This document shows, piece after piece, positions 1-64,000 of a stretch of DNA of 64,000 bases. The DNA is from an uncultured Alphaproteobacteria bacterium (GTDB lineage Bacteria; Pseudomonadota; Alphaproteobacteria; Rhizobiales; Kaistiaceae). Below the pieces are notes generated by a model, which worked only from the letters and a program-made list of their open reading frames with translations, was not told the origin of the DNA and ran no database searches. Numbering within the stretch: the first letter of the stretch is position 1; each line of letters begins with the position of its first letter. The stretch lies in contig CAWAHE010000011.1 in NCBI GenBank assembly GCA_963781775.1, positions 130,312 to 194,311 on the forward strand, written 5' to 3'. Made by a program: the position numbers and the translations under genes.

Positions 1-776
1 GACGATGATCGCGCCCGAACACGGCCGCACGCCGACGGCGACGATCGCCGACCACGCCCGCGCCAGACTGGAGCGCAGCGGGATCGGGTTGCCCTGAGCC
101 GGACGGGCATGGCCGTGATGATCGTATGATCGTTGTGCTCGTGGTCGTGCGCATGGTCGTGATCATGGTGGGCATGGTCGTCGTGGGCGTGGTCGTCACC
201 AACACCGTGATGATGGTGGTGATGGTGACCGCCGCCGAACGTCTTTGCCCACAGAAGCCAGGCGCCGACCGCCGCGACCAGCGCGTAGCTCAGAATCTCG
301 AACCAGTCCGTCGCCGCGGTCATGGTGACGGCCGTGACGTGGAAGATCAGCGCCGCAACGCCGACGATGACAACCGCGCTGACCGCCTGAACGAAGGCCG
401 CCATGAACGACAGCGCGATGCCGCGCTTCACGGTTTCGCCGGACGACACCAGATAGGCGCTGATCACGGCCTTGCCGTGGCCGGGTCCGGCCGCATGAAA
501 GACACCATAGGCAAAGCTGAGGGCAAGCAGCAGCCACACCGCCCAGCCGTTCTGCTTGATATCGGTGAGCGCGTGGGTGAGGCCCTGATAGAATTCGCTC
601 TGGTAGTAGGCGATCTGCATGAAAAAGGGACGAAGCGGCCCGCCGAAGGCGCCCGGCCCCGGCGAATCGGGCGTGGCGATGCCAAACGGGCTGGCCGCAT
701 GGGCGCCACCGGCCACGGCAACCGCGACGAGGAAGGCGACGGCAAAAAGCGCCGCGCATTTGCGGGCGGCGCTCAC
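1..776 (-). pseudogene. NicO/RcnA-type nickel/cobalt transporter (COG2215-like). The 3' end lies beyond the window edge and the reading frame is interrupted inside the His-rich loop.
   Basis: I translated the minus strand from the GTG at 776, which overlaps the upstream stop at 773-775 as GTGA. That frame gives a hydrophobic N-terminus, FHAAGPGHGKAVISAYLV (codon phase of nt 500) and a GHHHHHHH..HDHDHAHDHEH tract (230-126). The conserved C-terminal ..AWSAIVAVGVRPCSGAIIV (60-1) is in another phase. That phase has stops at 193-195 and 163-165, so the frame switch must lie below 163. Confidence 0.8.
118..133. repeat. Perfect 8-bp tandem duplication, ATGATCGT x2 (coding strand ACGATCAT x2)
   Basis: Positions 118-125 and 126-133 are identical. 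Deleting one copy joins ..HDHEHNDH to HGHARPAQGN..VGVRPCSGA in a single frame. Confidence 0.9.
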
Positions 777-1432
777 GGGCAATCGACCGTAATCAGATTG
801 GCGAGGCCGGCCGCCGCATCCTGCAACTCGGGCGGCAGATCGTGCTGGTCGGCGGGAATCGCGGACAGCATGGCCATCGTCTGGGCCGTCAGCTCCTGCG
901 GCGGATGGTACGCGGCAGTGCAACCCGCCGGCGCCCCGTCGAGCGTCACCGGTGTGTCCTTGGGAAAGGTGAAGGCCACGAAATACTCGGGATCGAAGAC
1001 CTCGAGCGTCGCCTTGCCCTTGATCTTCACGGGCGCCTTCAGCGGCAGCGTGTAGAACAGCGTCAGCCGGCCGCCATGAAATTCGAGCCAGTATTCGGTC
1101 GGCGGCACGAAGGGAAATTTCTTCTTCCCCTCCCGCAGCCACGTGAAGAAGTCGTACTCCTTGAGCGAGTCGACGTTGACCTTGGCGAGCGGCGCGAGCT
1201 CGTCGTCGCTGAGTTTGCCGTCGCCATTCGCATCGAGGCCCTGAATGGCGAAAGCGGTGAACGCCTCGTCGAACTGCCAGATGTGACGGACGGCTGTGAC
1301 CTCGCCGGCCGCATCGAAGACGATCTCCGCGCGCGCATCGACGAAGACATGCGGGTGCGCCAGGGCCGGAGCCGACGCCACGACCGGCAGCGCGGCGGCC
1401 AGCGCCCATGCAGCGCGGCGAAGTGCGGTCAC
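773..1432 (-). CDS. DUF1007 family periplasmic protein, the usual partner of NicO-type Ni/Co transporters
   Basis: This is ORF 773..1651. A signal peptide (TALRRAAWALAAALPVVASAPALA) is followed by HPHVFVD. I chose the GTG at 1432, which is preceded by GGGAGA. An alternative ATG at 1516 overlaps the upstream stop as ATGA. The stop overlaps the nicO start as GTGA. Confidence 0.8.
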   Translation of the reverse strand: MTALRRAAWALAAALPVVASAPALAHPHVFVDARAEIVFDAAGEVTAVRHIWQFDEAFTAFAIQGLDANGDGKLSDDELAPLAKVNVDSLKEYDFFTWLREGKKKFPFVPPTEYWLEFHGGRLTLFYTLPLKAPVKIKGKATLEVFDPEYFVAFTFPKDTPVTLDGAPAGCTAAYHPPQELTAQTMAMLSAIPADQHDLPPELQDAAAGLANLITVDCP

Positions 1433-1512
1433 GACCCGTCTCCCATGCGCGGCATGGATTTCCGCCGCATTGGGGCCGATTCGCGGCGAATCCGCGTGGC
1501 AAAAGGACGCGT

Positions 1513-2880
1513 TCATGGCGAAGCCGCCATGCGCGCCTGCTTGTCGGCAAGCGCCTGCTCGATCTCGATAATCCAGTCGACCTCCTCGCCACGCGCAGCG
1601 CGCTTCTTGCGGATCAGCGCCAGATTGCGCGCCGTCGTCTCCGGCTCCCACACTTCGCGCACGATGGCGAGCGCCATCTCGGCATTTTCCTGCGCCGCAT
1701 CGCGATCACGGGCGAGGACCGCGATCTCGAGCAACGTCGCATAGTCCCAATAGTCGCCCGTATGATCCTCGCCTCCGCGCACGCGCTGGGTCGCCGCATA
1801 GCGGACCACAGCAGCCAGATCGCCAAAGGCAGGATCCTGCTTGTCCTCCATGTCCATGAGCGTCAGCGTATTGACTCCCGGATAGGGGTCGCGCCAGTCG
1901 GCCTCGAAGCCGGCGCGATAGGTTGCGAGCGCCCGCTTGAGCAGGCCGCGCGCCTCGAAACTGCGGCCGGCTTCGTCCGCGATCTGCCACTGGTCCTTGT
2001 AGATGCGCCCGAGCAGACCGTTGGTCTCGCTGCTCTGACCGAACTCCTTGATGACATCGGCGAGCACACGCTCGGCGTCCGCCGTGCGGCCGATGCGGTT
2101 GAGGGCGAAGCCGAACTGTTCACGCATCATGCGCGCCTGCTGCAATTCGCGCGGCATCCGCTCGTAGAGTGCGACCATCTCCGCGCATCCGGCCTTGCCG
2201 ACCGCGCGGAAGGACAGCATCAGATCGACGATGACTCCGGCCTCGACATTGCGGAGGTCGGCAAGATTGTGATCCGCTGCAACCGCCCTGACCGCGTCGA
2301 GGCCAAGCTTGCGCGCCTCGGCGAGCCGGGTCTTGTACCTCTCGGTGATCGCCACCCGATCGCGGAAGATGTCGGTCTTGACGTGGTCGACCTCGTGCCG
2401 CGGCATGCCATCGACGAGCTGAAACAGCGGGCTGTCGTCGTTGCCATCGGCGTGAGCACTGGCGAGACGGGCGGCGATGCGCTCGACATCGCCGTCGACG
2501 TCGGTGAGACCACCGGACGCATCCATGCGGTAGGGCGTGCCGCGCTGCGAGGCGACGTCGAACGGCAGCGCCGTGCCCTCGGCGAAGACGATAACCGTGC
2601 TGCGCGGCCTGAGCGCATGGCGGATGCCAAGTTCATAATAGACGTTGGGATTGGCGCCGGTGACATCGGCGACGGCGTAGTCGCACAGCATCAGCCGCTC
2701 GAACATCGGCTTGTGGATCGTGCCGCCGACCTGCTCCTGGTCGGCGCGGATCACGTCCATGTCGGCGGCGAGGACCGCCGGGGCGATGATGCGATCGTAA
2801 ACCGCGTCGAAGTCGATCTGCCGTCCGGTCCCGTCGGGCTTGCGTCCGAACGGCATCAGCACGAAGCAAAGTGGCTTCAC
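1513..2880 (-). CDS. TRAF-binding-domain (DUF4071) TPR protein with an N-terminal TIR/nucleoside 2-deoxyribosyltransferase-like domain; a bacterial homologue of the ASK1 regulatory region
   Basis: The ORF is 455 aa with a GTG start. The N-terminal 150 aa or so look like a Rossmann fold: CFVLMPFG strand, DVIRAD, CDYAVADVTGANPNVYYELG (Glu83). The remainder is helical repeats carrying GLLGRIYKDQW and DYWDYATLLEIAVL, motifs I recall from the ASK1 central regulatory region. Confidence 0.7.
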   Translation of the reverse strand: MKPLCFVLMPFGRKPDGTGRQIDFDAVYDRIIAPAVLAADMDVIRADQEQVGGTIHKPMFERLMLCDYAVADVTGANPNVYYELGIRHALRPRSTVIVFAEGTALPFDVASQRGTPYRMDASGGLTDVDGDVERIAARLASAHADGNDDSPLFQLVDGMPRHEVDHVKTDIFRDRVAITERYKTRLAEARKLGLDAVRAVAADHNLADLRNVEAGVIVDLMLSFRAVGKAGCAEMVALYERMPRELQQARMMREQFGFALNRIGRTADAERVLADVIKEFGQSSETNGLLGRIYKDQWQIADEAGRSFEARGLLKRALATYRAGFEADWRDPYPGVNTLTLMDMEDKQDPAFGDLAAVVRYAATQRVRGGEDHTGDYWDYATLLEIAVLARDRDAAQENAEMALAIVREVWEPETTARNLALIRKKRAARGEEVDWIIEIEQALADKQARMAASP

Positions 2881-2941
2881 GTTTTCGCTCTCCTGCCCGC
2901 CGCCGCGCCGACTTTACCAGCTTTGGCGGGCCGCGGGACGG

Positions 2942-4126
2942 TCAGCCGCCAAGGATCGCGCGAGCAAGGGAAATCAGCGCCCGATCGCGGCCGGGTGGGC
3001 CGATCAGCGACACGCCGACCGGCGCGCCCTTGACGGCGAGCAGCGGCAGCGAGATCTGCGGGAAACCGGCGTGGCCGGCAATCGACATCATCGCCACCGC
3101 ACGGCCGCGGAAATCCTCGAAGTCCTGTTCGCGCGAGGCAAGCAGCGGCGCGGCATCGGGCATCGTCGGCATCACGATGACCCGGTCGCTGCCCACGATC
3201 TCGGCAACCCGCGCGGCCGCCTTGCGGCGGAACACGACCGCGGCGTCATGCGCTTCCCTTGTGATCGCCTTCGATGCGGCAAAGCGCGTGACCACTGGCG
3301 GGTTCAGGAGCGGTTTGCGCGCCTCGATCCAGGGCCCGTGGCTTTGCCAGGCGTGATAGCCCTGGATCGTACGATAGGCGTCGTACCACTTGTCCAGTCC
3401 CTCCTCCGCGACAACGACGGTGCCATCCGAGGCGAGGTGACGGCCGATCCGCGCGAAGGCGGGTTCAAGCAAGGCCCGCTCGTTCTCGGCCGCAAAGAGC
3501 GCGCAGACATCCTCCGCTACGACCATCTTGCTGAGTGGTGGTCCGGCGACATCCTCGCCGAGCAGCACCGCGCCGACGCGCTCGTAGACATCGGCGGTGC
3601 GGGCGAACCAGCCGACGGTGTCATAGATGGCGGCGAGCGGCATGGTGCCGGAGATGTCGATGCGGCCAAAGGTCGGGCGCAGGCCGATGATGCCGCAGAA
3701 GGATGCCGGCCCGCGCACCGAGCCGCCGGTATCGCTGCCGAGCGCGAAATCGACCAGCCCCGCCGCCACCGCCGCCGCCGAACCCGACGAGGAGCCGCCG
3801 GGCACGCGATCCGGCGCCGCCGGATTGATCGGTGTGCCGTAATGCTCGTTGCGCCCGTCGATCGAAAACGCCAGTTCGGCGGTGTGGGTCTTGCCGACGA
3901 ACGTCGCGCCGGCATCGAGCAGCTTCGCCACACACGCGGCATGGGTGGTCGGCACGGGATCCTCGGCGGTCTTCTCCGGACTGCCGCAGCCGGTCGGATA
4001 ACCGGCGACGTCGTAGATGTCCTTGACCGCGAAGGTCAGCCCCGCGAGCGGGCCCGACGGCGCGTGCGCCACGGGTACGTCGGGATAATCGACGAAGGCG
4101 TGAACCGGATCGGAGGGGATGAGCAT
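2942..4126 (-). CDS. Amidase (amidase-signature family)
   Basis: The ORF is 394 aa and carries the AS motifs GGSSSGSAAAVAAG and GSDTGGSVRGPASFCG. Confidence 0.9.
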   Translation of the reverse strand: MLIPSDPVHAFVDYPDVPVAHAPSGPLAGLTFAVKDIYDVAGYPTGCGSPEKTAEDPVPTTHAACVAKLLDAGATFVGKTHTAELAFSIDGRNEHYGTPINPAAPDRVPGGSSSGSAAAVAAGLVDFALGSDTGGSVRGPASFCGIIGLRPTFGRIDISGTMPLAAIYDTVGWFARTADVYERVGAVLLGEDVAGPPLSKMVVAEDVCALFAAENERALLEPAFARIGRHLASDGTVVVAEEGLDKWYDAYRTIQGYHAWQSHGPWIEARKPLLNPPVVTRFAASKAITREAHDAAVVFRRKAAARVAEIVGSDRVIVMPTMPDAAPLLASREQDFEDFRGRAVAMMSIAGHAGFPQISLPLLAVKGAPVGVSLIGPPGRDRALISLARAILGG

Positions 4127-4135
4127 CGTGACTCC

Positions 4136-5722
4136 TCAAACTGCGATCGCGGCGCCATCCGACCGCGGATCGGACGCGCCGAACAGACGACCATCAGCGC
4201 GGCGGACGATGGCGTCGGCATGTCCAAGCGAATCGGAATGCCGCTCGGGCAGGACGACCGTGCCATGACCGGCGCGCCTGAGCGCCTCGACCACATCCGG
4301 GTCGAAGCCCGACTCCAGGGTCAGTTCGGCGTCCTCGTGGCCCCAGGTCCGCCCGAGCCGCCAGCGCGGCGCATCGATCGCCTCTCCGAGGTCCATGCCG
4401 AAGCAGGCATAGCGCGTGAACACCGCCGCCTGGAACTGCGGCTGGCCGTCGCCGCCCATCGAGCCATAGGGCATGACGCGGCCATCCTTGAATCGCGCCA
4501 GCGCCGGGTTGAGCGTGTGAAACGGCTTGCGGCCGGGGGCGAGCGGATTGGTCGCCTTGGGGTCGAGCGAGAAGCTGATGCCGCGGTTCTGCCAGACGAT
4601 GCCGGTTCGCGGCAGCACGACTCCCGAGCCCCACTCCCAGTAGAGCGACTGGATGAACGAGACGGCGAGACCGTTGCCGTCGACGGTGCTCATATGGATG
4701 GTGTCGGCGTCGGCATTGCCATCCCACGCACTGGCGCGCTTGCGGTCGATCGTGTCGGCCTCGGCGTCGAGCCACTCCGGCGTCAGGAAGCGCTTCACGT
4801 CGTCGCCGAAGGCGGGATCGGTGACTTCCGCATCGCGCACGGCGAAGGCGCGCTTGGTCGCTTCGATCAGGCCGTGGATGTGGTCGAAGCTTTCGCCGCG
4901 CTTCACGCCCAGCCGCTCGAACAGGCCGAGGATGATCAGCGAGGCCAACCCCTGGGTCGGCGGCGGCGTGTTGAAGAGCGTGCAGTCGGCGAGCGCCACC
5001 GACAATGGCGTCGTCAGCCGCGCTTCGTGCTTGCGCAGGTCCTCGCGGGTCACCGGAGAGCCGACTTCCTCGAGGTCGGCGGCGATCTCGGCAGCGACGT
5101 CGCCGCGATAGAAGTCGCCGTAGCCGGCGCGGGCGATCTGGTCGAGCGTGTCGGCGAGGCGCGGCTGCACCATCGGTGACCCGGCCTCGGGCGCATTGCC
5201 GTCGGCGAGGTAATGCGCGGCAAAACCCGGCACGTCCTTGAGGCTTTCGGCATTGTCGATGGTCTTTCGCCATTGGCACGGGCTGACCGGCACGCCCTCG
5301 CGCGCGTGGCGGATCGCCGCGCCCAACAAATCGGCCCGCGACATGCGGCCACCGAGCGCCGCCGCGGCCTCCGCCGCGAGATCCCAGCCCGACACCGCGC
5401 CGGCAACTGTCAGCGCCGCCAGCGGCCCGCGCTCGGGGATCGTGTCGTAGCCCTCCTTGGCGTAGCGGGCGATCGTCGCCAGCGACCCGGCGCCGCCGCA
5501 TGCGTCGATCGAGCGCGGCGGCCGGCCGGGCTCGGCGATGAGGAAGAAAGCATCGCCGCCGATGCCGTTCATCTGCGGATAGACCACGGCAATCGTGGCG
5601 GCCGCGGCAATCATCGCCTCGAGCGCATTGCCGCCTTCGCGCATCACATCGGCGGCAGCTTCCGCAGCCGCCTTGTGCGGCGCCACCGCCATCCCCCGCT
5701 CGCCGACAACCGTCTCGTTCAT
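4136..5722 (-). CDS. Gamma-glutamyltransferase family protein (YwrD-like)
   Basis: ORF 4136..5812, trimmed to the ATG at 5722 (MNETVV). Family blocks are GMAVAPH, VMREGGNALEA, NGIGGDAFFL and PYGSMGGDGQPQ. There is a 9-bp gap to the amidase gene. Confidence 0.85.
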   Translation of the reverse strand: MNETVVGERGMAVAPHKAAAEAAADVMREGGNALEAMIAAAATIAVVYPQMNGIGGDAFFLIAEPGRPPRSIDACGGAGSLATIARYAKEGYDTIPERGPLAALTVAGAVSGWDLAAEAAAALGGRMSRADLLGAAIRHAREGVPVSPCQWRKTIDNAESLKDVPGFAAHYLADGNAPEAGSPMVQPRLADTLDQIARAGYGDFYRGDVAAEIAADLEEVGSPVTREDLRKHEARLTTPLSVALADCTLFNTPPPTQGLASLIILGLFERLGVKRGESFDHIHGLIEATKRAFAVRDAEVTDPAFGDDVKRFLTPEWLDAEADTIDRKRASAWDGNADADTIHMSTVDGNGLAVSFIQSLYWEWGSGVVLPRTGIVWQNRGISFSLDPKATNPLAPGRKPFHTLNPALARFKDGRVMPYGSMGGDGQPQFQAAVFTRYACFGMDLGEAIDAPRWRLGRTWGHEDAELTLESGFDPDVVEALRRAGHGTVVLPERHSDSLGHADAIVRRADGRLFGASDPRSDGAAIAV

Positions 5723-5797
5723 CAAACGCCCCGCCCAGCTCTGCCTTCTTGACCGAGCGGTGGTTTTGCCGGTTCCGCGCGGTGTTGCCAATGCCCC

Positions 5798-5827
5798 TTG
5801 ACATGCAACCATATGGTTGCCTATTGT
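5798..5827 (+). promoter_or_regulatory. Sigma70-like promoter of arsR, with a perfect 16-bp palindromic operator in the spacer
   Basis: TTGACA lies at 5798-5803 and TATTGT at 5822-5827. GCAACCATATGGTTGC (5805-5820) is its own reverse complement. The arsR ATG at 5833 is only about 6 nt after the -10 element. Confidence 0.55.
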
Positions 5828-5832
5828 GACTC

Positions 5833-6147
5833 ATGGATGAGGTCTTCAAGGCGCTTGCCGACCCGACGCGGCGCGAACTGCTCGACAGGCTGAGGGCCGA
5901 CAACGGCCAGACGCTGAACGATCTGTGCGCCCGGCTGGCGATGACCCGGCAAGCGGTGACGAAGCACCTCGCCATTCTGGAGGCGGCAAACCTCGTCGCC
6001 ACCGTCAAGAAGGGACGGGAGAAGCTGCACTACCTGAACCCGGCTCCGATCGGAGAGATCTACGACCGGTGGATCGGCAAATACGAAAAGGCTCGCATCG
6101 CGGCACTCGCCGACCTGAAGCGGGCTCTTGAAGAGAAAGACGAATAG
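5833..6147 (+). CDS. ArsR/SmtB family transcriptional regulator
   Basis: The ORF is 104 aa with a winged HTH: ALADPTRRELLDRL..LNDLCARLAMTRQAVTKHLAILEAANLV. Confidence 0.9.
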   Translation: MDEVFKALADPTRRELLDRLRADNGQTLNDLCARLAMTRQAVTKHLAILEAANLVATVKKGREKLHYLNPAPIGEIYDRWIGKYEKARIAALADLKRALEEKDE

Positions 6148-6199
6148 GGGCGCCCGAGAGCGCCCCCGCGCAAAATCACGGCACAGAAAGGAACAGCAA

Positions 6200-6673
6200 A
6201 TGAGCAGTCGATTTGTCTATGTCACCTATATTCGCACGACGCCGGCCAGGCTCTGGGAGGCGCTGCTGAAGCCGGAATTCACCCGCCAATATTTCTTCGG
6301 GGTCACGATGGATTCCGACTGGAAGGTCGGTTCCCCGTGGAAGATGACCCACCCGGACGGCACCGTCAGCGACGCCGGCGAGGTGATCGAGAGCGATCCC
6401 CCGAAACACCTGGTGCTGAAGTGGCGGAACGAATTTCCCAACCTCAAGCCGGAGGGCTTCACCCGCTGCACCTTCGACATCGCCGCGGAAGGCGATCTGA
6501 CCAAGCTGCAGGTCGTCCACGAGGCCGACATGGACAATTCCAAGACGATCGCGGCGGTCTCCGACGGCTGGCCGAAGATCCTGTCGGGCCTGAAGACCCT
6601 GCTCGAATCCGGCGCCGTCCTGCCGATGGGCAAAGGCGACGCGGAACGGGCCAAGGCAAAGCAGACTGCCTGA
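6200..6673 (+). CDS. SRPBCC domain protein (Aha1/activator of Hsp90 ATPase homologue-like)
   Basis: ORF 6128..6673, trimmed to the ATG at 6200 (preceded by GAAAGGAA). It carries YIRTTPARLWEALLKPEFTRQYFFG and is the usual downstream partner of this ArsR subtype. Confidence 0.8.
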   Translation: MSSRFVYVTYIRTTPARLWEALLKPEFTRQYFFGVTMDSDWKVGSPWKMTHPDGTVSDAGEVIESDPPKHLVLKWRNEFPNLKPEGFTRCTFDIAAEGDLTKLQVVHEADMDNSKTIAAVSDGWPKILSGLKTLLESGAVLPMGKGDAERAKAKQTA

Positions 6674-6721
6674 CACGACGCCCGGCGGCACCGCACCAAC
6701 CCCCAACGCGGGAGCTCATGC

Positions 6722-6766
6722 CCGGGAGGCGGTCGCCGCCTCCCGGACCCCAAGCCAACTTTTTTT
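6722..6766 (+). terminator. Putative terminator after the SRPBCC gene
   Basis: There is a perfect 11-bp stem, CCGGGAGGCGG / CCGCCTCCCGG (6722-6746). A T7 run lies at about 6760-6766, 13 nt from the stem, so this is not a canonical terminator. Confidence 0.4.
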
Positions 6767-6789
6767 GGCGTGGGGTCGAATCGTTCTTG

Positions 6790-7197
6790 ATTGTGAAACC
6801 TTTTGAGCATACGTACGCGGCTGCCCAAATTCGCACGTGCCTGTGGTCGCAAGTGTCCGAGGGCGAACCGCCGGGAAAGGTCCCGGACGCTTCGAAGGAC
6901 GCGGCTTAAAGCAACGACGTAGCGGGCTTTTTTGGTCTCTGCCGGCTTTCCATCCGCCGGGGTTACTGAAGAGGCATCTACATCTTGCCGGGCGTGCGGA
7001 ACGGGTCTCCCGCTCCAAGCGAAGGCAGCGAACGACCGGACTGCCCTGTCCGCCGATCGACTGCCACCCGCAAACCAGCCGGACAATCCGGCAAACCGGG
7101 ACGCGTGTCTCCGGAACGATCGGCTCCACATCGATCGTCCGGGTGCAGGTCGACCGGCGGTTAGCAACGCAGTTCTCGCTTGGGGAGTGCCCTGGGA
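6790..7197 (+). promoter_or_regulatory. Long structured 5' leader of ornithine decarboxylase; candidate alphaproteobacterial speF RNA motif
   Basis: About 0.5 kb upstream of odc has no credible ORF. It contains several hairpins, for example CCGGGA-AAGG-TCCCGG (6871-6886) and CCGGAACGATCG..CGATCGTCCGG (7111-7142). Rfam describes a speF leader upstream of ODC genes in Alphaproteobacteria. I did not check the consensus. Confidence 0.4.
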
Positions 7198-8328
7198 ATG
7201 ACCGACCGTATCCGCGAATTTCTCCGCGACCGACGACCCGAAGGCCCGTGCCTTGTCGTGGACATGGACGTCGTCCGCGACAACTACAACACCTTCGCCC
7301 GCGCCATGCCCGACAGCCGCGTCTACTACGCGGTGAAGGCCAACCCGGCGCCGGAAATTCTGAAGCTGCTCGCCGGCCTCGGCTCCAGCTTCGACTGCGC
7401 CAGCGTCGCCGAGATCGACATGGCGCTCGCCGCCGGCGCCACGCCGGAGCGGGTCTCCTACGGCAACACGATCAAGAAAGAGCGCGACATCGCCGCTGCC
7501 TACCAGCGCGGCATCCGCCTCTTCGCGGTCGATTCCCGCGAGGAGGTCGAGAAGATCGGCCGCGCCGCGCCCGCTTCCCGCGTCTTCTGCCGCATCCTCG
7601 TCGCCAATGATGGGGCCGAGTGGCCGTTGTCGCGCAAGTTCGGCTGCATGCCGGCCATGGCCGTGGACGTCCTCGAGCATGCCCACCGTCTCGGCCTCGA
7701 CGCCTACGGCGTGTCGTTCCACGTCGGCTCGCAGCAGCCGAACCCGGACGCGTGGGGGAACGCCCTCCAGGCCTCGGCCGAGATCTTCCGCACGCTCTCC
7801 GAGCGCGGCATCCAACTGCGCATGGTCAACCTCGGCGGCGGTTTCCCGGCGAAGTACCTCAAGAAGATCCCCGTGGTGAAGACCTACGGCCGCGCCATCC
7901 ATTCGGCGCTCCGCAAGCACTTCGGCAACCGCATCCCCGAGACCATCATCGAGCCCGGCCGCGGCATGGTCGGCGACGCCGGCGTGATCAAGGCCGAAGT
8001 GGTGCTGATCTCGCGCAAGGAGGACAACGATCCCCTGCGCTGGGTCTATCTCGACATCGGCAAGTTCGGCGGCCTCGCCGAGACCATGGACGAGGCGATC
8101 CGCTACCCGATCCGCACGCCGCGCGACCGCGACGCCAAGAGCCCCTGCGTCATCGCCGGGCCGACCTGCGATTCGGTCGACGTGCTCTACGAGAAGGCGC
8201 CCTACGAGCTGCCCGTGTCGCTGTCGATCGGCGACGAGGTGCTGATCGAGGGCACCGGCGCCTACACGACGACCTACTCGGCAGTCGCCTTCAACGGCTT
8301 CGAGCCGCTCAAATCCTACGTGATCTGA
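7198..8328 (+). CDS. odc: Type III PLP-dependent ornithine (Orn/Lys) decarboxylase
   Basis: ORF 7180..8328 with the ATG at 7198 (MTDRIREF). Family blocks are YYAVKANP (PLP Lys), GSSFDCAS, LGGGFP and GPTCDSVD. Confidence 0.9.
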   Translation: MTDRIREFLRDRRPEGPCLVVDMDVVRDNYNTFARAMPDSRVYYAVKANPAPEILKLLAGLGSSFDCASVAEIDMALAAGATPERVSYGNTIKKERDIAAAYQRGIRLFAVDSREEVEKIGRAAPASRVFCRILVANDGAEWPLSRKFGCMPAMAVDVLEHAHRLGLDAYGVSFHVGSQQPNPDAWGNALQASAEIFRTLSERGIQLRMVNLGGGFPAKYLKKIPVVKTYGRAIHSALRKHFGNRIPETIIEPGRGMVGDAGVIKAEVVLISRKEDNDPLRWVYLDIGKFGGLAETMDEAIRYPIRTPRDRDAKSPCVIAGPTCDSVDVLYEKAPYELPVSLSIGDEVLIEGTGAYTTTYSAVAFNGFEPLKSYVI

Positions 8329-8339
8329 GCCCGAAACCG

Positions 8340-8861
8340 ATGATCACATATGGATCGGAGGCGCCGGCCGAAGCCGGCGCCCGGGAAGCCCTGCTCGACC
8401 GCGTCATGGGCCGCGAGCGGCGGTTCAAGCCGTCCGAGCGCCTGCGCCGTGGCCGCAAGCCAGCCGAAGGGCTGGCGCTGGTCGCCCGCGACGGCGCCAG
8501 GCTGGTCGCGACCGTGCGCCTGTGGCACGTCAAGGCCGGCGACAAGCCGGCGCTGCTGCTCGGCCCGCTGGCCGTGGACGGCACCGCCCGGGGCGACGGC
8601 GTCGGCGCCAACCTCATGCGGCTCGCGATCGCCCGCGCCGGCACGAACGGCCACGCGGGCATCATCCTGGTCGGCGACCCGGAATATTACGAGCGCTTCG
8701 GCTTCACGGCCGACCACACAAGCGGCCTGACCATGCCGGCGCCGGTCGATCGCCGGCGGTTCCTCGGGCTGGAACTGAGGCCGGCGGCGCTGGTCGCGGC
8801 ATCCGGCCTTCTGGTTGCGGCCGGCGAACCCGTCGTCGAGGCGGCGCTGCTGGCGGCGTAG
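8340..8861 (+). CDS. GNAT family N-acetyltransferase
   Basis: This is the in-frame tail of ORF 7620..8861, starting at the ATG at 8340 (MITYGSE), 173 aa. It carries LGPLAVDGTARGDGVGANLMRLAI and YYERFGF, and lies 11 bp after the odc stop. Confidence 0.8.
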   Translation: MITYGSEAPAEAGAREALLDRVMGRERRFKPSERLRRGRKPAEGLALVARDGARLVATVRLWHVKAGDKPALLLGPLAVDGTARGDGVGANLMRLAIARAGTNGHAGIILVGDPEYYERFGFTADHTSGLTMPAPVDRRRFLGLELRPAALVAASGLLVAAGEPVVEAALLAA

Positions 8862-8887
8862 GTAACCGGCGCGATCCGATTGGCCGG

Positions 8888-9604
8888 CTAGAAGCGGTAG
8901 TCGAGCCCGAAACGCACTGTGTCGAAGACATGGGCTGCATCGCTGGCGATCAGCGGAGGGTGCGACGGGGGCTCATAGAAGCGGTAGCTCTGCGTGCCGA
9001 GGTCGACGTGGAGGAATTCCGCCTTCACGCTCCAATGGCTATCGAGCGCCGCGGCGACGCCACCGCCGAGGACATATCCGATACTGGTGTTACCGCTCGA
9101 CGTGGTGACCGTGCCAGCCTTGTAGTAGTCGTGCAGGTTGCCCTGCAGGCCGCCAGACGCCACGCCGGCCGTGCCGAAGACCAGGAAACGGTCATATGCC
9201 AGACCGACCTGCGCCCTGAGCGTCGCAAGCCAGCTCAGCTTCGAATCGAGCGAGAACTTATTGACGCTGTCGGCGTAGCTGCCGGTGACATTGGCGGCCG
9301 ACAGATCCGCCTGCATGCCGAGGACGACATTGCCCACCTGCCAGTTGTAGCCGGCCTCGCCGCCACCGGTATGGCCATCGAGCGAGTAGGCAAAGCCGGA
9401 TAGCGAACCGAGCAGGGTGGTCCCGGCAATGCTGTCGTAGAAGCGGATATCGCCTGTCGTGCCCCTGCCCGTCGCGTATCCGGCCTGCACGCCGACATAG
9501 GCGCCAGTCCAGTCGACCTGTGGCATCGCCGATTGTGCCAAGGCAGTGTGCGGCAAGGTCAGACCGACCGTAAGAAGAACAGTAGCCGCCAAATAAGATC
9601 TCAT
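8888..9604 (-). CDS. Outer-membrane beta-barrel protein (Omp25/RopB/OmpA-like porin family)
   Basis: The ORF is 238 aa. It has a signal peptide ending ..PHTALA/QS, an alternating amphipathic strand pattern, and ends in ..RFGLDYRF. Confidence 0.85.
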   Translation of the reverse strand: MRSYLAATVLLTVGLTLPHTALAQSAMPQVDWTGAYVGVQAGYATGRGTTGDIRFYDSIAGTTLLGSLSGFAYSLDGHTGGGEAGYNWQVGNVVLGMQADLSAANVTGSYADSVNKFSLDSKLSWLATLRAQVGLAYDRFLVFGTAGVASGGLQGNLHDYYKAGTVTTSSGNTSIGYVLGGGVAAALDSHWSVKAEFLHVDLGTQSYRFYEPPSHPPLIASDAAHVFDTVRFGLDYRF

Positions 9605-9887
9605 TCCGCAAACCTCAGAACATTTGGCACAATGTTTCCAACGTCAGGAAGCAATCGCCGCGACCAAGGCCCAGTGGTCCGCCCGATCGAGCCGCATAAG
9701 ATACCTCCCATATCGCGCCATCTGAACGGCCGGCCGACAAATGGCCTGCATCATGCGACTGCTCCAAGCAGCGCAGACCCCTTGCAGCGTGATTCGACCG
9801 TCTCGAACGACGAAAACTTGAACCCTGGCGCGCGGCCTGTATGTCCTGTTGTGCACATGTGCCCCGTCCAAACCGAAGGAGGCGCGA

Positions 9888-11072
9888 ATGGACCGGATTC
9901 GCGATTTCTTTCAACGCTGGGTCTTTCCGTTCCTGCCCTATCCGCATCTGATGGGGCTGGCACCGCTCGACAGCGTGCTGCGCCTGCTCCTGCGCACGCG
10001 GCTGAACGTTCCCGTGTCGTTGTGGCCGCGCCTCGTCCTGCTGCTCTTCTTCTCGACGCTCTCCACCATCCTGTCGCTGCCGGAACGGCTGGCCATCGCC
10101 GCCTGGCTGCGCTTCCGCCCGCGCCGGGTGGAGCCGCACGAGGCGCCGGTCTTCGTGCTCGGTTATTTCCGCTCGGGCACGACGCATTTGCAGACGCTGC
10201 TCTCGCTCGACCCGCATCTGCGCACGCCGATCTGGCTGGAGGTCCTGTCGCCGCACACCTTCGTGCTGACATGGACGATCCTGCGCGTCCTGCTGGCGCC
10301 GTTCCTGTGGCTTGTCCGCATTCGCCGGGTATCTCCGCTCGGCGCGACGCTGCCGGCGGAGGACGATTTCGCCCTTTGCACGTGGGCGCGCGCATCGGTG
10401 ATTGCCGGACGCGCCGTGCTGCCGGAACAGCAGGCCTTCTACAACCGTTTCCACGATCTGGAACACCTGACGCCGGACGAGATGGCGCGCTGGGAGCACT
10501 ACCAGACGACATTCGTCGGCAAGCTGATGCTGGTCTCGGGAGGGCGGCGGCTCGTGCTGAAATCGCCGAGCCACACCGCGCGCGTGCGTCATCTCCTGCG
10601 CCTGTTTCCAGGCGCCAAGTTCATCCACATCTCGCGCCCGCCGCGCGCTGTCTTCCAGTCGAACGTCGCGCTGGTCAACACGCTCCAGGACGTCTTCCGC
10701 TTGGGGGCGCGCATCGACCCGGATGCGCAGGAGGAGATGATTGTCGCGGAATATGCCGCAACGATGGATCGCTATGTCACCGACCGCGACCTGATCCCGC
10801 CCGGCGACCTCGCGGAAGTGCGGCTGCAGGATCTCGCCGCCGATCCGATCGGCGAACTGGAGCGCGTTTACGCCAGGCTCGGGCTGCCGCTCAGCGCGAC
10901 GTTCCGCGACCGGCTGGTGAAGCGGCTAACCGCACGAAAGCAGCGGACGCCCCTCGCCCATCCTGAGATGACCGAGACGCAGATGGCGCGGGCAGCGCGG
11001 CTCGACCGGCTGGGACCGCTCTTCGGTCACGACCGGCCGACCGTCGCCAAAGCAGAGACGCACCGCTCCTAG
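9888..11072 (+). CDS. Sulfotransferase family protein with a hydrophobic N-terminal region
   Basis: ORF 9849..11072 with the ATG at 9888 (MDRIRDFF). It has the PAPS 5'-phosphosulfate loop GYFRSGTTHLQ and LVLKSPSHTARV. Residues of about 20-75 are hydrophobic (LVLLLFFSTLSTILSL). Confidence 0.75.
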   Translation: MDRIRDFFQRWVFPFLPYPHLMGLAPLDSVLRLLLRTRLNVPVSLWPRLVLLLFFSTLSTILSLPERLAIAAWLRFRPRRVEPHEAPVFVLGYFRSGTTHLQTLLSLDPHLRTPIWLEVLSPHTFVLTWTILRVLLAPFLWLVRIRRVSPLGATLPAEDDFALCTWARASVIAGRAVLPEQQAFYNRFHDLEHLTPDEMARWEHYQTTFVGKLMLVSGGRRLVLKSPSHTARVRHLLRLFPGAKFIHISRPPRAVFQSNVALVNTLQDVFRLGARIDPDAQEEMIVAEYAATMDRYVTDRDLIPPGDLAEVRLQDLAADPIGELERVYARLGLPLSATFRDRLVKRLTARKQRTPLAHPEMTETQMARAARLDRLGPLFGHDRPTVAKAETHRS

Positions 11073-12280
11073 CGCGGGCCGCCGCCGTGCGGATTCACGA
11101 TACAATCGGTTGACGCAGCCTTGCCGTCGAAACGATCCGCAATCCAGTCGACGGCCGTTGCCGCACTGACCATGGCGATGGTGTCATGAATACCGTCCGG
11201 GACGTTGAAATAGCGAAGCGTTGCCCCCTGATTGCAGAGGTCAACGGCAAATTGCGTCGTCACCGGCGGGTCCACGATCTTGTCGTCGCTGCCTTGTGCG
11301 ATGAAGACCGGCGGCCACTTCACGGTCTGGCGGGCCGGCGTGCTGCTCGCCAGGTATCCGCTCCATGGCGCGATCTTGGCGGGATCACCCTTGAGGAAGC
11401 TTTTCTCGATCTGGCCAAACGCGGAGGCGTCGACCATCAGGTCGACGAAGCCGGACAGGCATTGCGATCCGATCTCGCCGACCGCCTTGACCGCCGTCGA
11501 ATGCACAACGGAATCGAGCGACGTGTCGAAGACGTGCGACCACGACCACAGGCTAAGCGCGGTGAGTACCTGCCCCGCCTGCGTCGTGATGTCATCATCG
11601 AACAATTCGGCAAGTTCGGTCGCCGGCGCCGCAGCGGCCAGCGCCACCAGCTTGAGCTCGGGCGCATAGCTGGCAGCGAGCTCCGCCGCCCACACCGCCG
11701 CGTGGCCTCCCTGCGAGTGACCCCACACCGCGTACTGGTTGCTCGTCTTGGCGAACGTTCGCGCGGCGCGCACGGAATCGAGAACCGCGCGTCCCTCGCT
11801 GATGCCCACCAGATAGGGATGCACGCCCGCGGTCCCGAGCCCGGGATAGTCCGTCGCGACAATGACGTAGCCGCGCTTCACCATCTCATCGAGGCCGGCG
11901 ATCGTGTCCATCATTCCATCAAGCTGAAGCGACGGCGCGCACTTGCGTGCGACGCCGGTCGTCGGATGGGCCCATGCCACGACTTTCCAGCCGCCGGCCG
12001 GTGGCGAACTCGTCGGGATGATCACGACCGCCGACACGGCGATCGACTGCCCGTCGAGGCCGGTCGAACGATAGAGGATGCGCTCGGCGCGCGTGCCCCA
12101 CGGCGAGCCACGGAACGACTCGGCGCGGATGATGCTGCCCGGCGCGCCCGCCAGCTCAGCCGACGTTGTTTCATAAAATTCGTAGGAATCCGCCGCAGCG
12201 GGCACGGAGATCAGGCCCAGGCACACGGCGGCCACGCAAAGGCCGCCAAACCGGGCCGCAGGCGAGGGAAAATTGGTCAT
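11069..12280 (-). CDS. Secretory lipase (LIP family) alpha/beta hydrolase
   Basis: The ORF is 403 aa with a signal peptide (..LISVPAAA/DS). It carries ILYRSTGLDGQSIAVSAVVIIP and the nucleophile elbow GHSQGG. Confidence 0.7.
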   Translation of the reverse strand: MTNFPSPAARFGGLCVAAVCLGLISVPAAADSYEFYETTSAELAGAPGSIIRAESFRGSPWGTRAERILYRSTGLDGQSIAVSAVVIIPTSSPPAGGWKVVAWAHPTTGVARKCAPSLQLDGMMDTIAGLDEMVKRGYVIVATDYPGLGTAGVHPYLVGISEGRAVLDSVRAARTFAKTSNQYAVWGHSQGGHAAVWAAELAASYAPELKLVALAAAAPATELAELFDDDITTQAGQVLTALSLWSWSHVFDTSLDSVVHSTAVKAVGEIGSQCLSGFVDLMVDASAFGQIEKSFLKGDPAKIAPWSGYLASSTPARQTVKWPPVFIAQGSDDKIVDPPVTTQFAVDLCNQGATLRYFNVPDGIHDTIAMVSAATAVDWIADRFDGKAASTDCIVNPHGGGPR

Positions 12281-12357
12281 GGCATCGGGCTCCCGCGATT
12301 GAGCCTACGCCCCTCCCCGCGCATGCCCAAGCCAGCCAGCGCCGGCCCCACGCCGGC

Positions 12358-13374
12358 TCATTCGCTGTCTAGCGGCAAAATCCCTACTATTTTCCCAACG
12401 CCGCCTGGTCCTTGCAGATGCGGTCCATCAGCGCGATCGAGCTCGTGCGGCTCCTGGCTGGCGGTCTTGTTGCGCGCCTTGAAGTGCATGATCGAGTCCT
12501 CGAGAATCGTCGGCAGGTCGGCCGCGCATGTGAAATCGCCGGCCACGCTCTTGACCTTGCTGTTGTCGAACAGCGCGCACCAGCTCTTGTCGCCGAGCAG
12601 CGGCCCCTCCCACGCGTGGTGATATTTGATCAGCGTGTCGGTCGGCACGTGGACGATGTCGGCCTTGACGCCAAGGGCCGCCGCGATGGCGTTGGTGATC
12701 TCGTCCCAGGTGAAGGCGCGATCGTTGGTTATCTGGAAGTCGTCGCCGAGGGCCTTCTTGTTGCCGAACAGCTTGACGAAGGGCTTGGCGAAATCGACGC
12801 AGCGGGTCACCGTCCACAAGCTCAGCCCGTCGCCATGCACGATCACCGGCGCGCCGCGCAGCAAGCGCCGCGCAACCGCATCGCCGTCGCCGATGGCGAG
12901 CGGCATGCCGGTCCGGACCGTGTGACTCGGCCGCACAATCGTCCACGGCAGCTTCGACTGCCCGCGAATCAGTTTCTCGCATGCGATCTTGTCGCGGCTG
13001 TACTGCCAGTAGGGATTCTCGAGCGGCGTCTTCTCGGTGATGATGTAGTGCTTGGCCGGCTTCTGATAGGCCGAGGCCGACGAGATGAAGATGTACTGCC
13101 CGGTCTTGCCGGCGAAGGTGTCGATGTCCTTCTGCACCTGCTCCGCCCTGTAGGCGCGGAACTGACAGACGACGTCGAACTTGCCGTCGCCAAGCTGGCC
13201 GTAGGTGGCGCTGTCGTCCATGTCGCCGACGATGATCGACACGCCCTTGGGGAGTTCGACATTGGTCTTGCCACGGTTGAGCACGCTTACCTTGTGGCCG
13301 GCGGCCAGCGCCTCGTGAACGCAAGGTAGCGAAATCTGTCCGGTGCCGCCGATGAAGAGAATGCTGAGTGCCAT
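12358..13374 (-). CDS. NAD-dependent epimerase/dehydratase family (extended SDR) protein
   Basis: The ORF is 338 aa, with an N-terminal FIGGTGQIS Rossmann motif and YSRDK (YxxxK). Confidence 0.8.
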   Translation of the reverse strand: MALSILFIGGTGQISLPCVHEALAAGHKVSVLNRGKTNVELPKGVSIIVGDMDDSATYGQLGDGKFDVVCQFRAYRAEQVQKDIDTFAGKTGQYIFISSASAYQKPAKHYIITEKTPLENPYWQYSRDKIACEKLIRGQSKLPWTIVRPSHTVRTGMPLAIGDGDAVARRLLRGAPVIVHGDGLSLWTVTRCVDFAKPFVKLFGNKKALGDDFQITNDRAFTWDEITNAIAAALGVKADIVHVPTDTLIKYHHAWEGPLLGDKSWCALFDNSKVKSVAGDFTCAADLPTILEDSIMHFKARNKTASQEPHELDRADGPHLQGPGGVGKIVGILPLDSE

Positions 13375-13409
13375 GGTTTCCCCCTGTGACTGGATGCTTG
13401 AGAAAAGGA

Positions 13410-15446
13410 TTAGTCCGCGAGACCGCGTTTGCGCAGCAGCGGATCGGTAGACGGCATGCGGCCCCGGAAGGCGGCATAGGCCTCGACCGGATCGCGCAGA
13501 TAGCCGGCCGAATAAACGTAATCGTGGAGCCGCTGCGCCGTTTCGGGATGGAAGATATCGCCGGCTTCAACGAACGCCTCGAAGGCGTCGGCGTCAAGCA
13601 CTTCCGACCACAGGTAGCTGTAGTAGCCCGACGCGTATCCATCGCCGGAGAAGATGTGCTGAAAATGCGGCGTTCGGTGACGCATGACGACGGTCTCCGG
13701 CATGCCGATTCGCTCCAGCGCCGCCGCCTCGAATTCGAGCACATCGACGTCATCCGCATCCGGCAACAGATGCAGATCGAGATCGACCAGCGCCGATGAG
13801 GTGTACTCGACCGTGGCAAAGCCCTGATTGAAGCGGCGCGCCGCCAGCACCTTTTCGAGCAGCGCCTCGGGCATCGGTTCGCCGGTTTCGGCGTGGAGCG
13901 CGAAGCGGCGGAGAACCTGCGGCTGCTCCAGCCAGTGCTCGTAGAGTTGCGACGGCAGTTCGACGAAATCGCGCGCCACGCTGGTGCCGGCGATCAGCGG
14001 ATAGGTCACGTCGGAAAGCAGGCCGTGCAGCGCGTGACCGAATTCGTGGAACAGCGTGCGCGCGTCGTCGAAAGAGATCAGCGTCGGCTGGCCAGCCGGC
14101 GCCTTGGCGAAATTCATGGTGTTAAGGACGATCGGGCGTACGTCGCCGGCGAGCTTGTGCTGGTCACGCAGGCCCGACATCCAGGCGCCGCTCCGCTTGG
14201 AGGACCGCGCAAAATAGTCGGCGAGGAAGATGCCGACCGGCTTGCCGCCTTTGCCCGTCACCTGCCAGACGCGCACCTCGGGCCGGTAGAGCTTCACGCC
14301 CTTGATCTCCTCGAACGAAAGACCAAACAGCCGGCCGGCGACATCGAAGGCAGCAGCGATGACATTGTCGAGTTGCAGATAGGGCTTCAGCTCTGCCTCA
14401 TCGAAATCGAACTCGGCCTTGCGCTGGCGTTCGGCGTAGTGCCGCCAGTCCCATGGCGCCAGGCTGAAATTGCCGCCTTCGGCGGCGATCAGCGCCTGCA
14501 ACGCCCGCCCTTCGGCGTCCACCCGGCGAAGCGCCGGCTGCCAGACGGCGGCAAGCAGATCGGCAACGGCCTCCGGCGTCTTCGCCATCGTGTCGGCGAG
14601 CCGGAAATGCGCGAAGGTATCGTAGCCCATCAGTCGGGCGCGCTCGTTGCGCAGGCGGATGGTCTCGGCGATCAGCGCCTTGTTCTCTGCCTCGCCGCGC
14701 CGCACCCAGGCCTGGAAGGCTTTCTCGCGCAGGTCGCGGCGCGTCGAGAATTGCAGGAACGGCTCGATCGACGAGCGCGACAGGGTGATGACGTATTTGC
14801 CCGGCAGGTCGCGCTCGCGGGCCGCTTCCGCCGCCACCGCACGCACCGATTCCGGCAGGCCGGCGAGATCGTCTTCGCCGTCGAGCACGAGCATGAAGCC
14901 GTTCTCGGCGGCCAGCACGTTTTGGCTGAACTGGGTGCCGATGGCCGCCAGGCGCTCGCTGATCTCGGAGAGCCGCTTCTTGCCCGCATCAGCGAGCGCG
15001 GCGCCGGCCCGCACAAAGATCGTGTGATAGCGGTCGAGGACACGAAGCTGCTCGTCGTTGAGACCGAGCGTATCGCGCTTCTGCCAGAGCGCGTCGATGC
15101 GCCGGAACAGCGGCGCGTTCAGGTAGATCTCGTTGCCATGGCGGGCGAGCAGCGGCGCGATCTCACGCTCCACCGCCTGCAGATCCTTGTTCGTGTCGGC
15201 CGAGGCAAGGTGGAAGAAGACCGAGGCCACCCGGTCGAGATCGAGGCCGCTCTTCTCCAAAGCGACAATGGTGTTGTCGAAGGTCGGAGCGTCCTTCGCT
15301 TCGGCGACCGCCGTGACGGCGGCTATCTGCGCGGCCATTGTGGCGTCGAAGGCCGGGCGGAAATGCTCCGCCTTGATGCGGTCGAAAGGCGGCAGGCCGA
15401 TACCGCCCCATGGCTCAAGGAGCGGATTGTCGCTGGAAATGGTCAT
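13410..15446 (-). CDS. dcp: M3 family metallopeptidase, peptidyl-dipeptidase Dcp
   Basis: ORF 13410..15497, trimmed to the ATG at 15446 (MTISSDNPLL), 678 aa. It has the zinc motif HEFGHALH. Confidence 0.85.
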   Translation of the reverse strand: MTISSDNPLLEPWGGIGLPPFDRIKAEHFRPAFDATMAAQIAAVTAVAEAKDAPTFDNTIVALEKSGLDLDRVASVFFHLASADTNKDLQAVEREIAPLLARHGNEIYLNAPLFRRIDALWQKRDTLGLNDEQLRVLDRYHTIFVRAGAALADAGKKRLSEISERLAAIGTQFSQNVLAAENGFMLVLDGEDDLAGLPESVRAVAAEAARERDLPGKYVITLSRSSIEPFLQFSTRRDLREKAFQAWVRRGEAENKALIAETIRLRNERARLMGYDTFAHFRLADTMAKTPEAVADLLAAVWQPALRRVDAEGRALQALIAAEGGNFSLAPWDWRHYAERQRKAEFDFDEAELKPYLQLDNVIAAAFDVAGRLFGLSFEEIKGVKLYRPEVRVWQVTGKGGKPVGIFLADYFARSSKRSGAWMSGLRDQHKLAGDVRPIVLNTMNFAKAPAGQPTLISFDDARTLFHEFGHALHGLLSDVTYPLIAGTSVARDFVELPSQLYEHWLEQPQVLRRFALHAETGEPMPEALLEKVLAARRFNQGFATVEYTSSALVDLDLHLLPDADDVDVLEFEAAALERIGMPETVVMRHRTPHFQHIFSGDGYASGYYSYLWSEVLDADAFEAFVEAGDIFHPETAQRLHDYVYSAGYLRDPVEAYAAFRGRMPSTDPLLRKRGLAD

Positions 15447-15514
15447 GGCGGGTCCGGAAGCGGAAGGAGGAACCATATATAGCCCTCCCGCCCGCAAGAT
15501 TGTAGTCCACGCCG

Positions 15515-16780
15515 TCAGTTCGTGCTTCCCGCGCCTTCAGACAGCCGGCGGGCCATGAGCGCTGTCGCCGCGTCAAGCTGCGGGTCGCGGCCAGCGGCAT
15601 AGCGCACGTCGAACGGCACGGCGACATCCGGCTGCACGGGATTGTTCTCCAGGCGCTGGCCATCGATATAGACGTCGGCGACGGCGACCTCGAGCAGGCT
15701 GTCGTCCGGCAAGAGATAGGCCGTGCCGGCGACGAGGTTGCCGGCGGTCGGCGCCCCGACCAGCGGTACGCCGTTCTTCTTCAGCGAGTAGGCGAGCACC
15801 TCCATGCCGCTGCGCGTGCCGCCGTCGATGATGGCAACCACCGGCTTCGGCCAGCGATACACGGCGTAGCTGCGATTGCCGTCGCGATCCACGGTCTCCA
15901 TGTCGGCGGCCCTGCCGACAAACGTCTCGGCGGCATCGCCCGGCGCTCCGCCCCACTTGCTCCTGAGGTCGAGCACGAGGCCATCGATATCCTTGAGCGC
16001 TCCACGGCTGAGCTCGTTGTAGAGCACCTGGGTCACGTCATCGCGGGTGTAGGACCAGAGGCGGATATAGCCGATGCGCTTGCCGTTCTGGTCGAGGCGG
16101 CGTGCGCTGTCGCCGATCGCCTTGACGAACGCATCGCCGGGCTGGATCTGCTCGACCGGCACGTCGATGGTGATCGGCTGGGCATCTTCCTCGCGCCGGA
16201 CGGTCATGTGAACCGCCTGCCCAGCCTTGCCCAGGAAAGAGGCGATTTCGGCGAAAGGCTCGCCATCGACTGCAATGATCTCGTCGCCGGCAAGGACGCC
16301 CGCGCGGCTCGCCGGGCTGCCATCATAGACATCGGTGACGAAGGTCTTGCCGTCCATCACCGCGCTGGCGATGCCGATACCGGCGTAGCTCACCTCGCCC
16401 TGCGGATAGAGCCGGCGCGAATCGCGCCGGATGGCGAAGCGGAACACGTCGGAGAGTTCGTAGTAGTTCACCTGATCCTGCGTGAAGCGCCCGGTATGCG
16501 AGGAATGCAGGCTGTTCAGGACGAATTTCACCGCATCGTCAATCATCGCCGGATCGGCGTGACTAAGGTCGGGCATCTGCGCGACGGCAAGCGACGCCGC
16601 ATCGTTGAACGCGGGCAGCGCCGATGGCGCGAAGAAATGCTCGTTGATCAGATCGACCGTGCGATCGAACACCGGATTGCCGGATCGCGCCGGCTGGTCG
16701 GCATTGGCCGGCAGCCCGCAGCCGAGCCAGACCGGAACGATCACAAGCAGCGCGCGAAGCGCTGGCGAACGTGATGTCAT
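15515..16780 (-). CDS. S41 family peptidase (C-terminal processing protease-like, with a PDZ domain)
   Basis: The ORF is 421 aa with a signal-like N-terminus. It has a PDZ block (GSPASRAGVLAGDEIIAVDG) and the S41 catalytic region (IIDGGTRSGMEVLAYSL). Confidence 0.8.
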   Translation of the reverse strand: MTSRSPALRALLVIVPVWLGCGLPANADQPARSGNPVFDRTVDLINEHFFAPSALPAFNDAASLAVAQMPDLSHADPAMIDDAVKFVLNSLHSSHTGRFTQDQVNYYELSDVFRFAIRRDSRRLYPQGEVSYAGIGIASAVMDGKTFVTDVYDGSPASRAGVLAGDEIIAVDGEPFAEIASFLGKAGQAVHMTVRREEDAQPITIDVPVEQIQPGDAFVKAIGDSARRLDQNGKRIGYIRLWSYTRDDVTQVLYNELSRGALKDIDGLVLDLRSKWGGAPGDAAETFVGRAADMETVDRDGNRSYAVYRWPKPVVAIIDGGTRSGMEVLAYSLKKNGVPLVGAPTAGNLVAGTAYLLPDDSLLEVAVADVYIDGQRLENNPVQPDVAVPFDVRYAAGRDPQLDAATALMARRLSEGAGSTN

Positions 16781-16885
16781 GAAGGGATCCCCTCCCCGTC
16801 GCCCGCCTGCCGCCCGTTATTCGCATCTACAGCAGAGGCAGCCATCGTCAAGGCCGGCCAGCCCGGCGGGTTGACTTGATGCCCC

Positions 16886-16930
16886 GATTCCCGCCAATCA
16901 CGCGGCGACCCGAACCCGGATTCCCGCCAA
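16886..16930 (+). repeat. Two 12-bp direct repeats (GATTCCCGCCAA) 33 bp apart in the hss upstream region
   Basis: The copies lie at 16886-16897 and 16919-16930. The second abuts the AAGGAG ribosome-binding site, and a TTGACT lies at 16871-16876. The second copy plus two bases upstream (CCGGATTCCCGC, 16917-16928) equals the reverse complement of the REP hairpin arm plus flank at 63514-63525. Confidence 0.6.
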
Positions 16931-16943
16931 GGAGAACAGCGCG

Positions 16944-18377
16944 ATGGCCGACTGGCCCGTTTACGGCAAGATCGACGGCCCCATCGTCATGATCGGCTTC
17001 GGCTCGATCGGCAAGGGCACCCTTCCCCTGATCGAGCGTCATTTCGACCATGATCGCTCCCGCCTTGTCGTCATCGACCCGGACGACACCGACCGCGCGA
17101 TGGTCGAGAGCCATGGTCGCTTCATCCAGCAGGCGGTGACCCGCGAGAACTACCGCGAATTCCTGACGCCGCTCCTGACCGAAGGCGCCGGCACCGGCTT
17201 CTGCGTCAACCTGTCGGTCGATACCTCGTCGCTCGACATCATGAAGCTGTGCCGTGAGTTGGGCGTCCCCTACATCGACACCGTCGTCGAGCCGTGGCCC
17301 GGCTTCTATTTCGACAAGTCCGCCGGTCCGGCGTCCCGCACGAATTTTGCCCTTCGCAAGACCGTGCGCGATGAAAAGGCGCGCCAGCCCGGCGGAACCA
17401 CCGCGATCTCCTGCTGCGGCGCCAACCCCGGCATGGTGTCGTGGTTCGTCAAACAGGCGCTGGTCGATCTCGCCAAAGAGATGAAGCTCGCCGGCTTTCG
17501 CGAACCGGCCGCATCGGATCGCGACGGCTGGGCGCGGCTCGCCCGCGACGCTGGCGTCAAGGGCATCCACATCGCCGAGCGCGACACGCAGCGTGCCCGC
17601 AATCCGAAGAAGATGGACGTCTTCGTCAACACCTGGTCGGTGGAGGGTTTCGTTTCGGAGGGCATGCAGCCGGCGGAGCTCGGCTGGGGCACGCACGAGA
17701 CATGGATGCCGGAAAACGCCGGCGCGCTGGGCGACGACAAGGTCGCCATCTATCTGCTCCAGCCCGGCGCCAATACGCGCGTGCGCTCATGGTGCCCCAC
17801 GCCGGGCGCCCAGTACGGTTTCCTCGTTACCCACAACGAGTCGATCTCGATCGCTGATTTCTTCACCCTGCGCGAGGGCGGCAAGGTCGTCTATCGGCCT
17901 ACTTGCCACTACGCCTACCACCCCGCCAACGACGCCGTGCTGTCGCTGCACGAAATGTTCGGCAAGGCCGGCGCGGTGCAGGAGGAAAGTCACATCCTCA
18001 CCGAGAACGAGATCGTCGACGGCGTCGACGAGTTGGGCGTCCTGCTCTACGGCCACGGCAAGAACGCCTATTGGTACGGCTCGCAGCTCTCGATCGACGA
18101 GACGCGAGACCTCGCGCCGTACCAGAACGCCACCGGCCTGCAGGTCACGTCAGCGGTGCTCGCCGGCATGGTATGGGCGCTGGAGAACCCCAATGCGGGA
18201 ATCGTCGAGGCCGACGAGATGGACTATCGCCGCTGCCTCGACGTGCAGCGCCCCTATCTCGGGCCGGTCAAGGGCTACTATACCGATTGGACACCAGTGA
18301 CCGACCGTCCGGGATTCTTCCCCGAGGATCTCGACCTCAAGGACCCGTGGCAGTTTCGGAACGTGCTGGTCCGCTAG
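16944..18377 (+). CDS. hss: Homospermidine synthase
   Basis: The ORF is 477 aa. It carries IVMIGFGSIGKG (Rossmann) and CCGANPGMVSWFVKQAL. Length and blocks match bacterial HSS as I remember it. Confidence 0.85.
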   Translation: MADWPVYGKIDGPIVMIGFGSIGKGTLPLIERHFDHDRSRLVVIDPDDTDRAMVESHGRFIQQAVTRENYREFLTPLLTEGAGTGFCVNLSVDTSSLDIMKLCRELGVPYIDTVVEPWPGFYFDKSAGPASRTNFALRKTVRDEKARQPGGTTAISCCGANPGMVSWFVKQALVDLAKEMKLAGFREPAASDRDGWARLARDAGVKGIHIAERDTQRARNPKKMDVFVNTWSVEGFVSEGMQPAELGWGTHETWMPENAGALGDDKVAIYLLQPGANTRVRSWCPTPGAQYGFLVTHNESISIADFFTLREGGKVVYRPTCHYAYHPANDAVLSLHEMFGKAGAVQEESHILTENEIVDGVDELGVLLYGHGKNAYWYGSQLSIDETRDLAPYQNATGLQVTSAVLAGMVWALENPNAGIVEADEMDYRRCLDVQRPYLGPVKGYYTDWTPVTDRPGFFPEDLDLKDPWQFRNVLVR

Positions 18378-18379
18378 CG

Positions 18380-19657
18380 TCAGGTTCCCGGGCCGTCGTT
18401 TTCTTCGCGGCCGGTGATCAGCCGCGCCCCGGTCTGGTAGGTCAGATATCGCCACAGCCATTGCGTCGCCACCAGCACGCGTTTGTCGAACCCGGTCAGC
18501 AGGTAGATGTGGACGATCGCCCACATCAGCCAGCCGATGCGGCCCTTGAGACGCCAGGTTCCGAAATCGAACACCGCCGCGTCGCGGCCGATGACGGCCG
18601 TGTTGCCGCGATTGTGAAACCGGAATGGCGGCATCGGCGTGCCATCGAGGATGTTGCGGCGCAGCGCCTTGCCGAGATACTGGCCCTGCTGGTTGGCGAC
18701 CTGGGCGAGCGCCGGCAACGGCTTGCCGTCGGCGCCCAGCGCCTTTGCCGTATCGCCGATCACATAGATGCCGTTCAGGCCCGGAACGGCAAGGTCCGGT
18801 CCAACGGAGATGCGGCCGCCCTTATCCGCCTCGACGCCAAGCCACGTCGCCGCCGGCGAGGCGCGCACGCCGGCGCCCCAGACGATGCAGCCGGCGCGAA
18901 CCACCTTGCCGCCCATCGTCACCTGCCCGGCCTCGATCTTCTCGACTGGCGTGTTGGTCAGCACCGTCACGCCCAGTTGGTCGAGCGCCTTCATCGCGTA
19001 CGTCGACAGTGTTTCGGGGAAAGCGCTGAGCAAGCGCGGACCGGCCTCGACGAGGATGATGCGCGCTTTGGTCGGGTCGATATGACGAAAGTCACGACGT
19101 AACGAATACCGGGCCAATTCGGCAATTGAGCCGGCCATCTCCACGCCGGTCGGCCCGCCGCCGACCACGATCGTGGTGAGCAAAGCCTCCTGCTCTTGCG
19201 GGTCCGTGCAGGCCTCGGCATGCTCGAAGGCACGCAGCAGACGCGCCCGGATCAGACGCGCGTCCTCGATCGTGCGCGGTCCGGGCGCCGCCGCCGCCCA
19301 GTCGTCGTGGCCGAAATAACTGTAGGAGGACCCGCTGGAGATCACCAGCTTGTCGAAGCCGATCGCGCTGCTGTTGGCGAGACGCACTTGACGCGCGGCG
19401 GTATCGACGCCGGTCACCTCGTCAAGCAGCACCTGAATGTTGTCCCAGCGGGCGAGCATTCGGCGGATGGGCTGGGCGATATCCGCAGGCGACAGGGCCG
19501 CGGTCGCGACCTGATAGAGCAACGGCACGAACAGATGATAGTTGTTGCGATCGACGACGGTGACATCGATATCGGCGCCGCCGAGCCCGCGTGCGCAGGG
19601 CAGCCCGCCGAAACCGGCGCCGACGATCACAACACGAGGTCGCTTGGCAGGAGCCAT
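18380..19657 (-). CDS. ndh: Type II NADH dehydrogenase (NAD(P)/FAD-dependent oxidoreductase)
   Basis: The ORF is 425 aa with two dinucleotide motifs, VVIVGAGFGGL and IVVGGGPTGVEMAG. Confidence 0.85.
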   Translation of the reverse strand: MAPAKRPRVVIVGAGFGGLPCARGLGGADIDVTVVDRNNYHLFVPLLYQVATAALSPADIAQPIRRMLARWDNIQVLLDEVTGVDTAARQVRLANSSAIGFDKLVISSGSSYSYFGHDDWAAAAPGPRTIEDARLIRARLLRAFEHAEACTDPQEQEALLTTIVVGGGPTGVEMAGSIAELARYSLRRDFRHIDPTKARIILVEAGPRLLSAFPETLSTYAMKALDQLGVTVLTNTPVEKIEAGQVTMGGKVVRAGCIVWGAGVRASPAATWLGVEADKGGRISVGPDLAVPGLNGIYVIGDTAKALGADGKPLPALAQVANQQGQYLGKALRRNILDGTPMPPFRFHNRGNTAVIGRDAAVFDFGTWRLKGRIGWLMWAIVHIYLLTGFDKRVLVATQWLWRYLTYQTGARLITGREENDGPGT

Positions 19658-19731
19658 TCACGTGGCCTCCGTTTTTCGCGGTCACCCAACAGCAGCAACG
19701 AGACAGTCGCCGGAAAGTTCACCCAAACAGT

Positions 19732-20712
19732 TCAGGACCCGGTGAGGTCGATCACGCCGGCGGCGCCTTCCTCGGTGCCGAAGGCGAGCAGATTGCCGCG
19801 CTCGTTCCAGGCCAGCGCCGACACCGGTCCGCCACCCGGGCGCCTCAACAGCGCCTCCTCGGCGTCGCCGAAACGCACCGCCAGCACCATGCCGTCGCGA
19901 TAGCCGACCGCCAGCATCTCCTCCTTCGGATGGCAGGCGACGCGCGTGACCGGCGCTTCGCGCGCACCGAGCTGGAGCGGCTGCCGGCCCATCGGACCGT
20001 CCTTGTAGTGGAAGGGCCACAGGATCGCGGCGTTCGCCCCCGACGAAGCGAGGAAGCGGCCCTTCGCCGACCATGACAGCGAGCGCGGCTTCGCCGGATA
20101 GCCGGTCATGCGCATGTCCTTGCCGTCATCGAGACGCCAGCCGTGGAGCGCGTTCTCCTGCATGGCAGTGACCACGTTGCGACCGTCGGGCGAGAAGGTG
20201 ACGCCGATGTGCGCGCCCTTCCAGTCCAGCATAACCGGCTCGGCATCCGTGCCGACCCACCACAGCGTGACTCCATCGTAGCGGGCGACGGCAAGGCGCA
20301 GTCCCTTGGGCGCGAACGCGAGGCCGCCGACCGCGCGCTGATGGTCGAACGTCCGCTCCCGTCCGTCGGCGAGCTTGACGAAGGCCTGACGCCCCGCGGC
20401 GTAGGCGACGGCGCCGCCGGGACCGGCGGCAACCTGATCGATCCACTTGCGCGGCTGCTCGGCGATACGGGCAACCGCTCCACGCGCATCGACCGCGGTG
20501 AGAAGTCCATCATCGCCGCCGGTGATCAGGGTCTTGCCATCGAGCGAGCGCACGGCCGACAGGATCGCACCGCCGTGCACCTTGGTCTCTTCGGCGGCCG
20601 GCCCGTCGACCCGGCGCACCGTGCCGTCGCCGAGGGCGAACGCCGCCGTCTCGCCAAGAAAGGCGGCCTCGACCACGAACGCGCCGAACGGGAAATCCTG
20701 AATGGTGGGCAT
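19732..20712 (-). CDS. WD40 repeat protein
   Basis: The ORF is 326 aa with repeated beta-propeller units: LITGGDDG, SPDGRNVVTAM, SAKGRFLASSG, CHPKEEMLAVG, WNERGNLLAFG. Confidence 0.75.
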   Translation of the reverse strand: MPTIQDFPFGAFVVEAAFLGETAAFALGDGTVRRVDGPAAEETKVHGGAILSAVRSLDGKTLITGGDDGLLTAVDARGAVARIAEQPRKWIDQVAAGPGGAVAYAAGRQAFVKLADGRERTFDHQRAVGGLAFAPKGLRLAVARYDGVTLWWVGTDAEPVMLDWKGAHIGVTFSPDGRNVVTAMQENALHGWRLDDGKDMRMTGYPAKPRSLSWSAKGRFLASSGANAAILWPFHYKDGPMGRQPLQLGAREAPVTRVACHPKEEMLAVGYRDGMVLAVRFGDAEEALLRRPGGGPVSALAWNERGNLLAFGTEEGAAGVIDLTGS

Positions 20713-20895
20713 GCTTCACGTTTCAGTGACTGGAGGGAGCTGTCGTCGGTTGGCCGGCGCAAACCGGCGGTCCGCACATTCTTCGGCCAGACCGAAAAGG
20801 GCAACCACAAATCGATGGGTAATCGTTCGGGCCCCCTGTCTCCATTTCAGCGCGGTCAACGCCGGACCCTCCGGCACAACAGAAAGACGAACATC

Positions 20896-21198
20896 ATGTT
20901 TAGCATTCGCAAGATTGCCCCGCGCTCTGCACTTCTGGCAGGCGCCGCTTTGACGGCCCTCACGATCGTGGCGGCTCCGCTGTCCGCGTCGGCCGACGAG
21001 AGCCACTATGACGGCCAGCTGTGGAATGCCGAGATGGCCCGGGTTCAGCAGGGCGTGCAGCCCACAGCAGTCCTGGACGCCCGCACCCAGACGCAGTCGG
21101 TCCAGACCAGCCGGCCTGGCTTCAACTACGTCGCGCCGCCGACCGAGCCGGCCGGCACGCCCGTTCCGTCGTTTGTCGGCCCCACGCCGAACAACTAG
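20896..21198 (+). CDS. Small secreted hypothetical protein (100 aa)
   Basis: This is the in-frame tail of ORF 20143..21198, starting at the ATG at 20896. It has a signal peptide (MFSIRKIAPRSALLAGAALTALTIVAAPLSASA) and no domain I recognise. Confidence 0.5.
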   Translation: MFSIRKIAPRSALLAGAALTALTIVAAPLSASADESHYDGQLWNAEMARVQQGVQPTAVLDARTQTQSVQTSRPGFNYVAPPTEPAGTPVPSFVGPTPNN

Positions 21199-21234
21199 GA
21201 CGGTCGCAGTCCGTTGAATTGACCTCGGACTGAC

Positions 21235-21276
21235 ACGAGAGGAGCCGGAGGGCTGATGCCTTTCGGCCCCTCTCGT
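21235..21276. terminator. Long hairpin between convergent genes (possible bidirectional terminator)
   Basis: The outer stem is ACGAGAGG / CCTCTCGT and the inner stem is GCCGGAGGGC / GCCTTTCGGC with G-U pairs. Neither side has a U-tract. Confidence 0.35.
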
Positions 21277-21349
21277 CTAACGCAAGGAAATAAAGGCGTC
21301 CTGCCCGATCAGAGCGAATGCGGCCAAGTCGATTGAGCCCGCAATGGCC

Positions 21350-22309
21350 TCAACACACCGTCACGACACTCGCGTTGTTGGCATCATCCGCCAGCGGCGT
21401 TGGGACACCGTCGGCGCCGAGATTGCCGCGCATGAAATCGATGAAGGCGCGCAGCACCGGAGGCCGTTGCCGAGTGCTGGAATGGTACAGGTAGAAACCC
21501 GGAAGGATGGGGGCCCAATCATCGAGGATTGTGACCAGCCGCCCATCGACCAGAAACTTCGCGACAGCCTGACGCGGCAATTGCACGACGCCGACGCCGT
21601 CAAGGGCGGCGCGCACAGCCAGCACGATGTCATTGACGATCAGCGGACCCAATGTGGCGACCTCGATCCGCTCACCGTCGCGTTCGTAGAGCGCCCGAGG
21701 GACCGAGCCATCCCACGGCATGCGAAAGCGGATCGACGACAGGCCGGCGACATCGCTCGGATGCGACGCGCCACCCGACTGTTCGAGATAAGTCGGCGAC
21801 GCCACCGTGACGAGACGGAATTCGTCCGTAAGGCGGATCGCGACCATATCCATCTCGACCAGTGTGCCGCCATGGATTCCCGCGTCGAAACGACCGCTGA
21901 CGATATCGGTGTTGGTGTCGTCGACCACGACTTCCAGGCTGATATCCGGATATTGTCTGATGAAGCGCCCGACCAGCGGAGCGACCAGCATCATGGCTGG
22001 AAAACGCCCAATCTTGAGACGGAGCGTACCGATCGGCGATTCGCGGAACGTGCTCACCACCTGAATCGCGTCATCGACGCTGGCGAGCGCCGGTTGCAGA
22101 CGCGTCAGCAACTCCTCGCCGGCCTCGGTTACCGAAACGCTCCGCGTCGTCCGATTGAGCAGCCGGACGCCGATCTTGTCTTCCAGCGTGCGGATCGTCT
22201 GGCTGACGGTTGCGGCCGAAACGCCGAGATCGGCTGCCGCCTTACTGAAACTGAGCAATCTGGCCACTGCTTCGAAAGTGGTCAGTTCAACGAATTCTTG
22301 ACCGCGCAT
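21350..22309 (-). CDS. LysR family transcriptional regulator
   Basis: The ORF is 319 aa, with the HTH FEAVARLLSFSKAAADLGVSAATVSQTIRTLE followed by a substrate-binding domain. Confidence 0.9.
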   Translation of the reverse strand: MRGQEFVELTTFEAVARLLSFSKAAADLGVSAATVSQTIRTLEDKIGVRLLNRTTRSVSVTEAGEELLTRLQPALASVDDAIQVVSTFRESPIGTLRLKIGRFPAMMLVAPLVGRFIRQYPDISLEVVVDDTNTDIVSGRFDAGIHGGTLVEMDMVAIRLTDEFRLVTVASPTYLEQSGGASHPSDVAGLSSIRFRMPWDGSVPRALYERDGERIEVATLGPLIVNDIVLAVRAALDGVGVVQLPRQAVAKFLVDGRLVTILDDWAPILPGFYLYHSSTRQRPPVLRAFIDFMRGNLGADGVPTPLADDANNASVVTVC

Positions 22310-22411
22310 TGTTCACCCCGAACTCAACCGTTCGATCAAAGTAGGCGGCGAAGGGCGCGGTTCAAGGATACAAAATTGCCACGCTACCCGACTTACCCGG
22401 TTAACTAAGGG

Positions 22412-23461
22412 TTACGTGGCCATGCAGGCTTCGAAGCCGGCGCGCAGCGCCGCTTCGTCGAGCTTGCGGCCGATGAACACCAGCCGGCTCTCGCGCGCCT
22501 CGCCATCCTTCCAGGCGCGCTGGTGGTTGCCCTCGACGATCATGTGGACGCCCTGCACGACGTAGCGCTCCGGGTCGTCCTTGAACGACAGGATGCCCTT
22601 GAGACGAAGGATATCGGGCCCCTGCTCCTGGGTGGTGCGCTCGATCCACGGAAACAGCCGGCGCGGATCGAGTGTGCCGCCGCGCAGCGACACGCTGTTC
22701 ACGCCAGACGCTTCGATGTCGTGGTGATGGTGGTGATGCTCGTGATCGTGGTCATGGTCGTGGTCATGGTCATGATCATCGTGGTCATGGTCGTGATCGT
22801 GACCGTCGAGGAATTCCGGATCGAGCGACAGGATACGGTCGAGATCGAAAGCGCCGCGGTCGAGGACACGGTCGAGCGGGATGGCGCAGCGCTCGGTGCA
22901 GTGAATGATCGCATGCGGGTTCATCGCGCGGATCGCCCGCTCGACGGCGGCGAGTTCCTCCGGCGTCACCAGATCGGTTTTGTTGAGCAGGATCACGTCG
23001 GCAAAGCCGATCTGCTCCTGCGCTTCCTGACTGGTGGCGAGGCTTTCGGTCAGGTGCTTGGCGTCGGCGACAGTCACCACGGCATCGAGTTTGGCTCTGG
23101 CCTTGACGTCGTCGTCCATGAAGAACGTCTGCGCCACCGGCGCCGGATCGGCGAGGCCGGTGGTCTCGACGAGAATGCCGTCGAAGCCGCCCGGGCGCTT
23201 CACCAGACCCTCGACCACGCGGATGAGGTCGCCGCGCACGGTGCAACACACGCAGCCATTGTTCATCTCGAAGACTTCCTCGTCGCTCTCGACGATGAGG
23301 TCGTTATCGATGCCGATCTCGCCGAATTCATTGACGATGACGGCGTACTTCTTGCCGTGGTTCTCCGACAGGATTCGGTTGAGGAGCGTGGTCTTTCCGG
23401 CGCCGAGATAGCCGGTCAGCACGGTCACGGGAATCTGGGTTTCAGGCATGGGTTTCTCCAC
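22412..23461 (-). CDS. COG0523 (CobW/ZigA/YeiR-like) metallochaperone GTPase with a His/Asp-rich tract
   Basis: The ORF is 349 aa. It has the P-loop [12 protein letters not shown], the CXCC motif GCVCCT, and the tract [29 protein letters not shown]. An alternative start lies at 23449. Confidence 0.85.
22719..22803 (-). repeat. Imperfect hexanucleotide repeat (GTGGTC/ATGGTC/GTGATG) encoding the His/Asp tract
   Basis: The low-complexity run ..gtggtgatggtggtgatgctcgtgatcgtggtcatggtcgtggtcatggtcatgatcatcgtggtcatggtcgtgatcgtgacc.. is directly visible. Confidence 0.8.
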
Positions 23462-23732
23462 GGCGGGTCAAGGCCGCCGGAAAGGGATGTCGGGGTCGCC
23501 GGCTGATATAGGGGATCGCCGACGGGAATGCACGTGCCGGCAGGAGTTCGTTAGCCCTCTCCGTTTTCCCTACGGGCCGGTAAAGCGAAACCACGATTTT
23601 CGGGCCAGCGAATTAATCAGCCAGGACCGCAACGCGAACGAAGGACGTCCAAAATGGCGCTGCGGCGTCTCGACGGATGCGCGGCCGGCGCGCCTCCCCG
23701 CCTTGCGCGTGAACACGCTCGCGCACGACCAC

Positions 23733-24263
23733 TCAGGCGGGCGGCGGTTCCTTAAGCAGGTCTTCCAGATCGAGCCACTCGGTCTTCATCGCCAGTGAAC
23801 CATCCGCGTTCATCGGCCACTGGTCGCGCGGCCGGTCCCAATAGAGTTCGACACCGTTCTCGTCGGGGTCGCGCAGGTAAAGCGCCTGAGAAACCCCGTG
23901 ATCGCTGGCGCCATCGAGCGGCACCCCGGCGCGGATCAAGCGGCGGAGCGCATCGGCGAGTGCCGCGCGGGTCGGATAGAGGATGGCCGTGTGATAGAGG
24001 CCGGTCGTGCCGCGCGCCGGCGGCGAACCGCCTTTGCTCTCCCACGTGTTGACCCCGAAATGATGATGATAGCCGCCGGCCGAGAAGAACGCGGCCTGCG
24101 TGCCGTAGCGGGCGGTCAGCTGGAAGCCGAGCACGCCGCAATAGAATGCCAGCGAACGCTCGATATCGGCGACCTTGAGATGGACATGGCCGATGCGGAC
24201 GCCCGGGTCGATCGGCTTCACGCCGGCGACGGCCGGCTTCTCGGCAAGATTGGTGTCGGACAT
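23733..24263 (-). CDS. VOC (glyoxalase/bleomycin resistance/extradiol dioxygenase) family protein
   Basis: The ORF is 176 aa and carries IGHVHLKVADIERSLAFYCGVLGF and LYLRDPDENGVELY. Confidence 0.8.
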   Translation of the reverse strand: MSDTNLAEKPAVAGVKPIDPGVRIGHVHLKVADIERSLAFYCGVLGFQLTARYGTQAAFFSAGGYHHHFGVNTWESKGGSPPARGTTGLYHTAILYPTRAALADALRRLIRAGVPLDGASDHGVSQALYLRDPDENGVELYWDRPRDQWPMNADGSLAMKTEWLDLEDLLKEPPPA

Positions 24264-24411
24264 GGCGTCCCTCCGAAATCCTGAACCGTGAATATAGGGA
24301 CGTCTCGCGTCGGCGCCATCGAGACAATCCCGAATTCTTCAGGCGGCTTGCGTTCCGCAACCCTTCCCTCCCCCGTTCTGAGCACGATATCGGGGGAACG
24401 AACGACAGCCC

Positions 24412-24453
24412 TTGACATCGATGGCTACGATCAATAGCTTATTAGCTATGATC
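24412..24453 (+). promoter_or_regulatory. Promoter plus imperfect palindrome; candidate TetR operator of the hydrolase-tetR operon
   Basis: TTGACA lies at 24412-24417 and a -10-like TAGCTT at 24435-24440. The inverted repeat GATCAATAGCT-TATT-AGCTATGATC (24429-24453) overlaps the -10. An AGGAGG ribosome-binding site follows. Confidence 0.45.
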
Positions 24454-24471
24454 CATATCAAGGAGGGTCTC

Positions 24472-25359
24472 ATGCCCCGCACCGCTTTCGCCATCCCCAC
24501 CGCAGCCGCGCCCATCATGCAATCCGTTGCGGCGCCGCGTGCTTCCGCCCGGTTTCTCGACCGGCCGAACGGCCGCATCGCCTACGACGACAGCGGCTCC
24601 GGCCCGCTGGTGATCATGGCGCCGGGTTTTGGGGACACGAAGGAGGAGTACCGCTTCCTCGCGCCGAAGCTCGTCGCCGCCGGCTATCGCGCGGTCGCCA
24701 TGGACCTGCGCGGTCACGGCAAATCATCGACGGGTTGGGACGATCACACCTGCGCGGCAATGGGCCGCGACATGCTGGCCCTGATCGAACACCTGGATGC
24801 CGGGCCGGCGATTGTCATCGGCACGTCGATTTCGGCGGGCTCCGCCGCATGGGCGGCAGCCGAATCGCCCGCGGCGATCGCGGGGCTTGTCCTGATCGGA
24901 CCGTTCGCCCGCAACGTGCCGATCGCCTGGTGGAAGGCGGCGCTGTTCAAGACGATCATGCACACGATGTTCACCGGCCCGTGGGCGCCAGCCGCCTGGG
25001 GCGCGTATTACGCCTCGCTCTATCCGTCGGCCAAGCCCGCCGATTTCGACCCTTACAAATCGTCGCTGGTCGCCAACCTGAAGGAGCCCGGCCGCATGGC
25101 CGCACTTCAGGCGATGATGCGCGTCGATCGCTCCGACGTGGAGCCGCGACTCGGCGATGTCCGCGCCCCGACGCTCGTGGTCATGGGAAGCAAAGACCCG
25201 GACTTCGACAGCCCGGCGGCGGAAGCCGAAACTCTGGCCGGACTGCTCCACGGCAGCGTCGCCATGATTGACGGCGCCGGACACTATCCGCACGCCGAGA
25301 TGCCCGACAAGACGGCGCCGGTCATCGTCGACTTCCTCGCCGCCACGGCGAAACGCTGA
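24472..25359 (+). CDS. Alpha/beta fold hydrolase
   Basis: ORF 24412..25359 with the ATG at 24472 after AGGAGG. It carries RIAYDDSGSGPLVIMAPGFG, DLRGHGKS and an elbow-like VIGTSISAGSA. Confidence 0.8.
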   Translation: MPRTAFAIPTAAAPIMQSVAAPRASARFLDRPNGRIAYDDSGSGPLVIMAPGFGDTKEEYRFLAPKLVAAGYRAVAMDLRGHGKSSTGWDDHTCAAMGRDMLALIEHLDAGPAIVIGTSISAGSAAWAAAESPAAIAGLVLIGPFARNVPIAWWKAALFKTIMHTMFTGPWAPAAWGAYYASLYPSAKPADFDPYKSSLVANLKEPGRMAALQAMMRVDRSDVEPRLGDVRAPTLVVMGSKDPDFDSPAAEAETLAGLLHGSVAMIDGAGHYPHAEMPDKTAPVIVDFLAATAKR

Positions 25360-25937
25360 TGCCGCGCGCCGGACTGACGACGGACGCGGTTCTCGACGCG
25401 GCCTCCGACCTTGCCGACAAGGAAGGGCTGGCCAATGTCACACTGGCGGCCCTCGCCACCCGCTTGGGCGTGCGTCCGCCCTCGCTCTACAAGCATGTCG
25501 ATGGCCTCGACGCGATCCACCGTGGATTGGCGGTCCGGGGCCTGCGCGAAGCGGTCGCGCGCTGCCAACGCGCCACGGTCGGCAAGGCCCGCGACGAGGC
25601 GCTGTTCGCCTTCGCCCACGCCTATTGGCAATTCGCCCGCGACAGACCCGGCCTCTACGCCGCCTCGGTGCGCGCCGCCAAACCCGGCGAGAACGACATC
25701 GCCGCCGCCGGGGAAGCGCTGATCGGCATCGTGCTGTCGGTGCTCGCCGGCTATGGCGTCACCGGCGACGACGCGCTCCACGCGACGCGGGGCTTGCGCG
25801 CCATCGTCCACGGCTTCGTCTCGCTCGACGCCATGGGCGGCTTCCGGCTGAAGCTCGACCTCGATGAAAGCCTTGACCGCTTGCTGACGGCCTTCACCAG
25901 AGACCTCGCCACGCGCGGTGCGGCGGTCGCCGCCTAG
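25359..25937 (+). CDS. TetR/AcrR family transcriptional regulator
   Basis: The ORF is 192 aa with the HTH LANVTLAALATRLGVRPPSLYKHV. Its start overlaps the upstream stop as TGATG. Confidence 0.85.
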   Translation: MPRAGLTTDAVLDAASDLADKEGLANVTLAALATRLGVRPPSLYKHVDGLDAIHRGLAVRGLREAVARCQRATVGKARDEALFAFAHAYWQFARDRPGLYAASVRAAKPGENDIAAAGEALIGIVLSVLAGYGVTGDDALHATRGLRAIVHGFVSLDAMGGFRLKLDLDESLDRLLTAFTRDLATRGAAVAA

Positions 25938-25950
25938 CCAGGACGTACTC

Positions 25951-26451
25951 ATGTTGATCCGCGACGAGACATCATCGGATGAAGCGGCGATCCGCCGGCT
26001 CATCGCAGACGCCTTCCGCGACAAGTCGTTCAGCCATCAGACGGAGCATTTCATCGTCGACGCGCTTCGCCGGATGGACGCGTTGTCCCTGTCGCTGGTC
26101 GCGGAAGAAGCCGGAGGTGTGGTCGGCCACGTCGCCTTCTCGCCGATCGCGATCAATGGGCAGCCCACCGATTGGTTTGCGCTCGGGCCGGTGGCCGTGG
26201 CGCCTGACCGCCAGCGAGCCGGCATCGGTTCGGCGCTGATCCGGGAAGGGCTGGCGCGGCTTCACCCGCTCGCTGCCGGTGGATGCGTGGTCCTCGGCAA
26301 TCCGGCGTACTACGAGCGGTTCGGGTTCCGCAGCAGTCCGCGCCTGACCTATGACGGCGCGCCGGCGCGAGACTTCATGGTCATGGCCTTCGGCGACTCG
26401 ATTCCGACGGGGAAGATCGCCTTTCATCCGGCGTTCGATGTAACTGGCTGA
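25951..26451 (+). CDS. GNAT family N-acetyltransferase
   Basis: ORF 25918..26451 with the ATG at 25951 (MLIRDETS). It carries LGPVAVAPDRQRAGIGSALIREGL and YYERFGF. Confidence 0.8.
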   Translation: MLIRDETSSDEAAIRRLIADAFRDKSFSHQTEHFIVDALRRMDALSLSLVAEEAGGVVGHVAFSPIAINGQPTDWFALGPVAVAPDRQRAGIGSALIREGLARLHPLAAGGCVVLGNPAYYERFGFRSSPRLTYDGAPARDFMVMAFGDSIPTGKIAFHPAFDVTG

Positions 26452-27473
<1,022 letters not shown>

Positions 27474-27477
<4 letters not shown>

Positions 27478-28478
27478 GCGACCACCTCCGCAAGCGGGCC
27501 CGGATGGCCGACCGGACGGCCCTGGGCAAGCGGATAGTGGCAAAGGGCAAAGCCCTTTTCCGCGCTCTGCCGCGGCGGCACGAATTCGATGCAGCGCGCC
27601 GTCGCGAAGCGGCAGCGCGGCGAAAACAGGCAACCCGTCGGCCGGTCGAACAGGCCGGGGACGACGCCGCCGATCGACGGCAGCTTGCGGCCGACCGCGC
27701 GCTCGGGCAGCGAGGACAGTAGCGCCGACGTGTATGGATGATGCGGATCGGCGAAGAGAGCGCCGACATTCTGCTCCTCGACCTTCTGGCCGGCGTAGAA
27801 CACCGCCACCCGCTCGGCGGTCTCGGCAACCACGCCCATGTCGTGGGTGATCAGCACCAGCGCCATGCCGATCTCCTTCTGCAAGTCGAGAAGAAGATCG
27901 AGGATCTGCGCCTGGATGGTGACGTCGAGCGCGGTAGTCGGCTCGTCGGCGATCACAAGCTTCGGGTTGCAGGCAAGCGCCATGGCGATCATCACGCGCT
28001 GGTTCATGCCGCCCGACAGCAGATGCGGGAAAGCCGAGAGGCGCCGCTCCGGATCGGAAATGCCGACCGCGCCCAACAGCTCGATCGTCCGTTGACGCCG
28101 TTCGGCCTTGTTGAGGCCGAGATGGACCTTGAGCGCCTCGCCGATCTGGAATCCAACGGTGAAACACGGATTGAGGCTCGACATTGGCTCCTGGAAGATC
28201 ATCGCCATGTCTTTGCCGACGATGGTGCGCCGCCGCTTCGGCGAAAGGCCCAGGAGGTTGTTGCCGTCGAAAGCGAGGCGGTCGGCGGCGACCGTCGCCG
28301 TCCATGGCAGGAGGCCCATGACAGCCAGCATCGCCACCGACTTGCCAGAGCCCGACTCGCCGACGATCGCCTGCACTTCGCCGGCCTCGACATTGAGCGA
28401 AATGCCGTCCACCGCCCGGAACGCGCCGTGCGCGGTGGCGAAATCGACCGACAGGTTCTCGATTTCGAGGAGCGGCAT
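27474..28478 (-). CDS. dppD: Dipeptide ABC transporter ATP-binding protein DppD
   Basis: ORF 27474..28637, trimmed to the ATG at 28478 (MPLLEIENL). It has [23 protein letters not shown] and [11 protein letters not shown]. Confidence 0.85.
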
Positions 28479-28480
28479 CG

Positions 28481-29404
28481 TCAGCTCCGCCTCAGTTTCG
28501 GGTCGAGAGCGTCGCGCAGTCCGTCGCCGATCAGATTGATGGCAAGCACCGTGATCAGGATGGCGAGACCGGGGAACGTCACCACCCACCACGCCCGCAG
28601 GATGAATTCGCGCGCCTCGGCGAGCATCGTGCCCCACTCCGGCGTCGGCGGCTGGGCGCCCAGCCCCAGAAAGCCGAGCGCCGCCGCGTCAAGGATCGCG
28701 TTGGAGAAGGACAGCGTCGCCTGGACGATCAGCGGAGCCAGACAATTCGGCAGTATGGTGACCAGCATCAAGCGCAGCGGACTGGCGCCGATCAGCCGGG
28801 TTGCCGTTACATAGTCCTTGCTCCGCTCGGTGATAACCGCCGCTCGCGTCAGGCGCACGAAATGCGGCTGATAAGAGATCGCGATTGCGATCATCGCGTT
28901 AAACAAGCCGGGGCCGAGGATCACCACCAGGACCAGCGCAAGCAGCAGTGAAGGTAGCGCCAGAACGATGTCCATCAGGCGCATGATGATCGTCTCGGTC
29001 CAGCCCCGGAAGTAGCCGGCGATCAACCCGATGACGATGCCGCCGGCAAGCGCGATCGCGACGACGAAGATGCCGATGAACAGGGAGAAACGTGCGCCGA
29101 AGATGAGCCGAGAGAGGATGTCGCGACCGACCGGATCGGTGCCAAGCAGGAATTCAGGATGGTCGCCGCCAGCCCATGGCGGCGGCACCAGCAACGCGTC
29201 GCGGAACTGGTCGGACGGGCCGAACGGCGCGATCAGCGGCGCGAAGATCGCCATCAGGACCAGAAGGACGAGGACAACCAGCCCAAGGACCGCGCCGCGA
29301 TTTTCGCGGAAATAGAACCAGAACTCAGTCAGCGCGGCCCGCTGTATGCTGGTCTGCGCAGCAATCGGCTCGGCCTCGTGTTCGGTTTCGCTAACGTCAG
29401 CCAT
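28481..29404 (-). CDS. dppC: Dipeptide ABC transporter permease DppC
   Basis: The ORF is 307 aa, a multi-TM BPD-type permease. It carries LGTDPVGRDILSRLIFGAR. There is a 2-bp gap to dppD. Confidence 0.85.
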   Translation of the reverse strand: MADVSETEHEAEPIAAQTSIQRAALTEFWFYFRENRGAVLGLVVLVLLVLMAIFAPLIAPFGPSDQFRDALLVPPPWAGGDHPEFLLGTDPVGRDILSRLIFGARFSLFIGIFVVAIALAGGIVIGLIAGYFRGWTETIIMRLMDIVLALPSLLLALVLVVILGPGLFNAMIAIAISYQPHFVRLTRAAVITERSKDYVTATRLIGASPLRLMLVTILPNCLAPLIVQATLSFSNAILDAAALGFLGLGAQPPTPEWGTMLAEAREFILRAWWVVTFPGLAILITVLAINLIGDGLRDALDPKLRRS

Positions 29405-30404
29405 GGCGAATCCGCGGATTGATCAGCCCATAGAGCACGTCGACGACCAAATTCACGGTCATGATAATCAGCGCGATCAGGATGAGGCCGCCCTGCACCA
29501 CCGGATAGTCGCGCTTGAACACCGAATCGACCATCCACTTGCCGATGCCCGGCCACGAGAAGATCGTCTCGGTGAGGATGGCGCCGGCGAGCAGCACTCC
29601 GATCTGGAGGCCGATCGTGGTGACGACGGGCACCAGCGCGTTGCGCAAGGCATGGACGCCGACGACGGCGAAGGGCGGCAGGCCCTTGGCCCGAGCCGTG
29701 CGCACATAGTCCTCGCCCAGCACCTCGAGCATGGCTGAGCGTGTTTGCCGGGCAATCACTGCCAGCGGGATGGTCGCCAGCACGATCGACGGCAGGATGA
29801 GATGGCTGACCGCCGAACCGAACGCGCCCTTCTGGCCGGAGAGCAGCGAGTCGATCAGCATGAAACCGGTAACCGGCGGGAAATAGTAACTCAGCGATAT
29901 GCGGCCCGAGACCGGCGTCCAGCCGAGCACGCCCGAAAACAGGATGATGAGCAGCAGGCCCCACCAGAAGATCGGCATCGAATAGCCGACGAGTGCCGCC
30001 CCCATCACCGCCTGGTCGAACAGGGAACCTCGCTTCACCGCAGCGATCACACCGGCCGGAATGCCGAGCACGATCGCGATCAGGACCGCGACCCACGCAA
30101 GTTCCATCGTGGCGGGGAAGCGAGTGAGAAAGTCGGCCAGCACGGGCCGTTTGGTGACGATCGAACTGCCGAAATCGCCCGTCAGCAAACCGCCGATGTA
30201 GGAGACGTACTGTACGATCAGCGGCCTGTCGTAGCCGAGATCATGCATGATCTGCGCATGGCGTGCGGGATCGATGACCCGCTCACCGTACATCAGCGAG
30301 ATGGGATCGCCGGGCAGGAGGCGGATGAAGGCGAACGCGATGATCGAGACGCCGATGAATGTCGGCAACAAAACAGCGAGACGCCGCAGAATGAGGCGAA
30401 TCAT
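29397..30404 (-). CDS. dppB: Dipeptide ABC transporter permease DppB
   Basis: The ORF is 335 aa, beginning MIRLILRRLAVLLPTFIGVSIIAFAFIRLLPGDP. It overlaps dppC by 8 bp. Confidence 0.85.
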   Translation of the reverse strand: MIRLILRRLAVLLPTFIGVSIIAFAFIRLLPGDPISLMYGERVIDPARHAQIMHDLGYDRPLIVQYVSYIGGLLTGDFGSSIVTKRPVLADFLTRFPATMELAWVAVLIAIVLGIPAGVIAAVKRGSLFDQAVMGAALVGYSMPIFWWGLLLIILFSGVLGWTPVSGRISLSYYFPPVTGFMLIDSLLSGQKGAFGSAVSHLILPSIVLATIPLAVIARQTRSAMLEVLGEDYVRTARAKGLPPFAVVGVHALRNALVPVVTTIGLQIGVLLAGAILTETIFSWPGIGKWMVDSVFKRDYPVVQGGLILIALIIMTVNLVVDVLYGLINPRIRHG

Positions 30405-30451
30405 CGCTTATCCCGCTGCCTCCCCGCCATGAAATGATGCCCCATACGAAG

Positions 30452-30479
30452 GGGGCGCCCGCCTGATCGCGGACGCCCC
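30452..30479 (-). promoter_or_regulatory. Strong intercistronic stem-loop between dppA and dppB
   Basis: On the minus strand this is GGGGCGUCCGC-GAUCAG-GCGGGCGCCCC, an 11-bp stem including one G-U pair. No U-tract follows on the dpp strand. This matches the pattern of an mRNA stabiliser or partial terminator that enriches the binding-protein transcript. Confidence 0.4.
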
Positions 30480-30503
30480 GCCTTTTGCTAGCGACCCGTC
30501 GAT

Positions 30504-32099
30504 CTACTCCGCGAGGTCGACGTCGTCGAAGCGATGGTAGCCGAGCGGATCCTGGACGTAGCCAATGACCTTCTTGCTCATCGGCATGACGACCAGCGAG
30601 TGGTCGATGGTTGCCCACGGCGCTTCGCGCTTGAACACAACCTGGGCCTGCTCGTAGAGCTTGGTCCGCTCCGCCTGGTCGGAGGTCGTCTTCGCCTTCT
30701 TGACGATGTCGTCGAACTCCTTGTTGCACCACTGGGCGCGGTTGTTGCCGCCGACGGCATCGCAGCCAAGAAGCGTGTCGAGGAAGTTGTCGGGATCGCC
30801 GTTGTCACCGGTCCACCCGAGCATCACGGCACCATCGCGATCCTTCTCCTTGGAGCGCTTCAGATATTCCGCCCACTCGTAGGTAACGATCTCGGCGGTA
30901 ACGCCGATCTTGGCGAAGTCCGACTGCATGATCTCGGCCGCCCGTCGGGCGTTGAGCATGTATGGGCGGCTGACGGGCATCGCCCAGATCTTCATCGACA
31001 GGTTCGAAACGCCCGCGTCGGCAAGCAGTTTCTTGGCCGCGTCGAGATCGTAGGCGTCGTCCTTCACGTCTTTGTTGTAGGACCACATCGTCGGCGGGAT
31101 CGGGTTGGTTGCCGGTTTGGCGGAACCCTGGAAGACGGCGTCGATGATCGCCTTCTTGTTGATCGCCATGTTGAGCGCCTTGCGCACGCGCACGTCGTCA
31201 AACGGCTTCTGTGTGGTGTTATAGGCGAGATAAGCGACGTTAAGGCCCTCCTGCTCCATCACCTGCAGGTTCGGGTCCGCCTTGAGGCCATCCACATCCG
31301 CCGCATTCGGATATGGCATGATCTGGCACTCGTTGGCTTTCAGGCGCTGGGCGCGAACCGAGGCGTCGGTCGTGATGGCAAACACCAGATCGTCGATCTT
31401 CTGCTTGCCCTTCCAGTAGTCGGGGTTGGCCTTGTAGCGAATCTGGCTGTCCGGCTGGTACGCGACGAACGTATACGGCCCGGTACCGAGCGGCATCTGG
31501 TTCAGCTGGTTCATTTTGCCGTCGGCAGCCAGCTTGTCGGCATATTCCTTCGAGACGATCGAGGCGAAGTCCATGCCGAGATCGGCCATGAACGGTGCCT
31601 CAGGGCGATTGAGCGTGAACTTGACGGTCAGATCATCCACCTTGTCGATGCTCTTGATCAGGTCCGGAAAGCCCATTCCGTCGGAGTATTCCCAGGCGGC
31701 GCCATCGACGTATTTGTTCCACGGGCTGTCCGCCTTGAGCTGGCGCTCGAACGAAAAGATGACGTCGTCCGCATTAAGCGTCCGCGTCGGGGTGAAGAAG
31801 TCGGTGGTCTGGAATTTTACGTTCGGACGAAGGTGGAACGTGTAAACCGTGCCGTCGGCCGAGATATCCCATTTCTCGGCGAGGCCCGGCTCGATCTCGG
31901 TGCTGCCGTGCTTGAATTCGACCAGCCGGTTGTAGACCGCACGCGAGGCCGCATCGAACGTCGTTCCAGCGGTATAAAGGCCCGGGTCAAATCCCTCCGG
32001 ACTCGCCTCCGAGCAGTAGATCAGTGTCTTGGCGTCGGCGGCAGTTGCCAGACCTACGGCAAACACGGTCGCCAATAATAGCTGCGCCGTACGTTTCAT
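30504..32099 (-). CDS. dppA: Dipeptide ABC transporter substrate-binding protein DppA (family 5 SBP)
   Basis: ORF 30504..32171, trimmed to the ATG at 32099 (MKRTAQLLLATVFAVGLATAADA). It is collinear with E. coli DppA as I remember it: KTLIYCSEASPEGFDP, YNRLVEFK, NADDVIFSFERQ, MGWTGDNGDPDNF. Confidence 0.9.
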   Translation of the reverse strand: MKRTAQLLLATVFAVGLATAADAKTLIYCSEASPEGFDPGLYTAGTTFDAASRAVYNRLVEFKHGSTEIEPGLAEKWDISADGTVYTFHLRPNVKFQTTDFFTPTRTLNADDVIFSFERQLKADSPWNKYVDGAAWEYSDGMGFPDLIKSIDKVDDLTVKFTLNRPEAPFMADLGMDFASIVSKEYADKLAADGKMNQLNQMPLGTGPYTFVAYQPDSQIRYKANPDYWKGKQKIDDLVFAITTDASVRAQRLKANECQIMPYPNAADVDGLKADPNLQVMEQEGLNVAYLAYNTTQKPFDDVRVRKALNMAINKKAIIDAVFQGSAKPATNPIPPTMWSYNKDVKDDAYDLDAAKKLLADAGVSNLSMKIWAMPVSRPYMLNARRAAEIMQSDFAKIGVTAEIVTYEWAEYLKRSKEKDRDGAVMLGWTGDNGDPDNFLDTLLGCDAVGGNNRAQWCNKEFDDIVKKAKTTSDQAERTKLYEQAQVVFKREAPWATIDHSLVVMPMSKKVIGYVQDPLGYHRFDDVDLAE

Positions 32100-32312
32100 G
32101 ATTCTGTCCCTCCTGAGAGCCGCGCGCCGCGCGGCACGAACTGTCCCGTTCGGCGGCCGGTCAGAAGTCACGGCTCCGAAAGGTTATCTCCAATCCAGCC
32201 GAGCCGAGCCGATAATGCAAGGGCGCGTCGACCTGCTGCTTGACGGCGGATCGTCACGTTTCGTCAAAATGCGTGTCTCGCCAGCGGGTTACGCCAAAGC
32301 GCGGCTCACCCG

Positions 32313-33902
32313 TCATTCGCCGACGTCGACACCCGCGAAATTGTGGTGCCCGAGCGGATCGACCACATAGTTCTTCACGGACTTGGCGACGGGAACGCTT
32401 AGCGTCGTGTGGGCGAGGGTCAGCCACGGCGCCTGATCTGCGAATTGCTGCTGTGCGGTCTCGTACAGCTTGGCGCGCGCATCGACATCGGCCAGTGCGC
32501 GGGCGTCGAGCACCGCCTTGTCGAAATCGGGATTGCACCATTCGGCGCGATTGGAGATGCCGACGGTGTCGCAACTGAGCAGCGCACCCAGGAAGTTGTC
32601 GGGATCGCCGTTGTCGCTGGTCCAGCCGAACAGGACGGCGCCATCATGGTCGGGCGCCGCCGTGATCTTGATGAAAGCGCCGAGGTCGTCGCTGGCGATT
32701 TCCACCGCGACGCCGGCCTTGGCGAGATCGGCCTTGATCATTTCGGCCGCACGTTTCGGGTCGGGATCGTAAGCACGCGCGACCGGCGGCACCCATAACT
32801 TGATCTTGAGGTCGGTCACACCGGCGGCTGCCAATGCCGTTTTCGCGCCCTCGGGATCGGCGGCTGCGTCGGGGATCGCGTCGACATGCGACCACATGCT
32901 GGCCGGCAGTGGGCTCGTTGCCGGCGACGCGCCGCCGCCGTAGATCGCCTCGACCAGGGCCTTGCGATCGATCGCCATGTTGAGCGCCTTGCGCACGCGC
33001 ACGTCATCGAACGGCTTCTGCGCGGTGTTCCACGCCAGGTAGGCGACATCCGCTGCCTCAGCCTGAATGACGTTGACGTCCGCGTCCTGCTTCAGCGCGG
33101 CGATGTCGCTTGGCTCGGGCCCGCCGAGAACCTGGCAGTCGCCGGCCTTGAACATCTTCAAACGCGTCGCCGGATCGGGGCTGATGAGAAAGGAAAGCTG
33201 GTCGATGGCCGGCTTGCCGCGCCAGTAGTCCGGATTGGCTCGGTAGTTGATACGCACGTCCGGCTGATAGCCGACGAACTGGAAAGGGCCGGTGCCGATC
33301 GGCATGCGGTCAAGGTCTTCGCGTTTCTTGGCCTTGAGCAGCGTGTCGGCATATTCGGCCGAGACGATCGAGGCGAAGTCCATGGCGAGGTCGGCGAGGA
33401 TCGCCGGATCGCGCCGGGTCAGCGTGATCCTGACGGTCGCGTCGTCGACCTTGTCGATGGACGCGATCAGAGCCGGCATCGACATGCCGTCGAAATAGCT
33501 CCACACGCCGCCAGCGTAGTCGAACCAGGGGTTCTTGGTGTCCATCTGGCGCATCAGGCTGAACACGACGTCATCGGCGTTCAGGTCGCGCGTCGGCGTG
33601 TAGAAATAGGTCGAGTGGAACTTCACGCCCTGACGGAGATGGAACGTGTATTGGAGCCCATCTTCCGATACGTCCCAACTCTCGGCGAGCCCCGGAACCG
33701 GCTTGGTCGTGCCCGGCTCGAAGGCGACCAACCGGTCGTAGAGAGCCTCCGACGAAGCATCGAACGTGGCGCCCGCAATATGTGGCGCGGGATCGAAGCC
33801 CTCAGGGTTCTGTACCGCGCAAAACGCCAACGACTTCGCGTGGGCGGCCGAAGCCACCCCGGCGGCAACCATTGCCGCCAGTATCAACGTCACAGGTTTC
33901 AT
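32313..33902 (-). CDS. Second DppA-like family 5 substrate-binding protein (tandem paralogue)
   Basis: ORF 32313..34109, trimmed to the ATG at 33902 (MKPVTLILAAMVAAGVASAAHA). It carries KSLAFCAVQNPEGFDP, YDRLVAFE, NADDVVFSLMRQ and FGWTSDNGDPDNF. Confidence 0.85.
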   Translation of the reverse strand: MKPVTLILAAMVAAGVASAAHAKSLAFCAVQNPEGFDPAPHIAGATFDASSEALYDRLVAFEPGTTKPVPGLAESWDVSEDGLQYTFHLRQGVKFHSTYFYTPTRDLNADDVVFSLMRQMDTKNPWFDYAGGVWSYFDGMSMPALIASIDKVDDATVRITLTRRDPAILADLAMDFASIVSAEYADTLLKAKKREDLDRMPIGTGPFQFVGYQPDVRINYRANPDYWRGKPAIDQLSFLISPDPATRLKMFKAGDCQVLGGPEPSDIAALKQDADVNVIQAEAADVAYLAWNTAQKPFDDVRVRKALNMAIDRKALVEAIYGGGASPATSPLPASMWSHVDAIPDAAADPEGAKTALAAAGVTDLKIKLWVPPVARAYDPDPKRAAEMIKADLAKAGVAVEIASDDLGAFIKITAAPDHDGAVLFGWTSDNGDPDNFLGALLSCDTVGISNRAEWCNPDFDKAVLDARALADVDARAKLYETAQQQFADQAPWLTLAHTTLSVPVAKSVKNYVVDPLGHHNFAGVDVGE

Positions 33903-33999
33903 GGGTTCGGATGGTCCACTGGCAAACTTGAGCGGCCTCTTGCTCCTCGACGGCGCGCAACATTGCACGGAATCGCGCGAGGGCAAAGATTGAGGGCCC

Positions 34000-34749
34000 T
34001 CAGCGCCCGCCGGCCACGTCCAGCAGCGCACCATTGACGTAGGAGGCTTCGTCGGAGAGCAGCCAGACGATCGCCTCGGCAACCTCCTCGGCTGTGCCCG
34101 AACGGCCAAGCGGCACGTTGACGCCGAGACGCTCGGCCCGGCCGGGCTGTCCGCCGCTGGCGTGGATATCGGTCTCGATCAAACCGGGCCTGACCGCGTT
34201 GACGCGCACGCCTTGCGCACCGCTCTCCTTCGAGAGCCCAATGGTCAGCGTGTCGAGCGCTCCCTTGGTGAGGGCGTAGTCGATGTATTCGTGGGCGCCG
34301 CCCAAGCGGGCCGCCGCCGACGAGACGTTGACGATCGACCCGCCGGCGCCGCCGCGATCCGTGGCCATGCGCCGAACCGCCTCGCGCGCGGCCAGGATGG
34401 CGCCGAGAACGTTGATATCAATCACCGTCTTCAGCCGCTCGACGCTCATGTCGGCCAGCGTCTGCGGCGGCGGAACAATGATGCCGGCATTGTTGACGAG
34501 ACCATGGATTGGCCCGAAGGCATCCGCCGTCGCATCGAACAGCGCCATCACGTCGGCCTCGTCCGCGACGGTTCCCTTGACGGCAATCGCCTTGCCGCCC
34601 GCCGCTTCCACCGCAGCCACCGTTTCCCCGGCAGCCTTGGCGTTTTCGACGTAGCTGATCGCAATCGACCACCCGCGCCTGGCCGCAACCCGAGCCGTGG
34701 CTGCGCCGATGCCCCGGCTGCCGCCGGTGATCACAATGGTTTTCGGCAT
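34000..34749 (-). CDS. SDR family oxidoreductase
   Basis: ORF 34000..34764 with the ATG at 34749 (MPKTIVITGGSRGIG). It has NNAG and YALTK (YxxxK). Confidence 0.85.
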   Translation of the reverse strand: MPKTIVITGGSRGIGAATARVAARRGWSIAISYVENAKAAGETVAAVEAAGGKAIAVKGTVADEADVMALFDATADAFGPIHGLVNNAGIIVPPPQTLADMSVERLKTVIDINVLGAILAAREAVRRMATDRGGAGGSIVNVSSAAARLGGAHEYIDYALTKGALDTLTIGLSKESGAQGVRVNAVRPGLIETDIHASGGQPGRAERLGVNVPLGRSGTAEEVAEAIVWLLSDEASYVNGALLDVAGGR

Positions 34750-34824
34750 TTGCCCCTCCCCCAATTGTTGGCGCGAACTTCCACCGTGAACGAGGGAAGT
34801 GCAATCGTTCCGTGGGAGGGGCAG

Positions 34825-36213
34825 CTATGCCGGCGGCCAGGCTTTGAGCTTGCCCGGGTTCATCAGGCCGTGGGGATCGGCGAGACTCTTGAATTCCGGC
34901 TGCGGCGCGTCGGTGCGCTTCCATCCGGCGTTGTCGAGGACATAGGTGTGCGGACTGGACACCGCGCCGCCCATTGCCTCAGCCATGCGAACGACTTCCG
35001 CCAGCCGCTCCGGCGAACGGTAGCGCAGGATCGGCAGGCTCGACACGAACACGCGGCCGAGACGCCGCTGGAACTCGAGATGGATGAGGAGCTCGTCGCC
35101 GAACGTCGTTTCCATCTCCGCCACGGTCTCCATCTCGCGCCCCTCGGGAAAGCGGATCTGGAGATAGGTGATCGTCGGATCGACCTTGAGCGCGTGCAAC
35201 GTCGTGTGGTTCCAGGTGTATTCATAGAGCGGCGGCATGGTGCCTTTGCCGTCGAAGGCGGCGTCCTCGGCTTCGCGCGACCCGCGTTCGTAGACGATCT
35301 TCCCGCCGTGCTCAGCCACCATCTCGGCTAACACCGCGCCCTGCGCTTCGGCCACCATCACGATCGCCATCGCGTGACCGGCCGGCACCAGCGGCGCGAC
35401 GCGCTTCAGCATCGGCGGAATCGCGCTGTCGAAAACGCCGATCTCTTTCTTGGCGATGCCTTCCGCCGCGGCCAGCGCCCACCCGAACCTGGCCGCGCCA
35501 ACCAGCGTCGGAAACGCGATGATGCGTTCGGCCCATGGCTGCCACGGCGCCAGCGGCACCGTCACTGCCGTGATGATGCCGTTGACGCCATAGGCGTGCA
35601 GCACCTTGAGGATGTCGCGGCCGGTCAATTCGATGACCCGCGGCTCTTCCTCGACTGTCACAACCTCGACGGCGAGAACCGCGCCGGGATCGGCGATCTG
35701 CCCCCAGGTGCAGGAGCCGCAACCGGCAGCGCCACCGGCGACGAAGCCGCCGATCGTCGCCTGCTTGCGCGTCGAAGGATGGAAGCGCAGCTCCCAACGG
35801 CCAGCGTCGGCGAACCGATCGCGCAGCGTCCGGTCGATCTCCAGCAAGCGCGCACCAGCCTCGAAACTGGCAGCGCCCGGCGTCACGCTCACGGCACGGT
35901 CGAGGCCGGCCATGTCGAGCAAAACGCCACCTTCCAACGGCACGGCCTGACCGTAGTTGCCGGTCCCGCCACCGCGCACGGTCAAGGTCACCCGGTGACG
36001 GGCGCAGGCGGCAGCAATACGGATCACGTCATCCTTGCTGCGCGGCGCCACCACCAGTTCGGCACGCTTGTCATCGAGCATCGGCTTCAGGATCGGCGAG
36101 AACCAGAAGAAGTCGCGGCTCTTGAGCTTCAGCGTCGCGGCATCGTCGGCGATCGCGATACCGTCGAGATCGGCGCGCAGCGCCCCGAGGCGGTCGGGCG
36201 TCACGGCGTCCAT
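34825..36213 (-). CDS. FAD-binding (PCMH-type, FAD_binding_4) oxidoreductase, paralogue 1
   Basis: ORF 34825..36567, trimmed to the ATG at 36213 (MDAVTPDRL). It carries KSRDFFWFSPILK and VVAPRSKDDVIRIAAACARHRVTLTVRGGGTGNYGQAVPL. Its start overlaps the creatininase-family stop by 13 nt. Confidence 0.8.
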   Translation of the reverse strand: MDAVTPDRLGALRADLDGIAIADDAATLKLKSRDFFWFSPILKPMLDDKRAELVVAPRSKDDVIRIAAACARHRVTLTVRGGGTGNYGQAVPLEGGVLLDMAGLDRAVSVTPGAASFEAGARLLEIDRTLRDRFADAGRWELRFHPSTRKQATIGGFVAGGAAGCGSCTWGQIADPGAVLAVEVVTVEEEPRVIELTGRDILKVLHAYGVNGIITAVTVPLAPWQPWAERIIAFPTLVGAARFGWALAAAEGIAKKEIGVFDSAIPPMLKRVAPLVPAGHAMAIVMVAEAQGAVLAEMVAEHGGKIVYERGSREAEDAAFDGKGTMPPLYEYTWNHTTLHALKVDPTITYLQIRFPEGREMETVAEMETTFGDELLIHLEFQRRLGRVFVSSLPILRYRSPERLAEVVRMAEAMGGAVSSPHTYVLDNAGWKRTDAPQPEFKSLADPHGLMNPGKLKAWPPA

Positions 36214-36998
36214 AGGCGACCCGTGTCGAAGCGCTGCACGTCCTGGCAAAGTTCCACGAAGGCCCGCGCCTGATGATCGACAATGGCCTTGCCCTTGTCG
36301 GCCGTCGCGGCAGCGGCGTTGCCGACCGGCCCCTCCGGATTCAGGTCCTGCGCCTTCCAGCCGAACTGGGTCGTGCCATGCGCCCGCAGGTATTTGAATT
36401 CCTTGATGAAGTCGAGCTGACTGGAGCGGAAGTCCTTGGCGTTCTCCATGCGCACCAGGTCGGCACGAAGATGCAGCATGACCGACGTCTCGATATCGCC
36501 GCCGTGGATTCCGTAGAGCGATTCTTCCGTTGCCGTCACGCCCTCCGGATAACCGAAACGCGACCACGCCGTCGCCACCACCAGCATGTCGTGACGCACG
36601 CGCAACTCGCGCGCGACGATATCGACCATCGGCACATTACCGCCGTGCGAATTGACCACGATCAGCTTCTCAATGCCGGCACGGCGAACGCTGTCGCCGA
36701 TCTCCAGCCACAACCTGGTCGTCGTCTCCCAGGTGGACGTCAACGTTCCCGGCGAGGAGATGTGTTCGTTCGACTTGCCGATCGCCTGCACGGGCAGGAA
36801 GGTCACCGGCAGATCCTCGGGCAGCAGCTCAATCGAGCGGCGGATCATGCCCTCCGCGATGCAGGTGTCGGTATAAACCGGCAGATGCGGCCCGTGCTGC
36901 TCGATTGCTGCAACCGGCAGGACGGCGATCCAGCCGGTGGTGTCATTGTCCGCGAAATCGCGGGTAGTCATTTCAGCCCAATAGCGGCGGGGAAGCAT
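36201..36998 (-). CDS. Creatininase (creatinine amidohydrolase/ArfB/MftE) family protein
   Basis: The ORF is 265 aa and carries AVLPVAAIEQHGPHLP and VVNSHGGN. Confidence 0.8.
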   Translation of the reverse strand: MLPRRYWAEMTTRDFADNDTTGWIAVLPVAAIEQHGPHLPVYTDTCIAEGMIRRSIELLPEDLPVTFLPVQAIGKSNEHISSPGTLTSTWETTTRLWLEIGDSVRRAGIEKLIVVNSHGGNVPMVDIVARELRVRHDMLVVATAWSRFGYPEGVTATEESLYGIHGGDIETSVMLHLRADLVRMENAKDFRSSQLDFIKEFKYLRAHGTTQFGWKAQDLNPEGPVGNAAAATADKGKAIVDHQARAFVELCQDVQRFDTGRLWTP

Positions 36999-37080
36999 GT
37001 GCGGTCAATCCGGTCGGCGATAGCGCCGCCATAATGACCGCTGCACGACTGTTCCGCAATAGGGCGCGTGGTCGCCCCTC

Positions 37081-39576
37081 TCAGGCGGCTGACACTTTGC
37101 TGCCCGGCCGCTGGAACAGGGCAATCGCATCGTCAAGGATCATCGGTCGTCCGGTCAGGAAGCCTTGCACTTCGGTGCAGCCCTCGGCCTTGACCCGATC
37201 GAACTGTTCGCGGGTTTCGACACCCTCGGCGGTCGTGATGATGCCAAGGCTGGCGCTGAGGCCGGTTACCGCGCGGATGATCGCAAGCGAGCTGGCATCG
37301 GTGTTGACGTCGGTGATGAAACGCCGGTCGATCTTGATCTTGTCGAACGGGAAACTCTGGAGATAGCTGAGTGACGAATAGCCCGTGCCGAAATCGTCCA
37401 TAGCCACACGAACGCCCAACGCGCGCAGCTGGTGCAAGATCGTCAACGTCGCCTCGCTCTCTATGAGCAGCGTCGACTCAGTGATCTCCAACTCGAGACG
37501 GGTCGCGGCCAGCCCGGACGCAGCGAGGGCCCCGATTACGGCGGGCATGAGGTGCACGCTCCGGAATTGGGCGGCCGAAAGATTCACCGCCACCTTGACC
37601 GGCGCAGGCCAGCGCACAGCGTCGAGACAGGCCCGCCGCAGCACCCATTCACCGATCGGGACGATCAGCCCGGTCTCCTCGGCAAGCGGGATAAACTCCA
37701 GAGGTGCGACCACGCCGCGTTCCGGATGGTGCCAGCGAAGCAGCGCCTCGAAACCTGTTACCGCGTTCGTCGCCAGGTTGAATTCCGGCTGATAGAGCAG
37801 CTCGAACTGCTTCATTTCGATCGCCCGGCGCAGATCGAGCTCGAGCGTGCGGCGCGCCTGCATGCGGGCGTCCATCTCCTGCTCAAAGAACCGATAGACG
37901 CCGCGTCCGTCCGCCTTGGCACGATAGAGGGCCAGGTCGCCGGCCTTGAGAAGCTGGTCGGTATCGTTGCCGTCGGCCGGGCCTACCGCGATACCCGCGC
38001 TCAGACTGATGATCGCCTCCTGACCGTCAATCGCGTACGGCTCGCCGACCGCCTCGATCAATCGCTGGGCAAGGGAGTGAGCCGCAGGGGGCTGCACCTC
38101 GCCGACCTGGACGATGGCGAACTCGTCGCCACCGAGACGCGCGACCGTGTCGTTTTCACCGATGCAACCAGACAAGCGTTTGGCGGCCTCCAGCAGCAAT
38201 TTGTCGCCGATCGGATGGCCGAGGGTATCGTTGATATCCTTGAAGTGATCGATGTCGAGGCAGATGACGGCAACCTGGCCGCCGCGTCCGGCGTGCAAAA
38301 GGGCGTCTTCGATCCGCTCGCGCAACAGGATGCGATTGGGCAGATCGGTCAGCGCATCATGGCGCGTCAGATGGGCAATCTTCGCCTCTGCCATATGGCG
38401 GTCGGTGATGTCCTCATGGGTCGACACCCAGCCACCGCCTTCCATCGGCTGATAGACCAGACTGACGATCCGACCATCGTGGAACTGGATGATGTCCTTG
38501 AAGGGCTTCTGCCCGCCGACGATGCCGGCAAGGTATTCGACATACTGCGTCGGGTCGCTGCCAGGATAACTCCCCGCGTCCACGCGGTGATCGAGGATCG
38601 TCTTGAGCTGCGTGCCGCGCTGCGCCAGTTCCGGCGGCAACCCGTAGATCTCGGCGTAGCGCGAATTCGCGATGATCAACCGCTTGTCAGCGTCGAACAT
38701 CACGAGGCCGATCGGCATGTTGTTGACCGCTTCGCTGAGCCGCTGCCGCTCCTGCTCTGCGGCCTCGGACAGTTCGTGCGCGCGTATGAGGCTCGCCCCG
38801 TAGCCGTCGACGGCTGCGATCAACGCGCCGATCTCGTCCTTGCGTCCGCGTTCCCCCGCAACCGTGGCCGACGCGTCGCCGGCGGCCAGCCGGCGCATGG
38901 CCTCGCTGATTCGAAGGATCGGTTCGCTGATGCCGCGGTTGACCCAGGCGGTGGCCACGCCGATGCCGCACAGCGCAAGAGCGAGCGCACCGATCGTCAA
39001 CCAGAAGGCCGTCGCGAACGTGCCGTAAACCTCTCTCCCGGCTGCGTCGCTTTGGCGGCTGGCATAAGCGATCAGGCCGTCGATGCGCTGCAAGGCGTGA
39101 TCAAAAATCGCGAAGTTCGCGGCCTCGAAGTCGCGATGCTGCAGCGCCATTTCGTCGGACCCGATGCCCGGCATGGTGCGCGCTATTGCGGCTTCGTACT
39201 CGCCCCAGACCTGGTGCAGGACCGAATAGAGAAGGCGCTCCTCGGCGTCTCCGGGAGTTGCCTCGAAGAGCCGCCAGTCACGTTCGAGCTTCTGCGAGAC
39301 CGACCGGATCCGATCGCCCAGGTGGACCTGCGGTCCCAGGACGGTTTCATTCAGGCGCCAGCGAGCCAGCAATCCGTACTCGGCCATGTCCGCCTTGATT
39401 TCGCCGAGCAATTCAATCCGCGGCATCCAGTAGGCAACGATCTGCCCGGCGGACCGATCGAGGGCCTGAACGTTGTAGAGCCCGGCGGCTCCCACCAAAC
39501 CGACAAGGGAGACCGCAAGCCCGAGGCCTGCGAGCAGCTTGGTCCGGATACTGGCGTCGCGGAGCGCGATCATCAC
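37081..39576 (-). CDS. Membrane sensor diguanylate cyclase/phosphodiesterase (4-helix-bundle sensor, HAMP, PAS, GGDEF, EAL)
   Basis: The ORF is 831 aa. An N-terminal TM segment is followed by an MCP-like helical sensor and a second TM segment. It carries RLGGDEF, FEALLRW and DDFGTGYSS. I saw no RxxD I-site five residues upstream of GGDEF. Confidence 0.9.
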   Translation of the reverse strand: MMIALRDASIRTKLLAGLGLAVSLVGLVGAAGLYNVQALDRSAGQIVAYWMPRIELLGEIKADMAEYGLLARWRLNETVLGPQVHLGDRIRSVSQKLERDWRLFEATPGDAEERLLYSVLHQVWGEYEAAIARTMPGIGSDEMALQHRDFEAANFAIFDHALQRIDGLIAYASRQSDAAGREVYGTFATAFWLTIGALALALCGIGVATAWVNRGISEPILRISEAMRRLAAGDASATVAGERGRKDEIGALIAAVDGYGASLIRAHELSEAAEQERQRLSEAVNNMPIGLVMFDADKRLIIANSRYAEIYGLPPELAQRGTQLKTILDHRVDAGSYPGSDPTQYVEYLAGIVGGQKPFKDIIQFHDGRIVSLVYQPMEGGGWVSTHEDITDRHMAEAKIAHLTRHDALTDLPNRILLRERIEDALLHAGRGGQVAVICLDIDHFKDINDTLGHPIGDKLLLEAAKRLSGCIGENDTVARLGGDEFAIVQVGEVQPPAAHSLAQRLIEAVGEPYAIDGQEAIISLSAGIAVGPADGNDTDQLLKAGDLALYRAKADGRGVYRFFEQEMDARMQARRTLELDLRRAIEMKQFELLYQPEFNLATNAVTGFEALLRWHHPERGVVAPLEFIPLAEETGLIVPIGEWVLRRACLDAVRWPAPVKVAVNLSAAQFRSVHLMPAVIGALAASGLAATRLELEITESTLLIESEATLTILHQLRALGVRVAMDDFGTGYSSLSYLQSFPFDKIKIDRRFITDVNTDASSLAIIRAVTGLSASLGIITTAEGVETREQFDRVKAEGCTEVQGFLTGRPMILDDAIALFQRPGSKVSAA

Positions 39577-39797
39577 GGGCTTGGTACCCTGGCGTGCCGG
39601 CCACGAAGGTTTGCCGGCTGGGACAGCCGCTACCTTTGCGAGAAAAATGATCGAAAAGTCTTAAGCCCGGCCGGAAATCGGCACAAAAAGGCTTGCCGCC
39701 GACTGGCTGCCACGAATTCCGTGGGAGGGAACGGTCGGAACGCCTATCAATTTACCAATTCAATCAAATCGGCATAAAGCGTGTTGCCGGATTGGCC

Positions 39798-41141
39798 TCA
39801 CAGGGCCTTCAGGAACGCTCTCGCCGCCTCGCCGTGCTCAATACGGAGGCGCGCCACGTCGACGCCGATCGGATGGCCGTCCTCGACCCGCCACTGCCCG
39901 CCGACCATCACGCGATCGGCGGCATGGGCGCCGCACAGCACAAGCGCCGCCAGCGGGTCGCCGGCGCCCGAGAACCGCAATTCGTCGAGCGTGTACATGG
40001 CGAGATCGGCCTGTTTTCCGACTGCGATGGCGCCGATGTCGTCTCGCCCAAGACAGCGCGCCGAGCCCTCGGTCGCCCAGCGTAGAACGTCGAAATGCGT
40101 GACCGCCGCCGCATTGTAGGTCAGCCGGTTGATCATGAGCGCGTGCCGCACGCCCTCCATCAGGTTGGAATTGTCGTTGGAGGCAGAGCCATCGACGCCA
40201 AGGCCAATCGGACTTCCGGCCGCCTCCAGCTCCTTCGTCCGGCATTGGCCGGAGGCGAGAACCATGTTCGAGGTCGGGCAGTGGCAAACGCCGACCCGAT
40301 GGCGTCCCAGGCGCGTGACCTCCTCGTCGGTGAAGTGGACGCCGTGAGCGAGCCAGACGCGATCGCTCAGCCAGCCGCACTCCTCCAGGTAGTCGACCGG
40401 ACGGCAGGAGAAGTGCTCCAGGCAATACTCGTTCTCGTCCTGGGTCTCGCCGAGGTGGGTATGCAGCTTGCACTGGAAGCGTTCGGCGAGCCCAACGCTG
40501 TCGACCATCAGCCGTTTGGTGACCGTAAACGGCGCGCATGGCGCGAGCGCCACCTGCATCATCGCGCCCTCGCTGGCGTCATGATAGCGACCAAGAATGC
40601 GCTCGCAGTCGGCAAGGATCGTATCCTCGTCCTGGACGACCGAGTCGGGCGGCAGCCCGCCATCTTTTTCGGAGAGGTTCATCGAACCGCGGGTAAGCGT
40701 CATGCGGATGCCGAGGCGGCCGGCCTCCTCCGCCTGGATATCCATGGCGTCCTCGAGCCCGTCCGGGAACAGGTACTGGTGGTCGGACGCGCAGGTGCAT
40801 CCCGACAGCATCAATTCGGTCAGCGCCAGCCGCGTCGCCAGCCGGAACGCCTCCGGCTTCACGTTCCTTGCCCAGATCGGATAGAGCGCCTGCAGCCAGG
40901 GAAACAGCTCCTTGTTGATGGCCGAGGGATGCGCGCGCGTGAGCGTCTGGAAGAAATGGTGATGCGTGTTGATCAGCCCGGGAATGACGACATGCCGGCT
41001 GGCGTCGAACTCCTGATCAATGCGGCCGGTCGGCTTGCCGCCGGCGGGCACCAGCTCGGCGATCTTGCCGCTATCGACAACCACGCCGCCGCCGGCTCCC
41101 TCCGCCAGAACGGCGAGCGGCTCCTTGATCCACAAGCGCAT
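39798..41141 (-). CDS. Amidohydrolase of the cog0402 deaminase group (8-oxoguanine deaminase-like)
   Basis: The ORF is 447 aa. It carries the metal site PGLINTHHHFFQT, HTHLGE and GVDGSASND. The substrate cannot be assigned from sequence alone. Confidence 0.75.
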   Translation of the reverse strand: MRLWIKEPLAVLAEGAGGGVVVDSGKIAELVPAGGKPTGRIDQEFDASRHVVIPGLINTHHHFFQTLTRAHPSAINKELFPWLQALYPIWARNVKPEAFRLATRLALTELMLSGCTCASDHQYLFPDGLEDAMDIQAEEAGRLGIRMTLTRGSMNLSEKDGGLPPDSVVQDEDTILADCERILGRYHDASEGAMMQVALAPCAPFTVTKRLMVDSVGLAERFQCKLHTHLGETQDENEYCLEHFSCRPVDYLEECGWLSDRVWLAHGVHFTDEEVTRLGRHRVGVCHCPTSNMVLASGQCRTKELEAAGSPIGLGVDGSASNDNSNLMEGVRHALMINRLTYNAAAVTHFDVLRWATEGSARCLGRDDIGAIAVGKQADLAMYTLDELRFSGAGDPLAALVLCGAHAADRVMVGGQWRVEDGHPIGVDVARLRIEHGEAARAFLKAL

Positions 41142-41144
41142 GAT

Positions 41145-41534
41145 TCAGCCCGTCCCCACCGCCGTCGCTTCGACCTCGACCAAGAACTCCGGACGGGTGA
41201 AGCCTGATACGATGACCAGTGTCGAGGCCGGCGGCGGATTGCCGACAAGACGGTCGCGGACCGCCATGTAGTCCTTCATGTGCTCGCGCCGCGTGACGAA
41301 TGCGCTGATCCGAACGATATCGGCGAGGCCGAGCCCGGCTTCGGCGAGGATCGCAGCAATATTGCGGAAGCAGATTTCGGCCTGCTCGGTAACCGACGCG
41401 GGGATCGAATCGTCGGGGCCAATTCCAAGCTGCCCCGAACACAGCACAAGACGGTGGCCAGCCGGAACGGCGACACCGTGGCTGTAGCGCCCGAATGGCG
41501 GTCGGACGCCGGCAGGATTAAGCGAAATTGCCAT
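41145..41534 (-). CDS. RidA (YjgF/endoribonuclease L-PSP) family protein
   Basis: The ORF is 129 aa, carrying SGQLGIGPD and VRISAFV..EVEATA. There is a 3-bp gap to the deaminase gene. Confidence 0.85.
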   Translation of the reverse strand: MAISLNPAGVRPPFGRYSHGVAVPAGHRLVLCSGQLGIGPDDSIPASVTEQAEICFRNIAAILAEAGLGLADIVRISAFVTRREHMKDYMAVRDRLVGNPPPASTLVIVSGFTRPEFLVEVEATAVGTG

Positions 41535-41851
41535 GAGGACCCCGGAACGTTCACCCCGAACGCTACGATTGCGGGACGCCGCCTGACAAGACCCGCGCCG
41601 GACAGGTTTAGGTCAGACACTGCCGCTTTCTTGTGCACTGGGCTTGCCCTAGAGTACCGCCGCGAGCGGCGGATAGGGCCAACAATGCCCGAGCGGGCAG
41701 TGTTCTGGCGGCGGGCGGGTGGCATATGTCTTGCGACCAGCCAAGGTCGCGTTTGACTGCGGTCGGAGACCGCAGAACCGGGACGGGACCGGAAGGAAGC
41801 AAAGTGGCTCACGAACAGCCACGTCCAAACGGAAGGCGGAGAACAAGGCAC

Positions 41852-42862
41852 ATGAGCATTCTGAGAAACATCAGCTTCGGCCTGGCGGCAGGCGCCATGG
41901 CCGCGGCATTCGCCGGCCCGGCGCTGGCGCTCGACGAGGTTTCCTACGGCACCAACTGGCTGGCCGAGGCCGAGCACGGCGGCTTCTATCAGGCGGTTGC
42001 CGACGGCACTTACGAGAAATACGGCCTCAAGGTCACCATCGTGCAGGGCGGCCCGCAAGCGGCCAACCAGGCGCTGCTCCTCGGCGACAAGATCCAGTTC
42101 TACATGGGCGGCATGTTGGGCGCGTTCAACGCCATCGTCAACGACGTGCCCGTCATGGAGGTCGCGTCCCTGTTCCAGAAGGATCCGCAGGTCCTCATCG
42201 CCCACCCGGATGCCGGCGTCGAGAAATTCGAGGATCTCGCCAAACTCCCGACCATCTTCATGGGCAAGGACGGCTTCTCGACCTATTTCCAGTGGATGAA
42301 GGTCGCCTACAAGGGCTTCAAGGACGAGCAGTACAAGCCATACACCTTCAACCCGGCGCCGTTCCTCGCCGACAAGATGTCGGCCCAGCAGGGCTACCTG
42401 ACGTCCGAGCCCTATGAGATCGAGAAGCAGGGCGGCTTCAAGCCGAAGGTGTTCCTGCTCGCCGACGCCGGTTACGACCCCTACTCGACCACCATCGAGG
42501 CCAAGCAGGACTACGTCGCCAAGAACCCCGACATCGTCCAGCGGTTCGTCGATGCGACGATCATCGGCTGGTACAACTATCTCTACGGCGACAACAAGGC
42601 CGCCAACGACCTGATCAAGAAAGACAATCCCGAGATGACCGACGGTCAGATCGCCTTCACCATCGCCCAGATGAAGGAGCACGGGATTCTCGAATCCGGC
42701 GATGCTTTGACGTTGGGTATCGGTTGCATGACCGACGCGCGCGTCAAGGACTTCTACGGCAAGGTGGTCAGCGCCGGCGTCATCAAGGCCGATGTCGACA
42801 TCTCCAAGGCCTACACGACGAAATTCGTGTGCAAGAAGGTCGGCATGGACCTGAAGAAATAG
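41852..42862 (+). CDS. ABC transporter substrate-binding protein, NMT1/THI5-like (NitT/TauT family)
   Basis: ORF 41633..42862, trimmed to the ATG at 41852 (MSILRNISFGLAAGAMAAAFAGPALA). It carries YGTNWLAEAEHGGFYQA. Confidence 0.8.
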   Translation: MSILRNISFGLAAGAMAAAFAGPALALDEVSYGTNWLAEAEHGGFYQAVADGTYEKYGLKVTIVQGGPQAANQALLLGDKIQFYMGGMLGAFNAIVNDVPVMEVASLFQKDPQVLIAHPDAGVEKFEDLAKLPTIFMGKDGFSTYFQWMKVAYKGFKDEQYKPYTFNPAPFLADKMSAQQGYLTSEPYEIEKQGGFKPKVFLLADAGYDPYSTTIEAKQDYVAKNPDIVQRFVDATIIGWYNYLYGDNKAANDLIKKDNPEMTDGQIAFTIAQMKEHGILESGDALTLGIGCMTDARVKDFYGKVVSAGVIKADVDISKAYTTKFVCKKVGMDLKK

Positions 42863-42997
42863 ATCGTGACGCGGGCTGGCATCGTGCCGCCCGGATACTA
42901 GAAAGAGGGGGCGGGGCCAAGGCTCCGCCACCATTTTGCGAGTGACCGACGAAGCGACCGTCGGCGCCGGCGTCCTGGCGCAAAACGGAGCAGAATC

Positions 42998-43828
<831 letters not shown>

Positions 43829-43847
43829 TGATCCCGCAGCAGTTCAG

Positions 43848-44723
43848 ATGACCACACTCGAAGCCGAAAAGACCGACATCGCCACCACTATCCGTCAGGG
43901 CGAGGACGAGGCGCCGCGCCCACCGCCGGCCGAAGGCCTCGGCGAGCGGATAGCCAGGATTGCGATCCCGGTCGGCATGCTGGTCCTGCTGATCGCCGTC
44001 TGGCAGATCTACTGCGACGCCGCGCACGTACCCCACTACATTTTGCCGAGCCCGCTGCGCATCGCGCAGGCATTTGGCACCGACTGGCCGATCCTGCTGC
44101 CGGCGCTGATGGTAACGCTGAAGATCACGTTTTCCGCGCTCGCCATCGCACTCGTCGGTGGCGTCACCCTCGCCATCCTCATGGCGCAATCGAAATGGAT
44201 CGAGCTCGCGCTTTATCCCTACGCCGTTATCCTGCAAGTGACGCCGATCGTCGCGATCGCGCCGCTGATCCTGATCTACGCCCCGAACACCCAGAGCGCA
44301 CTGCTCATCTGCGCCTGGCTGGTCGCCTTTTTTCCGATCCTGTCCAACACCGCGCAGGGCCTGCGCTCGACCGACCACAATCTGCTCAACCTGTTCGAGC
44401 TCTATGGCGCCAATCGCTGGCAGACGCTCGTCCTCCTGCAGATGCCGAACGCCCTGCCCTATTTCCTCGCCGGTCTGAGGATCGCCGGCGGCCTCGCGCT
44501 GATCGCCGCGGTCGTGGCGGAATTCGCCGCTGGTTCGGCCGGCGCCGGCTCGGGTCTCGCATTCCGGCTGCTTGAGTCGCAGTTCCGGCTCAACATCCCG
44601 CGGCTGTTTGCGGCGCTCGTGCTGCTGTCCTTCACCGGCGTCCTGATCTTCTTCGCGACCAGCCTGATCTCGCACTTCTTCCTGAGGAAGTGGCACGAGA
44701 GCGCCGTGCGCAGAGAGAACTAG
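43848..44723 (+). CDS. ABC transporter permease (NitT/TauT family)
   Basis: ORF 43803..44723 with the ATG at 43848 (MTTLEAEK). It is multi-TM and has an EAA-like loop, LFELYGANRWQTLVLLQMPNALP. Confidence 0.85.
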   Translation: MTTLEAEKTDIATTIRQGEDEAPRPPPAEGLGERIARIAIPVGMLVLLIAVWQIYCDAAHVPHYILPSPLRIAQAFGTDWPILLPALMVTLKITFSALAIALVGGVTLAILMAQSKWIELALYPYAVILQVTPIVAIAPLILIYAPNTQSALLICAWLVAFFPILSNTAQGLRSTDHNLLNLFELYGANRWQTLVLLQMPNALPYFLAGLRIAGGLALIAAVVAEFAAGSAGAGSGLAFRLLESQFRLNIPRLFAALVLLSFTGVLIFFATSLISHFFLRKWHESAVRREN

Positions 44724-44734
44724 GGCCGCGGGCA

Positions 44735-46051
44735 ATGGCCAAAGGCTTCGCCAAGGTTCCACGCGAGACGCGCTTCGTGCTGGCGAACGCCACGCTGCCG
44801 GCGGTATTGGTCGATGGCTACGCCGGCAAACCTGACAGCGATGGCCTGACTGGCGCCGACATCACGATCAAGAACGGCACGATCGAACGCATCGACCCGC
44901 CTGGGCGACGCACGCGATTGCCCAAACTCGACCTCGACCGCGGCATGGTGTGGCCGTGCTTTGTCGACATGCATACCCACATCGACAAGGGCCACATCTG
45001 GCCCCGCCGGCCCAATCCCGACGGCACGTTCGCCGGCGCACTTGACGCCGTGAAGCACGACCGCGAGCACCACTGGCGCTCCGACGACGTCTCTCGGCGC
45101 ATGGATTTTGCGCTCCGCGCCGCTTACGCACACGGCACGGCTCTATTGCGCACGCACCTCGATTCGGCGGCGCCGCAGCACAAGACGAGCTGGCCGGTCT
45201 TCGCGGAAATGCGCGAGCGCTGGGCCGGACGTGTCGATCTGCAGGGCGTGTCGATCTTCGGCATCGAGCATTTCCTCGATGAAACTTTCGCCGACGAAAT
45301 TGTCGCCACGATCGCCGACCACGGTGGCGTCCTTGGCGCCGTGACGTTCATGATTCCAGAACTCGATCGCCTGCTCGAACTGATGATGCACCGCGCGGCC
45401 AATCGCGGCCTCGACCTCGATTTTCACGTCGACGAGACGTCCGACCCGAACGCGCGCTCGCTGCGCGCCATTGCCGACGCGGCGCTGCGCACCGATTTCC
45501 CCGGCCGCATCGTTGTCGGTCATTGTTGCTCGCTTGCGGTCCAGCCCGACGCCGAAGCCGAGGCGACGCTGGAGCGGGTCGCCGAAGCCGACATTGCGGT
45601 CGTCTCGCTGCCGATGTGCAACATGTACCTGCAGGACCGTGTCGCCGACCGCACGCCGCGCTGGCGCGGCATCACCCTCTTGCACGAATTCGTCCAGCAC
45701 GGGGTTCCGGTCTCGGTCGCTTCCGACAATACCCGCGACCCGTTCTATGCCTACGGCGATCTCGACATGGTGGAAGTCTTCCGCGAGGCAGTGCGCATCG
45801 CCCATTTCGACCACCCGTTCGGCCGCTGGCCGGCGGCGGTCGCCCGCACGCCCGCCGAGGTGATCGGCCGGCCGGACCGCGGCGTGATCGCAGCGGGCAG
45901 CCCCGCCGATCTGGTGCTGTTCCGCGCCCGCACTTTTACCGAGCTGCTGGCCCGTCCCCAAGCGGATCGCACGGTGTTACGCTCCGGCAAGGCCATCGAC
46001 CGCACGTTGCCAGACTACCGGGAGCTCGACGACATCATGGTATCTGCATGA
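44735..46051 (+). CDS. Cytosine deaminase-like amidohydrolase (CodA family; cytosine/creatinine deaminase-type)
   Basis: ORF 44690..46051 with the ATG at 44735 (MAKGFAKV). It carries FVDMHTHIDKGH, DFHVDE and VASDNTRDPFY, and is collinear with E. coli CodA as I remember it. Confidence 0.75.
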   Translation: MAKGFAKVPRETRFVLANATLPAVLVDGYAGKPDSDGLTGADITIKNGTIERIDPPGRRTRLPKLDLDRGMVWPCFVDMHTHIDKGHIWPRRPNPDGTFAGALDAVKHDREHHWRSDDVSRRMDFALRAAYAHGTALLRTHLDSAAPQHKTSWPVFAEMRERWAGRVDLQGVSIFGIEHFLDETFADEIVATIADHGGVLGAVTFMIPELDRLLELMMHRAANRGLDLDFHVDETSDPNARSLRAIADAALRTDFPGRIVVGHCCSLAVQPDAEAEATLERVAEADIAVVSLPMCNMYLQDRVADRTPRWRGITLLHEFVQHGVPVSVASDNTRDPFYAYGDLDMVEVFREAVRIAHFDHPFGRWPAAVARTPAEVIGRPDRGVIAAGSPADLVLFRARTFTELLARPQADRTVLRSGKAIDRTLPDYRELDDIMVSA

Positions 46052-47466
46052 GCAGCTACGACATCGAAGCGCTGAAGAAGGAACTCGACGGCATCCGCGT
46101 CGAGGACCACCCGGCCATCGTCAAGCAGAAGAGCCGCGACTTCTATTGGTATTCGCCGATCCTCAAGCGCCAGCTTGACCACATCACCGGCGATCTCATC
46201 GTCTCGCCGAAGAGCGAGGCGGAGGTAATCCGCGTGCTCTCCGCCTGCTACCGGTTGGGCATCCCGGTGACGCCGCGCGGCTCCGGCACCGGCAACTACG
46301 GTCAGGCCATGCCGCTTTCCGGCGGGGTCGTGCTGAGCCTCTCCGACATGAACAAGGTGAGGTCGATCGCTCCCGGCCGCGTGGTCTCCGAGCCCGGCGC
46401 CATCCTCGCCCACGTCGACAAGGAGACGCGCAAGGCGAGCGGGCAGGAACTGCGCATGCACCCTTCGACCTACAACACCGCGTCGGTCGCCGGCTTCATC
46501 GCCGGCGGCTCCGGCGGCGTCGGCTCGATCAACTGGGGCGGCCTGCGCAACATCGGCAACGTGCTCGGCGCGCGCATCGTCACCATGGAAGCGGAACCCC
46601 GCGCGATGGCCCTCGACGGCTGGGATCTCGCCAAGGTGATGCACGCCTACGGCACCAACGGCATCATCACCGAGGTCGAGGTGCCGCTCGATGCCGCCTA
46701 TGACTGGATCGACGTGATCGTCGGCTTCGACGATTATCTCGACGCGGTGCGCTTCGCGAGCCTCATAGGCGACGAGGATGGCCTCCTGTTCAAGGAAGTC
46801 GCGACCGTCGCGGCGCCGGCGCCCTACGACTACTTTCTGCGTCATCAGAAGTTCCTGCGCCGCGAACAGTCCGTGGTGCTGCTCATGGTGGCGCCGCACG
46901 CGCTGGCGCCTTTCCTGACGCTGGCGAAGCGCGAGAAGGCCGATATCCGCTACCGTTCCGACAGCGCCACCGACGAGGAGAAGAAGGGCCTGCCGCCCGT
47001 CTTCGAACTCGCCTGGAACCACACCACGCTGCGTGCGCTCCGGGTCGATCCGACGATCACCTACCTGCAGACGCAGTACGGCACCGACGAACACGTCGAC
47101 AAGATCGAGCGCATGACGAAACTGCTCGGCGACGAGATGCCGGGTCACTTGGAATTCGTTCGCTTCGACGGCAAACTTGCCGCTGCCGGCCTGCCGCTCG
47201 TGCGCTACACCAGCGAGGAGCGGCTCGAGGAACTCGTCAAGATCCACGAGGACAACGGCGTGCCGGTCTTCAATCCGCACCGCTACACGCTGGAGGAAGG
47301 CGGCATGAAGCGAACGGATGCCGTCCAGCTTGCTTTCAAGAAGGAGGCCGACCCCAAGGGCCTTCTCAACCCCGGCAAGATGATCGCCTGGGACAATCCG
47401 GACTTCGACCTGAACTCGGACAAGGTCTATCTGTTCCCCGGTCTCCAGCAGGCGGCGGCCGAGTAG
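46048..47466 (+). CDS. FAD-binding (PCMH-type) oxidoreductase, paralogue 2
   Basis: This is the in-frame tail of ORF 45523..47466. The ATG at 46048 overlaps the codA-like stop as ATGA. It carries KSRDFYWYSPILK and RGSGTGNYGQAMPL, and aligns by eye along its full length with 34825..36213. Confidence 0.8.
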   Translation: MSSYDIEALKKELDGIRVEDHPAIVKQKSRDFYWYSPILKRQLDHITGDLIVSPKSEAEVIRVLSACYRLGIPVTPRGSGTGNYGQAMPLSGGVVLSLSDMNKVRSIAPGRVVSEPGAILAHVDKETRKASGQELRMHPSTYNTASVAGFIAGGSGGVGSINWGGLRNIGNVLGARIVTMEAEPRAMALDGWDLAKVMHAYGTNGIITEVEVPLDAAYDWIDVIVGFDDYLDAVRFASLIGDEDGLLFKEVATVAAPAPYDYFLRHQKFLRREQSVVLLMVAPHALAPFLTLAKREKADIRYRSDSATDEEKKGLPPVFELAWNHTTLRALRVDPTITYLQTQYGTDEHVDKIERMTKLLGDEMPGHLEFVRFDGKLAAAGLPLVRYTSEERLEELVKIHEDNGVPVFNPHRYTLEEGGMKRTDAVQLAFKKEADPKGLLNPGKMIAWDNPDFDLNSDKVYLFPGLQQAAAE

Positions 47467-47468
47467 GC

Positions 47469-48050
47469 ATGCGCACCTTCGTCCTATTCGCCCATCCGGT
47501 CGAAACCAGTTTCGCTGCGGCCCTCCACCGCACCGTCGTCGATAATCTCAAGGCTGGCGGACACGAAGTCGATGATTGCGACCTCTATGCCGAGGGATTC
47601 AATCCGGTGCTTTCGCGCGAAGAGCGGCTGAACTATCACGACGAGGAAGTCTGCACGCAGCCGGTTCAGCAATATGTTGATCGCCTGCGTGCGGCTGACG
47701 GGCTGGTCCTCAACTTTCCGGTCTGGAATTTCGGGTACCCGGCGATCCTCAAGGGCTTCTTCGACCGCGTCTTCCTGCCCGGCGTATCGTTCAAGCTGGC
47801 GCACGGCCGCACATGGCCCAACCTGCACAACATCCGCAAGCTCGGCGCCGTCGTCACCTATGGCGGCGACCGCTGGCGCGCCCGCCTGATGGGCGATCCG
47901 CCGCGCAAGGTGGTCAAACGGGCCCTGCGCGCCGTCGTTCATCCAACGGCGAAGAGCCGCTATCTCGCCCTCTACGACATGAACCGAAACACCGAGGCGA
48001 CTTGCCAGGCTTTCCTGCAGCGGGTAGGGCACGAGATGCGGGCGTTCTGA
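47469..48050 (+). CDS. NAD(P)H-dependent oxidoreductase (flavodoxin-like fold, NQO/MdaB/KefF-like)
   Basis: The ORF is 193 aa and carries MRTFVLFAHP and LVLNFPVWNFGYPAILKGFFDRV. There is a 2-bp gap after the FAD oxidoreductase. Confidence 0.8.
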   Translation: MRTFVLFAHPVETSFAAALHRTVVDNLKAGGHEVDDCDLYAEGFNPVLSREERLNYHDEEVCTQPVQQYVDRLRAADGLVLNFPVWNFGYPAILKGFFDRVFLPGVSFKLAHGRTWPNLHNIRKLGAVVTYGGDRWRARLMGDPPRKVVKRALRAVVHPTAKSRYLALYDMNRNTEATCQAFLQRVGHEMRAF

Positions 48051-48116
48051 CGCCCGGCACCACCTTGGGGCGACTGTCACACAGGCGACATGTTCATTGG
48101 TTAGTCCCCTAAATTC

Positions 48117-48605
48117 ATGGGGTTCGACCATCGCCGAACGATTACGCACAGACTCTCCCAGGCGGCGCACGCCTACCGGGTGCGAGCCGGGAGTCAGCTA
48201 TCCCGGATCAACCTCCACTCCGGTCAGGAAACCCTGCTCAAGGCGCTGGCCGCCAATGACGGCATGTCGATGAGCGACCTCGCCTCGGCTCTCGGGGTCC
48301 AGCCGCCGACGGTCACCAAGATGATCAGCCGGCTCGCCGCCCAGGACTATGTCGAACGCCGCGCCTCGGCCGGCGACGGCCGCCAGGCGCAGGTGTTCCT
48401 CACCGAACGCGGCCAGCGGGCGATCGCCATGATCGACAAGCTGTGGAAACGCATCGAGAAAACCGCGCTCGCCGATATCGACGACAAGGACCGCAAGCGG
48501 CTTCGCAAGTTGCTGCGCCAGGTCGAGCGCAACCTCGGGCCGGGCCGCGACGACCATTCGACGGACGTTGACGAGGGCGAGGCCGAAGAGGCCGCGGCTG
48601 GCTGA
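48117..48605 (+). CDS. MarR family transcriptional regulator
   Basis: The ORF is 162 aa with a wHTH: MSMSDLASALGVQPPTVTKMISRLAAQDYVERR. Confidence 0.85.
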   Translation: MGFDHRRTITHRLSQAAHAYRVRAGSQLSRINLHSGQETLLKALAANDGMSMSDLASALGVQPPTVTKMISRLAAQDYVERRASAGDGRQAQVFLTERGQRAIAMIDKLWKRIEKTALADIDDKDRKRLRKLLRQVERNLGPGRDDHSTDVDEGEAEEAAAG

Positions 48606-48698
48606 ACGGGCCGCGGATCGCCCCGGCGGTCCATTTGCCCCGGACCATGGTGGCGGACTACCATCTCGGCCCCACCACCCCGAGACAGCAGGTCTCCT

Positions 48699-49454
48699 GT
48701 GCCAATCAAATTCGATTTCAGCGGCCGCGCAGCGGTCGTCACTGGCGGCGCCCAAGGCATCGGCCGCGCCGTTGTTGAGCGTCTCGTCGATGGCGGCGCC
48801 GCCGCGGCCATCTGGGACCAGGATGGCGCTCTGGCGACAAAGACAGCCGGCGAACTCTCTAGCCGGGGCAAGGTCATCGCTCTGGCCGTCGATGTTTCCG
48901 ACGAGAAGCAAGTGGACAAGGCAAAAGCCGACACGGTGAGCCGGCTTGGCGAGGTCGATATTCTCGTCAACAACGCCGGCGTTGCCGGACCGAACGCCAA
49001 TGTCGCTGACTATCCCGTCGAGGAATGGGACCGCGTCATCCGCATCAACCTTCGCAGCCAGTTCCTCTGCTGCCGCGCCTTCGTCGGCGGCATGGTGGCC
49101 CGCAACTACGGCCGCATCGCCAACATCGCGTCGATCGCCGGCAAGGAGGGCAACCCGACCTCCTCGCCCTACTCCGCATCCAAGGCCGGCGTCATCGCGC
49201 TGACCAAATCCCTCGCCAAAGAGACCGCCGGCAACAACATCTCCGTCAACGCCATCGCACCGGTGACCGCCGACACGCGCATCCTCGATCAGGTCACCCA
49301 GGCTCACATCGACTACATGCTGGCCAAGATCCCGCGCGGTCGCTTCGTCACGGTCGAAGAGATCTCTGCGACCGTTGCGTTCATGGTATCGGAGGAATGC
49401 TCCTTCACGACCGGATTCACCTTCGACATCTCCGGCGGTCGTGCCACCTACTGA
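48699..49454 (+). CDS. SDR family oxidoreductase (FabG-like)
   Basis: The ORF is 251 aa with a GTG start. It has TGGAQGIG, NNAG and YSASKAG. Confidence 0.85.
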   Translation: MPIKFDFSGRAAVVTGGAQGIGRAVVERLVDGGAAAAIWDQDGALATKTAGELSSRGKVIALAVDVSDEKQVDKAKADTVSRLGEVDILVNNAGVAGPNANVADYPVEEWDRVIRINLRSQFLCCRAFVGGMVARNYGRIANIASIAGKEGNPTSSPYSASKAGVIALTKSLAKETAGNNISVNAIAPVTADTRILDQVTQAHIDYMLAKIPRGRFVTVEEISATVAFMVSEECSFTTGFTFDISGGRATY

Positions 49455-49487
49455 CCTCCAAACGCCGGCCACCCGCCGGACACCACC

Positions 49488-50387
49488 GTGACCGCACGTC
49501 ACCTGCCGCTGACAAAAGAGGAATCCGCAGTGCGGGTGCGCGGCATCGCGTTCATCTGCGCCGCGGTGCTGTGCTTCGCGGCGCTCGACACCTGCGCCAA
49601 ATACGCAGCGCACGCGGTCCCGTCGCTCGAGGTCGCCTGGGCCCGGTACTTCTTCAACCTCGTCTTCGCCATCGTCGCGCTGAGACCATGGCGGAACTGG
49701 TCGGATTATTTCACCCGCCGTCCGTGGCTCCAGTTCTGGCGAGGAATGTTCCTGCTCGGCTCCACGGTCATGAACTTCTTCGCGATCCGCTACCTGCAAC
49801 TGGCGGAGACCGGATCGATCATGTTCGCGGGGCCACTGCTTGCCACAGCGCTCGCCGGCCCGGTGCTCGGCGAATGGCCCGGCCCACGCCGCTGGGCCGC
49901 TGTCGCGGTCGGCTTCATCGGCGTGCTGATCATCGTCCAGCCCGAGCCGTCGCATTTCAACCCGGCGGCGTTGTTCTCGGTCGCCGGCGCCTTGTGTTAC
50001 GCCGGCTATTCCCTAACGACGCGGATGTTGTCGGCTACCGACAGCCCGGCCGGCATGCTCATCTACGCGTCGGCGCTTGCGACTTTCGTGTTGACGCCCA
50101 CGCTACCGTTGGGCGGTGTGCTGCCGCCGAGCTGGCTGGTTGCCGCGGCGCTGGTCGGAACCGGGCTGATGGGTGCTGTTGGCCATTGGTTCCTGATCGC
50201 CGCTCACCGCGATGCGCCACCGACGGTGCTGGCGCCCTTCAGCTATACGCAGCTGATCTGGATGATCACGTTCGGCTACCTCGCCTTCGGCGACCTGCCC
50301 GGGCCAAACACCCTCATCGGCGCCAGCCTGATCGTCGCCAGCGGCCTCTACGCCCTCTACCGCGAACGCGTGCGCCGTGACCGCTGA
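49488..50387 (+). CDS. DMT (EamA) family transporter
   Basis: The ORF is 299 aa with about 10 hydrophobic segments in two EamA halves. Confidence 0.8.
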   Translation: MTARHLPLTKEESAVRVRGIAFICAAVLCFAALDTCAKYAAHAVPSLEVAWARYFFNLVFAIVALRPWRNWSDYFTRRPWLQFWRGMFLLGSTVMNFFAIRYLQLAETGSIMFAGPLLATALAGPVLGEWPGPRRWAAVAVGFIGVLIIVQPEPSHFNPAALFSVAGALCYAGYSLTTRMLSATDSPAGMLIYASALATFVLTPTLPLGGVLPPSWLVAAALVGTGLMGAVGHWFLIAAHRDAPPTVLAPFSYTQLIWMITFGYLAFGDLPGPNTLIGASLIVASGLYALYRERVRRDR

Positions 50388-50460
50388 AACCCGTTGATCG
50401 CACACCTTGCGATCATGACCGGCGTCGATAAAGTCGGCGGCCATATCCAGGAGAACACCG

Positions 50461-51423
50461 TTGCCCAAGATCGATGTCATTGCCGCCGGTACGCTTCCGG
50501 CGAAAACCCAGGCCGCGCTCGCCGAGGCCTTCGCGATCACCAGACTGGACCACGACGAACCCGTCCCGCCGAACGTCGCGGCGGCGGCGCGCGGCCTGGC
50601 CCGCGGCAACCATTTCCCGATCGACCGCGGACTGATCGAGAGCCTGCCGAAGCTGGAGATGATCGCCAATTTCGGCGTCGGCTACGACGGCATCGATCTC
50701 AAGGCGGCGGCGGAGCGCGGCATCGTCGTCACCAACACGCCCGACGTGCTGACCGAAGAAGTCGCCGACACCGCCCTTGGCCTGCTGCTGATGACGGTAC
50801 GTGAGCTTGCCGCCGCGGATAAGCATCTGCGCGCCGGCAAATGGGCAAGCGAAGGCGGCTATCCACTGACCAAAGCGACCATGCGCGACCGCACCGTCGG
50901 CATCGCCGGCCTTGGGCGCATCGGCATCGCCATCGCCCGGCGGCTGGAGGCGATGCAGGTGCCGGTCGTCTATCACAATCGCCACAAGCGCGATGACGTT
51001 CCCTACCGCCACTTCCCCGACATGACCGAGATGGCCAAGGCGGTCGACACGATCATCTGCGTCCTGCCCGGCGGCGGAGGAACGGCCAAGCTCATCGATG
51101 CGGCGGTCCTCAAGGCGCTTGGGTCCAGCGGCGTCTTCATCAATATCGGCCGTGGCAGCGCCGTCGACGAGCCAGCGCTCATCGCCGCGCTCAAGGACGG
51201 CACAATCATGGCGGCCGGACTTGACGTCTTCACCGACGAGCCGAACGTGCCGGCGGACCTGATCGCGCTCCCCAACACGGTGTTGCTGCCCCATGTCGGC
51301 TCAGCATCGGTCTATACGCGCGACGCCATGGGGCAGCTCTGCGTCGATAATCTCGCCAGCTGGTTCAACGACGGGAAGCCGCTGACCCCGGTCCCCGAGA
51401 CACCCTGGAAGTCGAAGGGTTAG
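50461..51423 (+). CDS. D-isomer-specific 2-hydroxyacid dehydrogenase (glyoxylate/hydroxypyruvate reductase-like)
   Basis: The ORF is 320 aa with a TTG start. It carries GIAGLGRIGIAIARR, NIGRGSAVDE and LPHVGSAS. Confidence 0.85.
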   Translation: MPKIDVIAAGTLPAKTQAALAEAFAITRLDHDEPVPPNVAAAARGLARGNHFPIDRGLIESLPKLEMIANFGVGYDGIDLKAAAERGIVVTNTPDVLTEEVADTALGLLLMTVRELAAADKHLRAGKWASEGGYPLTKATMRDRTVGIAGLGRIGIAIARRLEAMQVPVVYHNRHKRDDVPYRHFPDMTEMAKAVDTIICVLPGGGGTAKLIDAAVLKALGSSGVFINIGRGSAVDEPALIAALKDGTIMAAGLDVFTDEPNVPADLIALPNTVLLPHVGSASVYTRDAMGQLCVDNLASWFNDGKPLTPVPETPWKSKG

Positions 51424-51427
51424 TCGA

Positions 51428-52411
51428 CTACTTCACCCACGTTCCGCCGAGTTCGTCCTCGATGTGGACGCGAATGATCTCTTCGAACGTCTTCTCGGCA
51501 TGAAAACCGAGCGCGATTGAACGCTCGGGGGCGAAGTTGCGCGGCCAGCCGGCCACGATGCGCATGATGGTTTCGTCCGGCTGGTGCCGGATGCGCTTCG
51601 CCACGGCGTCACCGGCGACCTTCCGCAGCGCCGCGATCTGCTCGCCGACCGTCACCGACACGCCCGGCATCGACAAGTTGCGCCGATTGCCGAGGCGCTC
51701 GCCGTCGAGGCCGGCGGCGTGGACCAGGAAGCCGACCGCCGTACGCGGACTGGCATGCCAGTGACGCACGTCCTCGCTGACCGGCAGGATCGCCTCCTGA
51801 CCGGCAAGCGGCTCGCGGATGATACCGGAGAAGAAGCTCGACGCCGCTTTGTTGGGCTTGCCGGGGCGCACGCAGATGGTCGGCAGGCGAATGCCGATAC
51901 CGTCCATGAAGCCGCGCCGGGTGTAGTCGGCAAGCAGCAATTCATCGATCGCCTTCTGGGTGCCGTAGGAGGTGAGCGGCGTCTCGAAGAACTCGTCGCC
52001 GATCGCCTCCGGAAACGGCGCGCCAAACACCGCGATCGACGAGGTGAACACGACGCGCGGCCGGTAGCCGCCGCCGACCTTGCGGATCGCCTCGAACAGC
52101 AGCCGCGTTCCATCGAGGTTGACGCGATAGCCTTTCTCGAAATCGGCTTCCGCCTCGCCCGACACGATGGCGGCAAGGTGAAAGATGACGTCGGGTTTTG
52201 ACGCGACGATCTCACCGGCGACGCCCGGCGTGGCAAGGTCGGCATCGCGGGTCGTCACCTTGAACGGCACCCCGGTGGGCGGCGTCGGGCCGACCCAGTC
52301 GACCAGGCTCAACTGGTCGATGGATTTGCCGGCGAGCCCGCCGTCCTTGATCAGCCGCGCCGTCAGCTTGGCGCCGATCATGCCGGCGGCGCCGATAATG
52401 AGAATATGCAT
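51428..52411 (-). CDS. NAD-dependent epimerase/dehydratase family protein (D-erythronate dehydrogenase DenD-like)
   Basis: The ORF is 327 aa and carries IIGAAGMIG, YGTQK (YxxxK) and SFFSGIIREPL. The DenD assignment is from memory of that family. Confidence 0.6.
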   Translation of the reverse strand: MHILIIGAAGMIGAKLTARLIKDGGLAGKSIDQLSLVDWVGPTPPTGVPFKVTTRDADLATPGVAGEIVASKPDVIFHLAAIVSGEAEADFEKGYRVNLDGTRLLFEAIRKVGGGYRPRVVFTSSIAVFGAPFPEAIGDEFFETPLTSYGTQKAIDELLLADYTRRGFMDGIGIRLPTICVRPGKPNKAASSFFSGIIREPLAGQEAILPVSEDVRHWHASPRTAVGFLVHAAGLDGERLGNRRNLSMPGVSVTVGEQIAALRKVAGDAVAKRIRHQPDETIMRIVAGWPRNFAPERSIALGFHAEKTFEEIIRVHIEDELGGTWVK

Positions 52412-52432
52412 GTGTGTGAACTCCTGCCGCCC

Positions 52433-53185
52433 TCAGAGGGCGAAGCCGCCGTCGGCGAGATGAATCTGACCGGTGGTGTAGCTGGCCTCATCGGAGGCGA
52501 GATAGACCGCCAGCCAGGCGATTTCTTCCGCCGTACCCAGCCGGCCCATCGGCTGGCGATCGATGAACGCGCGGCGAATCTCGTCCAGCGACTTGCCCTG
52601 CGTCTTCGCCTGCTCGGCGATGCGCCCGTCGAGCGACGGCGACTGGATGGTGCCCGGACAGATGGCGTTGGCGCGAATGCCCTGGCGGATGAAATCGGCC
52701 GCGACCGATTTGGTCAGGCCGATCACCGCCGCTTTCGAGGCGCCGTAGGCATAGCGGTTCGGAATGCCGCGCACCGACGAGGCGCCCGACGAGACGTTGA
52801 CGATCGCGCCGCCGCCCTTGTCGAGCATGCCCGGCAGGAATGCACGGATTGTCCGGTGCATCGACTTGACGTTGACGTCGAAGGAGAAGTCCCAGTCCTC
52901 GTCCGAGGTGGTCAGCACTGTGCCGTGATGCACGAAGCCTGCGCAGTTGAACAACACGTCGACCGGGCCGACGGCATCCGCCATCGCCCTCACCGCCTTC
53001 GTGTCGCGCACGTCGAGCTGGTGCGTTTCGGCGATGCCCTGCTGCTTGAGGTCGTCCATCAGCTCCGGCTTGAGATCGGTGGCGATCACCTGCGCGCCCT
53101 CCTTGGCGAAAAGGATCGCAGTCTCCCGGCCGATGCCGGCACCACACGCGGTCAGAAACGCCCGCTTGCCCTTCAGTCTGTCCAT
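52433..53185 (-). CDS. SDR family oxidoreductase
   Basis: ORF 52433..53284, trimmed to the ATG at 53185 (MDRLKGKRAFLTACGAGIG). It has NCAG and YGASKAA. Confidence 0.85.
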   Translation of the reverse strand: MDRLKGKRAFLTACGAGIGRETAILFAKEGAQVIATDLKPELMDDLKQQGIAETHQLDVRDTKAVRAMADAVGPVDVLFNCAGFVHHGTVLTTSDEDWDFSFDVNVKSMHRTIRAFLPGMLDKGGGAIVNVSSGASSVRGIPNRYAYGASKAAVIGLTKSVAADFIRQGIRANAICPGTIQSPSLDGRIAEQAKTQGKSLDEIRRAFIDRQPMGRLGTAEEIAWLAVYLASDEASYTTGQIHLADGGFAL

Positions 53186-53207
53186 GCCCTGAACCTTCCT
53201 CCTTGTC

Positions 53208-53900
53208 CTATTTTCTGAACGAAGCGAGCGATCGCTTCTGCGTTCCGTCGGAATCGAAGTTCTCCGGCGCCAGCCATGCCTCAAATCCGGCCTTGACCGC
53301 CGGCCATTCCTTATCGGTCATCGAAAACCAGGCGGTGTCGCGATTGCGGCCCTTGACGATCATGTGCTGGCGAAACGTTCCCTCATAGGTGAAGCCCAGC
53401 CGCTCGGCAGCGCGGCGCGAGGGCGCGTTCAGCGCATTGCACTTCCACTCGTAGCGCCGATAGCCGAGATTATCGAACACGTAGCGCGCCATCAGATATT
53501 GCGTCTCGGTAGCGGCGGCCGTGTGCTGCAGGAGAGGCGTATAGACGATGTTGCCGATCTCGATCACCCGCATCGCCGGGCGAATTTCCAACAGCGTGAC
53601 GATGCCGGTTGCCCGGCTGCCCGCCTTGTCGACCACCGCATAGGAAAGTGGATCGAGCAGGACGACGCGCTCCTCGATCCACTTGAAGAAGGTCGCCTCG
53701 TCGCGGAACGGCCCGTAGGCCATGTAGGTCCACAGGTTGTCGTGACCTTTGGACGCCCACCACAGCGATTCCGCGTGACGAACTATGTCGAGCTTCTCGA
53801 TCCGGCAGAAGCGACCATCGAGGCGGATCGGCTCCGGCCGATCCGCTGGTGTTGCATCGACCACATCGCCGATCGGTGAATCTTCCACGCCCGCTGTCAT
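53208..53900 (-). CDS. GNAT family N-acetyltransferase (RimJ/RimL-like)
   Basis: The ORF is 230 aa and carries YEWKCNALNAPSRRAAERLGFTYEG. It overlaps the upstream gene by 4 bp. Confidence 0.8.
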   Translation of the reverse strand: MTAGVEDSPIGDVVDATPADRPEPIRLDGRFCRIEKLDIVRHAESLWWASKGHDNLWTYMAYGPFRDEATFFKWIEERVVLLDPLSYAVVDKAGSRATGIVTLLEIRPAMRVIEIGNIVYTPLLQHTAAATETQYLMARYVFDNLGYRRYEWKCNALNAPSRRAAERLGFTYEGTFRQHMIVKGRNRDTAWFSMTDKEWPAVKAGFEAWLAPENFDSDGTQKRSLASFRK

Positions 53901-54727
53901 GCCTTCCCCTCTGCAAACAAGCGATCGAGCTCGACGCCGGATGCCGCGTCGTCAAATGCCCCGAATTGCCCGTCCTCGGCGATCTCGCGCGCCGAGCGCA
54001 TGAACCCGGCCCACGCCATGCGCGCCATAGCCCCGCCAACACTGACCCGCCGCACGCCAAGACTGGCCAGATCGCGGACCGACAGCCAATCGGGCCCGCG
54101 CGCCAGCACGTTCACCGGCTTCGGCGCGACAGCCTTGACGATCGCGGCAATGTCCTCGCGCGTGCGCGGTCCAGGCGCGTAGAGACAGTCGGCGCCGGCC
54201 TCCGCGAAGGCGGTGAGCCGGCGGATCGCTTCGTTCAGCGGATCGGCGTGCCCGGTCAGGTAACACTCCGTCCGGGCCACAAGGATGACATGACCGCCGG
54301 CCGCGTCGATCGCCGCGCGCGCCGCGGCTACGCGCTCGACGGCCAGAGCGACGTCGAACAGCGGCGCCTTGGCATCGCCGGTGGCGTCCTCGATCGACAG
54401 GCCGGCCACGCCGGTCTCGACGCAGCGACGCACATTGGCGGCGACTTCGTGCGGGGCACGGGCAAAGCCGGCCAGAAAATCGGCATTGACCGGCAAGTCG
54501 GTCGCCGCCGCGATGGTCCGGATGTGATCGAGCATGACATCGAGCGGCACCTCGCCGTCTGCATAGCCCATGCTCCACGCAGCGCCCGAACTCGTCGTCG
54601 CCAGCGCCTTGAAGCCGAGATGCTGCAGGTAGCGCGCCGTGCCGACATCCCACGGATTGGGGATGACGAAACAGCCGCTTTCGTGCAGCGCGCGGAAAGT
54701 CCGGCGTTTTTCGGCAACCGTCGCCAC
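53897..54727 (-). CDS. Isocitrate lyase/PEP mutase family protein
   Basis: The ORF is 276 aa and carries FVIPNPWDVGTAR, GLSIEDA and ADCLYAPG. Confidence 0.8.
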   Translation of the reverse strand: MATVAEKRRTFRALHESGCFVIPNPWDVGTARYLQHLGFKALATTSSGAAWSMGYADGEVPLDVMLDHIRTIAAATDLPVNADFLAGFARAPHEVAANVRRCVETGVAGLSIEDATGDAKAPLFDVALAVERVAAARAAIDAAGGHVILVARTECYLTGHADPLNEAIRRLTAFAEAGADCLYAPGPRTREDIAAIVKAVAPKPVNVLARGPDWLSVRDLASLGVRRVSVGGAMARMAWAGFMRSAREIAEDGQFGAFDDAASGVELDRLFAEGKA

Positions 54728-54820
54728 TGGCGTTTCCCGCCTGTCTTCGCACGGCCGGCGGGCCGGCCCGAACAGGTTTGATTTCCTCGGATTTATGCGC
54801 CTAATCTCCCGGCCAAATCA

Positions 54821-56023
54821 ATGACAACAACCCCCGGGGGGAACGCCTTGCTCCACACCATCGCCGGTTTTGACCGGATCGGCGAAGAAAACGCCTTCGC
54901 CGTACTCGCCCGGGCGACCGACCTCGCCGCGCAGGGGCGCGACATCATCAACCTTGGCATCGGCCAGCCGGATTTCCGCACCCCCGACCATATCGTCGAA
55001 GCGGCGGTCAAGGCGCTCCGCGACGGCCACCACGGCTACACGCCGGCGACCGGCATCAAGCCGCTGCGCGAGGCCGTCGCCGCCGATATCCACCGCCGGG
55101 TCGGCGTCGACGTGTCGCCCGAACAGGTGATCATCGTCCCCGGCGGCAAGATCACCATGTTCGCCGCCATTCTCATGTTCGGCGAGCCCGGCGCCGACAT
55201 CCTCTATCCTGATCCCGGCTTCCCGATCTATCGCTCGATGATCGAGTTCACCGGCGCGCGGCCCGTGCCGATCCCGATCCGCGAGGCCAACGCCTTCGCC
55301 TTCTCCGCCGAGGAGACACTCGGTCTGATCACACCGCAGACGCGGCTGATCATCCTCAACTCACCGGCCAATCCGACCGGCGGCGTCACGCCGAAAGCCG
55401 AGATCGACGCGCTGGTCGCCGGCCTCGCCCGTTTCCCCGACGTGGCAATCCTGTCTGACGAGATCTATGGCCAGATGACCTATGACGGCCTGCCCCACGT
55501 TTCGCTGCTGTCCTATCCGGAGATCCGCGACCGTCTGATCCTGCTCGACGGCTGGTCGAAGACCTACGCCATGACCGGCTGGCGCATGGGCTATTCGGTG
55601 TGGCCGGAACCGCTCTACGACAACGTGCGCAAACTCGCCGTCAACGCCTGGTCCTGCGTCAACGCGCCGGCGCAGTTCGCCGGCCTCGCCGCCCTTACCG
55701 GGCCGCAGGACTCCGTCGGCGAAATGGTCGCCGAGTTCGACAAACGCCGGAAGATCGTCGTCGACGAACTGAACAAGCTTCCCGGCGTCACCTGCATCAC
55801 GCCGAAGGGCGCCTTCTACGCCTTCCCCAACATTTCGAAGACTGGCTACAAGGCCAAGCAACTCGCCACCGAGCTCCTCGAAAAGGCGGGTGTCGCCACC
55901 ATCGGTGGCCCCGATTTCGGCATCCTCGGCGAAGGCTACCTCCGCCTCTCCTACGCAAATTCAGCCGAGAACATCCTGAAGGCGACGGAGCGAATGGCGG
56001 CGTTCCTCGGCAAGAACGACTGA
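54821..56023 (+). CDS. Pyridoxal phosphate-dependent aminotransferase (class I, aspartate aminotransferase-like)
   Basis: The ORF is 400 aa and carries NLGIGQPDF, NSPANPTG and GWSKTYAMTGWRMGY (PLP Lys). Confidence 0.85.
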   Translation: MTTTPGGNALLHTIAGFDRIGEENAFAVLARATDLAAQGRDIINLGIGQPDFRTPDHIVEAAVKALRDGHHGYTPATGIKPLREAVAADIHRRVGVDVSPEQVIIVPGGKITMFAAILMFGEPGADILYPDPGFPIYRSMIEFTGARPVPIPIREANAFAFSAEETLGLITPQTRLIILNSPANPTGGVTPKAEIDALVAGLARFPDVAILSDEIYGQMTYDGLPHVSLLSYPEIRDRLILLDGWSKTYAMTGWRMGYSVWPEPLYDNVRKLAVNAWSCVNAPAQFAGLAALTGPQDSVGEMVAEFDKRRKIVVDELNKLPGVTCITPKGAFYAFPNISKTGYKAKQLATELLEKAGVATIGGPDFGILGEGYLRLSYANSAENILKATERMAAFLGKND

Positions 56024-56091
56024 GAGTTCTCAGCACCGCGTTGGCGGAACCCCGCGAACAGACGGGCGCATCTCGTAGGCATCGGCCGACA

Positions 56092-57621
56092 TTAGCTGGC
56101 CGGGGCGCTCGCCGCCTCGGCCTTCGTCTTTTTCGGCGGCGCGGTGCCCTTGAGGGTAACGAATGAGATCGCCGCCGCGATGAAGCACCAGATGGCGCCG
56201 AACATCATCGCCGCCGAATAGGCCGAGAGGAACGCAGCCTCGACGGCCGGGCGGGCAGCATCGGCGGCCGCCGGGATGACGCCGAAGCGGGCGCCGGCGG
56301 GCGCCGACCAGCCGAAGACGACGCCTGCCGTCGCGCCGAAGATGGCGATGGCGAGTACGCCGGCGAGCCGGCTGGCCGCGTTGCTGATGCCGGAGGCGGC
56401 CCCGGACTTCCCATCGGGCGCGGCATTCATAACGGCCGTGGTGAGTGGCGATGCGGCCAGCGCCATGCCGCCGGCGACAAGAAATACGCCGGGCATGACG
56501 CCGAGCCAAAGATTGGGAATGTTCGCCGCGAAGAACAGGCAGCCTGCGCCGACCAGAATGGGCCCAGCGACGAGGAAGAAGCGCGGGCCGTATGTGTCGG
56601 CGAGCGAGCCGGTGTAGCGCGAGAACACGCCGATGATGAGCCCGAACGGGAGCAGCACGAGGCCGGCCGTTGTGGCACTGAGGCCGCGCTGCGCCAGCAG
56701 ATCGAAGGGAACGAGGAAGAGCACGCCGCTCAGCGCACCGTACAGGAACACCGTCACGATGTTCACGCTTGTGAATACCTTGGAGTGGAACATCGTCGGC
56801 GGCGTGATCGGGTTGGCCGCGTGCAGCTCCACATAGACGTAGACCGCGATCCCGATGAGCCCGGCTGCGATCGCACCGGAAATGAGCGTCGGGCTGACGT
56901 TGCCTTCGGAGATTGCGCTCAGGCCATAGGTCAACGCGCCGAAAGCCGCGACAGCGAGGATAGCGCCCTGCCAGTCGATGCCGCCCTTTTCGTCCTCGTC
57001 GCGGCTTTCCGGCATGTAGCGCCACGCCAGCCACAGGGCCATGACCGCGAGCGGCAGGTTGATCCAGAATGCTGCGCGCCAGGAAAGAAGGTCGATTAGG
57101 AAACCGCCGATCGGTGGGCCGAGGGCAGTGGTCACCGCCGAGGCGGCGGCCCAGGTGCCAATGGCCTTGCCGCGGATGTCCTTGGGGAAGGTCGCCGCGA
57201 TGATCGCCAGGCTCTGGGGCACGAGCAGCGCGGCGCCGATGCCCTGCAGCGCACGGGCGGCGATCAGCGTCTCCACGGTCGGCGCGACCGCGCAGGTCAG
57301 CGACGCCAGCGTGAAAGCGACGATGCCGATGAGGAAGATCAGCTTGCGGCCAACGCGGTCGCCGAGGCCGCCGCCGACGAGGATCAGCGCGCCCAGCATA
57401 AGCAGATAGGCGTTTGCCACCCACTGCATGGCGGAGATGTCGGCGGCCAGTTCCTTCTGTATGGCCGGCACGGCGATGCCGACGACGGTCGAGTCGACAA
57501 AGGCCATCGACGAGGCGATGGTCGTGGCCGCCAGGACGTAGGGCCGCGCCTCGACCGTTCCCGGGCTGGCAGGCGGCTGGGGGGCTGCGCGGCCTTCTGG
57601 TGCCAGGGGTCTATGGGTCAC
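56092..57621 (-). CDS. MFS transporter (DHA2/EmrB-QacA-like, about 14 TM)
   Basis: The ORF is 509 aa and hydrophobic throughout. It carries GLGDRVGRK, an MFS motif A-like sequence. Confidence 0.8.
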   Translation of the reverse strand: MTHRPLAPEGRAAPQPPASPGTVEARPYVLAATTIASSMAFVDSTVVGIAVPAIQKELAADISAMQWVANAYLLMLGALILVGGGLGDRVGRKLIFLIGIVAFTLASLTCAVAPTVETLIAARALQGIGAALLVPQSLAIIAATFPKDIRGKAIGTWAAASAVTTALGPPIGGFLIDLLSWRAAFWINLPLAVMALWLAWRYMPESRDEDEKGGIDWQGAILAVAAFGALTYGLSAISEGNVSPTLISGAIAAGLIGIAVYVYVELHAANPITPPTMFHSKVFTSVNIVTVFLYGALSGVLFLVPFDLLAQRGLSATTAGLVLLPFGLIIGVFSRYTGSLADTYGPRFFLVAGPILVGAGCLFFAANIPNLWLGVMPGVFLVAGGMALAASPLTTAVMNAAPDGKSGAASGISNAASRLAGVLAIAIFGATAGVVFGWSAPAGARFGVIPAAADAARPAVEAAFLSAYSAAMMFGAIWCFIAAAISFVTLKGTAPPKKTKAEAASAPAS

Positions 57622-58206
57622 GGAAGGCAGCCTCCCCGCATCGCTGACAATCGCAGGTCAGTTTATCGCCCGCCCGATGCCGTGGCGAGAGTCGGCGCGG
57701 GGGAGCGAGTCGCGTGAAACGCCACCTTCAATCGTCGCTGCGGCGCACGCGTTCCCCGTTATCCACTGAAGTCCCAGAAGCCGGACTCTACGCTTTCGCT
57801 CCGCGGCACCGCGCGCAATGATCTCTTCACCGCGATGGGAGCACGTCGAGTTCGACAAGGGCAAAGTCGAACGTCTGAGACAGGTTCCCGCGGAACCGCG
57901 ACGGACGAAAGGCGAAAGCCTTGAGATCCGGTATGCCCCGCGGCGCCACGGAAAGGTACATGGCCGCAGCAATGTGGCTCATGAGCTGGAACGTGGTCCG
58001 GGACCGAGGTCGCAAGACCGAAGCTCCGGGTGGTCGGCGAAAGTTCCTGGCAACAGGGGCGAAACGCAGATCACACATCGGCTCGCCGCCGACGGCGCCC
58101 AACCCTTGGGCGAGGCTGCCGACGACAGGCGAACGATCAGGGAGGCGTCGATTGGGGCGACCCAAACGGCGCCTTTCTGATTCTGGGCGCCGGTTTCCGG
58201 CGATCG

Positions 58207-58243
58207 CCACCCTGAAACGCCACCACCCTGAAACGCGAAACGC
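58207..58243. repeat. Short tandem direct repeat, CCACCCTGAAACGC x2 plus a partial GAAACGC
   Basis: The copies lie at 58207-58220 and 58223-58236 (2-nt spacer), followed by GAAACGC at 58237-58243. Confidence 0.75.
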
Positions 58244-58285
58244 CGCCGGCAAGGCCGACGGCGTCCGTAAGTTCTACCGGTGAAG

Positions 58286-58305
58286 GCCGCGCCTTGAGGC
58301 GCGGC
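58286..58305 (-). terminator. Hairpin just downstream of cspA (putative terminator)
   Basis: GCCGCGCC-TTGA-GGCGCGGC is a perfect 8-bp GC stem 12 nt after the cspA stop. The U-tract is weak or absent. Confidence 0.45.
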
Positions 58306-58317
58306 GCTCGATAAGCT

Positions 58318-58530
58318 CTAGACGAGCTCGAGCTTCACTGCCTTCGGGCCCTTGCCCATCTTGTCCGGCTCGACCTCGAACGAGACCTGCTGGCCGTCGG
58401 TCAGGTGGCTGATGCCGGCCTGCTCGAGCGCGCTGACGTGAACGAACACGTCCTTGGAGCCGCCCTGCGGGGTGATGAAGCCGAAGCCTTTAGAGGAGTT
58501 GAAGAACTTTACGGTGCCAGTCTGGCGCAT
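58318..58530 (-). CDS. cspA: Cold-shock protein (CspA family)
   Basis: These are the last 70 aa of ORF 58318..58755, from the ATG at 58530. It has RNP1 (KGFGFI) and RNP2 (VFVHVS). Confidence 0.95.
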
Positions 58531-58777
58531 TGGGATATCCTTTTCCCTAGTTGTCACAATGGGCGCACGCACGCCCGAACGTTGTCGGCAGCTTGTTGAT
58601 CGGGGAAAGGAAGCAAAGCGTCTTATCGAGACGGCCAGGGAAATTCCCAAGACCCGCGAGGCGTTTACCCCCGCGCCGTTTTCCAGTCTCCGGGGTAAAA
58701 GTGCCCGAACGGTGCAGATATGACTCGAAAATGCCCAGATTGCAAGGCGCGGCATATTTTCGCGGAGCCCGACAACC

Positions 58778-60179
58778 CTAGCGCGTCACCAGCTCCGGCC
58801 CCATCAAAGTGTAGGGCAGCCAGGTCGACAGGATCGGCGTGTAGGTCACAAGCACGAGGAACAGGAGCAGGATGGCGACGAACGGCATCGCCGCCCGCAC
58901 GACCTCGACCAGGCTCATGCCGGTTATCCCGGAAGTGACGAACAGGTTGAGCCCGATCGGCGGGGTGATCATGCCGATCTCCATGTTGACCACCATGATG
59001 ATGCCGAGATGGATCGGGTCGACGCCAAGCTCGATGGCGATGGGAAAAACCAGCGGCGCCACGATCAGCAATAGTCCTGACGGCTCCATGAACTGACCGC
59101 CGAGCAGGAGCAGCACGTTGACGGCGATCAGGAATGTCCACCAGTTGAAGCCGGCGCCGATCATCCAGTCGGTGATCACCTGCGGTATGCGCTCGGTGGT
59201 CAGCACATGGGCGAAGAGCAGCGCGTTGGCGATGATGAACATCAGCATGATGGTCGTGCGGGCCGAGTCGACGAGCACCTTCACCGTGTCGCGATGCAGG
59301 CAGGCAGGCACGAACCAGGCCACCGTCGCGCCGATATTGCGCAGCGACGGCGCGGCCAAGCGGCTCACCCGGCTTCCGCCACGGCACGTCCTTCAGCGGC
59401 CCCATGTCGCGATAGACAAACAGCGCGATCAGGAAGGCATAGACCGCCGCCACGGCCGCCGCCTCGGTCGGCGTGAAGATGCCGCCATAGATGCCGCCGA
59501 GAATGATGATGACCAGGAACAGGCCGAAGGCGGACTCGATCGCCGCCACCGACATCTCGCGGAAGCCGACGAAAGGCTGCGCCGGCAGGCCCTTGACCCG
59601 CGCCGCGATGTAGATGCCGGCCATCAGCATCAGTCCGGCGACGAAGCCCGGGATGATGCCGGCGAGAAACATGCGGCCAACCGAAACGTCGGTGGCGGCG
59701 CAATAGACCACCATCACGATCGACGGCGGGATGAGGATGCCGAGCGTGCCGGCATTGGCGATCACGCCGGCGGCGAATTCCTTCGAGTAGCCGACCTCGC
59801 GCATGGCGGCGATGGCGATGGTGCCGATGGCGACGACGGTTGCCGGCGACGATCCGGAAAGCGCCGCGAACAGCATGCAGGCGAAGACGCCGGCCATGGC
59901 GAGACCGCCGCGAAAGTGGCCGACACAGGCGATGGCGAAGCGGATGATGCGGCGCGCGACGCCGCCGGTCGACAGGAAGTTGGAGGCGAGCACGAAAAAC
60001 GGGATGGCAAGCAGGGTATAGCCCTGCGTCGACTGGAAGAACTTCAGCGCGATCGAGGCCAGCGAGTCGTTCGAGAAGAAGATGATGATGACGAGGCTCG
60101 ATAGGCCGAGCGAAACGGCGATCGGTACGCCGAGCGCCAGCATCGAGAGAACGAGGACGAAGAGGATGGCGGATTCCAT
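58778..60179 (-). pseudogene. dctM: TRAP transporter large permease DctM, with its reading frame broken near 59340-59392
   Basis: The N-terminal 265 aa or so of ORF 58665..60179 are DctM-like, up to ..FVYRDMGPLKDVPWRKPGEP, and then turn Arg-rich. The C-terminal half (..DTVKVLVDSARTTIMLMFIIANALLFAHVLT..) is ORF 58778..59368, in another phase. The span is 1402 nt, which is 1 mod 3. Confidence 0.8.
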
Positions 60180-60188
60180 GTTCCGGCC

Positions 60189-60785
60189 TCAGCGCCCGGC
60201 GACAGGCGGCGGATCGACCCCGGCGCCCGACTGTTCGCGCAGGAGATCCTCGGCCTCGTGCCCCGCCGCCAGCCCGTCGCGCCGGCCGCGCAGGATCATC
60301 ACCGCCGCCTCGCCGGCGCGATATGCGAACAGGACCATGCCGATCGGCAGGATCGAGTAGATCGCCCAACGCGGCCAGTGCAGGTCGGCCGTCTTCAGCC
60401 CGACCGCGTACATCTTGCCGACATAGCCGGCGCCGCAAATCTTGCCGGTCGCCAGCGGATTACCGCAGGAGCCGTAGAAGAGGATTGCCGCATAGACGAT
60501 GCAGGCAAGCGCGCCGAACACCGCCATCGCCCGAAAGGCCGGCGCCGGCAGGAGGCGGATCAGAACGTCGACGCCGAGATGGGCGCCGATGCGCATGGCG
60601 TAGCTGGCGCCGAACAGGACGAGCCACGCAAACATGATGGTGGTGAGTTCGAGCGCCGACGCCCAGCCGGAATTGAACACGTAGCGGGCAACCACCTGGC
60701 TGAAGGTGACGATGGTCATCGCCGCCAGCAGCAGCGCGATCACCGACTCCTCGATGCGCCTCGTCAGCCTGTGGAATGCGTCCAT
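60189..60785 (-). CDS. dctQ: TRAP transporter small permease DctQ
   Basis: ORF 60189..60986, trimmed to the ATG at 60785 (MDAFHRLTRRIEESVIALLLAAM), 198 aa with 4 TM segments. There is a 9-bp gap to dctM. Confidence 0.85.
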   Translation of the reverse strand: MDAFHRLTRRIEESVIALLLAAMTIVTFSQVVARYVFNSGWASALELTTIMFAWLVLFGASYAMRIGAHLGVDVLIRLLPAPAFRAMAVFGALACIVYAAILFYGSCGNPLATGKICGAGYVGKMYAVGLKTADLHWPRWAIYSILPIGMVLFAYRAGEAAVMILRGRRDGLAAGHEAEDLLREQSGAGVDPPPVAGR

Positions 60786-60889
60786 GGCAGGCCCCTCCCC
60801 CGCGCGGCCGGCGCATTGCCGGCCGGAGCCGACGATATGAGACCGGAGGCCCGGACCCTCCCGCCCGGGCCTCCGCTTGTTCCGTTCGC

Positions 60890-61888
60890 CTAGGTGCCCT
60901 TGTTGGCCGCCAGCGCGGCGTCGATGACGTCCTGGCCGATCTGGTCGGAGAATTTCGACCACACCGGCTTCATCGCCGCCTTCCATGCGGCGCGCTGCGT
61001 ATCATCGAGCGTGCGGATGGTCGTGCCGGCGGCGACGATCTTTGCCTTGGCGGCCTCGTTCACTTCGCCGGCCTTGGCGTTCCACTTGTCGGTCACCTCG
61101 GTCAGGATCTTGCTCAACTGGTCGCGCTGGTCGGCTGGCAAGCCGTCCCAGAACTCAGCCGAGGTGACGAGCAGATAGTCGAGCACGCCGTGATTGGTCT
61201 CGGTGATGCCGTCCTGCACCTCGAAGAACTTCTGGGTGTAGATGTTGGAATAGGTGTTCTCCTGGCCGTCGACGACGCCGGTCTGCAACGCGCCATAGAC
61301 TTCCGAGAAGGCAAGCTTCTGCGGCACCGCGCCGAGCGCCTCGAACTGCGCTTGCAGAACGTCGGACGGCTGGATGCGGAATTTCAGTCCTTTGGCATCG
61401 GTCGGCAGCAACAGCGGCTTGTTGGCCGACATCTGCTTCATGCCGTTGTGCCAGAAGCCAAGGCCAACAAGGCCCTTGTCATGCATCGAATTGAGCATCT
61501 TCTGGCCGCCTTCCGACTTCTGGAAGCGGTCGACCGCGGCGATATCGTCAAACACGAAAGGCAGATCGAACAGGCGGAAGACCAGCGTGTACTGCTCGAA
61601 CTTGGACAGCGACGGCGCGGCGAGCTGAACGTCGCCGAGTATCATCGCCTCCAGCACCTTGTCGTCGTCGAAGAGCTGCGAGCTTGGATAAACCTCGACG
61701 CAGACCTTGCCGTTCATCTCGCTGTTGACGCGGTCGGCGAACTCGGTCGCCGCCTCACCCTTCGGATTGCCCTTTGGCGCGACGACATGACTGAATTTGA
61801 TGACCGTTTCGCCGGCGTCGCAGCCGCCGGCCGCGAAGGCCGGCGCCGAAAGCAGCAAGATTGCCGCGAACAATGCCAATCTTTTCAT
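60890..61888 (-). CDS. dctP: TRAP transporter substrate-binding protein (DctP family)
   Basis: ORF 60890..61903 with the ATG at 61888 (MKRLALFAAILLLSAPAFA). It has DctP-like blocks: IKFSHVVAPKGNPKGEAA and FWHNGMKQMSA. Confidence 0.85.
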   Translation of the reverse strand: MKRLALFAAILLLSAPAFAAGGCDAGETVIKFSHVVAPKGNPKGEAATEFADRVNSEMNGKVCVEVYPSSQLFDDDKVLEAMILGDVQLAAPSLSKFEQYTLVFRLFDLPFVFDDIAAVDRFQKSEGGQKMLNSMHDKGLVGLGFWHNGMKQMSANKPLLLPTDAKGLKFRIQPSDVLQAQFEALGAVPQKLAFSEVYGALQTGVVDGQENTYSNIYTQKFFEVQDGITETNHGVLDYLLVTSAEFWDGLPADQRDQLSKILTEVTDKWNAKAGEVNEAAKAKIVAAGTTIRTLDDTQRAAWKAAMKPVWSKFSDQIGQDVIDAALAANKGT

Positions 61889-62023
61889 GTAGTTCCCTCC
61901 CAAACGAATTATCGCCGGGCTCCCTCCGCCCGCTAGCCTTGTGGCTACAGGATCAAGCTCCAGTCATCCTTGCGATGAGTCAACCACGATAAGGGCTGCA
62001 AACCGCCGGCGGCGATCGCAATC

Positions 62024-62659
62024 CTAGGCGCGAAGGTGGGCCGCTTCCTGCGACAGCGCGATGATTCTCGCCCAGTCGCCGGCGGCCAGCGCATCGGCCG
62101 GCGCCACCCATGACCCGCCAACGCAGATGACGTTGGCAAGCCCCAGATAGGCCGGTGCGTTCTTCAGCGTGATCCCGCCGGTCGGGCAGAAGCGGATCGC
62201 CGGCAACGGAGCCGACAGCGCCTTGAGGTAGGCGAGCCCGCCGGCTGGCTCCGCGGGAAAGAACTTCAGCGTCGTGAAACCGGCCTCGGCCAGCGTCATC
62301 GCTTCACCGGCGGTCGCGACGCCCGGCAGAAACGGCACCGCACTGTCCTTGGCCGCTTCGATCAGGCCGGGCGTCGCGCCCGGGCTGACGATGAATTTCG
62401 CCCCGGCCTTGGCCGCGTCTTCGTATTGACGCACGTCGAGAACGGTCCCCGCGCCGACATTGGCGCCCTCGACATCGCCCGCTATGGCGCGAATGCAATC
62501 GAGCCCGGCGGCGGTGCGCAGCGTCACTTCCAGCGCGGTCAGTCCGCCAGCGACCAGCGCCCGCGCCAACGGTATCGCGGTTGCGCGATCGTCGATGGTC
62601 AGTACCGGGACCACCGGCGCTGCGGTGAGGATGGCTTGAAGCGTCTGGTCCTTGCTCAT
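62024..62659 (-). CDS. eda: Bifunctional 4-hydroxy-2-oxoglutarate aldolase / 2-dehydro-3-deoxyphosphogluconate aldolase
   Basis: These are the last 211 aa of ORF 62024..62962, from the ATG at 62659 (MSKDQTLQAIL). It carries PVLTIDD, LEVTLRT, GAGTVL, FIVSPG and LKFFPAE. Confidence 0.85.
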   Translation of the reverse strand: MSKDQTLQAILTAAPVVPVLTIDDRATAIPLARALVAGGLTALEVTLRTAAGLDCIRAIAGDVEGANVGAGTVLDVRQYEDAAKAGAKFIVSPGATPGLIEAAKDSAVPFLPGVATAGEAMTLAEAGFTTLKFFPAEPAGGLAYLKALSAPLPAIRFCPTGGITLKNAPAYLGLANVICVGGSWVAPADALAAGDWARIIALSQEAAHLRA

Positions 62660-62780
62660 GGCCGGCATGTGTAGCCATGCGCCGGCCGCAGACCAAGCGG
62701 ATTCTGGCGGCGCTTGTCGACTTTCGCGATTGCCCCTATAGGAACCACACCGCATTTCTTGCTTCTCCGGGGTCTTCAAA

Positions 62781-63398
62781 ATGTCGTCCACCACCGCCTC
62801 CCGTGCGCTCGCCACCGCTGTCTGGCCGGCGAGCGTCAGCCGCATCGTGCAAGCCGTGATTCTGGTCCTGCTCGGCACGGCGATCCTTGCCATTTCGGCG
62901 AAGGTGAAGGTGCCGTTCTGGCCGGTGCCGATGACGCTGCAAACCCTGGCGGTGCTGCTCATCGGCGCCGCCTATGGCTCGCGCCTCGCTGTTGCGACCG
63001 TGCTTGCCTACATCGCGGAAGGCATGCTCGGCCTGCCGGTCTTCACCAACACACCGCCTTTGCTCGCCGGCCCAGCCTACATGCTCGGACCGACGGCCGG
63101 CTTCATCATGAGCTGGGTCGTGGTCGCAGCCATTGTCGGCCTCGCCACCGATCGCGGCTGGGACCGCTCGCCGCTTCGCCTCGGCGCCGCCATGCTGGTG
63201 GCCGTGGCCGTACAATTCGCCATGGGCTTCGCCTGGCTGGCGTGGTTCGCCCAGCTCCCCAATGGCGCTGCCGGCATCGGGGTTGCCAAGGCGTTCGCCG
63301 GTGGCGTCGCGCCCTTCGTCCTCGGCGACCTGCTCAAGGTCGTGTTCGCCGCGGGCCTTATCCCGGCAAGCTGGACGCTGGTCGACCGCAAGGGCTGA
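62781..63398 (+). CDS. bioY: Biotin transporter BioY
   Basis: The ORF is 205 aa and carries VPFWPVPMTLQTLAVLLIGAAYG, GPTAGFIMSW and PFVLGDLLK. Confidence 0.8.
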   Translation: MSSTTASRALATAVWPASVSRIVQAVILVLLGTAILAISAKVKVPFWPVPMTLQTLAVLLIGAAYGSRLAVATVLAYIAEGMLGLPVFTNTPPLLAGPAYMLGPTAGFIMSWVVVAAIVGLATDRGWDRSPLRLGAAMLVAVAVQFAMGFAWLAWFAQLPNGAAGIGVAKAFAGGVAPFVLGDLLKVVFAAGLIPASWTLVDRKG

Positions 63399-63495
63399 GC
63401 GCCGGTCGACGGTCGCCGCGCTCGACGCGGCGATCCATTCCATTTGACCCATCGCGCGACACGTGCGGGTTGGGCACACGGCTTTGAGACACACT

Positions 63496-63581
63496 CCGGT
63501 CATTCCCGCGCAAGCGGGAATCCGGGGGGTTGATCGCCAGCGCCGGCTGCGTCGCCCCTGGGTCCCTGCGTTCGCAGGGAC
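63496..63581. repeat. REP-like GC-rich palindromic elements
   Basis: Hairpin 1 is ATTCCCGC-GCAA-GCGGGAAT (63502-63521), flanked by CCGG..CCGG. Hairpin 2 is GTCCCTGC-GTTC-GCAGGGAC (63562-63581). A degenerate CGCATTCCCGCGAGCG lies at about 63601. This is the familiar family that translates as VIPAQAGI. Confidence 0.7.
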
Positions 63582-63676
63582 GAGCGGGTGGGCACGGCCT
63601 CGCATTCCCGCGAGCGATTGGCTCCGGGTTGATGAACCTTTCAAAGAGCGTCCTCACGTCTTCTGACATGAGGGGT

Positions 63677-63740
63677 GGCGGGCGCTCGAAGAGTGCCGCG
63701 TCGGGTAGTCCGTTGGGTGGCGCTCTCACGAGCGCCCGCC
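63677..63740. repeat. Long imperfect palindrome or hairpin
   Basis: GGCGGGCGCTCG (63677-63688) pairs with CGAGCGCCCGCC (63729-63740). The stem extends imperfectly inward (GAGTGCC / GGCGCTC). Confidence 0.6.
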
Positions 63741-64000
63741 GCGGTGGTTTTCGCACCGGCCCCGCCTGGGCCAGAGACGAAGGCGAGGCGGGCTCCATCC
63801 GGACAGCCGACCTCTAGACGACCACGGCACCGTTGCGGATTTCCCCGCCCGTCTGCTCCGTGGTTGACCCTCGCCTGCCTGTAGCGCTGCCCTTCGGAGG
63901 CATAGCGCGGCGAAGGAGCGATCCTCCGCTGGCGGGCTTCCGGGCCTCCGCCGCTCCGCTTGCGATGCGAGGCGGCGGACACCGCACCCCGCTCCACCTC

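What the first reader, a model, noticed from the sequence alone, without database searches (positions are those of the whole stretch)
1513..2880. Stand-alone bacterial homologue of the ASK1/MAP3K5 regulatory module: TIR/deoxyribosyltransferase-like domain fused to a DUF4071 TPR array
Residues 1 to about 150 show a pattern typical of nucleoside 2-deoxyribosyltransferase/TIR-like N-glycosidase folds. It runs from a CFVLMPFG strand, through a helix and DVIRAD, to CDYAVADVTG..NVYYELG with a conserved-looking Glu83.

Residues of about 190-455 are helical repeats with GLLGRIYKD and DYWDYATLLE. I recognise these motifs from the TRAF-binding/central regulatory region of animal ASK kinases (Pfam DUF4071).

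There is no kinase, NTPase or other effector domain. Comparative genomics has linked such Rossmann-TPR pairs to nucleotide-centred conflict and signalling systems. I know of no characterised bacterial member.

It could be a ligand-gated NAD+/nucleotide-cleaving single-gene immunity or stress module. It may also resemble the evolutionary precursor of the ASK signalosome sensor.
Basis: partly seen in the sequence, partly recalled or inferred. Interest (0 to 1): 0.75.

Follow-up and report, generated by a model that had tools for sequence, protein, structure and literature searches.

The report
Orphan ThsI-like glycosidase-TPR sensor gene
This gene encodes a bacterial relative of the sensor half of the human stress kinase ASK1: a nucleotide-cleaving domain fused to a helical-repeat sensor. 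It belongs to a family already predicted by comparative genomics and recently shown to be the effector of a TIR-based anti-phage system, but this copy has no TIR partner gene nearby.

Summary
Window 1513-2880 (minus strand) is a 455-aa ORF. It matches Pfam MAP3K_TRAF_bd/DUF4071 (E 5e-35) and TPR-S (E 1e-24), and human ASK1 in the PDB (E 2e-7). Foldseek's best hits for the whole model are ASK1 structures.

The N-terminal 150 residues model as a Rossmann-like fold. The closest structures are the N-glycosidases MilB and DNPH1, followed by TIR domains. Glu83 lies in a YELG motif that aligns with the catalytic Glu of Rcl/DNPH1.

The family is not uncharacterised:
- Pfam's TPR-S model and, by my recollection, Burroughs & Aravind 2020 already tie this TPR scaffold to NAD-derived signals and to ASK.
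- Two preprints characterise members. B. cereus BcTpr loses NADase activity and defence with N82A or E86A, and it binds cADPR. ThsI is the cADPR-triggered effector of type VIII Thoeris.
- A Pseudomonas plasmid homologue (BLASTP E 8e-41) sits next to a TIR that is 76% identical to a validated type VIII ThsB.

This copy, and about 76 of 80 close relatives from other species, has no TIR gene nearby. It sits in clade-specific housekeeping synteny and diverges at the same rate as its neighbours.

Verdict: an orphan member of a known family. It is probably a signal-gated NAD+/nucleotide N-glycosidase whose trigger is unknown. Interest is moderate.

The parts
1513..2880 (-). Complete CDS, 455 aa, GTG start, TGA stop: ThsI/BcTpr-like protein (an N-glycosidase-like domain plus a TPR-S array)
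   Evidence: ORF list. Pfam PF13281 and PF20308. BLASTP E 8e-41 to the ThsI orthologue on plasmid pA7J1. Codon-position GC of 0.71/0.44/0.84 is similar to neighbouring genes.
2889..2894 (-). Shine-Dalgarno-like AGGAGA, 9 nt upstream of the GTG start
   Evidence: Read directly from the sequence.
2431..2880 (-). Residues 1-150: Rossmann-like MilB/DNPH1/TIR-class (DrHyd) domain
   Evidence: AF2 model with pLDDT 83.8. Foldseek hits: MilB 4ohr E 3.6e-5, TIR-STING 9lmq E 1.6e-4, DNPH1 E 4e-4. PADLOC TIR effector model E 4e-11. Sub-threshold profile hit to Rcl that aligns the YELG motif.
2632..2634 (-). Codon of Glu83, the predicted catalytic nucleophile or acid, in the YELG motif
   Evidence: Translation check. 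Invariant in 56 close homologues and in all 7 sequences of the alignment that includes TIR-linked homologues. Aligns with the YELG Glu of Rcl/DNPH1. Corresponds by motif spacing to BcTpr E86, whose Ala mutant loses NADase activity and defence.
2644..2652 (-). Codons of Asn77-Pro78-Asn79, the predicted phosphate-binding loop
   Evidence: N77 and N79 are invariant in A1 and A6. The N-P-N-x3-E spacing is the same as BcTpr N80-P81-N82...E86, and N82A is inactive.
2374..2427 (-). Residues 152-169: low-confidence linker between the two domains
   Evidence: pLDDT below 50 for residues 152-169.
1516..2385 (-). Residues 166-455: all-helical TPR-S array of about 15 helices, homologous to the TPR part of the ASK1 central regulatory region. 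Conserved motifs: SETxGxxGRIYKD, GFE, PGxN, YWDYAT.
   Evidence: DSSP on the model. Pfam TPR-S E 1.2e-24. ASK1 alignment over residues 188-415. Foldseek 5ulm E 6.5e-7, TM 0.56 normalised to the target. Motifs invariant across orphan and TIR-linked homologues.
773..1516 (-). Downstream same-strand DUF1007 gene. It is context only and not a functional partner. Its possible ATG overlaps the stop codon of the target gene (ATGA).
   Evidence: Pfam PF06226 E 3.5e-60. Sequence read. Synteny is confined to the Bauldia-like clade.
2942..4126 (-). Upstream same-strand amidase gene, 61 nt from the target. It is context only.
   Evidence: Pfam PF01425 E 3.5e-67. Conserved next to the target only in the Bauldia-like clade.

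Best explanation
The gene encodes an orphan member of the ThsI/BcTpr family. This is the 'CMP-hydrolase-like plus TPR' effector of type VIII Thoeris, and it is also the bacterial counterpart of the ASK1 N-terminal regulatory module.

Proposed mechanism:
1. The N-terminal MilB/DNPH1-like Rossmann-type domain is an N-glycosidase. Glu83 in the YELG motif is the catalytic residue, and the Asn77-Pro78-Asn79 loop holds the substrate phosphate.
2. The C-terminal TPR-S array keeps the enzyme quiescent and acts as the receptor for an NAD+-derived nucleotide. In characterised relatives that nucleotide is canonical cADPR.
3. Ligand binding switches on hydrolysis of NAD+ (shown for BcTpr) or of another nucleotide (hypothesised for ThsI). 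This depletes the pool and arrests growth.

What is shown here: the fold, the homology, conservation of the catalytic and sensor motifs, and the absence of a TIR gene in cis.

What is inferred from relatives: the enzymatic activity, the cADPR gating, and the physiological output.

Because no TIR is encoded within 64 kb, the activating signal must come from one of three sources: a TIR or cyclase encoded elsewhere in the genome, an invader, or the protein's own basal activity.
For: Fold and homology to ASK1:
- Pfam PF13281 and PF20308.
- ASK1 is the only sequence hit in the PDB and the top structural hit.

N-terminal domain as a glycosidase:
- The N-domain model matches MilB, DNPH1 and TIR-STING.
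- The YELG Glu aligns with the same motif in Rcl/DNPH1.

Conservation:
- M9, R45, D47, D72, N77, N79, Y82, E83, G85, R87, H88, T95 and Y117, together with the TPR-S motifs, are invariant across orphan and TIR-linked homologues.

Link to validated systems:
- A Pseudomonas plasmid homologue (BLASTP E 8e-41) is followed 6 nt later by a TIR gene.
- That TIR is 75.6% identical (E 6e-78) to the validated type VIII ThsB TIR listed in the preprint's Table S1.
- A Rhizobium plasmid homologue (50% identity) sits with DUF4231/SLATT and TIR genes.
- P0241 (50% identity) sits next to TIR_2 and nSTAND1 genes.
- Family members occur fused to TIR_2 or to SLATT domains.

Literature:
- BcTpr N82A and E86A abolish NADase activity and defence, and BcTpr binds cADPR with Kd 1.9 uM.
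- Cells carrying type VIII Thoeris stop growing when given cADPR, but not 2'cADPR or 3'cADPR.
Against: - No TIR gene in the 64-kb window. PADLOC on 54 ORFs gave no TIR model. tblastn with nine TIR queries gave nothing below E 0.1. A ThsB-type HMM on six-frame ORFs found nothing.
- About 76 of 80 close homologues from other species also lack a TIR within 10 kb.
- Only a few of the 137 flanking genes match any defence model.
- The gene lies in clade-specific housekeeping synteny: GGT, amidase, target, DUF1007, NicO.
- It has diverged at the same rate as those neighbours: 67-79% identity against 61-84%. That is unusual for a mobile defence gene.
- BcTpr alone did not protect against phage.
- The substrate of ThsI has not been determined.
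- Both key experimental sources are preprints.
- I could not obtain the BcTpr or ThsI sequences. Their equivalence to this protein rests on architecture, motif numbering and the neighbouring ThsB.
Confidence: 0.55

Rival explanations
1. Domesticated housekeeping or stress enzyme. The orphan clade has left immunity and now works as a regulated nucleotide or NAD+ N-glycosidase in normal physiology, for example clearing a damaged or modified nucleotide as DNPH1 and MilB do, or adjusting the NAD+ pool. The TPR array would sense an endogenous metabolite or protein.
For: - Stable chromosomal position among metabolic genes, with synteny conserved across the Bauldia-like clade.
- Two other clade-specific syntenies, both made of housekeeping genes: Ivy with peptidase M43, and CMD with EutA.
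- Divergence equal to that of neighbouring genes, and codon-position GC like that of neighbouring genes.
- No defence-island signal around it.
- At least 591 species genomes carry a close relative containing IHKPM[FY]ER or ANPNVYYE, the two motif patterns used for the scan.
- The nearest structural relatives, MilB and DNPH1, are metabolic enzymes.
Against: - The nearest relatives outside the clade (about 50% identity) lie in TIR, SLATT or nSTAND contexts on plasmids.
- The TPR-S sensor motifs shared with TIR-linked members are fully retained, which suggests the same ligand.
- About 60% identity across several phyla fits horizontal spread better than an ancient housekeeping role.
- No conserved metabolic partner gene exists across clades.
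Confidence: 0.22
2. Autonomous single-gene defence. The TPR array directly recognises a phage protein or a phage-induced cue, as the repeat domains of Avs and DSR2 do, and releases the N-terminal NADase without any TIR-made messenger.
For: - 'Core Tpr alone' was the commonest arrangement (29 of 78) in the BcTpr survey.
- BcTpr alone lowers NAD+ and makes a cADPR isomer.
- Repeat-domain sensing of phage proteins by NADase effectors is established for DSR2 (abstract).
Against: - BcTpr alone gave no phage protection.
- There is no defence-island context and no sign of mobility or rapid evolution.
- The sensor surface is highly conserved (66% mean column identity) rather than diversifying, as would be expected for a direct phage-protein receptor.
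Confidence: 0.13
3. Non-catalytic nucleotide sensor or scaffold, as in ASK1. The N-terminal domain only binds a ligand, and the protein signals through protein-protein contacts with an unlinked partner.
For: - About 30% of diverse family members have lost Glu83 (replaced by Q, A, T, R and others) while D72, G85, R87 and Y117 remain invariant.
- ASK1 has His at the position that aligns with Glu83, although that alignment is weak.
- Some family members carry separate effector domains such as TIR_2 or SLATT.
Against: - In this protein and its whole clade, Glu83, N77, N79 and H88 are invariant.
- The equivalent Glu and Asn residues are needed for catalysis in BcTpr.
- The protein has no output domain and no conserved neighbour that could serve as one.
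Confidence: 0.08

Closest known systems
ThsI, effector of type VIII Thoeris (Yirmiya et al., bioRxiv 10.64898/2025.12.03.692087)
   Same: - Two-domain architecture: a 'CMP hydrolase' (MilB-like) domain plus the TPR that Aravind's group predicted.
- Full-length homology (BLASTP E 8e-41) to the protein encoded next to a TIR that is 75.6% identical to a validated type VIII ThsB.
- All catalytic-site and TPR-S motifs are shared.
   Different: - No ThsB/TIR gene in the 64-kb window.
- About 45 residues longer, with an extra helical hairpin near residues 206-240 and a longer C-terminus.
- Only 25-28% identical to the short plasmid forms.
- Chromosomal, in housekeeping synteny.
- The sequences of the ThsI proteins actually tested were not available to me.
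BcTpr of the Bacillus cereus BcTir/BcTpr system (Liu et al., bioRxiv 10.1101/2023.05.26.542521)
   Same: - An N-terminal MilB-like glycosidase plus a C-terminal TPR.
- The predicted substrate-contact residues I10/M11, N80-P81-N82 and E86 correspond by motif and spacing to L8/M9, N77-P78-N79 and E83 here.
- The paper reports that stand-alone 'core Tpr' genes are common in Proteobacteria.
   Different: - BcTpr is 415 aa and works together with an adjacent TIR-like BcTir.
- Its activity (NADase, production of a cADPR isomer) has not been tested for this protein.
N-terminal regulatory module of animal ASK1/MAP3K5 (thioredoxin-binding domain plus the TPR of the central regulatory region; PDB 8QGY, 5ULM)
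   Same: - It is the only PDB sequence hit (E 2.3e-7) and the top structural hit. The alignment spans both domains, about 480 columns.
- Shared motifs: GRIYKD, F-E, G-[IV]-N and YW.
- The Pfam MAP3K_TRAF_bd model covers residues 80-432.
   Different: - ASK1 continues into PH, kinase and SAM domains. This protein ends after the TPR array.
- In a weak alignment, ASK1 has His where this protein has Glu83 (FYHLG against YYELG), so the ASK1 domain is presumably non-catalytic.
- The ASK1 structural paper describes this domain as thioredoxin-like and as a TRX1-binding site.
MilB / DNPH1 (Rcl) / nucleoside 2-deoxyribosyltransferase superfamily ('DrHyd')
   Same: - Best structural matches of the N-terminal domain: MilB E 3.6e-5, TM about 0.56; DNPH1 with 22-25% identity.
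- The segment from the IH..M helix through the ADVT strand to YELG aligns with IHEQ...AEVT...YELG of Rcl.
   Different: - The sequence match is below significance (profile against PDB E 0.15), and no Pfam Nuc_deoxyrib_tr hit appears at E <= 1.
- Those enzymes are small stand-alone metabolic proteins without a TPR sensor.
DUF4062 ('NIR') TIR-like NADases of Swarozyc/Avs2 and human TEP1 (2026 preprints)
   Same: This is an analogous case: a TIR/NDT-like domain with a catalytic Glu that is shared between bacterial immunity and a human protein.
   Different: It is a different domain family. Neither preprint mentions DUF4071, ASK1 or MAP3K.

Membership tests
Pfam MAP3K_TRAF_bd (PF13281, ex-DUF4071) | Whole-protein score above the curated gathering cut-off | tested here: met
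   121.7 bits against a cut-off of 24.1, E 5e-35, residues 80-432 matched to model positions 1-355 of 371.
Pfam TPR-S (PF20308) | Whole-protein score above the curated gathering cut-off | tested here: met
   87.3 bits against a cut-off of 27.6, E 1.2e-24, residues 233-342.
DrHyd / nucleoside 2-deoxyribosyltransferase-like N-glycosidases (MilB, DNPH1, NDT) | Three-layer alpha/beta Rossmann-like fold matching solved members | tested here: met
   The N-domain model (pLDDT 83.8) has MilB 4ohr/4jem (E 3.6e-5 to 9e-5, TM 0.50-0.56) and DNPH1 (E 4e-4 and weaker) among its top PDB hits.
DrHyd / nucleoside 2-deoxyribosyltransferase-like N-glycosidases (MilB, DNPH1, NDT) | Catalytic Glu in the [YF]-E-L-G motif that follows the strand ending in [DE]-V-T | tested here: met
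   YYE83LG aligns with GYELG of Rcl/DNPH1. Invariant in 56 close homologues and present in 51 of 72 diverse ones.
DrHyd / nucleoside 2-deoxyribosyltransferase-like N-glycosidases (MilB, DNPH1, NDT) | Statistically significant sequence match to a curated family model or to a solved member | tested here: not met
   No Pfam Nuc_deoxyrib_tr or DRHyd model at E <= 1. No NCBIfam hit. Profile against PDB gives Rcl at only E 0.15-0.4. The assignment is therefore at fold and motif level only.
DrHyd / nucleoside 2-deoxyribosyltransferase-like N-glycosidases (MilB, DNPH1, NDT) | N-glycosidic bond cleavage activity | not testable with these tools
   Needs a biochemical assay. Reported for the relative BcTpr.
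TIR domain | Match to curated TIR models | tested here: inconclusive
   No Pfam TIR, TIR_2 or ThsB_TIR hit. However, PADLOC model PDLC00733 'Effector TIR' matches at E 4e-11, and Foldseek finds the TIR of TIR-STING at E 1.6e-4, ranked below MilB.
Type VIII Thoeris system | Effector with a CMP-hydrolase-like domain plus TPR, homologous to ThsI | tested here: met
   The architecture matches. BLASTP E 8e-41 to the protein encoded beside a TIR that is 75.6% identical to a validated type VIII ThsB.
Type VIII Thoeris system | Adjacent thsB gene encoding a signal-producing TIR protein | tested here: not met
   No TIR anywhere in the 64-kb window by PADLOC, tblastn or a ThsB-type HMM on six-frame ORFs. 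The locus is therefore not filed as a type VIII Thoeris system, only as an orphan ThsI-like gene.
Type VIII Thoeris system | cADPR-dependent activation and phage defence | not testable with these tools
   Experimental. Shown for the Yersinia and Pseudomonas-scaffold systems.
ASK (MAP3K5/6/15) kinases | N-terminal TBD-like domain plus TPR region homologous to ASK1 | tested here: met
   phmmer E 2.3e-7. Foldseek 8qgy E 3.4e-9 over 483 columns and 5ulm E 6.5e-7.
ASK (MAP3K5/6/15) kinases | PH domain, Ser/Thr kinase domain and C-terminal SAM domain | tested here: not met
   The protein ends at residue 455 after the TPR array, and there are no further Pfam hits. It is a homologue of the ASK regulatory module, not an ASK kinase.

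The most novel reading that the evidence does not exclude
The orphan clade is tightly conserved (at least 56% identity across Alphaproteobacteria, Acidobacteriota, Verrucomicrobiota, Actinomycetota and others), is inherited with its housekeeping neighbours, and has no TIR partner. It could be a receptor-enzyme for canonical cADPR or a related NAD+-derived nucleotide that has been co-opted from phage defence into endogenous bacterial stress signalling.

Its TPR-S pocket motifs (GRIYKD, GFE, GxN, YW) persist in human ASK1. The same pocket in ASK1 would then be the long-sought direct receptor linking SARM1/TIR-1-made cADPR to the ASK1/NSY-1 - JNK/p38 cascade. If so, this small soluble bacterial protein would be a tractable structural model for that interaction.
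Probability: 0.15. Interest if true: 0.85.

Novelty: new member of a known kind. Interest (0 to 1): 0.4.

Why it matters
On its own the locus is an ordinary, already annotatable member of a very large family. NCBI names its relatives 'TRAFs-binding domain-containing protein'. The family has 565 clusters at 50% identity with E <= 1e-30 and 4,312 with E <= 1e-10.

Its value is as an example of the TIR-less, chromosomally stable branch of the ThsI/BcTpr family, which nobody appears to have tested. Three things would follow from studying it:
- Finding what activates an effector whose signal generator is not encoded beside it would show whether cADPR-type signalling in bacteria reaches beyond phage defence.
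- A ligand-bound structure of such a protein would directly test whether the homologous ASK1 module binds cADPR. A 2026 Drosophila study left that receptor unidentified, 'possibly Ask1 itself' (PMC13455253).
- The ASK1 structural paper I read (PMC10972558) describes the homologous domain only as thioredoxin-like and does not mention bacterial relatives or a Rossmann-type fold. The link between the two fields is therefore under-used.

Tried and rejected
Searches that gave nothing or failed:
- NCBIfam returned no hit.
- The second homologue search, with the N-terminal domain alone, returned only truncated copies of the same family and no new architectures.
- The search for related loci with the diverse alignment A2 failed because it had no stretch conserved enough. 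It was rerun with A1.
- Burroughs et al. 2015 (NAR) and Burroughs & Aravind 2020 (J Bacteriol) are not held in the library. What I say about them comes from papers that cite them and from memory.
- The Thoeris preprint supplements give TIR sequences and IMG gene ids but no ThsI sequences. I used the ThsB sequences as a bridge instead.
- Model coordinates are not exposed, so I could not measure whether the TPR-S motifs face the Glu83 pocket.

Ideas considered and rejected:
- A conserved operon partner. All-against-all clustering of flanking ORFs in 80 species loci found no neighbour family in more than 24 loci, and all of those were clade-specific.
- A functional link to the downstream DUF1007/NicO metal-transport pair or to the upstream amidase/GGT genes. 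The ATGA overlap and a called fusion protein (P0095) prompted this, but the synteny is confined to the Bauldia-like clade.
- A defence-island location. Only a few of the 137 flanking genes, and none of the window ORFs, give a convincing defence hit. The mad, Csa3 and CARF hits were not checked protein by protein and are probably generic regulator or ATPase matches.

Weak or uninformative results:
- The promoter and terminator scan found nothing on the minus strand between the amidase gene, the target and DUF1007. This is weak evidence for co-transcription.
- Several context look-ups of distant homologues landed on contigs of only 2-5 kb.
Full report
**1. The observation**

The window holds a 455-aa ORF at 1513..2880 on the minus strand, with a GTG start. 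An AGGAGA sits 9 nt upstream of the start. Codon-position GC (0.71/0.44/0.84) is close to that of the neighbouring genes, so there is no compositional sign of recent import.

**2. The C-terminal region**

- Pfam gives MAP3K_TRAF_bd/DUF4071 at E 5e-35 (121.7 bits against a cut-off of 24.1) and TPR-S at E 1.2e-24.
- A phmmer search of all PDB sequences returns only human ASK1: 8qgy at E 2.3e-7 and 5ulm at E 1.7e-6. The alignments preserve GRIYKD, F-E, G-[IV]-N and YW.
- An AlphaFold2 model built on 56 homologues has mean pLDDT 86.5 and is all-helical from residue 166 onward.
- Its best Foldseek PDB hits are the ASK1 cryo-EM structure, aligned over about 480 columns and therefore both domains, and the ASK1 central regulatory region.
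- The Pfam DUF4071 model begins at residue 80, inside the N-terminal domain. The homology to ASK1 therefore extends beyond the TPR array.

**3. The N-terminal domain**

- A separate model of residues 1-155 (pLDDT 83.8, pTM 0.82) is a Rossmann-like alpha/beta domain.
- Its best PDB matches are MilB CMP N-glycosidase (E 3.6e-5), the TIR of TIR-STING (E 1.6e-4), and many DNPH1/Rcl entries at 22-25% identity.
- A profile of the domain finds Rcl/DNPH1 only at E 0.15-0.4. The alignment nevertheless places IHKPM...ADVT...YYELG on IHEQ...AEVT...GYELG, so Glu83 falls on the Glu of the enzyme's YELG motif. From the DNPH1 literature I know that Glu to be the catalytic nucleophile.
- PADLOC's 'Effector TIR' model PDLC00733 matches residues 25-119 at E 4e-11.
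- No Pfam TIR or deoxyribosyltransferase model matches.
- The domain therefore belongs to the TIR/DrHyd class at the level of fold and motif, nearest to the MilB/DNPH1 branch.

**4. Conservation**

- The family is very large. There are 5,969 hits among the candidates scored in the 5.8-billion-protein set. Among representatives of 50%-identity clusters there are 565 at E <= 1e-30 and 4,312 at E <= 1e-10.
- Sources name its members 'TRAFs-binding domain-containing protein' or 'DUF4071 domain-containing protein'.
- In 56 homologues of 59-79% identity, Glu83 and a dense set of polar residues around it are invariant: R45, D47, E49, H56, K57, D72, T74, N77, N79, R87 and H88.
- In 72 diverse representatives (32-51% identity), Glu83 is kept in 51. 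It is Q, A, T, R or another residue in the rest. D72, G85, R87 and Y117 stay invariant or nearly so.
- The family thus contains both catalytically competent-looking members and probable sensor-only members. This protein is of the first kind.

**5. What is already known**

- The Pfam TPR-S family ('Tetratricopeptide Repeats-Sensor') encodes the idea that this TPR is a nucleotide-signal sensor.
- Yirmiya et al. (bioRxiv 10.64898/2025.12.03.692087) define type VIII Thoeris. On phage infection, a ThsB TIR makes canonical cADPR. [quoted passage not shown] Cells carrying the system stop growing when given cADPR but not 2'cADPR or 3'cADPR. The system protects E. coli against T2 or T6.
- Liu et al. 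(bioRxiv 10.1101/2023.05.26.542521) studied B. cereus BcTir/BcTpr. BcTpr has a MilB-like N-terminus (residues 1-189) and a TPR C-terminus. N82A and E86A abolish NAD+ depletion and defence. BcTpr binds cADPR with Kd 1.9 uM. Stand-alone 'core Tpr' genes were the commonest arrangement (29 of 78), mostly in Proteobacteria.
- The BcTpr residues I10/M11, N80-P81-N82 and E86 have the same spacing as L8/M9, N77-P78-N79 and E83 here.
- By my own recollection, the abstract of Burroughs & Aravind 2020 (J Bacteriol 202:e00365-20) says the TPR scaffold was incorporated into the animal ASK signalosome. I could not read that paper. Kaur et al. 2021 cite it, among others, for the bacterial origin of ASK signalosome components.

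**6. A direct link between this protein and the tested systems**

- tblastn against plasmids finds 69 records with a match.
- On Pseudomonas plasmid pA7J1, the homologue is followed 6 nt later by a 134-aa TIR gene. That TIR is 75.6% identical (E 6e-78) to the TIR of the validated type VIII system from a Pseudomonas scaffold, and 40% identical to the Yersinia one. Both reference sequences come from the preprint's Table S1.
- The pA7J1 homologue aligns with this protein over its full length at BLASTP E 8e-41.
- Acinetobacter and Lacticaseibacillus plasmid homologues also have adjacent TIR genes.
- A Rhizobium plasmid homologue at 50% identity is followed by DUF4231/SLATT and TIR genes. This matches the reported co-occurrence of ThsH and ThsI in one operon.
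- Another 50%-identity relative sits next to TIR_2 and nSTAND1 genes on a plasmid-like contig.
- A 43%-identity relative is followed by a patatin gene.
- Family members also occur fused to TIR_2, SLATT or ParA-like domains.
- In a 7-sequence alignment of this orphan protein with six partner-linked homologues (five TIR-linked, one patatin-linked), the catalytic-site residues and the TPR-S motifs are invariant. The motifs are E285-T286, G288, G291, K295, Y321, G324-F325, G335, N337, W378 and A381-T382.

**7. What is different about this copy**

- The 64-kb window has no TIR. PADLOC on 54 ORFs gives no TIR model. tblastn with nine TIR queries gives nothing below E 0.1. A ThsB-type HMM on all six-frame ORFs finds nothing.
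- The gene lies between gamma-glutamyltranspeptidase and amidase genes upstream, and DUF1007 and a His-rich NicO transporter downstream.
- That order is conserved in Bauldia and related MAGs. There the protein's identity to this one (67-79%) tracks that of the neighbours (61-84%).
- A scan of one genome per species found at least 591 genomes with a close relative. They span Alphaproteobacteria, Acidobacteriota, Verrucomicrobiota, Actinomycetota, a deltaproteobacterium and Candidatus Aquilonibacter, at 56-79% identity.
- Clustering the flanking ORFs of the best 80 loci shows no neighbour family in more than 24 loci. The recurrent neighbours are clade-specific housekeeping genes: amidase, GGT and DUF1007; Ivy and peptidase M43; CMD and EutA.
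- Only a few of the 137 immediate neighbours match any PADLOC model.
- Only one locus (L036) has clear TIR-like ORFs within 10 kb, and three more have marginal ones.
- The orphan state is therefore typical of this clade. Because its nearest outgroups are TIR-linked, the clade most likely descends from a Thoeris-type ancestor. This last step is inference.

**8. Mechanism**

I rate the explanations as follows.

- **Best supported (0.55): signal-gated N-glycosidase.** The TPR-S array, possibly together with the N-domain, binds an NAD+-derived nucleotide of the cADPR type. The Glu83 site then hydrolyses NAD+ or another nucleotide. The signal source is not encoded in cis.
- **Rival (0.22): domesticated housekeeping or stress enzyme.**
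- **Rival (0.13): autonomous single-gene defence that senses a phage cue directly.**
- **Rival (0.08): non-catalytic sensor, as in ASK1.**

The fold, homology, motif conservation and genomic context are shown here. Catalysis, ligand and output are inferred from the two preprints.

**9. Verdict**

The claim of novelty is not: this architecture, its ASK link and its role in TIR signalling have been described, and family members have been tested. This locus is a new member of a known kind.

It is of moderate interest mainly for two reasons:
- The TIR-less, vertically stable branch is untested.
- The conserved TPR-S pocket offers a route to ask whether ASK1 is the missing cADPR receptor. [quoted passage not shown])' (PMC13455253).

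Noticed in passing
window 1513-1516 and 773-1516 (minus strand): The TGA stop of the target gene overlaps an in-frame ATG of the downstream DUF1007 ORF (ATGA). A GTG near position 1432 would give a more typical signal peptide, so the true start is uncertain. A relative (P0095, 770 aa) is called as a single DUF4071+DUF1007 fusion protein.
   Followed up: partly
window 1-779 (minus strand): A partial NicO-type nickel/cobalt transporter with a long His-rich loop (GGGHHHHHHHGVGDDHAHDDHAHHDHDHAHDHEHNDH). It runs off the window start and forms the usual DUF1007-NicO pair. ORF 126-1055 on the plus strand is its antisense shadow.
   Followed up: partly
alignment A2 (family representatives P0241-P0387): About 30% of diverse family members have replaced the catalytic Glu83 with Q, A, T, R, L or another residue, while D72, G85, R87 and Y117 stay invariant. 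These are likely ligand-binding but non-catalytic variants, like ASK1, which has His at the position that aligns (weakly) with Glu83.
   Followed up: partly
L086 (Rhizobium sophoriradicis plasmid pCC511_4) 459-8121: A compact island holds a ThsI-like gene (50% identity to the target), a DUF4231/SLATT gene and a small TIR gene. Divergently transcribed from these are a carbohydrate kinase, a 467-aa TIR protein, an HhH-GPD N-glycosylase, a QueC-like 7-cyano-7-deazaguanine synthase and another TIR. This may be a composite Thoeris VII/VIII locus with extra nucleotide-modifying genes.
   Followed up: no
L087 6001-13338 (Logan contig SRR23272323_3967): A 50%-identity homologue is followed by a 476-aa TIR_2 protein and a 1662-aa nSTAND1 NTPase, on a contig that carries RepA and type IV secretion coupling protein genes. 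This is a three-gene arrangement distinct from the two-gene type VIII Thoeris.
   Followed up: no
L084 (Acinetobacter baumannii plasmid) 3576-5791: The ThsI-like gene is flanked on both sides by TIR genes (136 aa and 182 aa). A BrnT/BrnA toxin-antitoxin pair and a PIN-like protein lie next to them.
   Followed up: no
loci L003-L082 (genome-contig scan): Close relatives are about 60% identical across six or more phyla, but only 67-79% identical within the Bauldia-like group. This plateau suggests horizontal spread of a strongly constrained gene among soil and freshwater bacteria.
   Followed up: partly
window 5833-6673 (plus strand): An ArsR-family HTH regulator followed by an AHSA1/SRPBCC-domain protein. 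The same pair appears next to the NicO gene, in a different position, in the Bauldia sp. genome (L001). It may be the metal-responsive regulator of the DUF1007-NicO transporter.
   Followed up: no

Follow-up and report, generated by a model that had tools for sequence, protein, structure and literature searches.

A probable pteridine-catabolic gene island with two hydrolase-flavoprotein pairs in an uncultured member of the Kaistiaceae

The window analysed here is a 64,000-nucleotide stretch of DNA from an uncultured member of the Kaistiaceae. Two sets of genes in it, transcribed in opposite directions, each contain a hydrolase gene paired with the gene of a PCMH/VAO-fold flavoprotein (Table 1). 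All four open reading frames of these pairs, which had been described in an earlier note on this DNA, are present and match the expected Pfam families. The overlaps described there were also found: in pair 1 FAD1 begins (ATG, 36213-36211) 13 nt before the creatininase TGA (36203-36201) ends, and in pair 2 the deaminase stop and the FAD2 start share the ATGA at 46048-46051. FAD1 and FAD2 are paralogues (450 residues aligned, 42% identity, E 1e-124), and every flavoprotein motif listed earlier falls within their alignment.

Table 1. Genes of the two arms and the adjoining importer, with positions in the window
Feature	Position	Strand	Evidence or remark
Dpp/Opp-type ABC importer, ATPase	27474-28688	-	Pfam and NCBIfam
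Dpp/Opp-type ABC importer, permeases	29397-30404, 28481-29422	-	Pfam and NCBIfam
Dpp/Opp-type ABC importer, two SBP_bac_5 proteins (after SDR)	32313-34109, 30504-32171	-	Pfam and NCBIfam
SDR oxidoreductase	34000-34764	-	60 nt 3' of FAD1; Pfam and NCBIfam
FAD1, PCMH/VAO-fold flavoprotein (pair 1 oxidase)	34825-36213	-	PF01565
Creatininase-family metal-dependent amidohydrolase (pair 1 hydrolase)	36201-36998	-	PF02633, E 7e-71
4HB_MCP-HAMP-PAS-GGDEF-EAL signalling protein	37081-39576	-	Pfam
8-oxoguanine-deaminase-like amidohydrolase	39798-41141	-	NF006055, 651 bits vs cut-off 532
RidA/YjgF-family protein (imine/enamine deaminase family)	41145-41534	-	Leftward arm gene 1; PF01042, E 1e-21
NMT1/THI5-like periplasmic binding protein, NitT/TauT-type ABC importer	41852-42862	+	PF09084
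ABC transporter ATPase	42998-43828	+	PF00005
ABC transporter permease	43803-44723	+	PF00528
CodA-like amidohydrolase, Arad3529-type pterin-deaminase orthologue (pair 2 hydrolase)	44735-46051	+	NF005759, 667 bits
FAD2, 6V42 orthologue (pair 2 oxidase)	46048-47466	+	PF01565
Flavodoxin-fold NAD(P)H oxidoreductase (NQO1/MdaB-like)	47469-48050	+	2 nt past FAD2; PF02525 and PF03358
MarR-family regulator	48117-48605	+	PF12802 and PF01047

The NMT1-type binding protein probably starts at the ATG at 41852, which is followed by the signal peptide MSILRNISFGLAAGAMAAAFAGPALA. The NAD(P)H oxidoreductase matches PDB 3LCM (E 2e-17). The MarR protein is a candidate regulator of the island; a MarR gene occupies the same position in Bauldia, Stappia and Roseibium loci, and a LysR regulator is found in Rhizobium. 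On the leftward side, the SDR and the Dpp/Opp-type importer are possibly co-transcribed with FAD1, and their role in the pathway is uncertain: SBP_bac_5 genes lie 3' of FAD1 in three other loci (L084, L086 and L089), and in two (L002 and L004) the SDR and SBP5 genes are at other places. The GGDEF/EAL gene, which splits the leftward arm into halves, is probably outside the pathway. It is absent between the 8-oxoguanine-deaminase-like and creatininase genes of two close relatives (L003 and L004), where these genes and FAD1 form one uninterrupted run that points away from the transporter operon. This contiguity indicates that both pairs are arms of one divergent island, and the region from 34.0 to 48.6 kb is most likely a single divergently transcribed unit.

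The earlier note had proposed that the coupling of this flavoprotein to creatininase-family and CodA-like hydrolases recurs. A neighbourhood survey of 194 family genes bore this out, far above chance: 127 of the 194 directly abut a gene of one of the two hydrolase types, and the type of partner is constant within each flavoprotein subfamily. In the FAD2 subfamily the deaminase is the immediate upstream gene of 88 of the 104 members, and 73 of the 104 are directly followed by the NAD(P)H oxidoreductase, whereas a creatininase gene directly adjoins 18 of the 35 members of the FAD1-type subfamily. The eight creatininase-then-FAD1 pairs found in other loci all overlap or abut, and 84 of 88 CodA-like-then-FAD2 junctions span 30 nt or less. 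However, tight packing is a trait of the whole operon and extends past these two kinds of junction: annotated Rhizobium loci show overlaps or 1-nt spacings throughout the ATPase, permease, deaminase, FAD and reductase genes.

Cluster composition was counted around the FAD2 orthologue in the genomes of 60 species, all with complete flanks. The NMT1-type ABC importer (binding protein, ATPase and permease) and the flavodoxin-like NAD(P)H oxidoreductase are present in all 60 clusters. The deaminase is present in 59, and 59 also have a RidA gene no more than 10 kb from the FAD2 orthologue; a creatininase-family homologue occurs in 54 and an 8-oxoguanine-deaminase-like gene in 10. Most genomes hold both hydrolases within the same cluster, together with one flavoprotein only. 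Contrary to what had been suggested, the two hydrolases are therefore not alternative entry enzymes.

The pair 2 deaminase is 57% identical over its full length (436 aa) to ACM27458.1 (Arad3529) of Rhizobium rhizogenes (Agrobacterium radiobacter) K84, which carries the UniRef name 'Pterin deaminase'. The two proteins belong to the same NCBIfam family and have the amidohydrolase metal and catalytic residues in common. Compared with E. coli CodA, the window deaminase has the same amidohydrolase TIM barrel fold and retains the metal and catalytic residues, but Gln156, which binds cytosine, is replaced by Ile and Asp314 by Asn. Its score against the model for E. coli-type CodA (NF006685) is 105.6 bits, with a cut-off of 483. 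On sequence grounds it is orthologous to Arad3529, whose pterin deaminase activity has been characterised. In 2013 work by Fan et al. in J Am Chem Soc, K84 Arad3529 reportedly deaminated pterin. The abstract is said to name 6-formylpterin and pterin-6-carboxylate as its best substrates, to describe a broad substrate range in vitro, and to suggest from genomic analysis that the enzyme begins an undescribed pterin degradation pathway. Since Arad3529 is promiscuous in vitro, the physiological substrate is not fixed, and this counts against a pteridine assignment.

FAD2 has a solved orthologue, PDB 6V42, which groups within the FAD2 subfamily (phmmer E 1e-206; Foldseek E 1.5e-57, TM 0.88, about 64% identity). 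The entry and its companion 6V43, released 2020-12-02, name the molecule 'FAD/FMN-containing dehydrogenase', and the title of 6V42 reads 'flavin oxygenase ... involved in folate catabolism'. A literature search found no paper, substrate or reaction for this protein, so that 'same function' for FAD2 means orthology plus a deposition title. That the function of 6V42 is assigned by title alone also counts against the pteridine interpretation. FAD1 has the same fold and full-length architecture as 6V42 (E 6e-115) but, at about 44% identity, belongs to a distinct subfamily that is partnered by a creatininase-family gene and not by the deaminase. The coupling had been described as not belonging to an assigned pathway; with a solved FAD2 orthologue titled for folate catabolism and a deaminase orthologous to a characterised enzyme, that description is not supported for pair 2, which adds a new member to a system already characterised in part.

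The pair 1 hydrolase shares a full-length PF02633 match with creatinine amidohydrolase, MftE, the archaeal formamide hydrolase ArfB and IolN, and the motifs EQHGPH, NSHGGN and HGGDIETS are apparent by eye in its translation as the metal-binding motifs of the family. It scores 75.8 bits against the true creatininase model TIGR04448 (cut-off 235). Its best NCBIfam match is MftE (108 vs cut-off 172), followed by 43 against 245 for IolN and 27 against 180 for ArfB. As it reaches the curated cut-off of none of the characterised subfamilies, it represents a distinct, uncharacterised subfamily and is not a true creatininase. Together with its paralogous flavoprotein it forms a sister module without a characterised counterpart. 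The neighbouring 8-oxoguanine-deaminase-like protein matches PDB 3HPA (E 7e-108), 7WW2 (E 1e-103) and 2PAJ (E 2e-70). It appears to be an 8-oxoguanine/isoxanthopterin-deaminase-type enzyme with the 2-amino-4-oxopyrimidine ring as its substrate class, which speaks for a pteridine pathway.

We consider that the region probably serves the breakdown of pteridines, namely pterins released from folate and from other pterin cofactors or pigments. The NMT1-type ABC system would import the heterocycle. Judging from the K84 orthologue, the CodA-like enzyme would convert the pterin (2-amino-4-oxopteridine) to the corresponding lumazine, which FAD2, following the PDB title, may oxidise or oxygenate. The flavodoxin-like reductase could supply reducing equivalents to the oxygenase or re-reduce quinonoid products. 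Later steps, in an order that is likewise conjectural, would fall to the leftward operon. The creatininase-family metallo-amidohydrolase may cleave a lactam or an N-acyl/formyl-amino bond in the oxidised ring, FAD1 may oxidise the released amino-pyrimidine, RidA may hydrolyse the resulting imine, and the 8-oxoguanine-deaminase-like enzyme may remove a further ring amino group. ArfB, an archaeal member of the creatininase family, deformylates a 5-formylaminopyrimidinone. If the steps run as proposed, each hydrolase-flavoprotein pair would be a two-step module in which hydrolytic C-N cleavage is followed by flavin oxidation of the electron-rich product, and gene overlap would hold the two enzymes in step. 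That the roles of the creatininase-family protein, FAD1, RidA, the reductase and the SDR are deduced only from the chemistry of their families and from conserved gene order counts against the scheme.

Xanthine-dehydrogenase-family genes occasionally adjoin the cluster, in favour of pteridine breakdown. Several observations count against it. More distant FAD1-type genes (65-67% identity) are solitary, with no hydrolase nearby; the island has no obvious gene for handling the p-aminobenzoyl-glutamate half of folate; and the Cupriavidus sp. LA-1 pathway, to our knowledge the only published pteridine pathway, employs different enzymes. For the reactions that follow deamination, our search turned up no open paper.

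An unlikely alternative is that folate itself is cleaved here. The flavoproteins would act on folate or pteroate by oxidising the C9-N10 bond, in the way that the VAO-fold cytokinin dehydrogenase cleaves a side-chain amine, to give 6-formylpterin and p-aminobenzoyl-glutamate; RidA would speed imine hydrolysis, 6-formylpterin would be the substrate of the deaminase, and glutamate would be removed by the creatininase-family enzyme. The title of 6V42, the reported substrate preference of Arad3529 and the near-universal RidA fit this scheme, as do the top-scoring MftE model (MftE is a peptidase) and the Dpp/Opp-type importers 3' of FAD1 in the window and in relatives. A PaoABC-type aldehyde oxidoreductase also adjoins the R. 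leguminosarum cluster, but a Mo enzyme does so in only about 5 of about 165 loci. Moreover, the title says 'oxygenase' and not amine oxidase, the operon has the deaminase gene before that of the flavoprotein, the importer binding protein is of a small-heterocycle (THI5/ThiY-like) type, and no p-aminobenzoate breakdown gene is present.

We give still less weight to the proposal that the island, or at least its arm of creatininase, FAD1, RidA and 8-oxoguanine deaminase, degrades another class of N-heterocycle (oxidised purines, for example 8-oxoguanine or urate derivatives, or substituted pyrimidines), with pterin activity as a side activity. It would suit the 8-oxoguanine deaminase equivalog above its cut-off, the many reported substrates of Arad3529, the FAD1-type mini-clusters that adjoin an XdhA-like gene, another amidohydrolase and a split TPP enzyme, and the THI5/ThiY-like binding protein, a type known for pyrimidine binding. 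However, the K84 pterin deaminase and 6V42, with its folate-catabolism title, are two independent experimental anchors, both for pteridines, and the 8-oxoguanine deaminase gene is infrequent in the clusters.

In the earlier note, the pairs were read as two alternative ways into the breakdown of creatinine-like cyclic amidines, with a new flavin-dependent oxidation step after each. The Pfam families of the hydrolases (Creatininase and CodA-like amidohydrolase) and the product name 'cytosine deaminase' given to 44735-46051 by NCBIfam PRK07583 agree with this. Nevertheless, it is very improbable, given the low scores against the true creatininase and CodA models, the lost CodA glutamine, the orthology to Arad3529 and the usual co-occurrence of both hydrolases in a cluster that has only one flavoprotein. 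Creatinase, N-methylhydantoinase, carbamoylsarcosine amidase and sarcosine oxidase families were also absent from the Pfam-scanned window ORFs, a scan that covered the window except for a few gaps. The recurring coupling is supported, as is the separation of the flavoproteins from GlcD and D-lactate dehydrogenase orthologues; the proposed substrates and the lack of any assignment are not supported. That the flavoproteins are ordinary D-2-hydroxyacid, glycolate or D-lactate dehydrogenases, with a hydroxy acid substrate that has nothing to do with the hydrolases beside them, can practically be dismissed: they share the PCMH/VAO two-domain fold, and D-2-hydroxyglutarate and D-lactate dehydrogenases are the nearest other structures (Foldseek E 1e-19, TM about 0.65), but at 18-20% identity, with GlcD matches of 66-82 bits (cut-off 568) confined to the N-terminal FAD domain, no PF02913 C-terminal domain detected by Pfam in FAD1 or FAD2, and strict synteny with N-heterocycle hydrolases.

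Among known systems, the Arad3529 locus of R. rhizogenes has the same gene order (creatininase, regulator, NMT1 binding protein, ATPase, permease, deaminase, FAD protein and reductase). The window island differs from it in having a MarR in place of a LysR regulator and in adding the 8-oxoguanine-deaminase-like gene and a second flavoprotein. The pterin/lumazine pathway of Cupriavidus sp. LA-1 (Doi et al., Commun Biol 2025; PMC12391406) has the same task: deamination of pterin to lumazine, followed by oxidation and hydrolytic processing of the pyrazine ring. According to that study, CDA-like deaminases take the place of the LA-1-type pterin deaminase in Rhizobiales clusters. LA-1 uses a Mo-dependent lumazine dehydrogenase, an amidohydrolase-2 isomerase and a UbiX/UbiD decarboxylase; no Mo enzyme, amidohydrolase-2 protein or UbiD protein occurs among the Pfam-scanned window ORFs. 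The enzymes differ throughout, and the window instead encodes PCMH-fold flavoproteins, a creatininase-family hydrolase, RidA and a flavodoxin-like reductase.

The two gene pairs, a creatininase-family hydrolase gene with FAD1 (pair 1) and a CodA-like deaminase gene with FAD2 (pair 2), were found as the earlier note had described them, including the 13-nt overlap between the creatininase-family stop and the FAD1 start, the ATGA overlap of pair 2 and the paralogy of the two PCMH/VAO-fold flavoproteins. FAD1 and FAD2 aligned with 42% identity over 450 residues (E 1e-124), and all of the quoted common blocks (KSRDF[FY]W[FY]SPILK, RG[GS]GTGNYGQA, HAYG.NGIIT, WNHTTL.AL.VDPTITYLQ and NPGK) were present.

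Features of the catabolic island and of other parts of the window
Feature	Position	Strand	Remarks
ar45 sRNA (Rfam)	6823-6931	+	51.6 bits
speF leader (Rfam)	6940-7085		51.3 bits; + strand, directly after ar45
Orn/DAP/Arg decarboxylase gene	7165-8328		
WD40 beta-propeller gene	19732-20715	-	
CobW/zinc-chaperone-like GTPase gene	22412-23467	-	
Dpp/Opp-type ABC importer	27474-34109	-	two tandem SBP_bac_5 binding proteins; last of the leftward genes
SDR		-	follows FAD1
FAD1 (pair 1)	34825-36213	-	PF01565 FAD_binding_4; ATG at 36213
Creatininase-family gene (pair 1)	36201-36998	-	PF02633, E 7e-71; TGA at 36203-36201
4HB_MCP-HAMP-PAS-GGDEF-EAL sensor	37081-39576	-	between 8oxoGD and the creatininase-family gene
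8oxoGD (8-oxoguanine-deaminase-like amidohydrolase)	39798-41141	-	NF006055, 651 bits vs cut-off 532
RidA	41145-41534	-	
Divergent promoter region	~41535-41851		
NMT1/THI5-like binding protein	probable start ATG 41852	+	signal peptide
ABC ATPase, then permease		+	follow the binding protein
CodA-like amidohydrolase (pair 2)	44735-46051	+	ATGA overlap with FAD2
FAD2 (pair 2)	46048-47466	+	FAD_binding_4 protein
Flavodoxin-fold NAD(P)H oxidoreductase	47469-48050	+	
MarR regulator		+	last of the rightward genes
TRAP transporter dctM	58665-60179	-	apparently frameshifted: Pfam DctM positions 1-257 in this ORF, 260-411 in another frame (58778-59392)

As 8oxoGD, the creatininase-family gene and FAD1 are contiguous in two related genomes (L003 and L004), we regard the window's GGDEF/EAL sensor gene, which is absent at the corresponding site in both and present in three other loci (L001, L002 and L085), as an insertion. 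The two pairs, previously described as 8 kb apart, are therefore the two arms of one divergon. The mechanical ORF of the NMT1-type binding protein begins at GTG 41633 (+); starting at ATG 41852, the protein has a typical signal peptide and a length of 336 aa, compared to 338 aa in orthologues, and this start gives a divergent intergenic region of about 317 bp. A PDB sequence search with the binding protein returned no informative relative, and an Rfam scan of the island turned up neither riboswitches nor RNA elements of any other kind. Elsewhere in the window, ar45 and speF elements lie upstream of the decarboxylase gene, and dctM, split as it is, must be a pseudogene or else result from an error in the assembly near 59390. 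Three other loci (L084, L086 and L089) likewise have SBP_bac_5 genes after FAD1, and in a Roseibium locus (L082) an SBP_bac_5/M20 peptidase operon adjoins a lone FAD1-type gene. The WD40 and CobW-like genes, within a few kb of each other in the window, belong to families that are adjacent beside another lone FAD1-type gene (L081, 2807-4878).

We then examined how widely the coupling is conserved. Flavoprotein relatives were scanned in one genome per species, giving 585 confirmed loci, and the best 80 of these were kept, all FAD2 orthologues with 63-81% identity. In the 60 loci whose 10-kb flanks were complete on both sides, the flavodoxin-like reductase and the NMT1-type ABC importer were found near the FAD2 orthologue in 60/60, the CodA-like deaminase and RidA in 59/60 each, and the creatininase-family gene in 54/60, while the 8-oxoG-deaminase-like gene occurred in 10/60 and a FAD1-type paralogue in 2/60. 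The window, with its extra FAD1, is a less common, elaborated form of the cluster. The taxa represented were Hyphomicrobiales (Bauldia, Kaistia, Rhizobium, Agrobacterium, Mesorhizobium, Roseibium and Stappia), Inquilinus and Kiloniellaceae. A match to the CodA-like protein was further found in 188 plasmid records, and Rhizobium accounted for 144 of these.

A metagenome scan seeded with FAD1 added 80 further, more diverse loci (42-82% identical to FAD1). Over all 168 loci there were 194 flavoprotein genes, of which 127 directly abut a creatininase-family or CodA-like gene (<200 bp, same strand) and 158 have one within 6 kb. The genome-neighbourhood check suggested in the earlier note thus comes out in favour of the recurring coupling, which is real and conserved. 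The creatininase and CodA-like genes had also been proposed as alternative entry enzymes; both normally co-occur around a single flavoprotein, and so they are not alternatives. The flavoprotein family comprises about 335 clusters at 50% identity (E <= 1e-30), with at least six subfamilies among the sampled members. In the FAD2-type subfamily, which includes the crystallised protein 6V42, the deaminase is directly upstream of 88/104 members and the reductase next downstream of 73/104. FAD1-type genes are directly adjacent to a creatininase gene, in either order, in 18/35 cases (13/22 where the flank is sufficient); an invariable pairing was ruled out by two relatives with 65-67% identity that stand alone. 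In a third subfamily, a creatininase gene is directly upstream of all ten members, nine of which are followed by another paralogue, and 7/9 members of a fourth are downstream of a deaminase. The maximum was three tandem paralogues, following a CodA-like gene in one operon (L133, 6637-12042, and L148, 6682-12069). Two flavoprotein paralogues come after a creatininase-family gene in eight other contigs.

The window deaminase is 57% identical, over 436/438 residues with 2 gaps, to ACM27458.1 of Rhizobium rhizogenes K84, which bears the UniRef name "Pterin deaminase" and is the same enzyme as Arad3529 (Fan et al. 2013). The decisive link is that the R. rhizogenes gene directly upstream of the FAD2 orthologue falls in the same 90%-identity cluster as ACM27458.1. 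The genomic context is also the same as in the window, the order in four R. rhizogenes loci (L164-L167) being creatininase, LysR, NMT1, ABC, permease, deaminase, FAD and Flavodoxin_2. Alignment to the CodA structures 1K6W and 1R9Z, with HxH, His214, Glu217, His246 and Asp313 checked as the sites of the mononuclear metal center and catalysis, showed that the metal and catalytic residues are retained (HTH, HVDE, GH and SD). By orthology, residues and gene context, the window deaminase is most likely a pterin deaminase of the Arad3529 type (EC 3.5.4.11).

FAD2 matched PDB 6V42/6V43 at E 1e-206, and its AlphaFold model (pLDDT 76) superimposed on 6V42 with a TM-score of 0.88 (Foldseek). Full-length homology, fold, subfamily and gene position all indicate that FAD2 most likely functions as a 6V42-type flavoenzyme. 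FAD1 also matched 6V42 (E 6e-115, residues 9-460); it belongs to a separate subfamily with about 44% identity to 6V42 and has a creatininase-family partner. Both flavoproteins have Thr in the RG[GS]GTG motif at the site of the His that links the flavin covalently in BBE-like and 6-hydroxy-D-nicotine oxidases, so that their FAD is likely non-covalent.

Taken together, the island is most likely devoted to the catabolism of pterins, that is, folate fragments. Pteridines are indicated by two experimental anchors that are independent of each other: the pterin deaminase of K84 and 6V42, which is called a flavin oxygenase involved in folate catabolism in its deposition title only. The neighbor of the 8-oxoguanine/isoxanthopterin-deaminase type, which also acts on the 2-amino-4-oxopyrimidine ring type, points the same way. 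The rightward arm would import the pterin and deaminate it to a lumazine, a deamination shown only in an orthologue, after which FAD2 may carry out a flavin-dependent oxygenation or oxidation, with the NQO-like reductase as a possible electron donor or reductase of a quinonoid product. ArfB, of the creatininase family, deformylates a 5-formylaminopyrimidinone; in the leftward arm, the creatininase-family metallo-amidohydrolase could cut the oxidised ring at a lactam or acyl/formyl-amino bond. The amino-pyrimidine released would then be oxidised by FAD1, the imine hydrolysed by RidA, and another amino group taken off by the second deaminase. Tentatively, and at somewhat less than even chances, we propose that the flavoprotein family, a dedicated creatininase-family subfamily and RidA form a second, Mo-independent route by which the pteridine ring is broken down completely. 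In it, paralogous flavoproteins would oxidise or oxygenate in turn, each receiving its substrate from a C-N hydrolase of its own, and the creatininase-family enzyme would open or deacylate the oxidised ring.

Other readings were weighed against pterin catabolism. Given that 6V42 is named for folate catabolism, the flavoproteins might instead cleave the C9-N10 bond of folate or pteroate oxidatively, which we consider unlikely. That the island serves another class of N-heterocycle, such as oxidised purines, is slightly less probable again; in its favor are the XdhA-like and TPP-enzyme neighbors of FAD1-type mini-clusters. In these soil metagenome loci (L098, 412-10156, and L097), FAD1 and a creatininase-family gene are transcribed divergently from RidA, an XdhA-like gene and the genes for a 380-aa amidohydrolase and a TPP enzyme that is split into TPP_enzyme_C and TPP_enzyme_N.

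The creatinine and cytosine substrates suggested in the earlier note do not hold up well, and we consider them very improbable. The creatininase-family protein scored below the cut-off of every characterised subfamily (score/cut-off: MftE 108/172, creatininase 76/235, IolN 43/245, ArfB 27/180) and had low identity to solved creatininases (E 4e-12). With 75.8 bits against 235 for the true-creatininase equivalog TIGR04448, and no creatinase, sarcosine oxidase or N-methylhydantoinase among the Pfam-scanned ORFs of the window (all but a few stretches), a true creatininase (EC 3.5.2.10) was rejected. The deaminase does pass NF005759 (PRK07583, NCBIfam "cytosine deaminase") with 667 bits; this model concerns cytosine deaminase in name only, and its family takes in the K84 pterin deaminase lineage. 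Alignment to the CodA structures showed that Gln156, the cytosine-binding residue of CodA, is replaced by Ile and Asp314 by Asn. As the score against the E. coli CodA-type model NF006685 was also far below the cut-off (105.6 vs 483), cytosine deaminase CodA (EC 3.5.4.1) was rejected as well, in keeping with the identity to pterin deaminase.

It is extremely improbable that FAD1 and FAD2 are ordinary 2-hydroxyacid dehydrogenases (GlcD, D-lactate or D-2-hydroxyglutarate), since they scored 66 and 82 bits against 567.9 for GlcD-type TIGR00387, matching only its first ~200 positions (the FAD domain), gave no PF02913 (FAD-oxidase C-terminal domain) match in the Pfam scan, and share only 13-20% identity with the other relatives of known structure (D-2-hydroxyglutarate dehydrogenase, D-lactate dehydrogenase and alkyl-DHAP synthase).

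For decades it was unresolved how bacteria get rid of pterins, whose sources are folate, biopterin, molybdopterin and the pigments of insects or plants. Fan et al. 2013 reportedly already held Arad3529 to be the probable first enzyme of a pterin degradation pathway not described before. The earlier view that the pathway is not assigned holds for pair 1, for which no paper was found, and not for pair 2, which adds a member to a system already characterised in part (Arad3529 and the 6V42 protein). The open literature searched yielded no paper describing the flavoprotein or the cluster, none giving the substrate or reaction of 6V42, none on the flavoprotein, creatininase-family partner, RidA or reductase in a pterin context, and no chemistry past the first deamination for a Mo-independent flavoprotein route. 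As far as we searched, neither pair 1 nor the way in which each flavoprotein subfamily keeps to its own partner has been described. The island has a wide distribution among rhizobia and other Alphaproteobacteria from soil and marine habitats, and it ties a characterised pterin deaminase to a crystallised, unpublished flavoenzyme and to uncharacterised partners (the creatininase-family hydrolase, RidA, the NQO-like reductase and the paralogous flavoproteins). Many such genes carry the annotation "cytosine deaminase", "creatininase family protein" or "FAD-binding oxidoreductase", a mass mis-annotation that is corrected here.

A Mo hydroxylase was ruled out as a core part of the cluster, as a Mo enzyme adjoins it in about 5 of about 165 loci. 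On R. leguminosarum 248 plasmid pRle248e (L163/L168; NZ_CP048281.1, 237779-242551), the cluster's creatininase-family gene has a divergent neighbour, an operon that encodes a PaoABC-type molybdenum aldehyde oxidoreductase together with XdhC; no Cupriavidus-type isomerase or UbiD genes were found in that plasmid region. For pteridines, a single pathway has been published, that of Cupriavidus, and it works with a Mo-dependent lumazine dehydrogenase, an amidohydrolase-2 isomerase and UbiX/UbiD; the 2025 study presents this mechanism as the first one by which bacteria degrade pteridines, and gave no explanation for 6-substituted pterins (PMC12391406). No such enzyme was found among the Pfam-scanned ORFs of the window, and the island provides a defined set of genes with which an alternative, Mo-independent route of pteridine breakdown can be tested directly.
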